From positions 20,481,820 through 20,545,819 of the forward strand of contig NC_092396.1 of assembly GCF_030028105.1 (NCBI RefSeq): 64,000 nt of DNA, written 5' to 3'. Each line of letters opens with the position of its first letter. The first letter of the stretch is position 1. The notes below the pieces were generated by a model that saw only the letters and a list, made by a program, of their open reading frames with translations, did not search any database and was not told where the DNA came from. The DNA is from Mobula birostris (Eukaryota). Of the stretch, positions 1 through 64,000 are shown one piece after another. A program made the translations under genes and the position numbers.

Positions 1-1326
1 ATCAGCCAACGTAACCAAAGACCCCACCCATCCTGGTTATTCTCTCTTCTCTCCCTCCCAATAGGCAGAAAATACAAAAGGCTGAAAGCATGTACCACCA
101 CACTCAAGGCCACCTTCTACTCAAATGGTCCTCTAGTAGTAGTGTAATCACTCAGGTCAAGTATGATGTTCTCCTAAGGGGTTATTCCCCTAAATGGAGG
201 AGGACTGTGCGTGACCTTTGTTTGAACTGGAGAGGCTGGTGAATGAGCAGCCTCCATATGGTCCTTGATAAGATCAGGGGCAGAGCCCAGTGGCATGGAA
301 GCAAGAAGACTGGGGACCATTCACTGCTGCAGCTTTCCTCTCCCTTCACTACTATTATGTATCATCATCTCCAGCCAGTTCCACCAATGAAGTCTTGGTT
401 GGATTGCTCTTCATCTGGAATCTTACCCTTGACCTTACCACCACGAGTGACGCTACCAAGAGCTAAGCTCCAGATAGAGCCGCTGTCGCAATCTCAGGAA
501 CACACAAGCCTCCCCATCATGACAACAATGCTCAAAGAACGGCAAGATCCTCATACCACAACAATCCTCTCTAATACAATAAAATGGACTTTTGACCTCA
601 TAATCTACCTCATTATGGCCTTGCACCCATTGTCTGCCTGCACCTTCTTTGTAACTGTAACATTTTATTCTGCACACTTATTTTTCCTTTGTATTGATGT
701 GATGAAATGGCCTGTATGGATGTCATGAACAACAAAGTGTTCACTGTATCCCAAACCAATTTACCCATTTGAAATTTGAGGCAACCCACCAGAAGTAGAA
801 TGACCTACTGGAAACAGAAAGCAAAACACTACCATCACAGCTCACTTCAGTTATTTACATAGAGCTGCATTAAAATTATATCAACTTACTGAACATATAC
901 TAAATGCAATGTAGACAGACCGGTTGAAACTGGTCCCTAAAGCAAATGAGTAACATAGGATTCGATTTGTCACACCTTACTGAGTCATGGGGTAATTCCT
1001 AAACAACTGTAACTTTACCACCCAAATTACTTACTTCCGTAAAAGTCTGGGCTATTAGTGAGAAATTAAGTGGATTGCAAGAAAGCAGATCAGCATATTG
1101 GTGTATAAAGCTGCAAATGTCACTAAAATAGTAATAATTCAAAGGTTTACAAATATAGAAATGGAGAATATTTTATTTGCAATAAATATTCCACCTAAAA
1201 TATCAGGCTATCTTTATGTCTTCATCATAAGGCATAATGAAGAAGTTGGATTTTGGTAATTTTATCAAGACTCAGCATGCTTCACTATGCTTGTATCTAA
1301 AAGAAAAAGAGACAAGTGTCCTTTAC

Positions 1327-1453
1327 CTCCAGACACACAGAAGAGCACACCCAGAGCTTTGGTGACCAGGGTCCGCAGCCTCACAATCCCAGGGATCTTC
1401 ACCCCATTTAGGTAGCACTTGATTTCCGGAATTCCTGACCCAGCTGCAATAGG
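1327..1453 (-). CDS. CLCN6: CLCN6 exon 7 (gene continues beyond the left edge of the window)
   Basis: 127 nt, [42 protein letters not shown]; contains the CLC selectivity-filter motif GSGIPE. Confidence 0.96.
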
Positions 1454-1797
1454 CTGTGAAGCAGAGATTTTTGCAAAAAAATAATAAAGACAAGGGCTGA
1501 TAATGAAGACGACCCCCCCCCCCACCACCACCAAGACCATACAAAACTACCTTTAAGCTTTTCTTAAGGAAAACGATGGCTAACAGATTTCATGACACAT
1601 GCCAGTGATAATAAACCTGATTATGATGTGCAACTGCAGTGAGCATTATGTAGGGTGAGCAACAGAAGGTAAACAATATAGTGCTAATGGGACATTAATC
1701 ATCAAGTGCTGTTGCTGCCTTATACTATATTTAAGAGTTTCATCTTTGATGGAAAACATTAAGTAAGTGTGATAGGAACACAGTTTCAATTTTGTAC

Positions 1798-1904
1798 CTC
1801 AATCAGCACTAGCAGGCTAGCTAAGAAGACGAAACCAATATTGAATGCTAGAATCTCAAGAAGGGACAGCACAAGACAGCCCCCCTCACTGCAATCTTCC
1901 ACAG
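1798..1904 (-). CDS. CLCN6: CLCN6 exon 6
   Basis: 107 nt, phase-compatible with exon 5, (S)VEDCSEGGCLVLSLLEILAFNIGFVFLASLLVLIE. Confidence 0.93.
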
Positions 1905-2253
1905 CTGAAGGGAAAGGAGTCAAGGAGAATACACAGCACTCATCAGTCAAAACACCTTCAAGATTGAGAGGTTATTTCTACAAAGGTTTGATTCACAATC
2001 TCTTTAAGACAAAAGCAGAGCAGGGAAGCTGCTAATGTAAAGAGACAAAAAGCTTGATTTGAAAGCACAGTTCCATTAAAGATTGCAGCAAGGCCAACCA
2101 ACCGGAGGGCATTTCATAGCAGATACAGTACGTGGAAGATAAAAATATTCCTCACTCCACAGTTTTTAAACTCATTCATAGGATGTGGAAGCTGCTGCAG
2201 GTTTTTCTCCAGTCATCCGTCAGATCCTGATATAACGTTAAGTTAAAGGATAC
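1905..2253 (-). other. CLCN6: U12-type (minor spliceosome) GT-AG intron, CLCN6 intron 5
   Basis: 5' splice site GTATCCTTTAAC; branch-site-like TTCTCCTTGAC about 15 nt before the terminal AG. Confidence 0.88.
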
Positions 2254-2320
2254 ATTTTCCAATAATTTGAAACTTGAGATTTTGGAAGAGATGAACAAAG
2301 TAGTCGATAAAGAGACCAAC
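2254..2320 (-). CDS. CLCN6: CLCN6 exon 5
   Basis: 67 nt, VGLFIDYFVHLFQNLKFQIIGK+T; donor is GTATCCTTT (U12 type). Confidence 0.93.
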
Positions 2321-3239
2321 CTGAAAGAAAAAGATGGAAACAGTCATTGGAAATCAGCCTTGATCAAATGGCAGAGCTCAATGGGCTGAATGGCCTGATT
2401 CTGTTCTTATGTCTTAAGCACTTAGAGTGAAGTAATGAAATATGTCTATTAAGTGATGTCTGACAGCCTTCAAACACACAGTAATGGTTGTCCCAGTTAA
2501 CTTTTCCATTAAATCAGAATGGAAAAACTGGCAGTATTCCAGTCAGAATCAGATCATCTGTTCAAGCTCTATTACAGCTCTTGAACACATAGTCTAGGCA
2601 AAAGACAATGTATAAGGGATGTGTACATTTGGAGTGGCATAGTTTAGATATGGCATAAGAATGAAGTTTCTGAGAATCCAGGATAATTTCCCTTAGTGGC
2701 CCAAGAAACATTCTTCTCTCAACCAATATCACCAAAAACCAATAAGTGAGTCACCCCGTTCGTCACCCTGAACAGAACCTTGCAGTATCACCTGAACTGA
2801 AAGTAATTCATAGTTCGTTAAGTACTCAGAAAAGTGTAATAAACCACTACATTAAAAGCACATTGTTATGCAAAATCACATACACAGTCTCCAAAATACC
2901 TCAACACTTCCAAGAATACCTTGGAAACCAAAACTGTTAGTACTTCATATTAGAAGCTAGTAAAGGCTTGGAGAAACAGGGCAGTTATCAGAAGAGATTT
3001 GTATACAGCACTGAAGTAGGGTGACTGTGAGTGGTTTTCCTTTAAGAGCTTGAACTTTGGTATTCAGTTAAACAGTGACACATTAGTGCAAGTCGAGTTG
3101 GTGGATGATAAATATTTGGACAATTTTTTGTTAGCAAGTTATTATCGAAGCATGGCAAGGTAGCTCTGTAATTGGACTGCGTATCCAATAGCATGTAGAA
3201 AATCTCGAATGCTTCCCTGTCATAAATATCCACTCGCAC

Positions 3240-3510
3240 ATAGCTTCCAGGTTCCTTCTATGGCTGTTAGTTTCTTCCAGGTGTTCCAGTTTTCTGCTAC
3301 ATCCCAAAGATGTGCTGGTAAGTTAATTGGCTCTAGGTAAACCCTAAATGTAGGTACACAGCAAAAGGAATTAAAGGGGAGTTAATTGGCAAAAGAAAAT
3401 ATTCCAGGGATAAGGGAATAAGAAGGGGCATGGGACTAAAGCATTTCTTACCCGATGTGCTGGCATGGACCTAATTGGCCAAAATGCCCCTTTCTGCATC
3501 ACTCTGCTGG
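3240..3510 (+). mobile_element. Degraded V-SINE (HE1-like) remnant; a second fragment at about 21955-22070
   Basis: Resembles the V-domain GTTTCCTCC..CCAAAGA.GTG..GGTTAATTGG. Confidence 0.45.
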
Positions 3511-4619
3511 AGACTTCAACATATACTCTGTATATTAGCCACTGTTCCCGTTCTTTCAGCTTAAGAGTGTGAAGATACAAGGGGGAAAAAGGTGATGGCC
3601 AGGCAGATATTTTTAACTAGCCTGAAAACTGTGTGGCGCTTTAATTTTTTTCTCTAATATGCACAAACAAACACAAACCACAACTCACAACAGAAGTAAA
3701 CAATGTCAGGCTTCAAAACAACTGACTGGCACATTGGCAAAAGTAAAATGTTTTGACTAGACGGTGTCGGCGTTTAGCGGACCGGCTGTTTATTAACTAT
3801 GAGCTACCAACTCATATTGTAACAGTGTTGTACCTTGAAACACTGACAATATAAATACTTCAAAGCTCTAAAGTGTTACAAAGTAAACCTTGTGGTACAT
3901 TTATTAATTATTTAGAAAATTTATGGATTATTTTCATTTACACAATTACAGGGTATTTCATAATTATATTAATAACTTCAAAATTATGTTATTATTATAT
4001 AAAAGAAAATTTGAACTGTGCGACAACAAAGGCTACATGCATGGAAGCATTTCAGTTACTGCGCAGCCGCACACCTGGGCAACTTAGACAGGACAGTGGC
4101 CATCAGTAAAATCTTCAGGTAATGATTAGTCAGGGGACGGCAGCCAAAGTCGGCAATGTTGAACCATGCTACAGAGGACAGAAAGAGTGGAACTGCAATA
4201 ATGACAGAGGATTTAACAGGAGGCCAAATATGCATTTTTATGACCATAGACAAAATTTTAAGTGACGTTATTTCCCTGAGGACAGGATCAAGTTGTCACA
4301 GAGCAGCTGCACAGTATCCTGGCAGGTTGGGTGAATAGCCAGAAGTCGTGACACATCAGCAGGATTGGGACCAACATTCTTACAGGGACGTTTACCAGTG
4401 TTATTGGGGACGGTGCAAGTAAAAGTTAGAAAAGTAGCTTTCTGGATCATTTACTGATGATAGCAGGAATAATGCTGGAATCTATGGCAAAGAATAAAAT
4501 ACAGTACACCTTGAAAAGAATAACAGGAGAGTCAGCAAGGACTAATGAAATAAAAATGATGTTTGACAAATCAGTTGCAGTTCTCTGAGAATGTAATAGA
4601 TAGATGTGGGGGGGCTGGG

Positions 4620-5170
4620 GAGTTGAAAACAATAATCAGCAGATCTGATGTACTTGGATTTCTGGATGGCTTTTGATAGGATGGTCAATATGGTTTTAAT
4701 GCATGGGCATATGGGGCAGAGATAAATATACCAACGTGGATCGAAAATTGGTTATTAGAATAAACAGTTCAGCAAGGCTGTTAATGGGATTAGTTATTGA
4801 GGCTCCACTAATTAACATCAATATTAATTTTTGGTGAAGGGACCAAATGCTTCCACACTTGGTGACGATACCGAATTAGGTGGAATTACAAGTATGAAAA
4901 AGAAGAGGCTCTAAGGTGTTTTGGACAAGTTCAGTGAGTGAGAATATATGAGAACATGGATCCGTCCTTGGTCCAGCACATAAGTGGCAATACAAAGGCA
5001 TGGCAGCGCCTCTACTTTCTTAGGTGTTTGTGCAGATTCGACATGTCATCTAAAATTTCAACAAACTTCTATAGATGCACGGTGAAGAGTATACTGACTG
5101 GCTGTATCACACTCCGGTATGGGAACACCAATGCCCTAGAACAGAAAAGCCTACAAAAAGTAGCAAATAC
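4620..5170 (+). mobile_element. Degraded CR1 RT remnant followed by a Rex1/Babar fragment
   Basis: 4945-5170 encodes KAWQRLYFLR...NFYRCTVKSILTGCIT..YGN (DUF1891-like). Confidence 0.65.
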
Positions 5171-5590
5171 TTTGAAGGAGTCACCACACTGCTAGAGAAG
5201 GTTGCAGAGACAGAGGAGTAAGATTTGAAAACAAGGACAACAATATACATTGTAGACAATTAACCAAAAATTTCTAAGAACAATAAACAAAACATTATGA
5301 AATTCTGCACCCTCTGGGGAGGAATAAAACTAATTCCAAACAGGCAGATGAAATATCCAAGACCAACTACGGCTACCACAGCTCAAAGTTTAAAAATTGT
5401 GACACAGTAGTAAGGCTAATTAACGTGATTCTTACTGAAAGTTAACAGCCCAGTACTCAGACCTTTGCCCTTTGATACCCTATTCATCAGCAGCATTTAA
5501 ATCTCAGGCACAACCCCTGAAGGCATCACTGACAGGTTTTCTTTCATTATATTAAACACACACCAACACTTTGATCAAGAAGTCACTCAC

Positions 5591-5656
5591 CAAACCAGTG
5601 CAGACTCCGATAAAAAACATCAAGATCCATTTAACTGCCTCGTATCTCCTGACTCT
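5591..5656 (-). CDS. CLCN6: CLCN6 exon 4
   Basis: 66 nt, AG/GTGAGT, RVRRYEAVKWILMFFIGVCTGL. Confidence 0.93.
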
Positions 5657-7159
5657 CTGTTCAAAAGAGAACACACACAGATCAGATAAATCAAAGAAAC
5701 ACAGAGAGATCAGAACAAACTTGATTTAACAATAGAAAATAGGTGTAGAATAATTGATCTCTGAAGAATCAGCAACATGAAAAATGAAACAATTTAGATG
5801 TGCCCCAAAGGCTCTAAATTTGAATTGATATCTATTCGCTCACCACTGGTGCTAATTGTCTTTTTCAGTGTTTTCAACTTTTTTTAAAACTTCAGTTTAT
5901 TTACAATATTTATTTAAAGCGAGTACTTCTTCACTGTTAAGAATAATGAAATTCAGTGATCCCCTTCCCTCAATAAGCCACTGTCCTTTGTATTTGAGGG
6001 TGGGTGATTGAGAGTCAATCAGTAGGTTTTCTTAAGATAAAACATAAAAGATAAAAGAATCAGAAAAAGCAAATGAGCTGTGTTATGTATCAGCAATGAC
6101 ATAATTAACCTTGCTCCACCAATCAATGAGGGATCCTGTTTCTAGGATATAAATATTTCATTAGCACAGCTGATTGGGAGTACCCTGAGAAATAATGTGC
6201 CTTACATTCATGTCAAACTGCAGACTCCAAATGCAACTCACAGGCACAGGGAGAAAGAGCATCAAAATTCAAGTCACTACGGGAGGGAGAGCCTCCCAAT
6301 AAAATTTTATCAGAAGGAATCAAACAACCAACATTAGATTATTCTAAAGAGAAAACTAATTGTTTATTAACTTTATTCAAATTAAGTTAATTAAATATGA
6401 AATATGCTATTTTAAGGTTTTTCCTAACATTTATGTTAGATTGCAGGAAATAGTGTTATTGAGGAAAAAAATAGAACTAATCAATGTTTTGTAGGAGTGA
6501 TTTTTGAAAGAGAAAAATTCAATCCAGACAATTGCAGGTGCAGTAAATGCAAATATCAATTTATAATGCATTATTCATAACATCAGGTTGCCTTAGGTGT
6601 TTCAGCCAGTGTCGTGCAAGAAAAACTGTAAACAATAACCTCACAGAAAGATTTCACTATGATAGTAAGCAAATCATTCTTAGTGGCGTTTATTGAAGGG
6701 TTTTATTAACCAAACCAGGATAACTTTTCTATTCTTCTTTAAGATATCAAGGCGAGATGAGCTATTCATATCAGGTGCAAGGAATATTTCTTAACATCTC
6801 TTTCAAGTATTTCTACCTCAAATATTCCCTTGATACCAGAGTATCAGCTCGTAGATTCTGTGCTCAAATTTCTGGATAGAATGGAGACTTAAATGATTAA
6901 ATCCAATCAGAAAATCATGAGGGCTCAACGGGCAATAACCATCACAAGAGCATCTTCATCATACCCTTGACATTCAATGCTATTACCATCGACATCCTGC
7001 GATGTCATCTGAACAGCTGGAAGAACTTTTATACCAGTCAAGACACTCATAAGATTTTCAACAGCTAAGAAAATTTTCAAAGTTCAGCTAATGAACAGTA
7101 AGTCTAAGTACACAAAGTTTACACAGAGATCAGAAAAAAAATTCTGTTAAGCAAAAAAA

Positions 7160-8140
7160 ATTCAATTAAGTTCTAAAGTAAATTTATCATCAAAGCACAT
7201 ATACGTCACCATATACAACACAGATTCATTTTCTTGCGGGTATACAGAGTAAATTCAAGAACTGTAAAAGAATTAACGGAAGACCACATCCAACAGGACA
7301 GACAAACAACCAAGGTGCAAAGGACAACAGACAAAAGAGAAAAATAATAATAATAAATAATTAAATATGCAATAAATATCAAGAACTTGCAAAGAAGAGT
7401 CTTTGAAAGTGAGTCCATAGGTTGTGGGAACAGTTTAGTGAAGGGGTAAGTGAAGTTGAGTGAAGCTATCCCCTCTGGTTCAACAGCCTGATAGTTGAAG
7501 GGTAATAACTGTTCCTGAACTGACAGTATCCATCCTGAGGTTTCCCTGCCTTCTTCCTGATGGCATCAGCAAGACGGTCTAGGTGGTGGGTGTCCTTGAT
7601 GATGGATGTTGCATTCCTGTGACAGCAATCCATGTAGATGTGTGAATATTGGGGAGGGCTTTACCCGTGATGAACTGAGCTGTATCCACTACTTTTTGTA
7701 GGATTTTCCATTCAAAGGCATTGGTATTTCCATACCAGGCTGTGATTCAACCAGTCAAACTCTCCACCACACATCGATAGAAGTTTGCCAAAGTTTTAGA
7801 TGTCATGCCGAATCTTCACAAACTTTTAAGGAAGCAGGGCACTGCCGTGCTGTCTTTGTAATTGCGATCATGTGCTGTGCCCAGGACAGCTCCTCTGAAA
7901 TGATAAGCCTGTGGACTTTAAAGCTGTGATCCTCTCCATCTCTGATCCTCCAATGAGGACTGGGTCATGCATTCCTCCTCCTGAAGTCAATTATCAGCTC
8001 CTCGGTCTGGTTGACATGGAGTGAGAGGTTGTTGTTGTGGCACCACTCAGCCAGACTTTCAATCTCCCTCCTATATGCTGATTCCTCACCATCTGTGATT
8101 TGGCCAATGACATTGGCGTCGTCAGCAAACTTAAATATAA
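7160..8140 (-). mobile_element. Rex1/Babar-type LINE 3' fragment
   Basis: FKFADD..V.GQI....ESAYRREI..L.EWC..NNLSL...TEELIIDFRR. Confidence 0.8.
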
Positions 8141-8407
8141 AGCATGTAAAAATCAAAAATATTGCTCATCTAATGAACATCTTGTGATCTTTCAATTTAT
8201 TTCAACCTATATTTTGTCAATATTGCCCTTCTATAAACTCTAAAAGTCCCCAACTAGAATAGAAACTTCTTCTATTCAGACGGTCAATCTTTTTATTATT
8301 TTTCTAGGACATGGCTGTCACTAGCAAGGCCGGCATTTACTTTCCAACCACACTTGCTTCCTGATAACATAACCACGCCCAGGTTTAACAGTAGTAGCTC
8401 TGCATAC

Positions 8408-8473
8408 CTTGTTGTCCAGTGTTTCCAGCACCTCCAGGTATGGTTCATTAATGCACTTGTCATAATCCAAACT
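8408..8473 (-). CDS. CLCN6: CLCN6 exon 3
   Basis: 66 nt, AG/GT flanks, SLDYDKCINEPYLEVLETLDNK (ClC-6/7 SLDYD motif). Confidence 0.95.
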
Positions 8474-9093
8474 CTGCCAAAAGAACATAACGGTATGAGA
8501 AAAAGTGGCTTCACAATTCAATACTTGGAATTAGAATTCATTTAATATTGTCACATGTACCAAGATACAGTGAAAAGCTCATCTTTCAAACTGTCCATGT
8601 AGATCAAATCAAATCATTATACAGTGCATGAAATAAAAGAAAAATATAATGCAGAATAAAGTGTTACAGTGCATAAAGAGTACACTGCAAGGAAATAATA
8701 AAGTGCAGGATCATAATGATGTAGAGTGTGAGGTCAAGAGCTTATGCTATCATCTTATGGAACCATTCAAAGGTCTTATAACAGTGGGGTAGACGCTGTA
8801 ATGGTTAAGCAACAACCCAACTCTATTTTGTGTATTTTCCGACTTCATTCCCATATCATTTTATTCCATTAAGCATCCAAAATTCTAGCAATGGGAACCC
8901 AAAATATATTCAAAGTTCAAGTAACCGTAACCCTCTAGAATAGTAAAGAAATTTCTCAACTCCTAAACTTCTCCAGATTTTATGCTCCCATCTTTCTCTT
9001 GCAAAAGAATATAGCTTCTTTCTGAACCCTGATTTCTGTTTCAATGGGATTATCCACCTATTTATTCCTCCTCTCATTTCTGACTTTAATTTT

Positions 9094-10905
9094 CATAGAT
9101 CATAGAATAGTACGCACAGTACAGGCCCTTCAGCCCACAATGTTGTGCCGACCCTCAAACCCTGCCTCCCATATAAGCCCCCATCTTAAATTCCTCCATA
9201 TACCTGTCTAGTAGTCTCTTAATCTTCACTAGTGTATCTGCCTCCACCACTGACTCAGGCAGTGCATTCCACGCACCAACCACTCTCTGAGTAAAAAACC
9301 TTCCTCTAATATCCCCCTTGAACTTCCCACCCCTTACCTTAAAGCCATGTCCTCTTGTATTGAGCAGTGGTGCCCTGGGGAAGAGGCGCTGGCTATCCAC
9401 TCTGTCTATTCCTCTTATTATCTTGTACACCTCTATCATGTCTCCTCTCACCCTCCTTCTCTCCAAAGAGTAAACCCCTAGCTCTCTTAACCTCTGATCA
9501 TAATGCATACTTTCTAAACCAGGCAGCATCCTGGCAAATCTCCTCTGTACCCTTTCCAATGCTTCCACATCCTTCCTATAGTGAGGTGACCAGAACTGGA
9601 CACAGTACTCCAAGTGTGGCCTAACCAGAGTTTTATAGAGCTGCATCATTACATCGCGACTCCTAAACTCTATCCCTCGACTTATGAAAGCTAACACCAC
9701 ATAAGCTTTCTTAACTACCCTATCCACCTGTGAGGCAACTTTCAGGGATCTGTGGACATGTACCCCCAGATCCCTCTGCCAAACTCTGCCAAACTTTTCC
9801 TTTACCCTACTCGCCAAGGCCTTCTCATGCCCCCTTCTTGCTCTTCTCAGCCCCTTCTTAAGCTCCTTTCTTGCTTCCCTATATTCCTCAATAGATCCAT
9901 CTGATCCTTGCTTCCTAAACCTCACGTATGCTGCCTTCTTCCACCTGACTAGATTTTCCACCTCACTTGTCACCCATGGTTCCTTCACCCTACCATTCTT
10001 TATCTTCCTCACCGGGACAAATTTATCCCTAACATCCCGCAAGAGATCTCTAAACATCGACCACAAGTCCATAGTACATTTCCCTGCAAAAACATCATCC
10101 CAATTCACACCCGCAAGTTCTAGCCATATGGCCTCATAATTTGCCTTTCCCAAATAAAAGTTTTCCTGTCTTCTCCGATTCTATCCTTTTCCATGATAAT
10201 GTTAAAGGCCAGAGAGCGGTGGTCACTGTCCCCCAGATGCTCACCCACTGACAGATCTGTGACCTGACCCGGTTCGTAACCTAGTACTAGATCTAGTATG
10301 GCATTCCCCTGGTCGGCCTGTCCACATACTGTGACAGGAATCCGTCCTGGGACACACTTAACAAACTCTGCCCCATCTAAACCCTTGGAACTAATCAGGT
10401 GCCAATCAATATTAGGGAAGTTAAAGTCACCCATGATAACAACCCTGTTATTTTTTCACCTTTCCAAAATCTGCCTCCCAATCTGCTCCTCTGTATCTCT
10501 GCTGCTACCAGGGGGCCTATAGAATACCCCCAATAGAGTAACTGCTCCCTTCCTGTTCCTGACTTCCACCCATATTGACTCAAAAGAGGATCCTGCTACA
10601 TTACCCACCTTTTCTGTAGCTGTAATAGTATCCCTGACCAGCAATGCCACCCCTCCTCCCCTTTTTCCGCCCTCTCTATCCCTTTTAAAGCACTGAAATC
10701 CAGGAATATTGAGAATCCATCCCTGCCCTGGTGCTAGCCAAGTCTCTGTAATGGCCACTACATCATAATTCCATGTATGTATCCAAGCTCTCAGTTCATC
10801 ACCTTTGTTCCTGATGCTTCTTGCATTGAGGTACACACATTTCAGCCCTTCTACCTTACTGTCTTTACACCATTTATTCTGCTTCTCTTTCCTCAAAGCC
10901 TCCAT
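9094..10905 (-). mobile_element. Young CR1-clade LINE with APE endonuclease and 3' end, RT core deleted
   Basis: YLNARSIRNK, AITETW, FYRPP, MGDFNFP; then QRDLGV...LVRPHLEYCVQFWSP; CTATG-type 3' tail. Confidence 0.92.
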
Positions 10906-11145
10906 GCATACATCATCAACATTTTCCTGAAAAAAATGTTTCCTGTAGCGCTATATTGAAAGCTACTAGAAATATTCAAAAAGGGTGAAGTGAAACCTCT
11001 GGAGTTACCTACCCTTTTACTTACATCCTTAATACATATCAGTTTCAATCCAAAAATGCACGTTGGATATACTCAATGATTAGTTTTTGAAGTACCTTCA
11101 CTGCTACCTTAAAAAATGGATTTTCCTGACAACTGATGTAAGGCC

Positions 11146-11275
11146 TATTGAAGGGTCTTGGCCCAAAACATCGACTGCTTGTTCCCATCCACAGATGCTG
11201 CCTGACCCGATGAGCTCCTCCAGCATGTTGGGTATACCGCTCTAGATTTCCAGTATCTGCAGTAGCTCTTGTGTC
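11146..11275 (+). mobile_element. Penelope-type terminal repeat fragment with a degenerate hammerhead motif
   Basis: GAAGGGTCTTGGCCCAAAACATCGACTG...AGATGCTGCCTGACC..TGAGCTCCTCCAGCA. Confidence 0.6.
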
Positions 11276-12629
11276 AATAATGTCAGGCTAGTTGGTATGC
11301 AGTTCTCTACCTACTCTTCCTCCTTTGAATGAAGACTATTTCAAAATCCCATGAAAGGAGATTTATCAGCATTTGGTTTCTGTACTTCTTTTTAAACTAA
11401 TAATTAATACTTTGAAGTTCTCCACTTTCTTTAGACCCCAATTCCCCAGTATTTCTGGTACACACTTTGTGGTCGTTATGGATCAGACAGAATCCACGGT
11501 TAGCACCAAGAATCAGCAAAATTAAAATGAAAATATCCACATGTAACAATAATATGTTCAGAAACTAGCAACTCAATTAAAAGTTATAATTTAACCTTGG
11601 GGTTCAAATTATTTACAATTTTATCGATAGCCTGAACCACAAGTGCCAACTGATTGACCAGTTATTCTGTAAATAAACCACCCAAAACTTGACTAGATTC
11701 CAGCCAGAAACTCACTCCAGAGCATCGGTTATTCTGTGCAGTAACCTCCCAATTCCCTTGATTCAAATCTAATCTGTAGCTCACTCCTTAGTGTTAAATT
11801 AGTGAACCACCACATCTATTTTTTTCCAGATTCCTTTGTGGTAGGGCCTGGTTACCGGACCCAAGTCTGATACGACCTAACTACAGGCTTAGATAAATAT
11901 AAAGAAATCTCTGAGCTCAAATTGCAATTGACTGGTTCCATACAAATTCAGATTTAAATTGTTGTATACATCTGTCAGTGTACCACCGCCTGTCAATGAG
12001 GGAGCTTAGCGACAAACCATTGAAAAGGTCAGGGGCAAACAACGCAGGCAAGCCCCTTGATCCAGAATTGATTGGTGGGCATCAATCACCAGATGGTGCA
12101 TATAAACACAGCCCATTGCCTGGAGGGACCAGCTCTTTGTTTCTCTCCATCTGAAGGAGACCTGGGCCCAATCTAGTATGCAAGACAAGCTTTTCACTGC
12201 ATCTTAGTACATCTGACAATAATAAACCAATTCCAATTCTTTCTACCTGCTGCCCCACTCAAGACTAATGGGATCTAAGTGTCGAGTTCCAGCCTAATAG
12301 GGAAAATTAAAGAACCTGGGCCTGGATTTGATTGAATCAATAGTGACTGCATCAGGCTGGAATATTACTTTTTACACTGCAGCATGGTTTACAAATAACA
12401 GTTTATTCTGGCTCCCTATTGCACTCTTTGAAATCACTGCCACTGAGTTGCTCACGTGGCATCAAAAGGGAAATATTCAGCTATAACAAAGTTTGTTACA
12501 CTGACCCTCTGCAATATCGGTCATACACTGTACTTTTTCAATGTAAGGGACAGATATTTTATCCAAGAGATTCACAAGGTAGCGCAGAATAAGGTTCGTC
12601 CATCGTCATCGATGAAGACCTCGACACCA

Positions 12630-12780
12630 TTAGTACTTTCTTTACGAAGTCCAGTTGCTAGCTCGACACTCAGCCTGGCACAGATGGAAAGCCTGCATGG
12701 GAGCCGCCCGACTGGATTTGAACTTAGGAATCTTCGTTCCGGAGTCCGGCGTTGATGTCACTGCGCCACCAGCAGGCAAT
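12630..12780 (-). mobile_element. tRNA-derived SINE fragment within a CpG-rich unclassified repeat (about 12590-13285)
   Basis: Minus-strand A box TGGCGCAGTG and B box GTTCAAATCC. Confidence 0.55.
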
Positions 12781-13692
12781 CTATGATGGTGTCAAGACTA
12801 GCGTTTGATTTGGATTTAAATGAGGGAGAGTTGCGCAGCGTCAGCCTCACTCTCTCTTCCCAATTCCCATCTGGATCCAGTGGCAAGACACGAGTCGAGA
12901 CGGCTGGAGATGGGACTAGGCGCAGTGGATGACCAGGACGTCTTCTGTGTCTTGTCGTGTTCTACACATGCCACAACGCTTGCACAGACTGCCTTCTTGA
13001 CCGTTGGCCCTTTCATTGGTCTCGTCAGCTCAATCCGCCGGAGTCTGTCTGCACATGCTGGGATAGACAACTCCTTATCTCACCGAGGGTTTGAGACCCA
13101 TTTGTTACCCTCACCTGGTTTAGCCGGCTTGTCGAAGCCGTTGCCCGGGATGTGGTCGCTGTCCTATGCAAGCAGCTACGAGGAGCCACAGGTGAGAGTT
13201 GAGCACCAGGTAGGGACCAAAGGTGGACTAACCGCCTTGAAAAGGATGTGACATGTTCCCCCACCAGAGGTGCTACCCCTCCCTGACACCCCATACAACC
13301 AGGGCAAAATAACTAACAATATATTTAACAAGGGGCATAACCTACTCTGCTTGAAAGCTACTCCTCTCAATCCTCTGCTGTATGAAAAAAACACCCAGAA
13401 TTTGGAAGGAATATTAGCTGAGCAATTAAATAATTTAACCAGACACATGGCCTATACAATTGAAAAATGTCAGAAAGAGAATTCTTCAGCACGGAAGAAA
13501 TATACCTGCAGTTACTGTGCTTGAGTCCCAGCAGATGGATAGAACTCAAAGAAAGATTGTAAGAAAATGAGGAATAAAAAGTAGGACATTGCACAAATTA
13601 TCTATTCCATTCCCCTTTCTGGATATTATATGCAATAAACAGGAACAAATAAAATTTGAATGCACAATAGTCTACATCAGGCTATTGTATAC

Positions 13693-13752
13693 CTCATAAT
13701 CTTTGCGTGGCAAAATTTCATCCTCTTCCTCATGCGTCTCTCCGAGAATAGT
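13693..13752 (-). CDS. CLCN6: CLCN6 exon 2
   Basis: 60 nt, AG/GT flanks, TILGETHEEEDEILPRKDYE. Confidence 0.95.
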
Positions 13753-14254
13753 CTGTCAGGGAAAATAGAATATTGCATTAATTCCAGCCCAGTAAGATGT
13801 GAAATAATCAAAAATTCAAAAGCTGTAGGTACCAACTTTAACATGAACAGTTACAGAAAAACAAGGCTTAACAGAAAAATAACAGCCAGTTCAACGATCT
13901 ATCACATTAACTCCATCCAAAGACATCACCGTGACATTTTCCAGATACAAGTTTTCGGTAAAGATACCAAGACAGTCATAGAAAAGAAGGGAAAATGGGG
14001 TTGAAGTGGACATTTGCAATGATCAAACTAAACAAACTCAAGGCTAACCAGCTCATTCCTCCTCCCAGTACACTCAACTATAATGCAAGATGTCATTATT
14101 CCTTCTACATTACAGCTTCAGACAAGATCAGCTACTCAAGAATCTCATATTTTCACAAGATCTATTGAACTTTCAGGGCACTGAGCAGAAGACAACAATC
14201 TTACCATTAGTCTTTTACAACTTACCAACCCTTACAATACCCATTACTGTTGAC

Positions 14255-15325
14255 CACAACTGTTGTTGACGGTAAAATCTCAGGCAGTGATGAGGAGTGA
14301 GGTGGTTCATTTGGTTGAGTGGTATTGAAATAACAATCTCACACTGAATGTCAGCAAGACCAATGAATTGGTTGTGGGCCCCAGGTAGGGGAAGTCAGGA
14401 GAACACAGCAATCTTCACTGAAGTGTCAGCAGTGGAAAGGGTGAGCAACTTCAAGGTCCTGGGTGTAGACATCTTGGAGAACTATTGCGGGCCCAAGACA
14501 TTGAAGCAATCATAAATAAGTAACTGGCTCTACTTCATTAGGAGTTTGAGGCGATTTGGCATGTCACCAAACACTCCTGCAAATTTCCACAGAAGTACGG
14601 TGGAGAGTATTCTGCTTGGCTGCATCATAGCCTGGTATGGAAGCCTCCAATGCACAGAATTGCAAGCACCTATAGAGGATTGTAGATTCAGCCAGTTCCA
14701 TCCCATGGCACTACCCTCCCCACCACCGAGGATATTTTCAAGAAGGAAGCATCCACCATTAATCTCTACACCATCTGGATCATGCTATTTTCCCACTACT
14801 ACCATCAAGGAAGAGGTACAGGAGTCTGAAGACCCACACTCAATTTAGAAACAGTTTCTTCCTCTCTGCCATCAGATATCTTAATGGTCCAAGGAGACTA
14901 TTTCATTGTTCCATTTTTGCACATTGTATTTATTTTTGCAATTTGTGATAATTTTATGTCATTACATTGTATTGCTGCTGTAAAACAACAGATTTCACAA
15001 CATACAAGAAAGAATCAGATTCAGGTTTAAAATCACCAGCATATGTTGTGAAATTTGTTGTCTCTGCAGCAGCAGTACGATGCAATAAATAATAATAGAA
15101 AAAAATGTGAATTAAAGTACGTATGCGTTTGTCTGTCTGTATATGTATATTTTTAAAGATTTAAATTAAATAGGTAGTGTAAAATTTTTTTAAATTAAAT
15201 AAGTAATGACTTAGTGTTCGTGGTTTCAAAGTCCATTTAGAAATTGGAAGGCAGAGGGGAAGAAGCTGTTCCTGAATCATCGAATGTTGAGGCTCCTGAC
15301 CCTCCTCCCTGATGGTAGCAATGAT
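14255..15325. mobile_element. Rex1/Babar-type LINE fragment (plus) with an adjacent inverted tail fragment (minus)
   Basis: RRFGMSP..LANFHRSTVESILLGCIIAWYG; shared ATCAGATTCAGGTTTA tail motif. Confidence 0.72.
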
Positions 15326-16202
15326 AATGAACCCAAATCTCATCATCTTCCAAAGCTGATGCCATTGCCCTCTCAACACCATTACCCTGATACCCCAGAA
15401 GCCGGATACCCCTCCACTGTTTGCCAACATCCACAAATGAAAACCCTACAACACTACGCCTCATGTCAAGTTTTGGAAAATATTGCACCAGTCCACTAAT
15501 TTTCTGTAACAAATCCACCCCATCAGCAAGCCCAGAAATGATGGAACCATTAAGGCTTAGAAGTTAAGGCTGACCTGTTTCATCTGTTTCAATGAAAACT
15601 TTGTGGATAAAGCCTAAGAAATAAGGAGAATGCACCTTAAGCCTGATCTGCCCCCCAAGTCTTTTGGAACAGAACTTCAACTCCACTCAAGGGAACAGAT
15701 TCAAGATGTTAGTAAAATATAATACTGACGGTGATGAGAACTTTCTGTTCCCAAAGTAACCTGGATCTGGAGCTCTATCCTTGACAGACAAAAATAAATT
15801 GAAGATGAAAACTTCTTGAGCCAGATCCTGAGAGCTGGAAAGTGGGATTTGCCCAACCAACTCTGTATCAATTGGCATGGACATAAAAGGCCAAATTATT
15901 TGCTTCTCTCCGTATATTCCATGACTCTACAACATATCCTTCAATGCCCAAAAGTTTACTGATCTGATTTAAACATATTTCTCATCTGAACCACCACAGT
16001 CCTCCATAAAAGCAAATTCCAAGGCTAAGTTCTAACTCAGTCCTAAAATGCTGAACATGTTGCAATCCTTAGATCTAGACTCCCTAACTACAGAAAACTG
16101 CCTTTCCACATACTGTATCCCTAAGAATGCAATATCAGTGAGATCACCTTTACCCCCAGAACCCCAGGGAACATTCTATTCATTTTCCCTCATGGATAGA
16201 AG

Positions 16203-16251
16203 CAACAAAAAAATCATAATTCCACACAACAAAAAAAATCATAATTCCACA
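16203..16251 (+). repeat. 24/25-bp tandem duplication
   Basis: CAACAAAAAAA(A)TCATAATTCCACA x2. Confidence 0.85.
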
Positions 16252-16907
16252 TCCTTGCATTTGTGTGCAAGGAGGCCAAACTACGCACAGAGTTCCATAT
16301 GCAGTTTCACTTAACCCTGACATAATTATAGAAAAATTTCCTTAATCTTTATACAGCAATACTTTTACAATAAAGAAAAATACTATTTGCCCCAATTAGC
16401 ACAATACCTGCAATGTTAACTTCGTGAGGGAAAACTTTCAAAAATCCCCTTCAATACCTACATGTCACCTTTCTATAGATGTTCTTCTTTTCCTTTCCCC
16501 CTACCATTGTGAATATTTTGATACTTCCCTACATTGTTTGTACTTCAGCTGCCGCTTCTTTCGCCCAGTCATTCCATTACCTACGTAAAGCCCCAGACGC
16601 GTGCAATAATCCACCAGTCACAACCTGTCACATTAAAAACGATGCAGTGATTCATTTTTTGGACTTTGCAATAATACACCCCAGAGCAATCACAAGGAGG
16701 AGGGAAGAGTGCCCGGTGTTTGGATGGGGGAAGCCGAGGCACTGATGTGGCTGGAAGATGCTCGGCTGAATGCAAAGCCGGGGGTGGGGTGGGGGGAGGG
16801 CAGGTGTTAGCCACCTCGGAGTTATTATTTACACTCACGGCAAGATCGCTTTAAAGTGTCGGGGGCCGATGGATCGAAGCAGTAGCACGACCCGATCCGC
16901 CACTCAC

Positions 16908-16991
16908 CAGCTCCTCCGGACTGCGGCCCTCCCGCTCCCCGCAGCAACAGCAGCAGCAGCAGCCCCGCCGCAGACCTCGACCGCTCGCCAT
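16908..16991 (-). CDS. CLCN6: CLCN6 (H+/Cl- exchange transporter 6) coding exon 1
   Basis: MASGRGLRRGCCCCCCCGEREGRSPEEL followed by a GTGAGT donor; matches the Cys-rich N-terminus ending in PEEL of vertebrate ClC-6; lies in a CpG island. Confidence 0.95.
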
Positions 16992-17005
16992 CGCCACCAC
17001 CACCC

Positions 17006-17082
17006 CATGTGACCCGCCCACCCGCCTCCCCACCACGTGACGGGCAGGCCCGCCCCCCCCGGGCCGGGCTCGGTCACGTGAC
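17006..17082. promoter_or_regulatory. Cluster of three E-boxes including a perfect CLEAR palindrome GTCACGTGAC (17073-17082)
   Basis: CATGTGAC at 17006, CACGTGAC at 17034, GTCACGTGAC at 17073; MiT/TFE or USF-type sites. Confidence 0.75.
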
Positions 17083-17119
17083 TCCGATCTGCCAGTCACT
17101 CTCGCGGGGCGGGTGGAAG
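17083..17119 (+). other. MTHFR: Probable non-coding exon 1 of MTHFR (5' boundary unknown)
   Basis: Consensus donor AAG|GTGAGT at 17120 in the CpG island; the first coding exon has its own acceptor, so an upstream UTR exon is required. Confidence 0.6.
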
Positions 17120-19619
17120 GTGAGTCGGGCTCAGCGCGAGCGCGAGCCTGGCCCGGCGTGTGCGCGTATGCGCGCGCCGGCAGCGGGGATGGCGAGTTCG
17201 CGACGTGGGCGTCGTCGCTCTGTGGGAATTTAGCCGTCGTGGGTTGGACACGGTGTGGAGGAGGCGGGCCGGGAGTGAGCAGGGAATAAAGAGTGGTTCG
17301 GCCACTATGGAGTGAGGGAACGGTCTGTGTACGGGAAAGTTGAGGCGGATCGGACAGCTGCTCCGCTCCATTCATTCGCCGAGCTCCGAGTGATTTTTAC
17401 CTCCTTACCGACTTTGCGAAGTTTCGGCTCTCTGAAGCAGGCACAACATTGCATCTGCAGACCCTTTGTGCGATCTGTTGGTTCAAATTGGGGGAATACG
17501 TGCCTGTCTGCACCCGTCTGAAAGAAATATTTTTAAAGGAAGTCTGGTTACGCACGTCGGAGGAAAGACTCGCAGAAATCAAAGAGTGGTCTCGTCAACT
17601 CGAAAGTGTTTCAACGGTTCCACAGGTAGGCTGAATGTTTTAAGATATTGAATCAAGTAGTACTCCCAGGGCTGGTGCGAAAACATGTAAATCTTCACCA
17701 CCGCCACCAATTGTATTGGGTGCTGATTTCGTACCGTGACGCCAATATATCAAACGACAAGGATGCTGACTTCGTGACTGGTGAGATGAGCGGCTGAAGG
17801 ATGTATCGCTAAGACGGCTGACGTGATTTTTGTTTATGGCAGGAATGCTGTGGAAATAACACGGGCTTTTTAGAACCATGGACGGGGTTAAGGGAACTTT
17901 AAAGCGGCTGGAAAATCAGAGAAATTCTGATAGTGCACATTGGTTTTGAGGTTTATGAAAGAGGAAGGATGCTTCATGATACCTGGACGATAAAGTTCAG
18001 AAAAACACATACAAGAAATGCATGAGTAGGTCACGTGTGGCCTCTCGACGAAACAAATTCCTTCCCACGACTCTCGAGTATTGCAATATTTCTTGTTTTT
18101 GTTTCAGATTCATTTCTGTAATTTTTTAAGACTTTACTGTAACCTATCAAACCTGTTCCACCATCAAGATCAAGCTATTGTGTGTCCAAAATCCACTTTT
18201 CTGCCTGATTTCCTCAAATATATCAAAGATGTGTTGATTTTGACTTTTCCAAAACAAATTACTAAAAGGTTCAATAATTTATAAACATCTGCATTGAAGG
18301 TATGTCTTCTGGGCAGTTCTGAATGACTGACACTCTTCCTGACACCCTGCCACTAACTGACACTGTTAGGGGCAGTGACACTGACAATGCAACTGGAACA
18401 TCAGTAAAATGTTCAAACAAGACTACTCCTGGTTCTTAACACAAGGGAGTAGAAAGTTTCACGATCAATATCTGTAGGATAACTTGAATTCTTCTAGTAA
18501 ATGCAAATTGTCCATGTATGTCTTCCCTTCACAAAGGTCAAAACTGCACACTGTATTCTAAGTTACTTCAAAAGATCACAGAAATGATTCTTAGTGCAGA
18601 GGAGATTTGTTATCTGGTAATTTGATAAAGGTGTTCAAAATGTGAGTTTAAAAATACCTGGCCCATATTTGTCTCTGTGCTTGCACAATGAATTGTGGTA
18701 TTACAACTCTTATATGGGGGATAGTTTTCATTTACTAAAATTCAGTGCTGCTTTGGGTACTCACTTGTAGGCATCTGTTTTTGCATCTAAGAATAGAGGT
18801 TATTCCATTCTCAGTGAGATTGGATCTCCAAAGTCAACTTACTATCATTTTAGTGTGTCATCTGCAGACCAGTTGTGGGAGTTGGATTTTGAGTGGTGTC
18901 TGAGTGGGCAGTGGATCAGTTGGTGATGTGTCATAAAAAGGGCTACCTTAATCTTTTGCTGTCATTGAACTCCAAACGTGTAGTAGGACTTCTCGAACAC
19001 ACCGAGACATGAAAATGCCAATCATTTTTAGTGGGGTGGGTTCAGTCACAACCTTAGATTGGAGCACTAAATGTTACAGGTTGCTATCACAAGTATTTCT
19101 CTTTGTAAGTTTGAAACTGATGTAACCTGGTGGTTGTTATCTTATTAGATACATAACTCAATTACATAATTCAGTCAATAATGTCAAGGCAGCAGGTATA
19201 TCAATTTATTAGCAATAACCTCCAACTTGAGGGTTTGCATTTTTCATTACCTTCAGGAGTTTCTCACTATTGTTACTTGCAGTGTACATTATTTTCAATT
19301 GTATTTTCCCAAACCAATGAGCTTCTCTTGTTCTGTGGAACAGTTAGTGTAAAGGTTGCAAAATCTGTTGACCGGTATTATGGTGAGTACATTGTAGTTT
19401 CAGTGTTTGGCTAAGTAATGAGAGAGATGCAGAGGATTTTAGTTAGAATTGGATTTTGTTTTTCTTCCAAAGCAGGACTTTAATCCAATTCAAGAGACTT
19501 ATTTTCTTTTTCTTAGGTTAGGGAAGTAAGGTTCTGTAGTGAAATGAAGGCACCTTGATTGTCCAGAGCTGTACAAGCTTGAAACTATCTAATATTCAAC
19601 TGTATCATCAACAATTAAA

Positions 19620-20525
19620 TCTGGAGGGCTGTCAGGGGTTACAGCGGAACATTGATAGGATGCAGAACTGGACTGAGAAGTGGCAGATGGCGTTCAACCC
19701 AGGTAAGTGTGAAGTGGTTCATTTTGGTAGGTCAAATTTGAACACAGAATATAATAATGGTAAGACTCTTGGCAGTGTGGAGGATCAGCGAGATCTTGGG
19801 GTCTGTGTCCATAGAACACTCAAAGCTGCTACGCAGGTTGACAGTGTTGTTAAAAAGTTGTATGGTGTGATGGCCTTCATCAACCGTGGGATTGCGTTCA
19901 AGAGCCGTGAGGTAATATTGAAGCTAAACAAGACCTTAGTTAGACCCCACTTGGAGTACTGTGTTCAGTTCTGGTCACCTCACTATGGGAAAGATGTGAA
20001 TACTATACATAGAGTGAAGAGGAGATTTACAAGGATGATGCCTGGATTGAAGAGCGTGCCTTATGAGAATAGGTTGAGTGAACTTGGCCTTTTCTCCTTG
20101 GGACAATGGAGGTTGAGAGGTGTCCCAATAGAGGTGTGTGTTGCTTGAATTTGCAGCATCTGCAGAACTCCTGTTGTAGAGGTGTATAAGATGTGAGAGA
20201 CATGTGAGAGATATAAGATATGTGGATACCCAGGGCTGAAATGGCTGACACGAGGGAGTATAGTTTTAAGGTGCTTGGAAGAGGGGATGTCAGAGGTAAG
20301 TTTTTCACACAGAGTGTGATGGGTGTGTGGAATGCACTACCAGTGACAATGGTAGAGGTGGATACAATAGGGTCTTTTAAGAGACTCTTAGATAGGTACA
20401 TGGAGCTTAGAAAAATAGAGGGCTATTCAGTAGGGAATTTCTATGCAGTTTCTAGAGTAGGTTACATGATCGGCACAACATTGTGGTCCAATGGGTCTGT
20501 AATGTGCTGTAGATTTCTATGTTCT
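19620..20525 (+). mobile_element. CR1 LINE 3' fragment
   Basis: KWQMAFNPGKCEVVHFG...LVRPHLEYCVQFWSP; TTCTATGTTCTA tail. Confidence 0.9.
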
Positions 20526-20584
20526 AAATTCTGCAGAGAAAGAGCATAGAGATTTTCTATGCTTTGTACAGTGTTTGTGTAAGA

Positions 20585-20634
20585 TATATATATATATATA
20601 TATACACACACATATAACACATACATATACATAC
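20585..20634 (+). repeat. (TA)n/(CA)n compound microsatellite
   Basis: About 10 TA units followed by CA/CATA-rich sequence. Confidence 0.9.
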
Positions 20635-22613
20635 AAGGTCTTTGCAATCTGTGAGGGAATGATGTGTGCTGTCTGAAAGTGGATATTTCTTTTGTATGTG
20701 TGTATTTTATCTGTGTGCCTGTGAGTTCAGACAATTATGTGATTTCCTCTAACAGTGCAGGGATATAATGCGGAAAGCTGTTTGCTGCTTCCTTTGCACC
20801 AGTTGAGGAAACAGAATGAGAGGAAGGAAGTAAAAAAGAAGAGGGAGTGAGATAGTCTAGAGCAGGGGTTGCCAACATTTTTTGTGTCATGGATCCCAGC
20901 TTGGTTACCTCTGGTCGAGCGACAAGTGTGGGTGATCTGGATTATGCTCATAGTTTGCTGATTCTAATTATCAATGTTTTCATTTGCAAGTGCTAAACGT
21001 TGAGACTTCGCTGTTTGAAAATGTAACTCCATGGTGTGTGTGTATGTGTGGATTGGTGGGGGGGGGGAGGTTGCTGGTGTGAGGAGGGAGGTGATGGAGT
21101 GAGAATTGTGAGAGGAGGAAGATGATACAGGATTGAGGAAGGGGGAGACTAGCAGAGAGATGAGTGTAAAGGGCTGATAACTAGACAGAGTAGAAATCTG
21201 CAAGGATGTACTGCTGTGGTTCTATAGGGCATTGGTCAGACTAAATTTGGAATATTGTAAGCAATTTTGGGCTGCCCTGGAAAGGGTCCAGAGGAGGCTC
21301 ACAAGAATGATCCCAGGGCAGAACAGACTTAATGGGTTGAATGGCCAAGTTCTGCTCCTATCTAATGGAGTCAGCTATAAAAGGGAACTAGGAGACTGTG
21401 GGGATGGGTGGGTGCACGGAGGGAACCAGGGGCTGGGTGGTTGGTGTGTTGTGGGGTGGAGATATGATCAGTGAGATTTTGAAAAGGATGAATTTTGTGT
21501 TATGAATCTTTACCCAGAGATTGTATCTTTTAATATTTATTACACAAATATTATCTGAAAAGGTATATGTGGTGACATGACAATGAGAAGTTGACTGAAT
21601 GGCTGGGCACAAGGTTTAAGAGCTTGCTGCTGATAGTCAGTGCAAAATTCCAAAAGCTTCCTTGACTGAGGTTTTCAGGTCTTGCTTCTTATCCCGTTTA
21701 TCCACCCTTATTCCAGTTCCCTATTGAAGTTGCAGGGAAGGATCAGGCATGAATCAAGTCACAGTCCTATTCCCATTGAAAGGGTGAATGAGCTTGAAAG
21801 GTGACTCAACTGACTATTCACAAGGCAGCAATTCCATCCCAACTGGACTGGAAATTCAAGATTTCTTCTTTGATATAATAATACAGATAAGTTGGTTATC
21901 ACTTGTAAGGTATGCTGCCCAACACTGGATCAGCTGTGAAGATTAACCACGTGAGTTACCTTCCCCATTCCAAAGATGTTCAGGTTAATTGGTCACATGT
22001 GTGCAATTGGGTGTCACAGGCTTGTTGGGCCAAAAGGCCTGTTACCGAGCTGTATTTCTAAATAATAAATAAGGACATCCAAGTGTCTAATTTTTAACTG
22101 GTAGAAATACATTATGTGCCTTACAAGGAAGTAAAATGCTGACTAGTGTTACTGGCACAATCAGTTCACCACTAAGACATTTTGCATCTGCCACCAAGAG
22201 GAAGCTTCGTAAGGACTTGCAGCTCGTTCGACTATAGATCTTCAAATTAGGTAAATGTATATTAGGTAACCTTTGGTGCTCAGTTGATCAACAGTAACTG
22301 TAAGAGATTAGGGGGTTTTAGATTTTTCCTTGCTAAAACTTGGTTTGGCCCACAATTTGAGTTAGAAACTAGGAGTATGGCAGATTCAGATTCACGTGGT
22401 CCCTAGGAAGACACAGAGCCAATAAATGAAGTGAGGTAGAGAGGAGGAGAGGATGAAGCCTCCAAGCCTTAAACATCAGAAAAGATGGTAAATGGTCTTA
22501 CACTACCAAACCAGTTTTGTGCTTGTGCATCATTTCGATGTGCAATTTATTGGATAGAAACAGTAGTTCCAGTTCATTAAGCAGCTGTATTTTCTGTTTA
22601 CAGGTAATTACTG

Positions 22614-22828
22614 ATGCTGATTGAAGAACAAAAAGACATGGGGCGTGTGTCCAAGTTTGACGGTTCCAGCGATAGTTCCAGGGGAAGTTCACGCAGTTCG
22701 ACTCCTCCTGTCGATACTGACCGGCTCAGGGATAAGATGAGCCGCCGCATTGAATCTAGAGACACTTGGTTCTCCCTGGAATTTTTCCCTCCACGGACAG
22801 CCAGTGGTGCAGTTAATCTGATCTCCAG
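22614..22828 (+). CDS. MTHFR: MTHFR first coding exon (acceptor before 22604, ATG 22614)
   Basis: Ser-rich N-terminus [15 protein letters not shown] then [21 protein letters not shown]; AG|GT donor. Confidence 0.95.
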
Positions 22829-23827
22829 GTGAGCCAATTGCACAATAGCTGATTTACTATTTTAGTCTCTTACAGAATCAAGCAACGCTGTCAATCCCGG
22901 TTTTTAGCCCATCCCCAAGTGCTGTTAAAGGTGCTGCCTCATTGTGCAATGGGCATGCACAGCAATGGCAGACACCATTGAGTGATCCAAATTCAGCTCC
23001 CAGAGAAAGGTGACATCGGTGAACAGGGTAATGATGACATTTGGTATGCTTGCCTTCATAGGCTGAGGCACTGAGCTCAAGAGTCAGAATGTTAAATACT
23101 TTTGTTGCTGGGTTTCATAGTATGTTCTAGAACAGGGGACTTGAGTGGGATCTGTTGGGATTGCTGGTAGAGCAAATACCTTCTGTTGGTGTGACGGGGC
23201 TACGTACTGGAGCAGTTACCATTGAAACTGGTGATTTCTGTGGTACAGTGTGCTGCAGCTGATGGATGTCCACTGCGTCACTGATTGGAGGTATTGATTC
23301 CTGGTGATGCATCAGTGTGCAAGAAATCATTACAAGGGGGCCATATCATCCTCACTGAGTGCTTAGCTCGCTGTGTGCTTTGTAGTTGTAGCTGATATAA
23401 TATTGCAGACATTTTCTAATTTTCCCTTTCTCCTGTCAAAAGACAGCTTTGGAAGTACTAAACTGGTCTACGTACCATTCTGTGGATGCTGGTCTTTTCT
23501 GGAAGAGGCGCTATCACTAAAATACAAATTCTCTACCCTATCAGAATGAGACAAGTTGATAGAAACATCTTAATTGAACCAATTGTTTACTTTGAGAATT
23601 CAGAACAGGACCAATGATTTTTAAAATTGTTTTCTTGCTAATTTGGAAGTTAACTGTCCCATTTTCCCTTAACCTTGGTATGGCTCAGTTTACCTGGACC
23701 GACTAACCATTGTTCTGATTTGATCAGCGCTCTGGTTAAGCTTGATGAACCACTGGATGAACTGTTGTTGGGATCTTATAATAGATAGTATGCTGTGACT
23801 TGTTGACCATGACCTTTGTTTGGTTAG

Positions 23828-24066
23828 GTTTGATCATATGGCCATTGGTGGGCCACTCTTCATTGATGTCACTTGGCATCCTGCTGGAGACCCAGGTGGT
23901 GACAAGGAGACTTCTTCCATGACCATTGCTAGCACGGCAGTGAATTACTGTGGTCTGGAGACATTGCTGCACCTATCCTGCTGTAACCAAACCAAGGATC
24001 AGATCACAAAGCACCTGGAGAAAGCTCGTAGCCTTGGGCTGAAGAACATACTCGCACTTCGTGGTG
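23828..24066 (+). CDS. MTHFR: MTHFR coding exon 2
   Basis: 239 nt, [23 protein letters not shown]...[10 protein letters not shown]. Confidence 0.97.
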
Positions 24067-24218
24067 GTAAGATACTGAGCAGTGTTTTGTTTTAACCTCT
24101 TCCAGGACTTAGCTCCCTCTCCTGTCACCATGCTACTTCCCACATCAGCAGCAGAGAATCTTCTGGTTTTCCATCTCTAACCTCGATAACTTCTGTTCCA
24201 TAAATGCCAGGCACTGTT

Positions 24219-24900
24219 TAATACAATTTAAAATCCTACATAGACTAGGCAAGTTTATTACATAGTTATGCTTTATGTCCTGGGATACAAGAGTATTGGA
24301 AGCAAATATTTGAGGTCCTATTGAAGGTACTAAAGGTTCAGATAATACCAGACCCCATTTTAATAATTTTTGGAACTTCTGCGAGGTCAAAGAAATTCCA
24401 GGCTACCCAGCAACAACTCCTGACCTATGGCATACTGAATGGAAAGAAACTCATACTGGTGTTCTGGAAAAAAGAGGAAACTCCATCACTCAGACAATGG
24501 CTGGCTGCATTAATGGATACTCTGCATCAGAGAGGATAAGATACGTTATCAAGGACATACTCAAGGAATTTGAAAAAATCTGGTAACCATTACTGTTGTA
24601 TTTAGAAGAGACCGACAGCTGAACTAAGTGTGGGGGGGGGGCGGTAGGACCTAAACAGCACATACAGGAGGGGCGAGGGGAGGGGAGGGCTGGTAAGGGG
24701 AAAGGAGATGGGGTGGTAGGGTTTCCTTTGCGGGTTTCCTTTGCTTTTTGCTTGTTTACTATTCATACATTCATTTGATTTTCATTATGTTATAAGAAAG
24801 AAAAGAAAAAAGAAGCATTGTACTTTAGGATATTGTCTGTTGTGGTTAAGCTGATGTTGCTTCACAATAAAAACATTTGAAACAAAACGAGAAAAAAACG
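24219..24900 (+). mobile_element. L1/Tx1-type LINE 3' end in an MTHFR intron
   Basis: IQFKILHRL...KKLILVFWKKEETPSLRQW...EFEKIW; G-rich 3' UTR, AATAAA at 24866, A-rich tail. Confidence 0.7.
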
Positions 24901-25437
24901 AATCGATATGTATCGGTGAATCCAGCCTGCCTACTGTTTCCTACATTCATTTGAACTCCAAGGATATGGAAAAGGTGATGAACAAAAGGAACTGTGGCTC
25001 ATGGGAAGAGAGCTATAGGTTATTGATAAAATCCCTTTTCTATGGCATTATCTATATATTATCTTCTTGTGGATCCTATTCTTGTGTCTATGGGGTATAG
25101 AAAGGAATAAACCTGAAGGAATTTTTCCATTATTTTTGCTGGGCAAATAAAATCAGGGAGAGGAAGGGAGATAATAGATCCAAAATTAATGTGAAATATT
25201 TACCAGCATTCTGTAGACAACAGCATTAGAGAAAAACATGGTTTGCTGTAGAAATATGGGAAAACTTATGAATCATTGTCAACCAATTAATTCCGCATTA
25301 AAATTTTAAAATATGATATAGTCTGTTCTATATTTTTCCCATCTGAGCCAAGTATGTCGGCAATAGGGGGAAAATGAAGTTCAGAGTTTTTGGATTGCAG
25401 GAGCTAGTAACAGATCCTGTTGTTTTACGTGCTTTAG

Positions 25438-25548
25438 ATCCTCTTGGTGATGAATGGAAAACTGAAGAGGAAGGATTCAATTATGCTGTTGACTTAGTCA
25501 AGCACATTCGCTGCAAGTTTAATGATTACTTCGACATCTGTGTTGCTG
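25438..25548 (+). CDS. MTHFR: MTHFR coding exon 3
   Basis: 111 nt, [37 protein letters not shown]. Confidence 0.97.
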
Positions 25549-25635
25549 GTAGGCTAAGCTTCGAGAACCCAGTTTCTTTGGATCTTGCCATCTTGCTTGA
25601 GGCAAGATGATGATTTAAATTGTGTTTCCTTGCAG

Positions 25636-25829
25636 GTTACCCAACTGGGCACCCTGACTGCAGCAGTTATGAGGAAGATCTCAGCCACCTGAAAGCAAAG
25701 GTAGATGCTGGCTCAGACTTCATCATCACCCAACTGTTCTTCAGACCCAAGACCTTCCTGAAATTTTTAAAGGACTGTCGTACAATTGGAATAACTTGCC
25801 CCATTTTGCCAGGGATATTTCCCATTCAG
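25636..25829 (+). CDS. MTHFR: MTHFR coding exon 4
   Basis: 194 nt, GYPTGHPD...[17 protein letters not shown]...[10 protein letters not shown]. Confidence 0.97.
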
Positions 25830-26021
25830 GTATGTATGGATAGAGGACTTCGGGAAAGCCTGCTTCCTGGTGTGCCTTCTAAATTCTTTGGCGATACATT
25901 TTGTGTTCTCAATTATACACGAGCAATAACATCACCCAGTTTTCTGTAGAAGGAAGACACTTTCTCAATACTTCTGGTGCAATTCAGCTGTTAATCTCAT
26001 TCTTCTCCTGCCTTGTGACAG

Positions 26022-26272
26022 AGTTATCACTCATTGCGACAGTTGGTCAAACTCTCCAAGCTTCAGGTTCCACAAGAAATCAAAGACGTCATTGAACCAA
26101 TCAAGGATAATGATGATGCTATTAGAAATTATGGTATTGACTTGGCCACTGACATATGCAGGGTTCTACTGAAATCGGGATTGGTCCCAGGGCTCCACTT
26201 CTACACCCTGAACCGAGAGGTGGCAACCATCGAGATCCTGAAACGACTCAGACTGTGGACTGAGGACCCTAG
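26022..26272 (+). CDS. MTHFR: MTHFR coding exon 5
   Basis: 251 nt, [14 protein letters not shown]...[11 protein letters not shown]...WTEDPR. Confidence 0.97.
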
Positions 26273-26625
26273 GTGGGCTTGAACAAAAAAAAAATCTAAC
26301 TGTGTACATGATTTCTACCATTAATAAAGCTCAGGCTAGCAGAAACCTTAATGGGCCAACTACCCATTTTGCAAAATATTAAATTCTAAATGTCCCTGCC
26401 TTCCATAGTTTATTGATTAATTTGTATTACTAATAAAGTTCATCAATGTTTATTTTATCAGAAAAAAATATTATTACTTTACCATGATGGTACTGTAAAT
26501 GTATTCTGACAACTCCAGGAATTAACCACTTAGATATTTCCTAGCTTTGGATCACACCTTGCAAAGTTGTTACGAAGCGAAGTTGCGGGTAAACCTTTTA
26601 ATTCTTAAACTCTTTGCTTTCCCAG

Positions 26626-26760
26626 GCGAGCCTTGCCCTGGATCGTTAGTGCCAATCCAAAGCGAAAGGTTGAGGATGTCCGACCAATATTTTGGGCTTC
26701 AAGACCAAAGAGTTACATCTACAGAACCCAGGATTGGGATGAATTCCCAAATGGAAGATG
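26626..26760 (+). CDS. MTHFR: MTHFR coding exon 6
   Basis: 135 nt, RALPW...[30 protein letters not shown]. Confidence 0.97.
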
Positions 26761-27156
26761 GTATAGTCGTAAATTATTAGTCAAAGTCCAAAGTACATGT
26801 ATATCACTGTATATTAAGCTGAGATTCATTCTCTTCTGGGCATTCACAGTAGAACCATTTAAAACAGCACACAAAGACGGACAAACAATCAATGCACAAA
26901 AGGCCAACAAATTGTGCAAATACAAAATGAAAAAAAAAATAATAATAAGTAAGTACAAATATTGAGACCATGATTTGCAGAGTCCTTGAAAGTGAGTCCA
27001 GAGGTGGTGGAATCAATTCAGTGTTGGCGTAAGTGAAGTTATCCGCTCTGGTTCAGAAGCCTGATGTTTGAGAGGTAATAACTATTCTTAAACCTGGTGC
27101 TATGACATCTAAGGCCCCCTGTGCCTCCTTTCTGATGACAGTAGCGATACGAAAGG

Positions 27157-27604
27157 ATGGCCTGGAGAAGATTTACCAGAATGCTCATGGATTATGATCA
27201 GAGATTAAGGGAGCTAGGGCTTTACTCCTTGGAGAGAAGGAGGATGAGAGGAGACATGACAGAGGTATACAAGATATTAAGAGGAATAGGTAGAGTGGAT
27301 AGCCAGCACCTCTTCCCAAGGGCACCACTGCTCAATACAAGAGGACATGGCTTTAAGGTAGGGGGTGGGAAGTTCAAGGGGGATATTAGAGGAAGGTTTT
27401 TTACTCAGAGAGTGGTTGGTGTGTGGAATACACTACCTGAGTCAGTGGTGGAGGCAGATACACTAGTGAAATTTAGGAGACTACTAGACAGGTATATGGA
27501 GGAATTTAAGGTGGGGGGGGTATATGGGAGGCAGAGTTTGAGGGTCGGCTCAACAATGTGGGCCGAAGGGCCTGTACTGTGCTTTACTATTCTATGTTCT
27601 ATGT
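27157..27604 (+). mobile_element. Young CR1 LINE 3' fragment, same subfamily as 9094-10905, inserted in a Rex/Babar tail
   Basis: Near-identical to the reverse complement of about 9100-9550; TTCTATGTTCTATG tail. Confidence 0.9.
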
Positions 27605-28128
27605 AAGAGTCCTTGATTGATGTTGCTTTCCTGCGACAGTACTTCTGGTAGATGTGCTCAATTACTACTGTTTTAACAGTGAACTGTTGTGCAACACAAG
27701 TAAGATTCATAACACTAATAAATGTACAACTGTACATGTTTAGCCTAATGCCAGTTTTGGATTTGGTTAGTGGTGCACGTGGAACATCCACACTGTATTT
27801 ATGTGAAATCACAGAAAATACTGAGGAACATAATTCTCAATTCACGCCTTCCAGGGTTTGAAATTTGAGGATTGAGATGAAATGCCAGTTTGAAAAGCTG
27901 GTGGTTACAAGCCTTCCATTTTAAATTTGAGAAGATGAACATGGACTAAAATGTGGATCCCTTGCATTGATATCAGTCCCATCATAAATTCATGAGCACT
28001 TAATTTCCCAAGTAAACAATTATACAGAAGATATTTACTGATTCAAATCAACTCTTTAACCAGTATTTTTTTCATCAAACAAATGGCTGAGAATTTGTGT
28101 GGGGTACTTGTTGCAATTGATATTTCAG

Positions 28129-28309
28129 GGGGAACTCGTCATCTCCTGCGTTTGGTGAGTTGAAGGATTACTACCTTTTCTATCTGAAGCAAAAGTGTCC
28201 CAAGGAGGAATTGCTGAAGATGTGGGGAGAAGAACTGGTAGATGATAAAAGTATCTTTGACGTCTTCACAGCATATATTAGTGGGAAGCCCAACAGCAAT
28301 GGGATAAAG
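28129..28309 (+). CDS. MTHFR: MTHFR coding exon 7
   Basis: 181 nt, [20 protein letters not shown]...MWGEEL...NGIK. Confidence 0.96.
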
Positions 28310-29638
28310 GTAATAGAACTATCGTGACCAAATAAAAGACAACCCAAAAGATCTACAAAGTAATTACTTTGTGACTAGTTCTTAAGAAGAGCTAAATTAC
28401 GAAGAGTTTTCATAGCAGTTTATGAAAACATACAATTGGTTTAAAATGATATTATTTGATGGTGATTTCTAAGTTGCATCCAGTATTTGGCTATAACTTA
28501 TACCAGATTAAGTTATACAGAAGGGAAAATGAGGCTAACATTCTGCATGGGTTATATTGTAAAGGCAACAAAATGGTCGCTAATACCTGGTTAATGATAC
28601 TGATTCCAGGTAGAATGATCCAGAGGCTTGAGTTCAAATTGTTAAATTTGGATATTAAAATGAATCTGAATTTTAAAAACCTAGTATCTGTAAATACACT
28701 TGTGCATCTAAGTGAGCTTAATTAAAACTCCTCAGTAAATATCCTCTGGAAGAGGAAGTCTTGTATCTTTACTTATTCTGTCCCATGCGTGACTTCATAC
28801 CCATAGTAATATAGTTTTATCTATGTCTCAGCTAGCATTTCAGTTGAAGAGCAATTAGGGCAAGGCTATAGATGCTGACTCATGTCAGTAGCAGTTGTAC
28901 AATACATATGGGATTGTTGAACATCAGGACCTCCAGTGCCTGCCTTGATTTTGGTAACACCTGTTGTCTCATCTGAACATTAGTAGGTATTTCAGATGGT
29001 TGCTTCCAGTACAATACATTTTGGAAACTTAATTAGCATGATTTGTCAATCAGGTATAAGGAATGCATTTTTCTCCAGGGAGGATTCAAGTAACAGTCAT
29101 ATTGGTAATAACGTTCTGTACTATGACTCTTCCATACATTATGTCTGGTCTTGTCTGTTCTTCAATTTAAATCCAACAGAAATTATATCAATCTGAGTAA
29201 ATGAGATGTTTTATCACCAAATGCCAGAGAAATTCAGATTAAGAAGATCTTTAAGCCAATGGTTTAGAAAATTTGACTTGAACTTGAGTTTACTTAACAA
29301 TAAGTTCTGATGGACAAGAGCTTGGATGCTAGAACACAATTTCCTTCTCTCTCACTGTTTTTTCAAAACAGAACAGTAGCTATCACACTCGAGTGATTTT
29401 TCTCAGAAAAAGTTACTCTTCATTCTACCCTACTCTCCTACTATCTTGTGTCACGCAATAATATGTGGTAACTCAGAATTCATGTGTAGTGCTAGTTAAG
29501 CATGTATCCAGCTGAAGTAAGCCATATAACCCTGGCATTGTTCTTGCTTAGAGATCAATACTCAAGAGTTGTACAACCAATCCAGCCCAGCTCTTAAACA
29601 GAAATAAAACCCTGTACCTCTGATTTGTACATTCTCAG

Positions 29639-29821
29639 GTGACCTGTTTGCCTTGGAATGACGATGCCCTGGCACCAGAAACATCCTTGATGAAGGATGA
29701 ACTGGAGAAGGTGAACAAAATGGGAATTCTCACCATCAACTCCCAGCCCAACATTAATGCAAAACCTTCAACTGATCCATATGTGGGCTGGGGGCCTGAG
29801 GGAGGCTATGTATTTCAGAAG
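29639..29821 (+). CDS. MTHFR: MTHFR coding exon 8
   Basis: 183 nt, VTCLPWND...GILTINSQP...[13 protein letters not shown] (SAM-binding regulatory domain). Confidence 0.97.
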
Positions 29822-29950
29822 GTAAGAAAACAGTATCACTGAGGATAAAGGATCAGAATTCCTCGATTACGAAGCTCAGCCGTGTGAAAATGGACCATGA
29901 GTTAAGGAATCTTGTCATCCTAAGCATTAATCTTGCTCTTCCTATTTTAG

Positions 29951-30052
29951 GCCTACCTGGAGTTTTTCACCTCCTCAGAAAATGTATCTACTCTACTCAA
30001 AGTTCTTCAGAAGTACAAAACACGTGTGAACTACCAGATTGTAAATGTGAAG
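29951..30052 (+). CDS. MTHFR: MTHFR coding exon 9
   Basis: 102 nt, [34 protein letters not shown]. Confidence 0.96.
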
Positions 30053-30351
30053 GTAAGAGGTTATCCATGCCAGATTGAATCACCAATCATGGATTAAAGG
30101 CAGTAATCAAATTTCACTTGTTCTGTGTGGAATGGTGCTAGAAGTCAAGGTGCAGTTTGTTCCTTTGCTTCACATTAATAGAGAGACTCTGGGTAACATA
30201 ACTAATCTCCCAATCATTGTCATCAATGGTGATAGTGGCACTCAACCAGTATAAGACTGGCAGCTCCTTTGCCCTAGAGTGGGGGTTTGCAACCTGGGGT
30301 CCATGGAGCCCTCGGTCCACGGTATAAAAAAGGTTGAGAATCCTTGTGCTA

Positions 30352-30810
30352 AAGGGACTTTCATTCTGGGGATGAAAGGGTTAGCATATGAGAGGTCTTT
30401 AGTTCTGGGACTGTACTCGCTGAAGTTTAGAAGAATTGGGGGGGGGGGGTGAAGTCTCATTGAAACCTATTGAATATTGAAAGGCCTAGATAGAGAAGAT
30501 GTTTTCAATAGTGAAGGAGTCTAGGACCAAAGGGCACAGCCTTAAAATACACAGCATATCTTTAGAAGAGGAATGAGAAGTTTCTTTAACTAGAGCGTGG
30601 TGAATCTTTGGAATTCATTGCCAGAGATGGTTGTGGAAGCCAAGTCATTGGGCTTATTTAAAGCAGAGGATGAGAGGTTCTTGATGTGTCAGGCAACAAA
30701 GGTAACAGGGAGAAGGCAGGAGAATGGGGTGAGAGGGATAATAAATCAATCATGATCAAATGGCAGAGTAGATTCAAGAGGTCGATTGGCCTAATTCTGC
30801 TATTGTCTCA
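30352..30810 (+). mobile_element. Degraded CR1 LINE 3' fragment
   Basis: Homologous to the fragments at 40295-40695 and 63881-64000 (GATCTCATTGAAACCTAT motif). Confidence 0.75.
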
Positions 30811-31062
30811 TGGACTTTCATCGAGACCAGCAAACCAGCCTGAACTGGATCTGGTAGTGGAGGACGACAAACTGTGTTTGCAGTGGACATGGACACCATG
30901 GAAAGTTAATTGGTAACAATCCACTTTATGGAATACTGTGTTGATTTTTAGACTGTTGCTGAGAGGTAGTATTGTATCAAATCTACCACAGCTAGTAAGG
31001 ATTACAGCTGTTTTCTCTCTGCTTCATGAACTAACCTTGTACTATGTGCAACCTTTCTGCAG

Positions 31063-31182
31063 GGTGAGAATATAAATAATGCGTTTGACATGCAGCCAAT
31101 TGCAGTTACATGGGGTATCTTTCCTGGACGTGAGATAATCCAGCCCACGGTGGTTGATCCTATCAGCTTCATGTACTGGAAG
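31063..31182 (+). CDS. MTHFR: MTHFR coding exon 10
   Basis: 120 nt, [40 protein letters not shown]. Confidence 0.97.
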
Positions 31183-31490
31183 GTAATGAGAATCAAACAC
31201 TTTGGAGTAAAAATAACACCTGAAGTTGATAGTCCTTCTACTGCAGTTGGCCTCGGTGCCTTGGTTAGCAGCTCCCAAAACATTGCTTTGTGATTCATCT
31301 GTTATCCTGAGTGGTTAACAATCAACGATAATTTATTTCCAGTATTTTCACTAATATCCTCATCCACAAATTGTATTAAATGGTATTTAAAAAAAACATT
31401 TGGACTGTTGAGAAGGGGAATGTCTATATTTGTGGAGTTGGGGATGAGGAAACAGTTTACAGACTTGGTAATGCTGTGATTTGTTCTTAG

Positions 31491-31721
31491 GATGAAGCCT
31501 TTGCCCTATGGATTGAGCAATGGGGGAAACTATATCCAACTGGCTCTCGCTCTCAACAGATAATTCAAGATATTCACGATCACTATTACCTTGTCAATCT
31601 TGTGGATAATGACTTTCCACTTGAGAACTGTCTTTGGCAGGTTATTGATGATGTATTTAAGTTAAAAGCATCAGAAAAGACTCCTGGTTTTCCAGCTTGT
31701 GACTTGCCAGTGGAGCCATGA
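31491..31721 (+). CDS. MTHFR: MTHFR last coding exon (TGA 31719-31721); spliced CDS 1962 nt, 653 aa
   Basis: [15 protein letters not shown]...[11 protein letters not shown]...PVEP*; all splice phases consistent. Confidence 0.96.
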
Positions 31722-33399
31722 AGTCTCAATGTCCAGGACTACTTGCACCATCAAATGGGCCTTAAATTCTGATGATTGCTGGGCCTTGTTATGGGAAGTA
31801 TACATCATCTCAGCCCTTTAACTGAACAGAATGGATTTCTGATAGTGTTTGGTGCTGTGTTTGCTGTGATTCTTGTCACTTTATACTGTGAACTTGCAGT
31901 ATTTGTACAACTTTCAGTGGAAGGATAGGATTGAATATGATCTTAATTCTGGTGAACTTTGTTTCTGGGAGATGATCTGTTTATTATGTTTCTGTACTGC
32001 CGTTGTTATATGGGGGTAGAGTTCAAAAACTTGTCATGTTTCAAATGATAATCTTGCATATGGAGGCAAAGGCGAGTATGTGGCAAGAGTCCGTAATTCT
32101 TACCTGAAGCCTGACTGCTTTTGCTGAATTTCCAGAGTTGTATCATTCAGTGTTGTCTAGACTAATCAGAGCAGGCAATTTTTATAGCGACTTTACTTCC
32201 CCTTCCCAGTTATCCACCTTTTGGATGTTGCACTGTGTAATAACTGAGACATTACACAGAAATGGCACACCAAGAGAAAGGAATATGGAAATAGTACACG
32301 TCAGCTGTCCCTGGTGATGTGGCCAACATAACTTGGGTCCCTTCCATTCAGTAATGACCCTGAACCAATACTGTTGTCTCACTGTAAACCCATATGAGGT
32401 TGATGTTGTGAGGTCAAAGGGTAGGAGAAGTTTGATGTGCAAGTCTAGCAGCCAGAACTAACAGTTTACAGCCTTTTAGCACTCTGCCTCCAGCTATTCT
32501 GATCTCTTCCCATTTTCATACTTGTCTTTTTGGCATTTGCTGAAAATTTAAAAATGTTTTTCCCCAATGTGCTATGAACATATATTATATATTCAGGTAT
32601 TAAAAATGCCCCTTTAAACTGGTTTAAGCATAGATCAGAATCTGTCTTAAATGAGTTGACCCTGTAATGGCAAAGCAACCTTGCTGGCTGCAAAGGTGCA
32701 GTACATTTCTATTAACAGGAATGAGTGAGAGTTTAGGGTCTCAGCATAAGTATGGCTGTGAATCTGTGTAATGGATTCTGCTATCTCCCACATGTAGTAT
32801 CTATGGAAATAATCTGAGCAACTTCAGGTAATGTGAAGAATCACATTGATTGGGGCTACAGGAATAACTCCCTCCTGTTCTTCCAGACAGTTATGGGATT
32901 TGTTTTATGTTCATCTGTGAGTGCAGACACGATTTCAAAACAGCAGTGAAGTGCCAACTTAGAGCTCTGTGTTCAAGCCATTGAAGAGGGGTATAAAGTT
33001 GTTTTTATCAGAATGCTGATAATATTTATCAATGAGGAAATACTTGTAAATGGGTGCTATATTTCTCTGAATTTGAACAGAAACTTCAATTCAAATAAAG
33101 TACATGGGTGGCTGAGCACTTTTAACAATTGAGAAAGAAAATAACTGGACAGAGGACTGGCATTGGCTGAGGCTGTGTATTCAAACAGGGCAGTGCAGTC
33201 AACCTTGCAAATCTCAACTACAAGCAGCGGTGATGACAAAACTAGAACAGCGATCTTCACACCAATCAAGATGCAATCTGTTACTGATGTACTCCTAGAA
33301 CCACAACTAGTGACAATATAGTGGACTCCTGAGTCTCAGTCCCAGAGAAAATCCTGTCCGACTAATCCTACGGGCTGGTACTATTGTGGTATTCAATAG

Positions 33400-33750
33400 A
33401 ATCAGATTTATTACCACTGACACACGTCATGAAATTCGTTTTGCAGTAACTGTACATTGTAATACATAAATTCCTCTGAGTTATAACAGGAATATAAAAA
33501 TAATAAATAAATAAAATCTGATAATGATACAAAAGGGAGCAAACTAGTGAGACAGTGTTCATAAGCCATTCAGAAATCTGATGGTGGAAGAGAAGGAGCT
33601 GTTTCTAAAATGGTGAATATGTGTCTTCAGTCTCCTAGGCCTCCTCCCTGATGGTAGTAATGAGGAGTGGGGGGGTGGGGGGGAACCAGCTGTTGAAAGT
33701 CTCCTTGATGGTGTGCAAGCCAGTGCCCATGCTGGAGCGGGCTGAGTATA
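33400..33750 (-). mobile_element. Rex1/Babar-type LINE tail fragment
   Basis: LLPSGRR.RRLKTH..HFRNS.F...IRFLNG. Confidence 0.65.
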
Positions 33751-34614
33751 CAACCTGACTCTTAGGAGCCATCAGGTCAAACGTGGGCAAGGAAGCTTTC
33801 TCTTGCTACCAATTATTCTCTCTCACTTAAATGACTACTTCATGTTACATAACTCCAGGAACAAGTAGTGACAGAAGCAAGGACACAGAACACACTCCAG
33901 CTGGGTACTTCGGTGTTCACCATCACTGACCAAACAAGGAGTCCTAAAGAACATGGCTGCCATTCTGGTAGTGACTATGTCAACTTAAAAAAAAGTAGTT
34001 TTTAAAATTATGTTAGCAAATTGCAGTAAAATTCACTAATTAAACTATTTAAGGTTTAGAAACTGAAGAACGATCTCCTGACAGTGAGTTCTTGCATTGC
34101 CTATGGCCTTTTGTGGGAGGGACACTTTGGGTAGTTCTCAACATTATTGGAAATTGTGTAGTTGGGAAGGCTAAGTGAGTTTGTAGGGCTAGTATGGGAT
34201 GACAGCAAGGCTAATGCAGTGGACTACAACCCTAGGCTTCATATGGGAAGTTGAAGAGAATCCATCAAACTTTAAAACAAAGCATCTATAATTATACTAT
34301 AAAATCAGTATTATTTATTAAAATGCTGTTTTGGTTAGTTTGAATGACTATGTTTGGTACATCTCATAAAACATCTGGAAGGCTCAGGCTATAGGAGTAT
34401 GTGAGATAATCACAAAGAAAGATTGACTGATCCAATGAGTATGGGGCCTCACAAAAACTTGTCAACTAGAGACATTAATGAGAATTTCATAACTTTGGTT
34501 TTATAGGAAGTTTGGAGCCCTGCATCTCAATTTTGTATTGAGATTAACATTAAGATTGTGGTAAGAGCCACTATCAATTATCACTATTACCCAATCCAAA
34601 AAAGGCAAGAAAAA

Positions 34615-34800
34615 AAAATGAGAATCTGCAGCTGCTGGAAATGCAGAGTAGCATACACACAATGTTGAAGGAACTCAGCAGATCAGGCACCATCCATAGA
34701 AAGGAATGAACAGTCATCGTTTCAGTCTGAGACCCTTCATCAGGGCTGGGAAGGGGGGGGGGAGAAGGACTAGAAGCTAGAAGGTAATGGGTGAATGGCA
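34615..34800 (-). mobile_element. Penelope-type terminal repeat fragment with hammerhead motif (34711-34748)
   Basis: Minus strand CAGCC-CTGATGA-AGGGTCTCAGACT-GAAAC-GAT-GACTG. Confidence 0.65.
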
Positions 34801-35546
34801 AAAATAAAACAATGGGCTAGTTAGAAAACTTTCATAGATTTCTCTTTGACTACTGAAGGTGAATGAACACCTGGACATAAGCTATGGATCTTAGGAGAGG
34901 TTACAATACCTAAAACTGATACTCACAAATCTCCATGAAAAATTTCCAATATAAAGTTACTGCTCTGTGTATTTTGGTAACAGACGACGTTTAAACTGAA
35001 AATGAACCAAGTAAACTTTTTGGTTCCTTTGGCAGGGCCAGTACATCACTACAATATGAGACCAGCCAATATTCTGGACAGCTTGGCTTCTGGGGTAGTT
35101 GAATTGTAATTTTGATATCATGGGTATAGGGAAGGAGAATCATATCTCGCTGATGTCATTGAGGGTGAGACGCATGATTGAAGAATCTCTTCAGACAGGA
35201 AATTGTTCTCTATTTCATATTTATTTGGCCCGACGCCTCACAGACTTTAAATAGCTACAATAATGCAGGTTTGTGCATCCAGCTTTGCATGATATACACA
35301 AGTTAAGAGGTCCCTAATCCACCCTTAAGTAAAGGAAGCCTGTTGGATATTAGTTGCTCTTCCTCATCATATTAAGGTCCACCAATCACAACTTTTTAGG
35401 CAGCTCCCCTGATATCCTCTATCTGATCATTGATAAAGATTATCAGACATAGCTGATTCCTTGGAAGGATCTATCAACGAAGTTGCCATCATTTGATTTT
35501 CTTCCTGCAGAAATTCAACCTGGTCCTCACTTGTTGCTAGATCCAC

Positions 35547-35680
35547 ACAGTCCTGAAGGGTTTCGGCCCAAAACGCCAACTGCACTTTTTTCCGTAGATG
35601 CTGCCTGGCCTGCTGAGTTCCTCCAGCATTTTGTGTGTGTTGCTCCGATTCCAGCATCTGCAGATTTCCTCTTGTTTGTA
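35547..35680 (+). mobile_element. Penelope-type terminal repeat fragment
   Basis: CAGTCCTGAAGGGTTTCGGCCCAAAACGCCAACTG plus the shared family body. Confidence 0.62.
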
Positions 35681-36779
35681 GTTCTTCTCAATGTACTGTT
35701 TATGGCACCTAATTCTGCTCTGAGGAATCTTTTAGTCCTCAGATATCCTAATTCAAAATCCTGTTTTCATGTACCAGGTTTCATTTGTTGCCAATCTTTG
35801 TTCCCAAGGATTTTTTTTTCCTTAAACCTAAAATATTGTTTCTGGTTTAGTCTAATGTTTTAATATGCATTTCTTTTCTTAAACTTCAGGGACAAACTGA
35901 AACACACTTCTCCAAGGATTGCTTTAAACTTTATTCTTATCCACAGCTGGTGAAAATGCCCTAATTTTACTGAAGTCATACATTTTACACAGATTGTTTT
36001 TCAACAGATAATGGTCCAAGCAACAATATTTTGGTCCCTATTCCTCTGAAAAAACACAGGGCTCTGGTAGCAATGAAGGGTCACCAATAAAACCAGGTAT
36101 GGTGTGGCACAGATCAGCTTTGTTAACCTGCAGTTAATATACATTTAGCTTTTGCATTCTGAGTGCAAGATCATCTGCTCTCATTGATTTGATCTTACCG
36201 CTCACATTGTGTTTGGCTTTTGTGTTTAAAGTGGTGATGGGCTATGTAACACCATGCATTTATGAATGGGAATTAAACTTTATAAAGATGCCACCACTGT
36301 ATATTCAGCTGTCACCCACTCTACCCTCTCCATATTTTCACTGCACTGCTCATTATTCTATTTTATCTTTCAACTGTTCAAATTCTCAAACAGTGTGAGC
36401 CTGAGTGAGAGAAAAGCAATCTGCTGCTGTAGAAACTAATGTTTTTATCCAATTAACAGGCAGAGGGTGTGTGAGCAATCAGTATATGATCTAAGGAATG
36501 AGCCTGGCAAGAGCAGTGAGTTCAAAAACTTAATGGATGCTTTGGGTGACACATGTCAGAACGGCCTCAGAATGAATTCCAGTAACACCGGCTGCTGTGT
36601 AGTCAGCCCTTCAGGATAATCATCTATCTTGTTTGACAGACAATAGAAAACTTTGTTGTCAGTGAAATATGTGCTCTACAATCTTACCAAGTACAAGTAC
36701 AAAAGTACAAAAGGGCAAGTACATATATCAAAACACTTACTAAAAAGCTAATTTTCCTTCTGCTGAAACTGACACATAC

Positions 36780-37050
36780 ACACTGGCACTGTTTTGAGGT
36801 CCTGTCCACTGTATGTTAAGAATCCCAAAGGCACCAGTTTAAAGTTCTCTCACGTTTCCTATCCAATGGTTATCCCTCAGCCAAAAGCTCTAAGCACCAT
36901 TTGATCATTAGCTCAATGCTACTTATGGAAAACCTCTGTACAAAATTATCTGTCAAATGTCCCACTTAACAACAGCAACTCTATTTCAAAAGTTCTTGTT
37001 CTGGACTAAGGTCAAGAAAGGTGCTTTGTAAACAAAAGTTTTTTTAAAAT
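36780..37050 (+). mobile_element. Ancient DeuSINE/SacSINE-like remnant
   Basis: TATCCCTCA.CCAA...ACAACAG..ACT..TTCAAAAGT...GAAAGGTGCT..TAAA.AAAGT pattern; similar remnants near 2700, 32850 and 59800. Confidence 0.35.
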
Positions 37051-37799
37051 TTCTTTTCCAGTGTGTGTGTCTCACTTCTTTGGGCATTACTGAATATCTT
37101 TAAGCTTTGTATTTCATGGAGAAAAGGATAAACTATTAATCTATGTGCAAGTTCAATTTATTGCTAGAACCATGTGGAGGGCTTTTGATACAGATTTGAG
37201 ATTATCTCTCAATCAAGACAAACCATTCCATTTTATCCAATTAAACACCACCACGTAACAGAACTGTCACACACACTTCTGATTAGAATAAGCAGAACTC
37301 TTGGCAAGTGAATACAAGTCCCAGACACAGTCATTGATTAGTTCAATCTTTAACTGTATCTTTAATCAGGATGTGATTCCCAAGTTGCACAGCAAAACCT
37401 GATTTTAGTCAAAATAGAAATAAGCTTTCTGGAAGAAGTCCAAAACAAGTCAGCTGGGATTATCTGGTGAGTCCTTTTTGCAAAGTATGTATGTCTGTCT
37501 GTTTGTGAATCCACATGTTCATATCTGTATTTGAGCTCAGAAGGTGATTATGCTTGTGGTGTACTTAGTAACATACTCAATTAAATATTTTAAAAAACCA
37601 TTGCAGTCAGTATTGCAGTTGCCACAATGGAACCATGCCAAGCACAAGATTGTAATATCACAGGAATTAAAGCAGTACATTTACAAAATGTATCAGTATA
37701 TTTAATTTCAAGGAGATCGGGACATTTCCCATTTAAACTTAAACCAAGTTATTAAAAGAGTGGAACTAGATGAAGAATGACTGTGATATTATTTTGTTA

Positions 37800-37945
37800 C
37801 AAGCACAAGAAAATCTGCAGATGCTGGATGGAAATCCAAAGTAATACACATAAAATTGCTGGAAGAACTCAGCATGCTAGGCAGCATCTATGGAAAAGAG
37901 TAAACAGTCAACGTTTCGGGCCAAGACCCTTCAGCAGGACTGGAA
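37800..37945 (-). mobile_element. Penelope-type terminal repeat fragment with the best-preserved hammerhead (37905-37942)
   Basis: Minus strand CAGTC-CTGCTGA-AGGGTCTTGGCCC-GAAAC-GTT-GACTG. Confidence 0.68.
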
Positions 37946-38282
37946 AAAAATATTATTTTGTTTCTGCTTTACACTCAGTCGTCAATATTGCATCAAACTA
38001 CAGCCAGCTACACGGAACTAGATTAAATTTGTTAAAATTACTTTGCAACTGGGTTGAGGCATTTTAAAAATCTACTCAAGCACAATTTTGTTCTAGCACA
38101 CTTGCACTCAGTGGAATGGAACTATACATAACATGAGTCTACATCTTCAAAAATGTAGGCATGTTCCATTTGACAGCAAATGGAAATTAACTTTAGGGCA
38201 TCACTTAATCGGACATCTTGATGTTCAGGAATGGAATTGTCGTGAGGGGACCATAATCTCATCTGTTTTTTATTGATGTAGG

Positions 38283-38815
38283 AACTGCTGTACCTAATAA
38301 AGTGGCCGCTAAGTGTATGCTCATGGTCGTCTTCCACTGCAGCCCATTCACCTCAAGGTTCCACGTGTTGTGTGTTCAGAGGTGCTCTCCTGTACACCAC
38401 TGTTGCAATGTGTGGTTATTTGAGTTACTGTCACCTTGAACCAGTCTGGCCATTCTCTGACCTCTCTCATTAACAAGGCATTTTTGCCCACTGAACTGTC
38501 CCTCACTAGACTTTTTTGTTTGCTTTTTGCACCATTCTCTGTGCACCCTAGAGTCTGTTATGTGTGAAAATACCAGGAGATCAGCAGTTTCTGAGATACT
38601 CGAATCAGTCCATCTGGCACCAACAACCACTCCACGGTCAAGTCATTTAGATCACATTTCTTCCCCATTCTGATGTTTATTCTGAACAGTAACTGAACCT
38701 CTTGACCACGTCAGCACGAGTTTATGCATTGAGTTGCTACTACATGACTGGTTGGTTAAATTTTTGTATTACTGAGCAGGTATACAGGTGTACCTAATAA
38801 AGTGGACACAGTGTA
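38283..38815 (-). mobile_element. Non-autonomous Tc1/mariner deletion derivative
   Basis: Remnant of a transposase N-terminal HTH (GARW..SISETADLL.FSH); terminal motif GTACCTAATAAAGTGG; homologous to 46308-46830. Confidence 0.75.
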
Positions 38816-40294
38816 CAGTATCTTTTCTCATTCATGCAGGAATAATCAGCCACTACAATACTTACACAGTCTGTCCCTGAACAGTCTCAGCTTTTCCTTT
38901 TAAGTTGAAATAATTCCAAAATTGCACAGTGATCAGGTACAGCTGCTTATTGCCAAAACACTACCATCTAGACTTATGGGGAGATGAGTTAAAAACATCG
39001 AACCCAGATAAAAGCTTTTGCACAATTAACATTTAAATGAGAAAATTCAGTTATTCTTGGGTTTACTGCAGTACACACAGACATATCAAGCAAGAACACC
39101 AATGTCATTATAAAAAAGACAACCACACAGACCCTCTGCTGCTTTTAATCAAATGTATTCAAAACTGAATACTGAAAAAATAAGTAAAAAGCCCCAAATA
39201 CTGGATAATATCCATTAATCCATCAAAATGAAACAGAGGAAATAGGAATACAAATACTTAAATGCACAGAAACTACTAATTTAGAGTAAGTTTTATAAGG
39301 AAACATGCCCCAAGTATAACTCGTTAAAGGCATCTCAAAAACAGATGCTGATAGATAAAAGTCCACAATAAGTTCCGCAAGTGAGAGTGGAGAGAAAACA
39401 CAGACATTTAATGTATAATTTTAAATCGACTACATTTTGAACCACAAGATTCTCCTCAGTGGAATTCTCAGTGCCATGAACTGGGAATGATGCTGGGTAA
39501 GCTCACAAGGTCACCGAACCGAACCTAACCCTGGTTTCTGTGATGTTGCATGCAGGTTAATTACCAGCATATTACAAAGCATGAAGTTAGGATCTTCTCA
39601 GAGCATGCCTAAGAAAATGTACCATCTCTAACCTGTCCAATGGGATGCTAACTTACCAAATGACAGACAGGAACAGACCGACACTGGACACAAGGGTTTT
39701 GATAGTCAACACTGTACATCTCCACAAGCAAACACAGTGAGAAGCTCAAATCTGTACTAGGAGTGAGCTTGAGGTTCACCAACATCATGAGTCACTCTGT
39801 TTTTCAAAGGCCAATCTGTACCAGGTAGTGAAAACCTAAAAATAAATTAGACACATCAGGTTTACAGTTAATGGATTCTGTGTGTGAAGGAGAGTCAAAT
39901 TTCTGTTATAGGAGTGTATAGTTCAAAATCTGAGACCAAATTGTTCCCCTGTTGAATTACAATTGTGCACCCTATAACATTGTTTCTGTAATGTTTTACA
40001 GTGTATAATCAGAGTGAATAGCAGTTCAAACAAAACACTAATTAGGAAGCTCTGGAACATTTTAGCTCAGACTATGAATAACTGTCCATTTCTATGTCAC
40101 CACTGCTGAAACAATGTGACTAGGGAGGGGAGGAGAGGTGAATTCTGCATCTCACTCCAAAGGCAATTGGTAAATCCAGACCTGATGTTCATTCAGGTAT
40201 GGTGTTACTGAAACAGTGCATTAAGGACATGAACCAAAACATTTGCAGGCCAAATCAAAAAGAGAAAATCTGTTACAAGAAGTAGCTTATCCCT

Positions 40295-40695
40295 CATCTG
40301 GGCCCCTTGTCTAAGAAAAGATGTGCTGGCATTGCAGAGGGTCCAGACGGGGTTCACAGGAATGATCCCAGGAATGAAAGGGTTAACATGTGAGGAGCTT
40401 TTTATGGCTCTGGGCCTGTATTTACTGCAGTTTAGAAGAACTGGGGGGGGGGGGGGAGATCTCATTGAAACCTATCAAATATTGAAAGGCCTAGAAAGAG
40501 TGGATGTGGAGAGGATGTTTCCTGTAGAGGACGAATCTAGGTCCAGAGGACACAGCCTCAGAATAGAGGGACATCCATTTAGAACAGAGAAGAGGAAAAG
40601 TTTCTATAACCAGAGGGTGGTGAATTCAATGCCACAGATGACTCTGCACACCAGATCATTAGGTCTATTTAAGGTTCAGGTTGATAGGTTTGTGA
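40295..40695 (+). mobile_element. CR1 LINE 3' fragment
   Basis: ALQRVQ..FT.MIPGMKGL..EE...GDLIETYQIL. Confidence 0.8.
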
Positions 40696-40699
40696 TTTA

Positions 40700-40738
40700 T
40701 CAGGATATCTCTGCTTTACTCCAGATCTTGTGTAAATC
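40700..40738 (-). CDS. C1orf167: Probable terminal coding exon of the C1orf167-like gene
   Basis: Strong pyrimidine tract plus CAG, phase 0, DLHKIWSKAEIS*; abuts a CR1 fragment. Confidence 0.45.
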   Translation of the reverse strand, partial: DLHKIWSKAEIS

Positions 40739-40992
40739 CTGGATAGGAGAAAGAGAAACCAGACAGATTTCCTGACTACTTATCTATGATCCCAAAATTA
40801 GTGTTTTGGGAAATGGACGGAAAGTCAGTTGTAATTCCTCAAAAAAATGGCATGGGTGGATAAAGGTCAGATCTCTGATCCCCAGTCATAAAGAAAGGCC
40901 AATGCGTGATAAACCAGAGCATTTAACAAAGGGGATCAGCACCTTCCAGGGAGGCTGACTAGCATTGCAATGTATGTAACTTTGGTACCTAC

Positions 40993-41103
40993 ATCCAACA
41001 TCAGGATCCTGTTGTCCTGGGCTGCAAACGCCTGTGACACCTGCATCTGTATAAACCGTCTACGCCACAACTGCCACACCTTCACCTCCAGCCTCTGCTC
41101 ATA
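40993..41103 (-). CDS. C1orf167: C1orf167-like exon
   Basis: 111 nt, YEQRLEVKVWQLWRRRFIQMQVSQAFAAQDNRILMLD. Confidence 0.72.
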
Positions 41104-41819
41104 CTGTGTGGGGAGGAGAGAAGCTTCCATTAGTGTGAAAAGCTGTAAGAAGAGCATGGTTCCAGTGGCACCTGACTGTTCATTACTAAAGGCTCCCAAA
41201 TTATGAGCAGATTGAAATGCAATCAGCTCCCCATTACTATTTTGCAGGCAGAGGGCATGTCTCCTAATTATGTCAATATGAGGACAAGGCTCAGCTGCAG
41301 CTTGGACCCCATTATCCCAGCCTGCCCACAAAGAAGACTGACAACTCGGCAAGAACATCTGAGGCCCCAAATAGATTAAGAAGCTTCATCTATGCAGAGA
41401 TTCTCAGGGGAGGTTGCCTTGCCCTCAGAGGTCCTCCTTGAGTCAATGTTATCATGTAATTCACTGATTAATTAAGACTTTGAGTAGGGATCTATATATA
41501 ACATATTACCGACTGTAGCAGCTGAACAGAATTAACCAGACACCACAGGTTTTTCATCCCCAGAGAGAAAGATGATAAATGACCCCGGACCAGCCTCAAA
41601 TGGACTAGTGCTGAACTTGATAAGCATGGGACAGGACAGGTGATGTCTGTGGATGAAACTATTAGTCACCAAGAAGATTTGAGTAGAGTAACACTTAGCA
41701 CTCCACATACTTTAGAATGTATTATTTGTCTAGATTCTAGATTAAAGTCCAGACTAGCTAACCAGATTGTGGATTGTCAAATAAAGAAATAATATATTTT
41801 TAAAATCTTCATTAACAGC

Positions 41820-42302
41820 CCTGCTGAAAATTATTCTACAGGGGCACAGTTGAGAGTATCCTGACTGGCTGCATTACTGCCTGGTATGGGAACTGTACCT
41901 CCCTTAATCGCAGGACTCTGCAGAGAGTGGTGCGGGCAGCCCAGCGCATCTGTAATTAATAACTTTCCATGATTCAGGACATTTACAAGGACAGGTGTGT
42001 AAAAAGGGCCTGTAGGATCATTGGGGACCTAAGTCACCTCAACCACAAACTGTTCCAGCTAATACTATACGGGAAACAGTACCACAGCATAAAAACCAGG
42101 ACCAACAGGCTCCGGGACAGCTTCTTCCACCAGGCCATCAGACTGATTAACTCATGCTGATTTGAGTGTATTTCTGTTTTATTGACTATTCTATTCATTA
42201 AAAATTATTATAAATTTCTATGATTGCACATTGCACATTTAGATGGAGACGTAACAAAGATTTTTACTCCTCATGTATGTGAAGGATGTAAGAAATAAAG
42301 TC
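41820..42302 (+). mobile_element. Rex1/Babar-type LINE 3' fragment
   Basis: FYRGTVESILTGCITAWYGN...TRTNRLRDSFFHQAIRLIN. Confidence 0.8.
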
Positions 42303-42491
42303 ATAAAGTCATATTGTAAGACGGAACAGGATAGTTTATGTTATTTATTCCTATGGTTTGACTTTCTTATAAATAATTTAAATAGAAAATTGACATTGGT
42401 ATTATTTTATAATTGTAAATCCAACCAAAATATTCACAGCTTAAACTGGTTAAATGAAAAGTCATTGTTAAAAGGGAACTGATTTTCTCAC

Positions 42492-42627
42492 CAGTCCCCT
42501 GGTCACTAGCTTGCTCGTAGTGAAGTTCTTCCACTGTTTCCAGATTTCCTGAAGCTTCTCAACCCTTTTTTCCTCGAGGAACTGCTGTAGGAATGTTTGG
42601 TTCCGCCAGTTCTTAAAAAATAGCTTA
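42492..42627 (-). CDS. C1orf167: C1orf167-like exon
   Basis: 136 nt, KLFFKNWRNQ...KLQEIWKQWKNF; AG/GTGAGA. Confidence 0.73.
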
Positions 42628-42773
42628 CTGTGGAAAAATAGAATCAGCTTGTAAGTTCATTCTGAATTCATCAACCCAACAAGCCCCTCCGATTCCATGC
42701 AAGAACATTATTGTGTTATAAAGTGAAAGAACCAGAGTAGGCAGTATTTCAGTGACAATGCAAGACTAATCAC

Positions 42774-42907
42774 CATGATTGATTCCTGTGGTGTTCCTCC
42801 GCACGAGATTCCTCTGCGTCCCGCTGCTTCCGTGCCCTCACAAGAACAATCCATCGTGACACACATTTCTGAGACACGTATCTGGCACGATATCTAAGTG
42901 CCTGCAA
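42774..42907 (-). CDS. C1orf167: C1orf167-like exon
   Basis: 134 nt, LQALRYRARYVSQKCVSRWIVLVRARKQR; phase-consistent. Confidence 0.7.
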
Positions 42908-44041
42908 CTGTCAAAGAAGAAGATATAAGCAGTGGCTTAGATAAAGGTCACTAAGTAACAACCCATGCTAACAATTCGTTCTCAGTATTTTTTTTACATG
43001 CAGTTTATCTTCTTTTGCACAATGGTTGTTTGTCAGTCTTTATCTGTTTATGTAGAGCTTTTTGTAAATTCTATGGTATTTCTTCATTCCCCATTTTGCC
43101 TGAAAGAAAATCTATTTCAAGGTAGTATATGGTAACATATACATTACTTGATAATAAATTCAGTTTGAAGTGAAAACAGCCAAATTACTGAACCATTTCA
43201 TCTCCAACAGTAAGTGACTCAAAACACAGGTATGCTCCTTTTGTATCTTGTATAGACAGCACCATTAGAAATTAGTACTCTGTCTGATTACATTACAATG
43301 CTACTTCATTTGTCTAATTTTTTTTACTATTTGTGGCTCTTGCACAGTCCTGTATTTGTCAAAGTGGAGCAAAGATCAAGTAAATCTGGCGGAAGCAAAT
43401 GATGTAGGGAATGGCAAGGTGGAGCACCCCGGGAGGGATGTAGGACAGGTGGCAGAGAAGGAATGCCAGGGGTGGGGGGGGGGGGGGGGCACTTGTGCAG
43501 ACACAACCAACCCTGAGGCACCAGACAAGGTTATTTGATACCAAACAATTGGTTTACTGATTATGACAGAATGTCCCTCTGGTGTTCCTGCTCCCTCCCT
43601 CTCTCTTCCCCTTTTCCCAATCATAATTGCCCTCTTCTTGCCCCATTCCCACTCTCAGTCCACAAAAGAGACCAGGATCAGAATCAGGTTTATCTTCACT
43701 CATATGTCATTAAATTTGTTTTCCTCGCGGTTGCTAAACAGTGCAATACATAAAACTACATTTCATTTTTAAATCTTTTTATTAATATAATCTTCTACAG
43801 CTATAAAATACAGAAATTCAACAAATTAGTATATATGTAATAAAGCTGAAAAAAAACATATATATGCTAATGAAAAAAAATTTTTATAAAAGAGAAAGAA
43901 GGAAAAAAGAGAACCCCAGCTAACTGAAAAAAAAACCCCACTAACTATAAAACAAAAAGAAGAGGAAACAAAAACATTAGGAACCAACTCTCAGATAATT
44001 GCAGATGATTGCAATACATAAAATTACCACAGTCCTGTGCA

Positions 44042-44170
44042 NNNNNNNNNNNNNNNNNNNNNNNNNNNNNNNNNNNNNNNNNNNNNNNNNNNNNNNNNNN
44101 NNNNNNNNNNNNNNNNNNNNNNNNNNNNNNNNNNNNNNNNNNNNNNNNNNNNNNNNNNNNNNNNNNNNNN
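44042..44170. other. Assembly gap (129 N), apparently inside a minus-strand LINE 3' end
   Basis: Run of N; A-rich low-complexity flank on the left. Confidence 0.97.
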
Positions 44171-44320
44171 CTGTATAACAAATTCCATGCTAGAAATCTG
44201 TTGGCTTGTATGGAAATAACAAATAAGCACATTTTATTCTCTTTAATGGTCGTTGAAAAGTAATAGAAAAGCAACACTTTCGGAAGTCTTATTAATTAGC
44301 ACATATCTTTCTACACCTAC

Positions 44321-44522
44321 CTCGCTGTACCAGGTTATCAGTGCTTTGTGCAGGATTTGCTTAGTCTCTCCTTGCACAAACAAGGCCATCTTACGTTGAA
44401 AGTGCAACTGAGTTCTCCAGATCGCAAATGCGGAGTTAAGCTGCAACAGTGAAGCTTGTGCTGATACAGTCAATGCCCAAAGCTTCTGCAGATGTACATT
44501 TCCAATCCAAGTGAGAAGGCAC
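44321..44522 (-). CDS. C1orf167: C1orf167-like exon
   Basis: 202 nt, CLLTWIG...LNSAFAIWRTQ...LHKALITWYSE. Confidence 0.75.
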
Positions 44523-44847
44523 CTAGGATTTGATGAGAAAGCAAACCAGTTCAGCTTAGCTGGTTATCTAATGTGCAGAAATACAAACCAGTAATCTTTT
44601 TGGTAAATCCCCAACATGTGGTTTGTAGCTATTAAGTTATGTGCTTTCTACCCAGTATCTCGGCCACAATGGTTCTCATCAGGGTGGTGTTGCATCTCTT
44701 TAACAATAAATAATAAATGTTGTTCATAATAGGAAATATATATACAAATACAAAAGAAGAGGAACAGTGCACTGCCCTTTATATACTCTATGTAGTGTTG
44801 TTCAGTTTATACATTCACAATCTCATTGTACTGTATATTATAAATAA

Positions 44848-45010
44848 GAGATTCTGCAGATGGTGGAAATTTTGAGCAACACACACAAAATGCTGGAGGA
44901 ATTCAGTAGGTCAGTGGGTATTTATGGAGGGATATAAACAGTCAACATTGACTATTCATTTCCCTCCACAGATGATAAATGCTGTGTGCCTTCAGCATTG
45001 TGTGTGTGGT
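44848..45010. mobile_element. Inverted pair of Penelope-type repeat fragments
   Basis: Minus copy and plus copy fused at CAGTCAACATTGACTA. Confidence 0.55.
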
Positions 45011-45517
45011 TCTGTACATTAGCTGTGACGGCACACTTTTCTGTACATAACACCACAGCACTGCCAATTCTGGTGGGGCGGAGGGGAGAGGATACACACA
45101 GGGCTCACTCAGCCTTAGATGGTATTAGTAAAGTTCTTAGGTTTTCATAGTAAAATGTGAAACGTTCCATCTTACGATACAGGTTGCCCGTGATACCACT
45201 ACAGTACTACTGACACCTGACCTTTATTGGTTTAATTTAAACATGGCAGCTTTAAATTATTTCAAAACAGATTGACTTTTTCAATGGAATATGTACCTAA
45301 AAGTCTGGAAACATTATCAATGCCATTATACACCCAAGTTTTATTCTCATGATCCGTGATGTGCTGAGGGGGGGTTGTTACATTCCTTTTCGTTACCTGG
45401 CAGCAATGAGTTAAAGAACAGCAAAGAATAGGAAAGTGGATTCCAAACAATTGTGAAGTCTGTTTTCAGCATGGCAGAGAGCATAACAGCACAGCAGATA
45501 GCGTGGACTTGTCATAC

Positions 45518-45662
45518 CTGCGAAGTAAAGTTAGATGGTAGAACAAAGCGGCCCCTTTTTGTTTCCGATATAATGTTGCCATCTGATAAAAAGCAGTCTG
45601 CTTCTGTTGGTGCTGTGATGCAGAAATCATCTTCTTCTGCCTCACGCTCTCATCCTTTCGCT
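45518..45662 (-). CDS. C1orf167: C1orf167-like exon
   Basis: 145 nt open frame ERKDESVRQKK...LFYHLTLLR; AG/GTATGA; phase-consistent. Confidence 0.7.
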
Positions 45663-46307
45663 CTATAAAAGCAATCGGGGTGCATTCATGTATCAGAATT
45701 GGTTTAAAATGACATTACAATAATGGGCCAATCTGTTCCGCATGCCCAGAAAATGTACGCGGATGTGCTTGATGTAATGATACAGGAGTTACAACGACAC
45801 ACACAGATGATATTTAGTGAGAGTTCAACACTACAAAATTTGGATGACTACTCATATTCTGAAATAATTATTAATCTCAGGATTACAAAATACTATTCAA
45901 AAACAATAAAACCAACCTGCACTCTGTCACATGTACATACACATCCCATTGTGCAAAACCTTGTTGTCTCTCAATTAAATTTTTGCTTGTCACACTAAGG
46001 GGACAATATTTCAGGGGTCCAATAGCAATGGTGATGGTGAGTGGGCAACATCTGAGATTTTGTTCACGTTGTTAGTTTTTCATTATCATTTTAATGAATA
46101 TAATTTACTGAGAGAAATGAGGTCAACTGAAGCAGTATTACAAGGTACGTGTGGTTGACTGAGATAGGCAAAAGAGAACGAAAGACACGCATGTACATAG
46201 GTACACACATTAAGAAAATCTGATTAGATAATAGTGTTCATTAAAAGAAAAGCTCAAATTCAATGATCCATTAAGAAACTAAGAGCCAGCAGTATTGTTC
46301 CTACAAA

Positions 46308-46830
46308 TACGCTCAGTGGCTACTTTATTAGGTACAGGAGTGAACCCAGTTTAGTCTTCTGCTGCTGTAACCCATCCACTTCAAGGTTCAATGTGTTGTG
46401 CATTCAGAGATGTTTTTCTGCATATCCCTGTTGTAGCATGTAGTTATTTGAATTACTGTCACCTTCCAGCAAACTTGAACCAATTCTGGCCGATCTCCTC
46501 TGACCCCTCTCATCAACAAGGCGTTTTTGCCTACAGACTGCAACTCATTGGATGCTTTTTTGTTTTTCACACCATTCTCTTTATCTTTAGAGACTGCTGT
46601 GTGTGAAAATCCCAGGAGATCAGCAGTTTCTGAGATACTCAAACCACCCCATGTGACACCAACAATCATTCCACAGTCAAAGTCACTTAGATCACATCTC
46701 TTCCCCGTTCTGGTGTTTGGTCTGAACCACAACTGAACTTCTTGACCATGTCTACATGCTGTTATGCACTGGTTTGCTGTCACATGATTGACTAATTAGA
46801 TAATTGTATTACAGAGGTGTACAGGTGTAC
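46308..46830 (-). mobile_element. Non-autonomous Tc1/mariner deletion derivative (second copy)
   Basis: GKRCDLSDFDCGMIVG..GGLSISETADLLGFSHT; left terminus CTCAGTGGCTACTTTATTAGGTAC. Confidence 0.75.
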
Positions 46831-46994
46831 TCTTCCACAATTTCAGTGCATTTCCCTAACAGCTTCTGATGGCAGACAGATGGGAGATAAAAGCACTGTC
46901 TCAATTTTGCTAAAGGTTTGTTACATATCTAAGCAGCCTTCCATTACGGAAAGACTAGCAACAAATGCAGTCTGTGATCTTCAGAAGAACTCAC

Positions 46995-47112
46995 CTTTTA
47001 CCAATTTGGCCCAGGCGAGCAGCAGCAGCCTCAGTTGCCTCATTTTAATGTTATTAGCAAACTGATAGGACAGCTGGGATAATCTGATAGCTTCCTTCCA
47101 ATTGCTGAACAA
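46995..47112 (-). CDS. C1orf167: C1orf167-like exon
   Basis: 118 nt, LFSNWKEAIR...LRLLLLAWAKLVK; AG/GTGAGT. Confidence 0.75.
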
Positions 47113-48242
47113 CTGCAAATGAAACAGAGGAAGAAGAAAAATGGAGCAGTCATAAGAGAACATAGTATTGGAGCTGTCAAAAACAAATATAACTGTTTGC
47201 AATGAGGCCACAGCTTGTAAACCTTGAGAGCTCTCTGCCGGATAATTTTACATGAGTCATGTGAGATGTGACTGATCCCAGGCTTTGTCAGGAATCCACA
47301 AAATACATCATAGCAAAACATGACCTTGTTCTCATCCAAAATCATCCTAGATTGGAGGAGGGGGATTGTCAATCAACACTGAGAGCCAAATATTGCTGAA
47401 AAATAACCACACGGCTACGGGGAAAGAGATGGATCCAAGGTTAACAACATCCTGGCATCCAGTTCTTAAACTGGCACATGAAAAATGTATGCACAGTGAG
47501 GCACGAATGACCCAGCTGTTTGAGATTCAAAGCTAGTCAGGGTTAACACCTTTATCGAAAAGGTAAAAAATACATATATTTTCTGCAGTTTGAGGGTTGT
47601 TGCACTGACCTGGAATGCAGTGTGTGAATAAACAGATGAGGGTGTGCATTGAAACAAAAGTTCAAATTCAATAAACTATTAAAGAAACTGACAACCAAGA
47701 GTGTTGTTGATAGGAATATACTTTAGGATTTCAAATATCACCAAACACAACGTCAGCGCTATTGCCAATCAGCAGCTTCTTGTGGGAGGCAGGGCCACCA
47801 GCCAAACTTTGTTGACAGTTTATTAAATTTCTAAGCAGCTTTTAGATCTCTGTTATTTTCCTGATCTTTAGGGTTCTTTCAGGGGTCAAGAATGGCGGGG
47901 AGTTTTAATTCTTAATGATGGTTTATTTTAATGTTTAAACTAAGATACAGACATTTGAAACTGCAGTATGTAAAGAGCTGAGAAGCAAAGCAGAGATTCC
48001 AATGAAAAGATAGCGCCTCTGAAAAATCCATCACCTTTATAATCCAGATTGTAGAAATTCCTACTCCATATCCAGGCAGGTCCTCGCTGCTTATGAACCA
48101 CAGGCTCAGGACATGGCTGAGCCTAATTTAGCCAAGCCTAGAGTGAAGAATGGGCAAAAAGAAATGGGGCTAAAAAAAGACAGGTGATGCTGGATTAGAG
48201 AGAGAAAGAGATTACTTCAAATAAGCAACAGAATTTGTTTTG

Positions 48243-48373
48243 GAGACACAAGAGACTGCAAGTGCTAGAATCTGGAACAACAAACAGTCTGCTGGAGGAA
48301 TTCAGTGAGTTGAGCAACATATATGGGGTGGAAAGGAAATGTTGATGTTTCAGGTTTAAACCCTGCATCAGGG
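48243..48373 (-). mobile_element. Penelope-type repeat fragment (related subfamily)
   Basis: Minus strand CCCTGATGCAGGGTTTAAACCTGAAACATCAACA...GAATTCCTCCAGCAG. Confidence 0.5.
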
Positions 48374-49641
48374 TACGTAGAGATTTCCTAGCTAAAGGCA
48401 TCTCATACCAGGTATAGACATGGTCATCAAAGTTTATAGCTTTAGGTGAAAGTGGATGCCGAGTTCAGAAAGATGCACAATAATCATTTGCTGCTTACAC
48501 AAAATGCCGGCCGCCCACTACAAAGTGACAAGATGAGCCACAAAGTGCTAGACTGCATCCAAAGCTGATACAATCACCAAGTCCCAGGAAGGTACCAAGG
48601 GGAAAGTGGTCATCCATCTGTGTCCAAGGATGCACATGACTGACACAAATTCAACTAGCATAAGAGCCACTGATTATTTACATCTCAAAGAAAGCAGTGT
48701 GTGAAAGCACTGTATGTTTCAATGTACATAGAATGAGTAAATATGAATCTGAATTATAGGAATGCTATCGGTTTGGTGTCAGTAATGTTACAATCAACAA
48801 TATGTTCTGGCAGATGTATTTTAGTACTACTTAGAAACCCTGAATACTGTGCAAGTACCTGAGGCTTTGTAACTCTGTGGAACCACTCATCATACTTTTC
48901 ACAACTACTCCTTGAAGAATTACAACTTGATTACTTCTTTGGTGCTTTTTATTTGGCAGTCAGGTGGTGCTGCTCTCTTGTGGCCGGTTACCAATATTGC
49001 TTCCAAATAGCTGCTGTCAAGCGCTGCCCTCTTCTGGCCCCTGTGTAATCCTACCTCCTCTCTTCCTAACCAGCAGTCTGACTGTCCCTCACTATGGTAC
49101 CAAAGGTGGTGATGCTAACTCTAATTTACTTTAAACAGTCAATTTAAAAGATGTATGTTCTGTAGGTAGAAGGATGGAAAAAGATTAGAAAGAAGGGGAT
49201 GACACCCTGGTGCTACATTAGTTGTCCATAATGGAGAAAAATACAGAAATTTCTGTCTTCAAATCTGAGTGTTGAAACTTGAGGAGGATGCAATGGATTT
49301 AAGTAAAACTTGCTGCTGATTCACCTCAATGATCCTTGGGAAGAAAAATATCCGAAAGGTTTTTAGATAATGATAATTGTTGGTTGGGCAGATACTGGAA
49401 GGATTTTTCTCAGAAAAGTGACCAAGGACAAGGCAAGAAAATCAATAAAAACTGGTTAAACTAAAAGCAGAGAAAATAGCTTTCATACAAAAGGTAGTGG
49501 GGAAGTCAAATGGCTCAGGAGTAAAATGATTTTATCTTTCTGAAGAAAACGTCATTATTTAAGCAGAAATAGGGGGATTGGGAAGAAACTGGGAATATGG
49601 ATTAGCGACAATGTTGTGATGGACAAATCTAATTTACCTAC

Positions 49642-49894
49642 TGTTTGAATGAGGATTGTAGCTCGATGCCTCACAGCCTGCTGTAGTAATGTCCTCTGCC
49701 TCCAGCACTGAATAACTCTCTGTGCTGCTCTAAATTTCCTGTAACTCTCTGAGAAGTGCTGCAGCTCCAAGTGATACCTCCACTGACTAAAAGCCCCTAA
49801 CAGGACCTGTTGGTTCCGTACAGTTTGAAATGTCCACAGCCTCTGCCACATCTTCTCTTTCTGAAGTGCAGCAGAGTGCCAAGCCCACAGATAT
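49642..49894 (-). CDS. C1orf167: C1orf167-like exon
   Basis: 253 nt, YLWAWHSAALQ...VLLGAFSQWRYH...VIQCWRQR; phase-consistent. Confidence 0.75.
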
Positions 49895-50802
49895 CTGGAC
49901 CAAGAAAATAATGAATTAGTAATGTTTCACGTGGTGATAAGAGTTACACAATAGAAATTAAGGGGTATGTTAGCCCCTTGAATTAAATGCTACTCAGTTC
50001 CATTGTAACTTTGCATCCTTTAAATACATCAACATCTGACTAACAAATGATCTTGCACCTAATGCTATCTATGAAAGTTTCAAATTTCCCTATGAACAAA
50101 ACTACTTCATATCTTCACTCATGACAGGCCTGACTCTAGTTAGGAGGCTGTATGTCTTTGTTCCAAATTTTCTACCAGGAAAAAAGCTCTTTTTCTATCC
50201 AACCATCAGTTTTTAATTCACATTTCAAAATCTTTAATTAAATCACCCCTTGGTCTTTTACATTCCAAGATATGCAAGACTTGTTTGTGCTATGTCCAAT
50301 TATTGTCATCAAAAACTAAGTTACAGCACAGTAGAAAGGTGCAAAGTCAAAACTTCTACCATTGGATTCAGTCCACGAAGATCAGTCACCAAGATCCCTC
50401 TGGTAAACGTAACTTTGATCTGCATGTAACTTAAGCCTCTTTGATGCTCCACGCAAATTTATTACTTTAAAGCCTAGCCCTCTGCCCTGGACAGTTAGGT
50501 GCACTCAACATCCTTGCTGTACACGCTGCAACACAACGATCTACTGGGGTTTCTCCAGTGACCACCTGTAATTTTGGATGCAGAAAGCTATAGTGAATGA
50601 CCACAATAGGCTGCTGATCACACAGGCTGTAACAATCTGCCAGCACTCTGTCAGGGATGGCTAGTGCAGACAGCTTTAACTTTTAGAAGGATTGAGAGTT
50701 CCCACAATAATGAGTGAGGCTGACAACCCCGTTCCTAGTGTATGACTAGATGGCATCATACCACACACTGGACAAATGGTGGACCTCAGTGTTTTCACTG
50801 GC

Positions 50803-52390
50803 ATAAGACCATAAGACACAGGAGCAGGATTAGGCCATTTAGCCCATCAAGTCTGCTCCGCCATTTCATCATGGCTGATCCAATTTTCCTCTCAGTCACC
50901 TGCCTTCTCCCCATATCCCTTCATGCCTGACCAATCAAGAATCTATCAACTTCTGTCTTAAATATACATGAAAACTTGGCCTCCACAGCTGCCTGTGGCA
51001 AAGAATTCCACAGATTCACCAGTCTTTGGCTAGAGAAATTCCTCCTCATCTCCGTTCTAAAAGGACACCCTCTATTCTGAGGCTGTGTCCCCTCATCTTA
51101 GATTCTCCCACCACAGGAAACATCCTCTCCACATCCACTGTATCAAGGCCTTTCACCGTTTGATAGGTTTGAATGAGGTCACCCCTCATTTTTCTGAATT
51201 CCAGCGAATACATGCTCAGTCATCAAACGCTCTTCATATGACAAGCCATTCAATCCTGGAATCATTTTCGTGAATCTCCTTTGAACCCTCTCCAGTTTCA
51301 GCACATCCTTTTTAAGATAAGGGGCCCAAAACTGCTCACAATACTCCAAGTGACGCCTCACCAGTGCTTTATAAAGTCTCAACATTACATCCTTGCTTCT
51401 ATATTCTAGTCCTCTTGAAATGAATGCTAACATTGCATTTGCCTTTCTCAGCACAGACTCAACCTGCAAATTAACATTTAGGAAATTCTGCACAAGGACT
51501 CCCAGGTCCCATTGTCTTGTGCCTCAGTGTTTTGTATTTTCTCTCCATTTAGAAAATAGTCAACCCTTTCACTTCTTCTACCAAAGTACATGACCATACA
51601 CTTCCCAAAACTGCATTCCATCTGCCATTTCTTTGTCCATTCCTAATTTGTCTGTCCTTCTGTAGCCTCTCTACTTCCTCAAAACTACCTGCCCCTCCAC
51701 CTATCTTCATATCATCTGCAAACTTTACAACAAAGCCATCAATTTCATCATCCAAATCATTGACATATAATGTAAAAAGAATCAATCCAACACAAACCCC
51801 TGTGGAACACCACTAGTCACCGGCAGCGAGCCAGAAAAGGCTCCCTTAATTCCCACTCTTTGCCTCCTGCCTATCAACCAATACGCTATCCATGCTGGAA
51901 TCTTTCCTGTCATACCATGGGCTCGTAGTTTGTTAAGTAACCTCATGTGCCACCTGGTCAAGGGCCTTCTGAAAATCCAAATACACAGCATCAACCAATT
52001 CTCCTTTGTCCATCCTGCTTGTTACTACTTCAAAGAATTCCAACAGATTTGTCAAGCAAGATTTTCCCTTGAGGAAACCATGTTGACTACAGCCTATTTT
52101 AACATGTGCCTCCAAGTACCCTGAGACCTAATTTTTAATAATCGACTCCAACATCTTCCCAACCACTGAGATCAGACTAACTGGCCTAGAGTTACCTTTC
52201 TTCTGCCTCTCTCCTTTCTTGAAGAGTGGAGTGACATTTGCAATTTCCAGTCTTTCAGAACCTAGTGATTCTTGAAAGATCATTACTAATGCCTCCACGA
52301 TCTCTTCAGCCAATTCTTTCAGAATTCTGGGGTGTACAGCACCTGGTCCAGGTGACTTATCTACTTTCAGACCTTTCAGTTTCCTAAGAT
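50803..52390 (-). mobile_element. CR1 LINE fragment with RT domain (frameshifted)
   Basis: KSPGP, RPVSLISVVGK, QHGFLKGKSCLTNLLEFFE, SGVPQG, KFADD. Confidence 0.92.
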
Positions 52391-52466
52391 CCTTCTCTCT
52401 AGAACCTTCTATCATTTAACAGCCTTCACCTTCTCTCTAGAACCTCCTATCATTTAACAGCCTTCA
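52391..52466 (+). repeat. 38-bp tandem duplication (2 copies, 1 mismatch)
   Basis: CCTTCTCTCTAGAACCT(T/C)CTATCATTTAACAGCCTTCA x2 at the 5' truncation point of the CR1. Confidence 0.9.
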
Positions 52467-52561
52467 TCTATGTCTCGTGCCTAAGGAATACAAACTGAAC
52501 TGAACCCAAAGGATCACAAACTCTACACAAACACTGCCTCAGAGTAATAACTGTTCCAGAC

Positions 52562-52706
52562 CTTCTTTGCACCTGCATGTCTGCCATTATCTTCACATTT
52601 CTCTGTGTCTCTGCTTTCTGCTTCCAGGTCTGAAGAGTCAAAAGCTTCACCCTCAGTGTGTGAACAGAAAGGAAATAAGCCTGGAGATCCTGGACTTGCT
52701 TTCGCT
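52562..52706 (-). CDS. C1orf167: C1orf167-like exon
   Basis: 145 nt, RKQVQDLQAYFLSVHTLRVKLLTLQTWKQKAE; phase-consistent. Confidence 0.72.
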
Positions 52707-52756
52707 CTAGAAGAAGCAATACAAATTTGCAGAATATGAATTGTGAGATTTGGCAA

Positions 52757-52977
52757 CAAACACGAAATGCTGCAGGAACCCAGCAGGCCAGGCAGCATCT
52801 ATGGGAAAGAGTACAGTCGATGTTTCGGGCCAAAACCCTTCGGCAGGACTTCAGCCCAGTTTTGGCCCAAAACATCGACTGTACTCTTTTCCATAGATGC
52901 TGTCTGGCCTGCTGAGTTCCTCCAACATTTTGTGTGCTTTGCTCGGATTTCCCACATCTGCAGATTTTTTCTTGTTT
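52757..52977. mobile_element. Inverted pair of Penelope-type repeats forming a hairpin with arms of about 80 bp
   Basis: 52757-52836 is the near-perfect reverse complement of 52859-52937. Confidence 0.75.
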
Positions 52978-53794
52978 GAGATATGAGAATTGGCAATTAC
53001 TTTTACTAAAATGGGTACAACTATCACTTGTTAATACTATGAATAAGCAAAAAGTACGAAGAATTGCCAGAAATTAAGGAAGGACTATACTGATGTATAG
53101 CTCATCAAAGACCATTTCTGCTGTGGGGCCCATTGCCTGCATTTACTGAATGTTTAAACAACATTTCCAACATCTCTATGGTCCATAGTATTTTACAGTT
53201 ATATCCAAGTGATCACTCTACTTTCATACCACTAATTATAATTGATATAGTCCGGCAACACTGCAGGTGCTAACCAATCAAAGCCTGAGGGTCGAAGACG
53301 CAAAGGAGTCACGAGGGCCCAGGTCATCAGGATCGCAGGGTGGAAGTTGAGGCCTGAAGGTCAAACATGTGATCGGCATCCTGGAGTGAAGTCTGAAGTT
53401 GGAGGCCTGATACCTGCAAGTCTGAGAACCTGGGAACAAGGCCAGCTGGTCCGTAGGTAGATTGTCCTGGGGTGGGAGGCCTGGCTGGGTAGTGTGAGTG
53501 GGGCTGGGGGGGATGGGAAAGGGGCTTGTTTTGCTGTTGGTATTTTGTTGTTGCTGCTTGCATTGTTCTTAGGAAAATTGCGGGCATGCTACGCATGTTG
53601 GCACCAGAAAGTGTGGTGACACTTGCAAGCTGTTCCCAGCACAACCTTGGGTGTACTGGTTGTTAATGCAAATGACGCATTTCACTGTATGTTTTTATGT
53701 GCATATGATAAATAGATCTGAATCTGAATCTACCTGGACGATACTGTAACTGGTCTCCCTATCTAATGTCAGACATGAGAAGATTTCCCTATTT

Positions 53795-54226
53795 TGTTGG
53801 TGATCGAAATAAGCTGCAGAAGGCTGTGAACCCAGTCAGCTCCATCATGGGCACTAGCCTCCCCAGCATCCAGAACGTCTTCAAGGAGCAATGCTTCAAA
53901 AAAGCTGCATCTATGATTAAGAATTCCCATCACCCAGGACATGCCTTCTTCCCATTGCTACCATCAGGGAGGTGGTACAGGAGCCTGAAGGTACACGCTC
54001 AACGATTCAGGACGAGCTTCTTCCCCTCTGCCATGAGATCTCTGAATGGACATTGAACCCATGAACACAACCTCACTACTTTTTTTCTCTTTTTGCACAG
54101 CTTATTTAATTTTTTTAATACATGTATTTACTGTAATTTAGTTTTATATTATGTATTGAATGTACTGCTGCCACATAGCAATAAATTTCATGACATATGC
54201 CGATGATATTAAACCCGATTCTGATT
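53795..54226 (+). mobile_element. Rex1/Babar-type LINE 3' fragment
   Basis: HHPGHAFFPLLPSGR.YRSLK...RFRTSFFPSA; (CTGATT) tail. Confidence 0.78.
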
Positions 54227-54293
54227 TTAAAACATCGTCAGTCCTTGTGTAAACAGCTGCACCGTCACAGCAAATTGCTTTGCCGACACTCAC

Positions 54294-54502
54294 TCTCTGT
54301 ATATTGGTGCCACTGGGACATTGCCTCTCGAGTTTTCCAACACAGCACCTTTCTGCATCTTCTGTCAGCTTCATGCTTTTGTAATAAACGTATTTTCCAA
54401 AGAGTCAGCACAACTCGACGCTGCCGGCCAAAAGAAAACCCAGCAACCAATTCCCGACGTCTCTGGCAGGTCTGCCCCCACTTGCTCCAACTTAGAAGTA
54501 CT
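54294..54502 (-). CDS. C1orf167: C1orf167-like exon
   Basis: 209 nt, VLLSWSKWGQ...VVLTLWKIRLLQ...REAMSQWHQYTE; resembles human C1orf167 as I recall it; syntenic position convergent with MTHFR. Confidence 0.78.
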
Positions 54503-54651
54503 CTGCAGGAAGAAAGTTACACACAGAGTTTATTAACCCCTCACCATTACACATACTGAATCAGTTTCTGTACCTGGAAGGGAAATATAAAAACAAATAC
54601 ATAACTAAACAGCAGGCAAACAGTGAAAAACTACTACCAACAGAGACATAC

Positions 54652-54889
54652 CGCATCAGCAGGGTCTGCCTGTGAAACTGATCCGCCTGCTGTACCCGTG
54701 CAGCCCAGAGCATCAGATGGTCTTCAACCAGATGCTTCTCCAATTTGCACTGTAGCCACTTTCCTGCTCGCTCCAGGCCAGGTCTGTTTGTTGGTCTTGC
54801 TCCGTACTGCAGAGTGCTCTACAAATCAATGGCACAAATAACTGGCTTGACCTTTACCATATTTGAGTTTACTTTTGTTCTTGTAGACC
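54652..54889 (-). CDS. C1orf167: C1orf167-like exon containing one in-frame TAG (54819-54821)
   Basis: ...AIDL*STLQ...HLMLWAARVQQADQFHRQTLLMR; splice phases fit both neighbours. Confidence 0.65.
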
Positions 54890-55032
54890 CTGGCAAAATG
54901 TCAAACTGAAAAGTCAAACCAAAATAGGGCAAGGTTATAAAAGGTATTATCTCAAAACAAGCAATCATTAGTAAATACCTCAGCTGCCTTTGCTGTAAAG
55001 ACTGAAATGTTATCTAAAACTTTTATTAGTGT

Positions 55033-55258
55033 TGGGCACGTGGCCAAGTGGTCAAGGCGTTCCTCTAGTGATCTCAAGGTCGCTAGTTCGAGCCTCAGCT
55101 GTGGCAGCGTGTTTGTGCCCTTGAGCAAGGCACTTAATCACACATTGCTCTAGTCTGTGCAAGGAGTGGCGCCCCACACAGACTTCCAATCTGCACCTTG
55201 TAAGGCATGAAAATGCCCGACACAGGCCTCTCGTGGTCTGAGTTGACGTTCCCTCCCC
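55033..55258 (+). mobile_element. Full-length tRNA-derived SINE with 11-bp target-site duplication
   Basis: A box TGGCCAAGTGG, B box GTTCGAGCC, CORE-like GTGCCCTTGAGCAAGGCACTTAA; TTTATTAGTGT at 55022-55032 and 55259-55269. Confidence 0.85.
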
Positions 55259-56062
55259 TTTATTAGTGTAAGTAACCAATCACATGAGAAGATAGAAGTT
55301 ATCTCATCCATACTATTGATTTTGCATAACTTTATGAACCTTCATTAATCTCACCAGCCTCCTTTCTCCTAAAGAAAACAGTCTATCCAGTGCATTACCT
55401 CAGACTCCTACTGACCACCTGGTCAGTCTATTGATACGTTCACAGAACTTACCACTTTCTTCCTCCGTATCAATCACACAGACACAAATTAAACAGTATA
55501 AATCACTGCCTACTGCAAACCTTATTGCAAGCAAAGCAGAAACACACCAAGAGGATTGGTCTGGGAGGCAAGTTCTTCAGAGAAAGTCAGTGGAGTCAAG
55601 TGCAGTAGTTGAGCCCTTAAATACCAAGCTGAATGGATTTCCCTACCAAATTTGTGCAGTCTCACAACAGGATTCTGTAAGTAACAGAATCTATATTTAA
55701 ATCTTCAAATTCCTTTTTGATGCTTCAGGCCCAGCAACCAAGCCCACAGACCAGTGCTATCTAACATGAAAAGAAATATGAATTAAAACACCAGCAGTAT
55801 TTTTTGATCATATCAAAGACATACAGGGCATAATGAACTTAGTTTGTTATTTATGAGTGTAGATTTTATCTTTACGTTCATAAGTTATCATGTGTGATGT
55901 GTACTACTGTGCTTTATACCCAGGTTTGGAGAAACTTTTTCTCATTTCTATGTACATTATGTGGTTATATACATTTTGCATATATGTATATAGTTAAATG
56001 ACAATAAACTTGGCTTGATATCCCCTGGTGAGCAAGAGCAAGGCAGTGTAACACACACTCAC

Positions 56063-56761
56063 CTTTAATCTCTGAACCGTTGAAATTTAAAAAACGGTTG
56101 ACGAAAAACCAACCTTTTCAGACACGTAGAGGGTGGTAAGTTTTAGGAAGTGAGACCCATAGTGTACTGCCTGGCCAACTCATCAGGAGTCTCACGCATG
56201 TATTCTCCAGCTACCTGTTCAAGTGAGCTGCAGTCAAGTTCTTCGTCACCCAGTGCAACAGTGCTGTCCCGCAGGGGCAAGTATTTACAGAATCCTTGCA
56301 GACATGGTTTGAAGAATTCTTCAGGCCAGAGTTTCAGAGCATCCTGCAATTGGTTCCATGATGCGATCCTGTAAAACTCATTGTGTACAGAATCATCAAT
56401 TCAGTGCCAAAATATACTCCTGAGAACTCTTTGTTCAAATTCCAAAAACCAGCCCTGATAATGTGCCTGAACTCCTCTCTTTACTCTCATTCCAGAATAA
56501 AATACCCCAAAGTATTCTCACATTCCACTGCCTCCACTATACCCTTGTCTCCAACATCCAGATCATACTTAGCTATTTGAAGTTTGTGCAGCTCCTCTCT
56601 ATCATCCTGGAATTGCGGCTGAGATGACTGTTCAAGGCGAACACTGCCATGTGAATACAGCTCTTCATGAGTTAAATGAACGTCATCCAGTTGAAGAGAC
56701 ATTTCATATTTTTCATTTTTGTTGTGGTCATTATCTTTCCCATAACTCTGACAACTAACAG
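56063..56761 (-). pseudogene. C1orf167: C1orf167-like large exon, disrupted by stops and frameshifts
   Basis: Good acceptor and AAG|GTGAGT donor, 699 nt; frame open to YFILE* (TGA 56487); protein-like text continues in another frame (VLRSIFWH*, LQDALKLW) with further stops. Confidence 0.55.
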
Positions 56762-57689
56762 CTAAACAGAGAAATATAGAAAAGAGATTAGGTTGGCTGA
56801 AAGAATTAAGGCATTGAATTTACAATTGTGAGAGATGACTCCTTTCCTTATGAGAGGGAAAGGGAGGAAATTAGGGTAGCAATGGCAAAGTAGAGAAGAG
56901 CTGGTATAAGTAGTAATCAAAAAAGGGAGAGGAATTTCACTGCAAGGAGTCTGGTTTCTTCCCCAGTGCAGTTGCCCATCTATCAAAAGGCCTTGTGTAC
57001 TAAACTAAAAACAATAATAATGACCTCTTCAAAATAAGTGTTCTGACAAACCACCGCAGTACCTGGTAAAAATCAGCAGAGGGTAGTAGTAAGCTAGATG
57101 TACCACCATATATATTTAAATTTCCAATTATCCATAAGATTTTTCTGCAGGTCCAGCAACACAGCACAGATCCTGGAATTGGTACAGCTAGGAAAGTTTG
57201 CTGGGGCAATAATGTCAATTAAGACTAAGAGTATAACATCTAGGTTTGGCAGAATGGCATCGACTCTGAATACACCAAGATATAGCCAATTCAAATGTAG
57301 AGGATTTACATCATATGCGCATATGATATACTTTGGTGGTTCACTCCATTTTACCAAACTCCATCTATATCTTTCTACTTACTTACTCAAAAAACGTCCT
57401 AAATTTATCCAGGCCTTTTCTCTCTCAATTGAACCCTATGTTGGTAGGTTCTACATCACAGTAACTTATCAGATATAATGGTTCCCCATGAATTTGTTAA
57501 TTACCCCTACCTTAGCATTCTCCATTATTTCTATATCCACTTTGTCAAAACATTATATAGTATGAGCGACTTGACAAGTATTTTACACTATATAATGTTT
57601 TGAACATTTAGCACCTCTGAATTGTTTTCAGCCAGATTCTTCTTAGTCACCTCACATGAATCTACAGCAAAATTAATTTGGCATATTTA

Positions 57690-59292
57690 CAAACCCCATT
57701 TCCAGAAAAGTTGGTATATTTTCCAAAATGCAATTAAAACAAAAGTCTGTGATATGTTAATTCACGTGAACCTTTATTTAACTGACAAAAGTACAAAGAA
57801 AAGATTTTCAATAGTTTTACTGACCAACTTAATTGTATTTTGTAAACATATACAAATTTAGAATTTGATGGCTGCAACACACTCAACAAAAGTTGGGACA
57901 AAGGCATGTTTACCATTGTGTTACATCACCTTTCCTTTTAATAACACTTTTTAATCGTTTTGGAATTGAGGATACTAATTGTAGTAGATTTGCAATTGGA
58001 AATTTTGTTCATTCTTGCTTGATAGAAGACTTCAGCTGCTCAACAGTCCGTGGTCTCCGTTGTCTGATTCTCCTCTTCATGATGCGCCATATGTTTTCAA
58101 TAGGAGCTAGATCTGGACTGGCAGCAGGCCAGTCAAGCACACGCACTCTGTGTCTACAAAGCCACACTGTTGTAGCCCATGCAGAATGTGGTCTGGCATC
58201 GTCCTGCTGAAATAAGCATGGATGTCCCGGGAAGAGACATCGCCTTGATGGCAACATATGTCTCTCTAAAATCCTAATATACGCCTCAGAGTCAATGGTA
58301 CCTTCACATACATGCAACTCACCCATGCCGTGGGCACTGATGCACCCCCATACCATCACAGATGCTGGCTTTTGCACCTTTTGCTGATAACAATCTGGAT
58401 GGTCGTTTTCATCTTTGGCATGGAGAACTCGATGCCCGTTTTTTCCGAAAACTAGCGGAAATGTGGACTCATCTGACCACAGCACACGGTTCCACAGTCT
58501 TTCAGTCCATCTGAGATGAGCTCGGGCCCAGAGAACTCGCCGGCGTTTCTGCATAGAGTTGATGTATGGCTTCCTCCTTGCGTAATACAGTTTCAAGTTG
58601 CACTTCTGGATGCAGCGACGGACTGTGTTGAGTGACAATGATTTTCCGAAGTACTCCCGAGCCCAGGTGGCTATAATTGTCACAGTAGCATGACGGGTTT
58701 TTAGGCAGTGCCGCCTGAGGGCTCGAAGATCACGCGCATTCAACAGTGGTTTCCGACCTTGCCCTTTATGCACTGAGATGTCTCTGAATTCTCTGAATAT
58801 TTCACAATATTATGTACTGTAGATGTTGAAAGACCTAAATTCTCTGCAACCTTGCATTGAGAAATGTTCCTTTTGAACTGACTAACAATTCTCTCACGAA
58901 TTTTGGCACAAAGGGGTGAGCCACGACCCATCCTTGCTTGCAAAGACTGAGCCTTTGATGGACGCTACTTTTATACCCAGTCATGATACCTCACCTGCTA
59001 CCAATTAGCCTGCTTAATGTGGAGTCTTCCAAACCGGTGTTACTTGAATATTCTGTGCACTTTTCAATCTTACTTTAACTCTGTCCCAACCTTTGTTGAG
59101 TGTGTTGCAGCCATCAAATTCTAAATTTGTGTATATTTACAAAATACAATTAAGTTAGTCAGTAAAACTATTGAACATCTTTTCTTTGTACTTTTGTCAG
59201 TTAAATAAAGGTTCACGTGAATTAACATATCACAGATTTTTGTTTTAATTGCATTTTGGAAAATATCCCAACTTTTCTGGAAATGGGGTTTG
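57690..59292 (-). mobile_element. Full-length Tc1/mariner (DD34E) DNA transposon, 1603 bp
   Basis: TA dinucleotide on both sides; 211-bp TIRs (57690-57900 and 59082-59292) beginning CAAACCCCATTTCCAGAAAAGTTGG, with an internal direct-repeat copy of AAAAGTTGG. Confidence 0.95.
57910..58931 (-). pseudogene. Tc1 transposase pseudogene
   Basis: MGRGSPLC...HTH...WSDES...FQQD-34aa-E (SPDLAPIEN); one 1-bp frameshift near 58790 and a TGA at 58009-58011; 1022 nt against 1023 for a 340-aa ORF. Confidence 0.92.
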
Positions 59293-60014
59293 TAGATGAT
59301 TAGTCTTTGTCAGGGTTGACTAGATGACACTCACTTAAGAAATTTGATGTCTAGCAGACACAAGCAAATTACATTTCAGGTTATTAACCTACTTTGGAAT
59401 CTACTCTCCATCATGGAAATGCATGGACAAAGGGCTGAGGGGTGACTACATTGTCCAAATTCGTCAAAAAGCAGCAAACTCATTCACTGTTTCTATAAGT
59501 TTTCTTCTTCAACAGATGAGTTCGCCAGATTAGTTATAACAATACACCTTTGACAACTTTAAACAAATCTAAAGGTTAAAATCTCATTTGTACCATTTGT
59601 TCAAAGCAAGGAATTTCAGAGATTTGAGTGCATAACACGGACAATATCGAGAATGTGCTCTGCTGCCAAAGGTGGGCTGGGGAGGGGGTGGGGGAGGTCA
59701 CAGATGGTGGTGTGAATTCACTCCTAGAGTGCTCAGGTACACAGCACTATTTATAAAGTAAGAAAGATATTCGCCAATAGATGCCAGTTAACCAACTAAA
59801 TCACTAAATTAACTACCTGGTTCTTAACATATTTATATTTATGGAACTTTACGGTATGCAAATCGCTGCCAAGTTTTCTGTATTATAATGGTAATCCAAA
59901 TTAGTTAAACGACTATCAAGTGCCAATGCACTATTAACAATACAAGACTTTGTTCCTTTTCTCTTAAACTCTAATTAAAAGTTTACTGAGCAGATTTACA
60001 CACTTGATATATAG

Positions 60015-60243
60015 AATGATGATGGGCCATGTCATCAGAAAGGGAGAAATAGAATGCCTTACATTACAAGGCCGTATGCCTGGGAAATGTGGAAGAGGAA
60101 GCCCAAGAAGAAAATATGTGGACACTGGGAAAGAACTAACAGATCTAAGTGTGCGAGATATCATTGACACTGCATGGGATCGTTCGATGTGGAAAGCCAT
60201 GATTGCCCAAGCGTGTAACGCGTAAGGCACATGAAGAAGAAGA
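60015..60243 (+). mobile_element. RTE-clade LINE 3' fragment
   Basis: GHVIRK......TLQGRMPGK.GRGSPRRKY......DRSMWKAMI; (GAA)n tail. Confidence 0.75.
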
Positions 60244-60278
60244 TACAGAAAGACTGTGACTTTCTCTCGTGTTCAAAC

Positions 60279-60475
60279 CTGTAGTTTGTTGCTGCACCTC
60301 TGTATGGCACAGTTGAAATAGGTGCGGAATATCCACTCTCTTCCCACGTTTTATGTGTAATAGTGTGCGCCAATGTAGGAAGCAACTCTCCAAATTCTCA
60401 GCATGATTCCTGAACAAGGTGTGTTGGGAGGCACAATCCTGTGCAAGAAACCGTGCCTGTGCCTCAAAGCAATCC
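60279..60475 (-). CDS. C1orf167: C1orf167-like upstream exon (open frame; further 5' exons not located)
   Basis: Pyrimidine tract plus AG, donor GTTTGA; DCFEAQARFLAQ...NLESCFLHWRTLL; end phase fits the next exon. Confidence 0.6.
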
Positions 60476-60994
60476 CTACAAAGAGGAACACAAAAAGCAT
60501 AGGTCAGAGCTGTGGAGATTCACAACTAGTATATCCAACAGTGCATCATGATGAGAAAAATTATTTACCACTTTAATGCTGCAGGGAAACTATGCATAAT
60601 CCCTGGATAACAGATGTAAACTTCGACAGCCTTGCTCCAAACTGTGCATCACAGTTCACAGTGAGGACCAATTACACACAGCGAAAGGAACGACCACATG
60701 CTGGCACTGCACCTCCAGGACTTCTGAAGCTCTCAGTCAAGCATTTGTGCTGCATAGGGCAATTTTCAAAGAAGGTTCAGCATCTTTTTCTTCTCATTTT
60801 AGTCTTCCTGCCTCTCCTGGAAGCAACACGTCTGATTCCTTCTGTGGTGGTTCTTTTCTGACAGGTCCCTAGGTACCCTTCTTCGCGTCAGCCTGGACTA
60901 AAGTACTGAAGGACCAAACATGCCTAAATCCTGTCCTGAGCAGCTGTAGGATCCCTAATAACATCTAGCTAAAATGAATTAACTCAGCACTGGA

Positions 60995-63900
60995 TGGCCT
61001 TTGAAAAGGTGCCACATGTGAGGCTTCATGATAAGATCCCATGGTATTATCTGGAATGATACTGGCATGGACAGGAGATTGGCTGACTGGCGGAAAACAA
61101 GGAGTGGCAATAAAGGGTGTCCTTTCCAGTTGAATGACAACTTCTAGTGGTGTTCCACGGGAGTCATTGTTGCGTCTGCTATTTTTCACATTATATGTTA
61201 ATGACCTGGATGACAGAATTGATGGCTTTGTGGCCAAGTCTGTGGAAGATACAAAGGTAGGTGGAGAGGAAGACACTGTTGAGGAAGTAGGAAGTCCACA
61301 GAAAGACTTGCGACAGATTAAAAGAATGGGCAAAGAAGTGGCTGATGAAATATAGTGCAGGGAAGTGTATAGTCGTGCATTTTAGTAGAAGGAATAAAGG
61401 CGTAGACAATTTTCTAAATAGGAAGAGAACTGAGGTATAAAGGCACTTGGGAGTCCTATTGCAGGATTCCCTAAAGGTTAACTTGCAAATTTATTCAGTG
61501 GTGAGGAAGACAAATGCAATGTTCCACCAGGACTAGAATATGGAAGAAAGAATGTAATGCTGATGGTTGATAAGGCATTGATCAGACCACATTTGGAGTA
61601 TTGTGAGCAGTTCTAAGAAAGGACATGCTGAAATTGGAAAGGGTCCAGGGGAGGCTTAAAAGAATAATTCCGAATTTGAAGAGTTGATGTATGAGACCAT
61701 AAGACATAGGAGCAGAATTAGGCCGTTCAGCCCATCAAGCCTGCTCTGCCATTCCATCATGGTTGATTCCAGTTCCCTGCCAATCCCATACGCCTGCCTG
61801 CTCGCCATATCGGTGGATGTTGTCTATATGGACTTCAGTAAGGCCTTTGACAAGGTTCCACATGGAAGGTTAGTTAGGAAGGTTCAATCGTTAGGCATTA
61901 ATATGGAAGTAGTAAAATGGATTCAGCAGTGGCTAGATGGGAGGCGCCAGAGAGTAGTGGTGGATAACTGTGTGTCAGATTGGAGGACGGTGTGTAGCGG
62001 TGTACCTCAGGGATCGGTACAGGGTCCAATGTTGTTTGTCATATTTATTAATGATCTGGATGATGGGGTGATAAATTGGATGAGTAAGTATGCAGATGAT
62101 ACTAAGATAGGTGGTGTTGTGGATGATGAGGTAGATTTTCAAAACTTGCAGAGAAATTTAGGACAGTTAGAAGAGTGGGCTGAAAGATGGCAGATGGAGT
62201 TTAATGCTGAAATATGTGAGGTGCTACATTTTGGTCGAACTAATCAAAACAGGAGATACATGGTAAATGGTAGGGCATTAAAGAATGCTTTAGAACAGAG
62301 TGATCCAGGAATAGTGGTGCATAGTTTCCTGAAGATGGAATCTCATGTGGATAGGGTGGTGAAGAAAGCTTTTGGTTTGCTGGCCTTTATTAATCAGAGC
62401 ATTGAGTATAGGAGTTGGGATGTAATGTTGAATTTGTATAACGCCAAATTTAAATTTGTAAAGCCAAATCTGGAGTATTGTGTACAGTTCTGATCACCGA
62501 ATTATAGGAAAGATGTCAATAAAATTGAGAGAGTACAGAGGAGGTTTACTAAAATGTTGCCTGGGTTTCATCTCCTAAGTTACAGAGAAAGGTTGAACAA
62601 GTTAGGTCTTTATTCTTTGGAGCGTAGAAGGTTGAGGGGGGGACTTGATAGAGGTGTTTAAAATTATGAAGGGGATTGATAGAGTTGACGATGTTAGACT
62701 TTTTCCACTGAGAGTGGGGAAGATTCAAACAAGAGGACATGGGTTGAGAATTAGAGGACAAAGGTTTAGAGGTAACATGAGGGGGAACTTCTTTACTCAG
62801 AGGGTGGTAGCTGTGTGGAATGAGCTTCCAGCAGAAGTGGTTAAGGCAGGTTCTATTTTGTTGTTTAAAGTTAAATTGGATAGATATATGGACAGGAAAG
62901 GAATGGAGGGTTATGGGCTGAGTGCAGGTCGGTGGGACCAGGATAGGGTAAGAGTTGGGCACAGAATAGAAGGGCCGAGATGGCCTGTTTCTGAGCTGTA
63001 ATTGTTATATGGTTATATATCCTTTGATGCCCTGAATGATCAGGAAGCATACTCTCCACACCGACCCTACCCAGTCCTTTCAACATTCAGTTGGTTTCAA
63101 TGAGATTTTCCCCCACCTCCACACCACCACCATATTCTCCTAAATTCCAGTGAGTACAGGCCCAAAACTGCCAAATGCTCCTCATGTGTTAACCCTTTCA
63201 TTCCTGGAATCATCTTCTGAACCTCTTCAGACTCTCTCCAATGACAACACTTCTTTCTAAGTTATCGGGCCCAAAACTGCTGACAATACTCCAAGTGCAG
63301 CCTGAATACTGTCTTAGAAAGCATCAGCATTATCTCCTTGCTTTTATATTCTATTCCCCTCAAATTAAATCCAACATTGCATTTGCCTTCTTTACCACAG
63401 ATTCAACCTGTAAGTTAACCTTCCGGGAGTCTTGCACAAGGATTCCTAAGTCGCTCCACATCTCTGATGTTTGAACCTTCTCCCCGTATGGATAATAGTC
63501 TGCACTATTGTTCCTTTTACCAAAATGCACTATCATACATCTCCCAACACTGTATTCCATCTGTCACTTTTTTGCCCATTCTTCCAATTTGTCTAAGTCC
63601 TGCTGCAATCACATTGCTTCCTCAGCACTACCTAACCCTCCACATATCTTTGTATCATCCACAAACTTTACCAAAAATCAATCGATTCCATTATCCAAAT
63701 CATTGACAAACAATGTGAAAAGTAATGGTCCCAATACTGACCCCTGAGGAACACCACTAGCCACTGGCAGCCAACCAGAAAAGGCCCCCTTTATTCCCAC
63801 TCGCTGCCTCCTGTCTGTCAGCCATTCCTCTCTTCATGCCAGTATCTTTCCTGTAAAGCTATAGGACTTTATCTTGTTAAGGGAAGTGTTTGATGGCTCT

Positions 63901-64000
63901 GGGCCTGTACATGCTGAAGTTTTAAAGAATAAGGGGGGATCTCATTGAAACCTATTGAATATTGAAAGGCCCAGAGTGGACATGGAGAAGATGTTTCCAA
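60995..64000. mobile_element. Nested CR1 cluster: plus copy (60995-61692, resumes 63881), minus copy (61693-61810, resumes 63018), inner plus copy (61811-63017)
   Basis: RT motifs (YMDFSKAFDKVPH, SGVPQGS, KYADD); interrupted host sequences resume in register after each insert. Confidence 0.85.

Follow-up and report, generated by a model that had tools for sequence, protein, structure and literature searches.

The window, a stretch of 64,000 nucleotides of the Mobula birostris genome, carries scattered pieces of one repeat family, among them the minimal type I hammerhead motif CAGUC CUGCUGA A GGGU CUUG GCCC GAAA CGUU GACUG on the minus strand at 37905-37942 (see table). According to folding, stems I and II and the palindromic stem III of this motif are all pairable. 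A profile built from genomic copies detected 10 family pieces in the window (reversed control 0), and this search, combined with a check of the sequence itself, recovered all seven loci listed in the initial annotation (about 11150, 34711, 35548, 37905, 44940, 48340 and 52814). The copy at 37905 had been described there as carrying one core change. C6 is the sole change within the core, but the motif departs from the consensus of that annotation at three positions, namely C6, one base of loop II, and H17, which is U with GUH retained.

Table. Pieces of the Penelope pLTR family in the 64-kb window
Feature	Position	Strand	Remarks
Minimal type I hammerhead motif	37905..37942	-	C6 (37934) replaces A6; predicted cut between 37910/37909
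Short Penelope pLTR insertion, whole, 151 bp	37799..37949	-	profile piece 37943-37795
Target-site duplication, left copy, 13 bp, AT-rich	37786..37798	.	perfect match to right copy
Target-site duplication, right copy, 13 bp, AT-rich	37950..37962	.	perfect match to left copy
Fold-back insertion, left arm	52753..52851	-	profile piece 52851-52723; ends at about +93
Fold-back insertion, right arm with tail	52859..52983	+	begins inside stem II
Older copy	34616..34754	-	profile piece 34749-34616; A6 core retained; stems I, II, III and cut triplet broken
Copy with 3-nt core gap, GAAA altered	35548..35681	+	profile search
Old decayed copy, broken core	11140..11280	+	profile search
Decayed fold-back pair, left arm	44846..44949	-	motif's stem III/I end only
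Decayed fold-back pair, right arm	44944..45040	+	profile search
Very old decayed copy	48250..48372	-	profile search
Tail-only piece of Penelope pLTR family	20134..20177	+	profile search

The flagged motif is part of a complete short insertion composed of a pyrimidine tract of ~11 nt, the hammerhead, a conserved downstream hairpin and a tail reaching to about +130. The left arm of the fold-back insertion contains a second hammerhead (52814-52851) with a CUGCCGA core and C-subfamily flanks, and this insertion is bordered by a 13-bp duplication with 1 mismatch (52744-52756 and 52984-52996). No target duplications of at least 10 bp were present at the other five window loci tested. At 34711-34748, CUGAUGA is kept and GUH is lost as originally stated, but stems I, II and III are broken as well; the 44940 pair was correctly said to keep the stem I/III end alone and proved to be a decayed fold-back. 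An intact core is found in 0 window copies and a min-HHR descriptor has 0 matches in the window, in agreement with the earlier remark that no single copy is perfect. The short and fold-back copies of the window are likely the shortest insertion products, and inert.

Other features surround these copies. A Tc1/mariner-type transposon with 219-bp inverted repeats of 96% identity occupies 57685-59297 and includes an ORF with DDE_3 and HTH (58009-58809, minus strand). LINE-like reverse transcriptase (RT) fragments, which we take to be CR1-like, are located at 9091-10950, 19543-20148, 27145-27606, 40233-40775 and 61660-63001; an RVT_1 match was obtained at 61663-62493, and the other fragments were recognised by translation and self-BLAST. 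Three further open frames, all of them possible host exons, had no family match in Pfam, namely one of Gly-, Pro- and Arg-rich composition (16851-17396) and two exon-like ones on the minus strand (49555-49926 and 60145-60519).

The initial annotation had inferred a link to Penelope, and the genome bears this out: the motif is positioned ~290-320 nt behind an ORF encoding RT and GIY-YIG and is present in both pLTRs, and pLTR copies run on in the upstream direction into a decayed frame that encodes RT and GIY-YIG. A 64-aa RT piece yielded 22,407 genomic candidates, with open frames of up to 946 aa among the 150 that were scored. We examined 16 of the longest ORF loci among the scored candidates; the motif follows the ORF in 16/16 (in L093 by BLAST), and an unbroken start-to-stop ORF was seen in 0/16. 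Locus L096 shows the layout inverted copy, pLTR (core at 3059), ORF, pLTR (core at 6566). In the 896-aa open frame of L086, inspection by eye revealed DKG, the RT motifs, a CX4CX2C linker (CERNKCYTC) and a GIY-YIG-like end. Pfam assigned RVT_1 (E 4.4e-6) and GIY-YIG (E 0.012) to the ORF, both below the curated cut-offs, and a PDB search with the ORF gave no match. The traits of EN+ Penelope-like elements (PLEs) are present, i.e. pLTR direct repeats, an adjacent inverted copy and a tail (3' ends near +90 and +130). The Neptune and Nematis clades possess a CX2-5CxxC linker between RT and EN (accessible part of PMC8557442), and judged by its linker sequence the element is EN+ Penelope-like, of the Neptune or Nematis type. 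It shares with these clades the single ORF with RT, DKG, the linker and GIY-YIG at the C-terminus, and with EN+ PLEs in general the pLTRs, the adjacent inverted 5'-truncated copy and a 30-40 bp tail (PMC8557442).

That the motif is a minimal hammerhead with palindromic stem III was likewise correct, as its architecture is the min-HHR consensus given in the accessible part of PMC4209133. Shared features comprise the CUGANGA-H core, the extra nucleotide before stem II, G10.1-C11.1 or G-U, GAAA, a loopless palindromic helix III, NUH, a short helix I, the position in both pLTRs, and the many solitary and opposite-strand copies (PMC4209133). The layout is nearly identical to that of the Acropora Neptune motif (PMC4209133, Fig. 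S3); the 56 motifs of that figure include 0 from cartilaginous fish. The extra A between core and stem II is a published min-HHR feature, too (PMC4209133), and the unpaired nucleotide between 9 and 10.1 is A in 9/9 subfamily consensuses. The window copies and, on account of position 6, the C6 subfamily fall outside the CUGANGA core of PLE min-HHRs. In the accessible part of PMC4209133, the core variant is U3-A8 and A6C is not among the variants, whereas the Mobula family has A6C.

The family was called abundant from the window alone, and the genome (4.01 Gb) agrees. A random sample of the large contigs, made up of 80 pieces of 10 kb chosen at round coordinates (800 kb), contained 168 copies, corresponding to 2.1 per 10 kb (SE 0.21) and to an estimated ~0.84 million genome-wide; 110/168 cover the core. 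Genome-wide, 79 sites match the 38-nt consensus exactly (control 0). Copies with an intact core, sought beyond the window, were found at 61,921 sites by a relaxed pattern in which N7, the loop and 11.1 were free and CUGANGA, GAAA and NUH were required (control 0). The largest vertebrate counts in the accessible part of PMC4209133 are ~4,000 and 9,000, obtained with different descriptors. A general min-HHR descriptor returned 16 sites per 800 kb, every one belonging to this Penelope family (reversed control 0). Row C_L170 was left out of the alignment of copies, as its coordinates were wrong.

The ends of the copies are informative about how they were inserted. Among 166 random copies, 35 start at -5 to 0 relative to C3 (5.8 per base), as compared to 0.06-0.3 per base from -299 to -21, 1/166 at the predicted cut site and 17/166 beyond -300; local alignment may halt at the edge of a conserved block, and the flanks beyond these starts are mostly unrelated sequence or the inverted arm. 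Short starts are alike in A6 and C6 copies, 14/20 C6 copies being short. Four public runs, made up of contigs of uncertain kind, displayed no positions with an accumulation of ends. The 3' ends of the random copies cluster near +90 and +130, ~40 nt apart, in agreement with the tail of PLEs and with the pair of internal sites at which the anole element primes (PMC11167929, accessible part). We also considered a common spliced first exon as the origin of the 5' pile-up and rejected it; the upstream flanks of short copies are unrelated and the starts are scattered over -5 to -1.

Since reverse transcription traverses the motif completely and halts at the 5' edge, this edge is likely the start of the template, which would then be uncut. 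The element RNA would thus have its first nucleotide at the 5' strand of stem I or slightly within it, the protein of the element would nick AT-rich DNA and prime reverse transcription ~90 or 130 nt behind the core, and the template would mostly be uncut RNA. Regarding the proposal of a ribozyme-bearing element, the hammerhead motif in the pLTRs stands, but the insertions look copied from uncut RNA. The Poseidon element PAc of Anolis is alike in its two start sites of reverse transcription that make the tail, in its AT-rich targets and in the insertion of unprocessed RNA (PMC11167929). PAc belongs to the Penelope/Poseidon clade and its ORF starts at stem II (PMC11167929), whereas the Mobula element is of the Neptune/Nematis type by its linker and has its first Met ~165 nt behind C3 (L096).

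Most copies are ~100-140 bp long with shared ends, and 38 head-to-head pairs occur among the 168 copies, features that could also be expected if the short copies constituted a retrozyme or SINE of their own, non-autonomous and with circular RNA. We regard this as very improbable. The 5' ends form a continuum reaching into the ORF, subfamily markers are common to short and long copies, tandem arrays of units were not seen, the ends of short copies mismatch the cut site, and inverted ends with a 30-40 bp tail are known from PLEs (PMC8557442). Non-LTR retrozymes are non-coding tandem units, each with an HHR (accessible part of bioRxiv 10.64898/2026.07.22.740005, a tandem-retrozyme survey in which one chondrichthyan was sampled); the copies described here lie scattered, grade into a coding element and are arranged head-to-head rather than in tandem.

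Sequence comparison demonstrates constraint on the motif. The nine subfamily consensuses differ at ~3 of the 38 motif positions, at a silent ORF divergence of up to 0.48, and the changes concern N7, loop II, helix I (C-G to U-G), the 10.1-11.1 pair (G-C to G-U) and A6C. The 10.1-11.1 pair is G-C, but G-U in 24/25 copies of the youngest subfamily; the idea that this G-U is unusual was dropped, as it is present in published motifs (PMC4209133). The covariation that had been envisaged for stems I and II did not emerge: among the nine consensuses, whose divergence is low, helices I and II show no two-sided, compensatory pair change and only one-sided changes that keep the pair. As, in addition, the 100 nt downstream of the motif are conserved equally to it, the constraint does not single out catalysis. 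A scan with Rfam Hammerhead_1, the search suggested initially, was unsuited to the family, with even a perfect copy escaping detection and no hammerhead family appearing at E<=10 in the window or around the perfect copy.

Helix III is the loopless palindrome ACGU and a double hammerhead can be drawn with standard pairs alone, but at -19.9 versus -33.7 kcal/mol for an alternative dimer it is not the predicted energy minimum. For the monomer, the predicted minimum is an alternative hairpin in which G5-A6-N7-G8 pairs with C15.2-G16.2-U16.1-C17. In A6 copies this dead fold is favoured over the hammerhead-like one by 2.2-4.0 kcal/mol, but by just 0.2-0.3 kcal/mol in the two C6 copies of the window, which have other changes too. 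The modelled energies would fit cutting that is either weak or assisted by protein, a behaviour reported for other PLEs.

One may ask whether a role as start site, internal promoter or protein-binding element is the main reason why the motif persists, catalysis being vestigial in all lineages. The copy starts at the front edge of the motif favour a start-site role, and the missing two-sided covariation, the tolerance of A6C and of the G-U pair in the youngest subfamily, and the internal promoter of Drosophila Penelope (PMC2377424, accessible part) are compatible with a non-catalytic one. However, the changes between subfamilies hit N7 or loop II or preserve a pair, as the hammerhead fold predicts, the core is identical across animal phyla despite different stems (PMC4209133), and the youngest lineage carries A6. 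We therefore consider a purely vestigial ribozyme improbable.

Several further features were observed in and around the motif. A short UGCUG...CAGCA hairpin at +60 to +85 from the core is retained in all subfamilies with a loop that varies between them, and is a candidate protein-binding or priming site. Upstream of the core, all subfamilies have a pyrimidine tract and a CAG/TAG ending inside helix I, reminiscent of a splice acceptor (window 37938-37949, minus strand); the single helix-I change of the young lineage preserves YAG, and in Drosophila an intron end maps to the 5' end of helix I (PMC4209133). With U at 11.1 (L096:3081-3083, young subfamily), a second register of stem II is possible, i.e. 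A10.1-U11.1 without an extra nucleotide. The downstream part of the element in antisense orientation (L053:1518-1623, minus strand) has a weak Rfam match to RMST_8, which stands for a conserved stretch of the lncRNA RMST (21.8 bits, E 0.041; the gathering score is 80). This match is probably due to chance.

Next to A6, position 6 is frequently occupied by C. Random copies have A in 91, C in 14, G in 2, T in 1 and a gap in 2 cases (n=110), and 14/110 translates into a genome estimate of ~70,000 C6 copies (share 7-20%). In the strict pattern, C6 accounts for 1,771 genomic sites versus 1,126 for G6 and T6 together. C6 is tightly linked to sequence outside the motif. With the C-type upstream marker and positions 6-7 left free, it was counted by eye in 94 of the first 100 of 1,237 sites (A 3, T 2, G 1); among the 912 sites with the B-type marker, the first 100 have 66 A, 23 C, 10 G and 1 T, C6 being found in 3/43 of one marker variant and in 20/57 of the other. 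The difference between 94/100 and 3/43 in these listed sites has a p of 2e-25. An ORF-only tree of 44 copies, each covering at least about 600 nt, agrees, as its 14 C-type copies need 3 label changes compared to 12.1 after shuffling. Fold-backs L283, L285 and L419 have C6 in both arms. C6 copies are linked to the ORF and retain all other core bases as well as the stems. C6 is a subfamily state, fixed in one subfamily, and not only decay. The core change that the initial annotation treated as damage is real, but by its linkage to markers C6 is largely inherited. G6, present in 10/100 of the listed B-type sites versus 2/110 random copies, possibly marks a small A6G subfamily.

A mutational hot spot or repeated independent decay could place C6 on several flank types, where it is indeed found. 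Such an origin of the C6 excess is hardly credible, for it is contradicted by the marker linkage, by the 1/100 of listed sites with C6 in the early young type, and by the clustering of C6 copies on the ORF-only tree.

Divergence from the own consensus at non-CpG sites is ~8% for the C-type copies, 8-9.5% for the B types and 0.7-3% for the young lineage. The ORF was under purifying selection between the C6 master types: B2-C6 and C-C6 are separated by 5 changes in all, of which 4 are silent and 1 is a replacement (p=0.01), and the dN/dS of copies versus their own consensus (0.46-0.63) is far above that between masters. The C consensus has 0 stops in 402 called codons. As regards the window, C6 of the 52814-52851 copy is clearly inherited. 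The flagged copy has flanks of the B1 type, where C6 is uncommon (3/43 among the listed sites of that variant), making inheritance probable and not certain; we lean towards inherited C6, a private mutation being possible.

Amplification of the A6C subfamily to an estimated tens of thousands of copies indicates that cutting is likely unneeded for insertion, although C6 copies could have been mobilised in trans with the help of A6 RNA. Core mutants of PAc still insert in vitro, and the function of the HHR in EN+ PLEs has been called unclear, perhaps even parasitic (accessible parts of PMC11167929 and PMC8557442, respectively). We conclude with good confidence that the repeat is the pLTR end of an abundant EN+ PLE, that its 38-nt motif is a min-HHR for which weak cutting is predicted, and this solely in a dimer or with the help of protein, and that cutting is likely dispensable for insertion.

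It remains to be weighed whether the C6 motif is itself still a working ribozyme, rescued by the element's protein, by Mn2+ or by the weaker inactive fold, with cutting needed somewhere in the cycle. A6C lowers hammerhead cleavage (PMC3088659, PMC7151607, accessible parts), and the identical core substitution is found in the natural hammerhead of phage Bcep176, which is slow in Mg2+ and active in Mn2+; Bcep176, however, is a single monomeric phage ribozyme, whereas the motif described here is a predicted dimer-type minimal one fixed in a retroelement subfamily. The Mn2+ activity of the phage A6C hammerheads (PMC7151607), the anole hammerhead that cuts only with protein (PMC11167929), the retention of every other core base and all stems in the C6 subfamily, and the shrunken predicted lead of the inactive fold in the two window copies speak for residual activity. 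On the other hand, the A6C mutant of a fast hammerhead fell to 3.55e-6 per min in Mg2+ at 0.3 mM ions (PMC7151607), the insertion ends show no relation to the cut site in A6 copies as well as in C6 copies, and the other core bases may persist merely owing to a short C6 period. We thus consider a working C6 ribozyme unlikely, and keep to the reading in which cutting is dispensable for insertion.

The youngest large lineage, Y, has A6. The order in which the ORF gains its diagnostic sites is B1 (A6), B2 (A6), B2 (C6), C (C6), Y (A6). As the youngest A6 lineage adjoins the C6 lineage by these ORF sites, A6 may have been lost and then regained, for which the sites are suggestive only. In this scenario, a master lineage would have lost A6 by A6C, continued to transpose under selection over two or more consecutive masters, and left a descendant that regained A6 before the youngest large burst. 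We place it slightly below an even chance. Four-taxon ORF sites group C with Y against B2-C6 and B1 in a ratio of 4:0:0 (of 494) and against B2-A6 and B1 in a ratio of 7:0:0 (of 713); when the distant D family serves as outgroup, the ratio is only 1:1:0 (of 229). Uniting the C6 groups in a single clade meets borderline rejection when consensuses are used (p-AU 0.049) and no rejection when individual copies are used (p-AU 0.114). Neutral C-to-A changes on the C-to-Y branch affect 2/110 fourfold sites, and A6 occurs in 3/100 copies with C-type flanks (first 100 of 1,237 sites). We looked for an abundant sister subfamily that combines A6 with C-type flanks, without success; the search gave 61 sites in total, and 3/30 inspected ones were C-type.

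Recombination or two gains also fit the distribution of A6 and C6. Among C6 sites with a shared upstream word, 12 of the first 100 of 763 have Y-type flanks, a total about as high as decay could give. Older Y classes make up 6/9 of the classifiable Y-flank C6 copies versus 1/21 of unselected A6 copies (p=0.0009 without correction for age; 3 and 4 rows, respectively, were unclassifiable). The oldest-looking Y copies found are A6, in a search that required A6. C6 was not enriched with the early-Y marker, the listed sites having C6 in 1/100 and A6 in 98/100, and the view that late C copies are closest to Y was rejected, as these form a branch of their own (3 sites). Fold-back L419 (G000:C3:46449500-46455000), with C6 in both arms, has flanks between the C and the earliest Y types and is a candidate transitional form.

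A literature search, with subscription journals, Repbase and Dfam outside its reach, returned no paper on hammerheads of cartilaginous fish or on an A6C Penelope subfamily. The element and its motif are of a known kind; the amplified A6C lineage and the possible return of A6 are the new addition. Naiads are PLEs lacking the HHR (PMC8557442, accessible part), whereas here the loss concerns a single core base inside one family. The ~62,000 core-intact minimal hammerhead sites of this genome far exceed the vertebrate counts in PMC4209133, the descriptors being different. As successive masters differ at one core base, they provide matched A6 and C6 substrates, whose cleavage rate, insertion ends and amplification lend themselves to direct comparison. 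With each A6 and C6 master represented by thousands of dated copies, hammerhead function in Penelope elements becomes testable. If A6 was truly lost and regained, the family would represent a natural loss-and-regain experiment, according to which hammerhead cutting would be dispensable for Penelope insertion and yet favoured in the long term.
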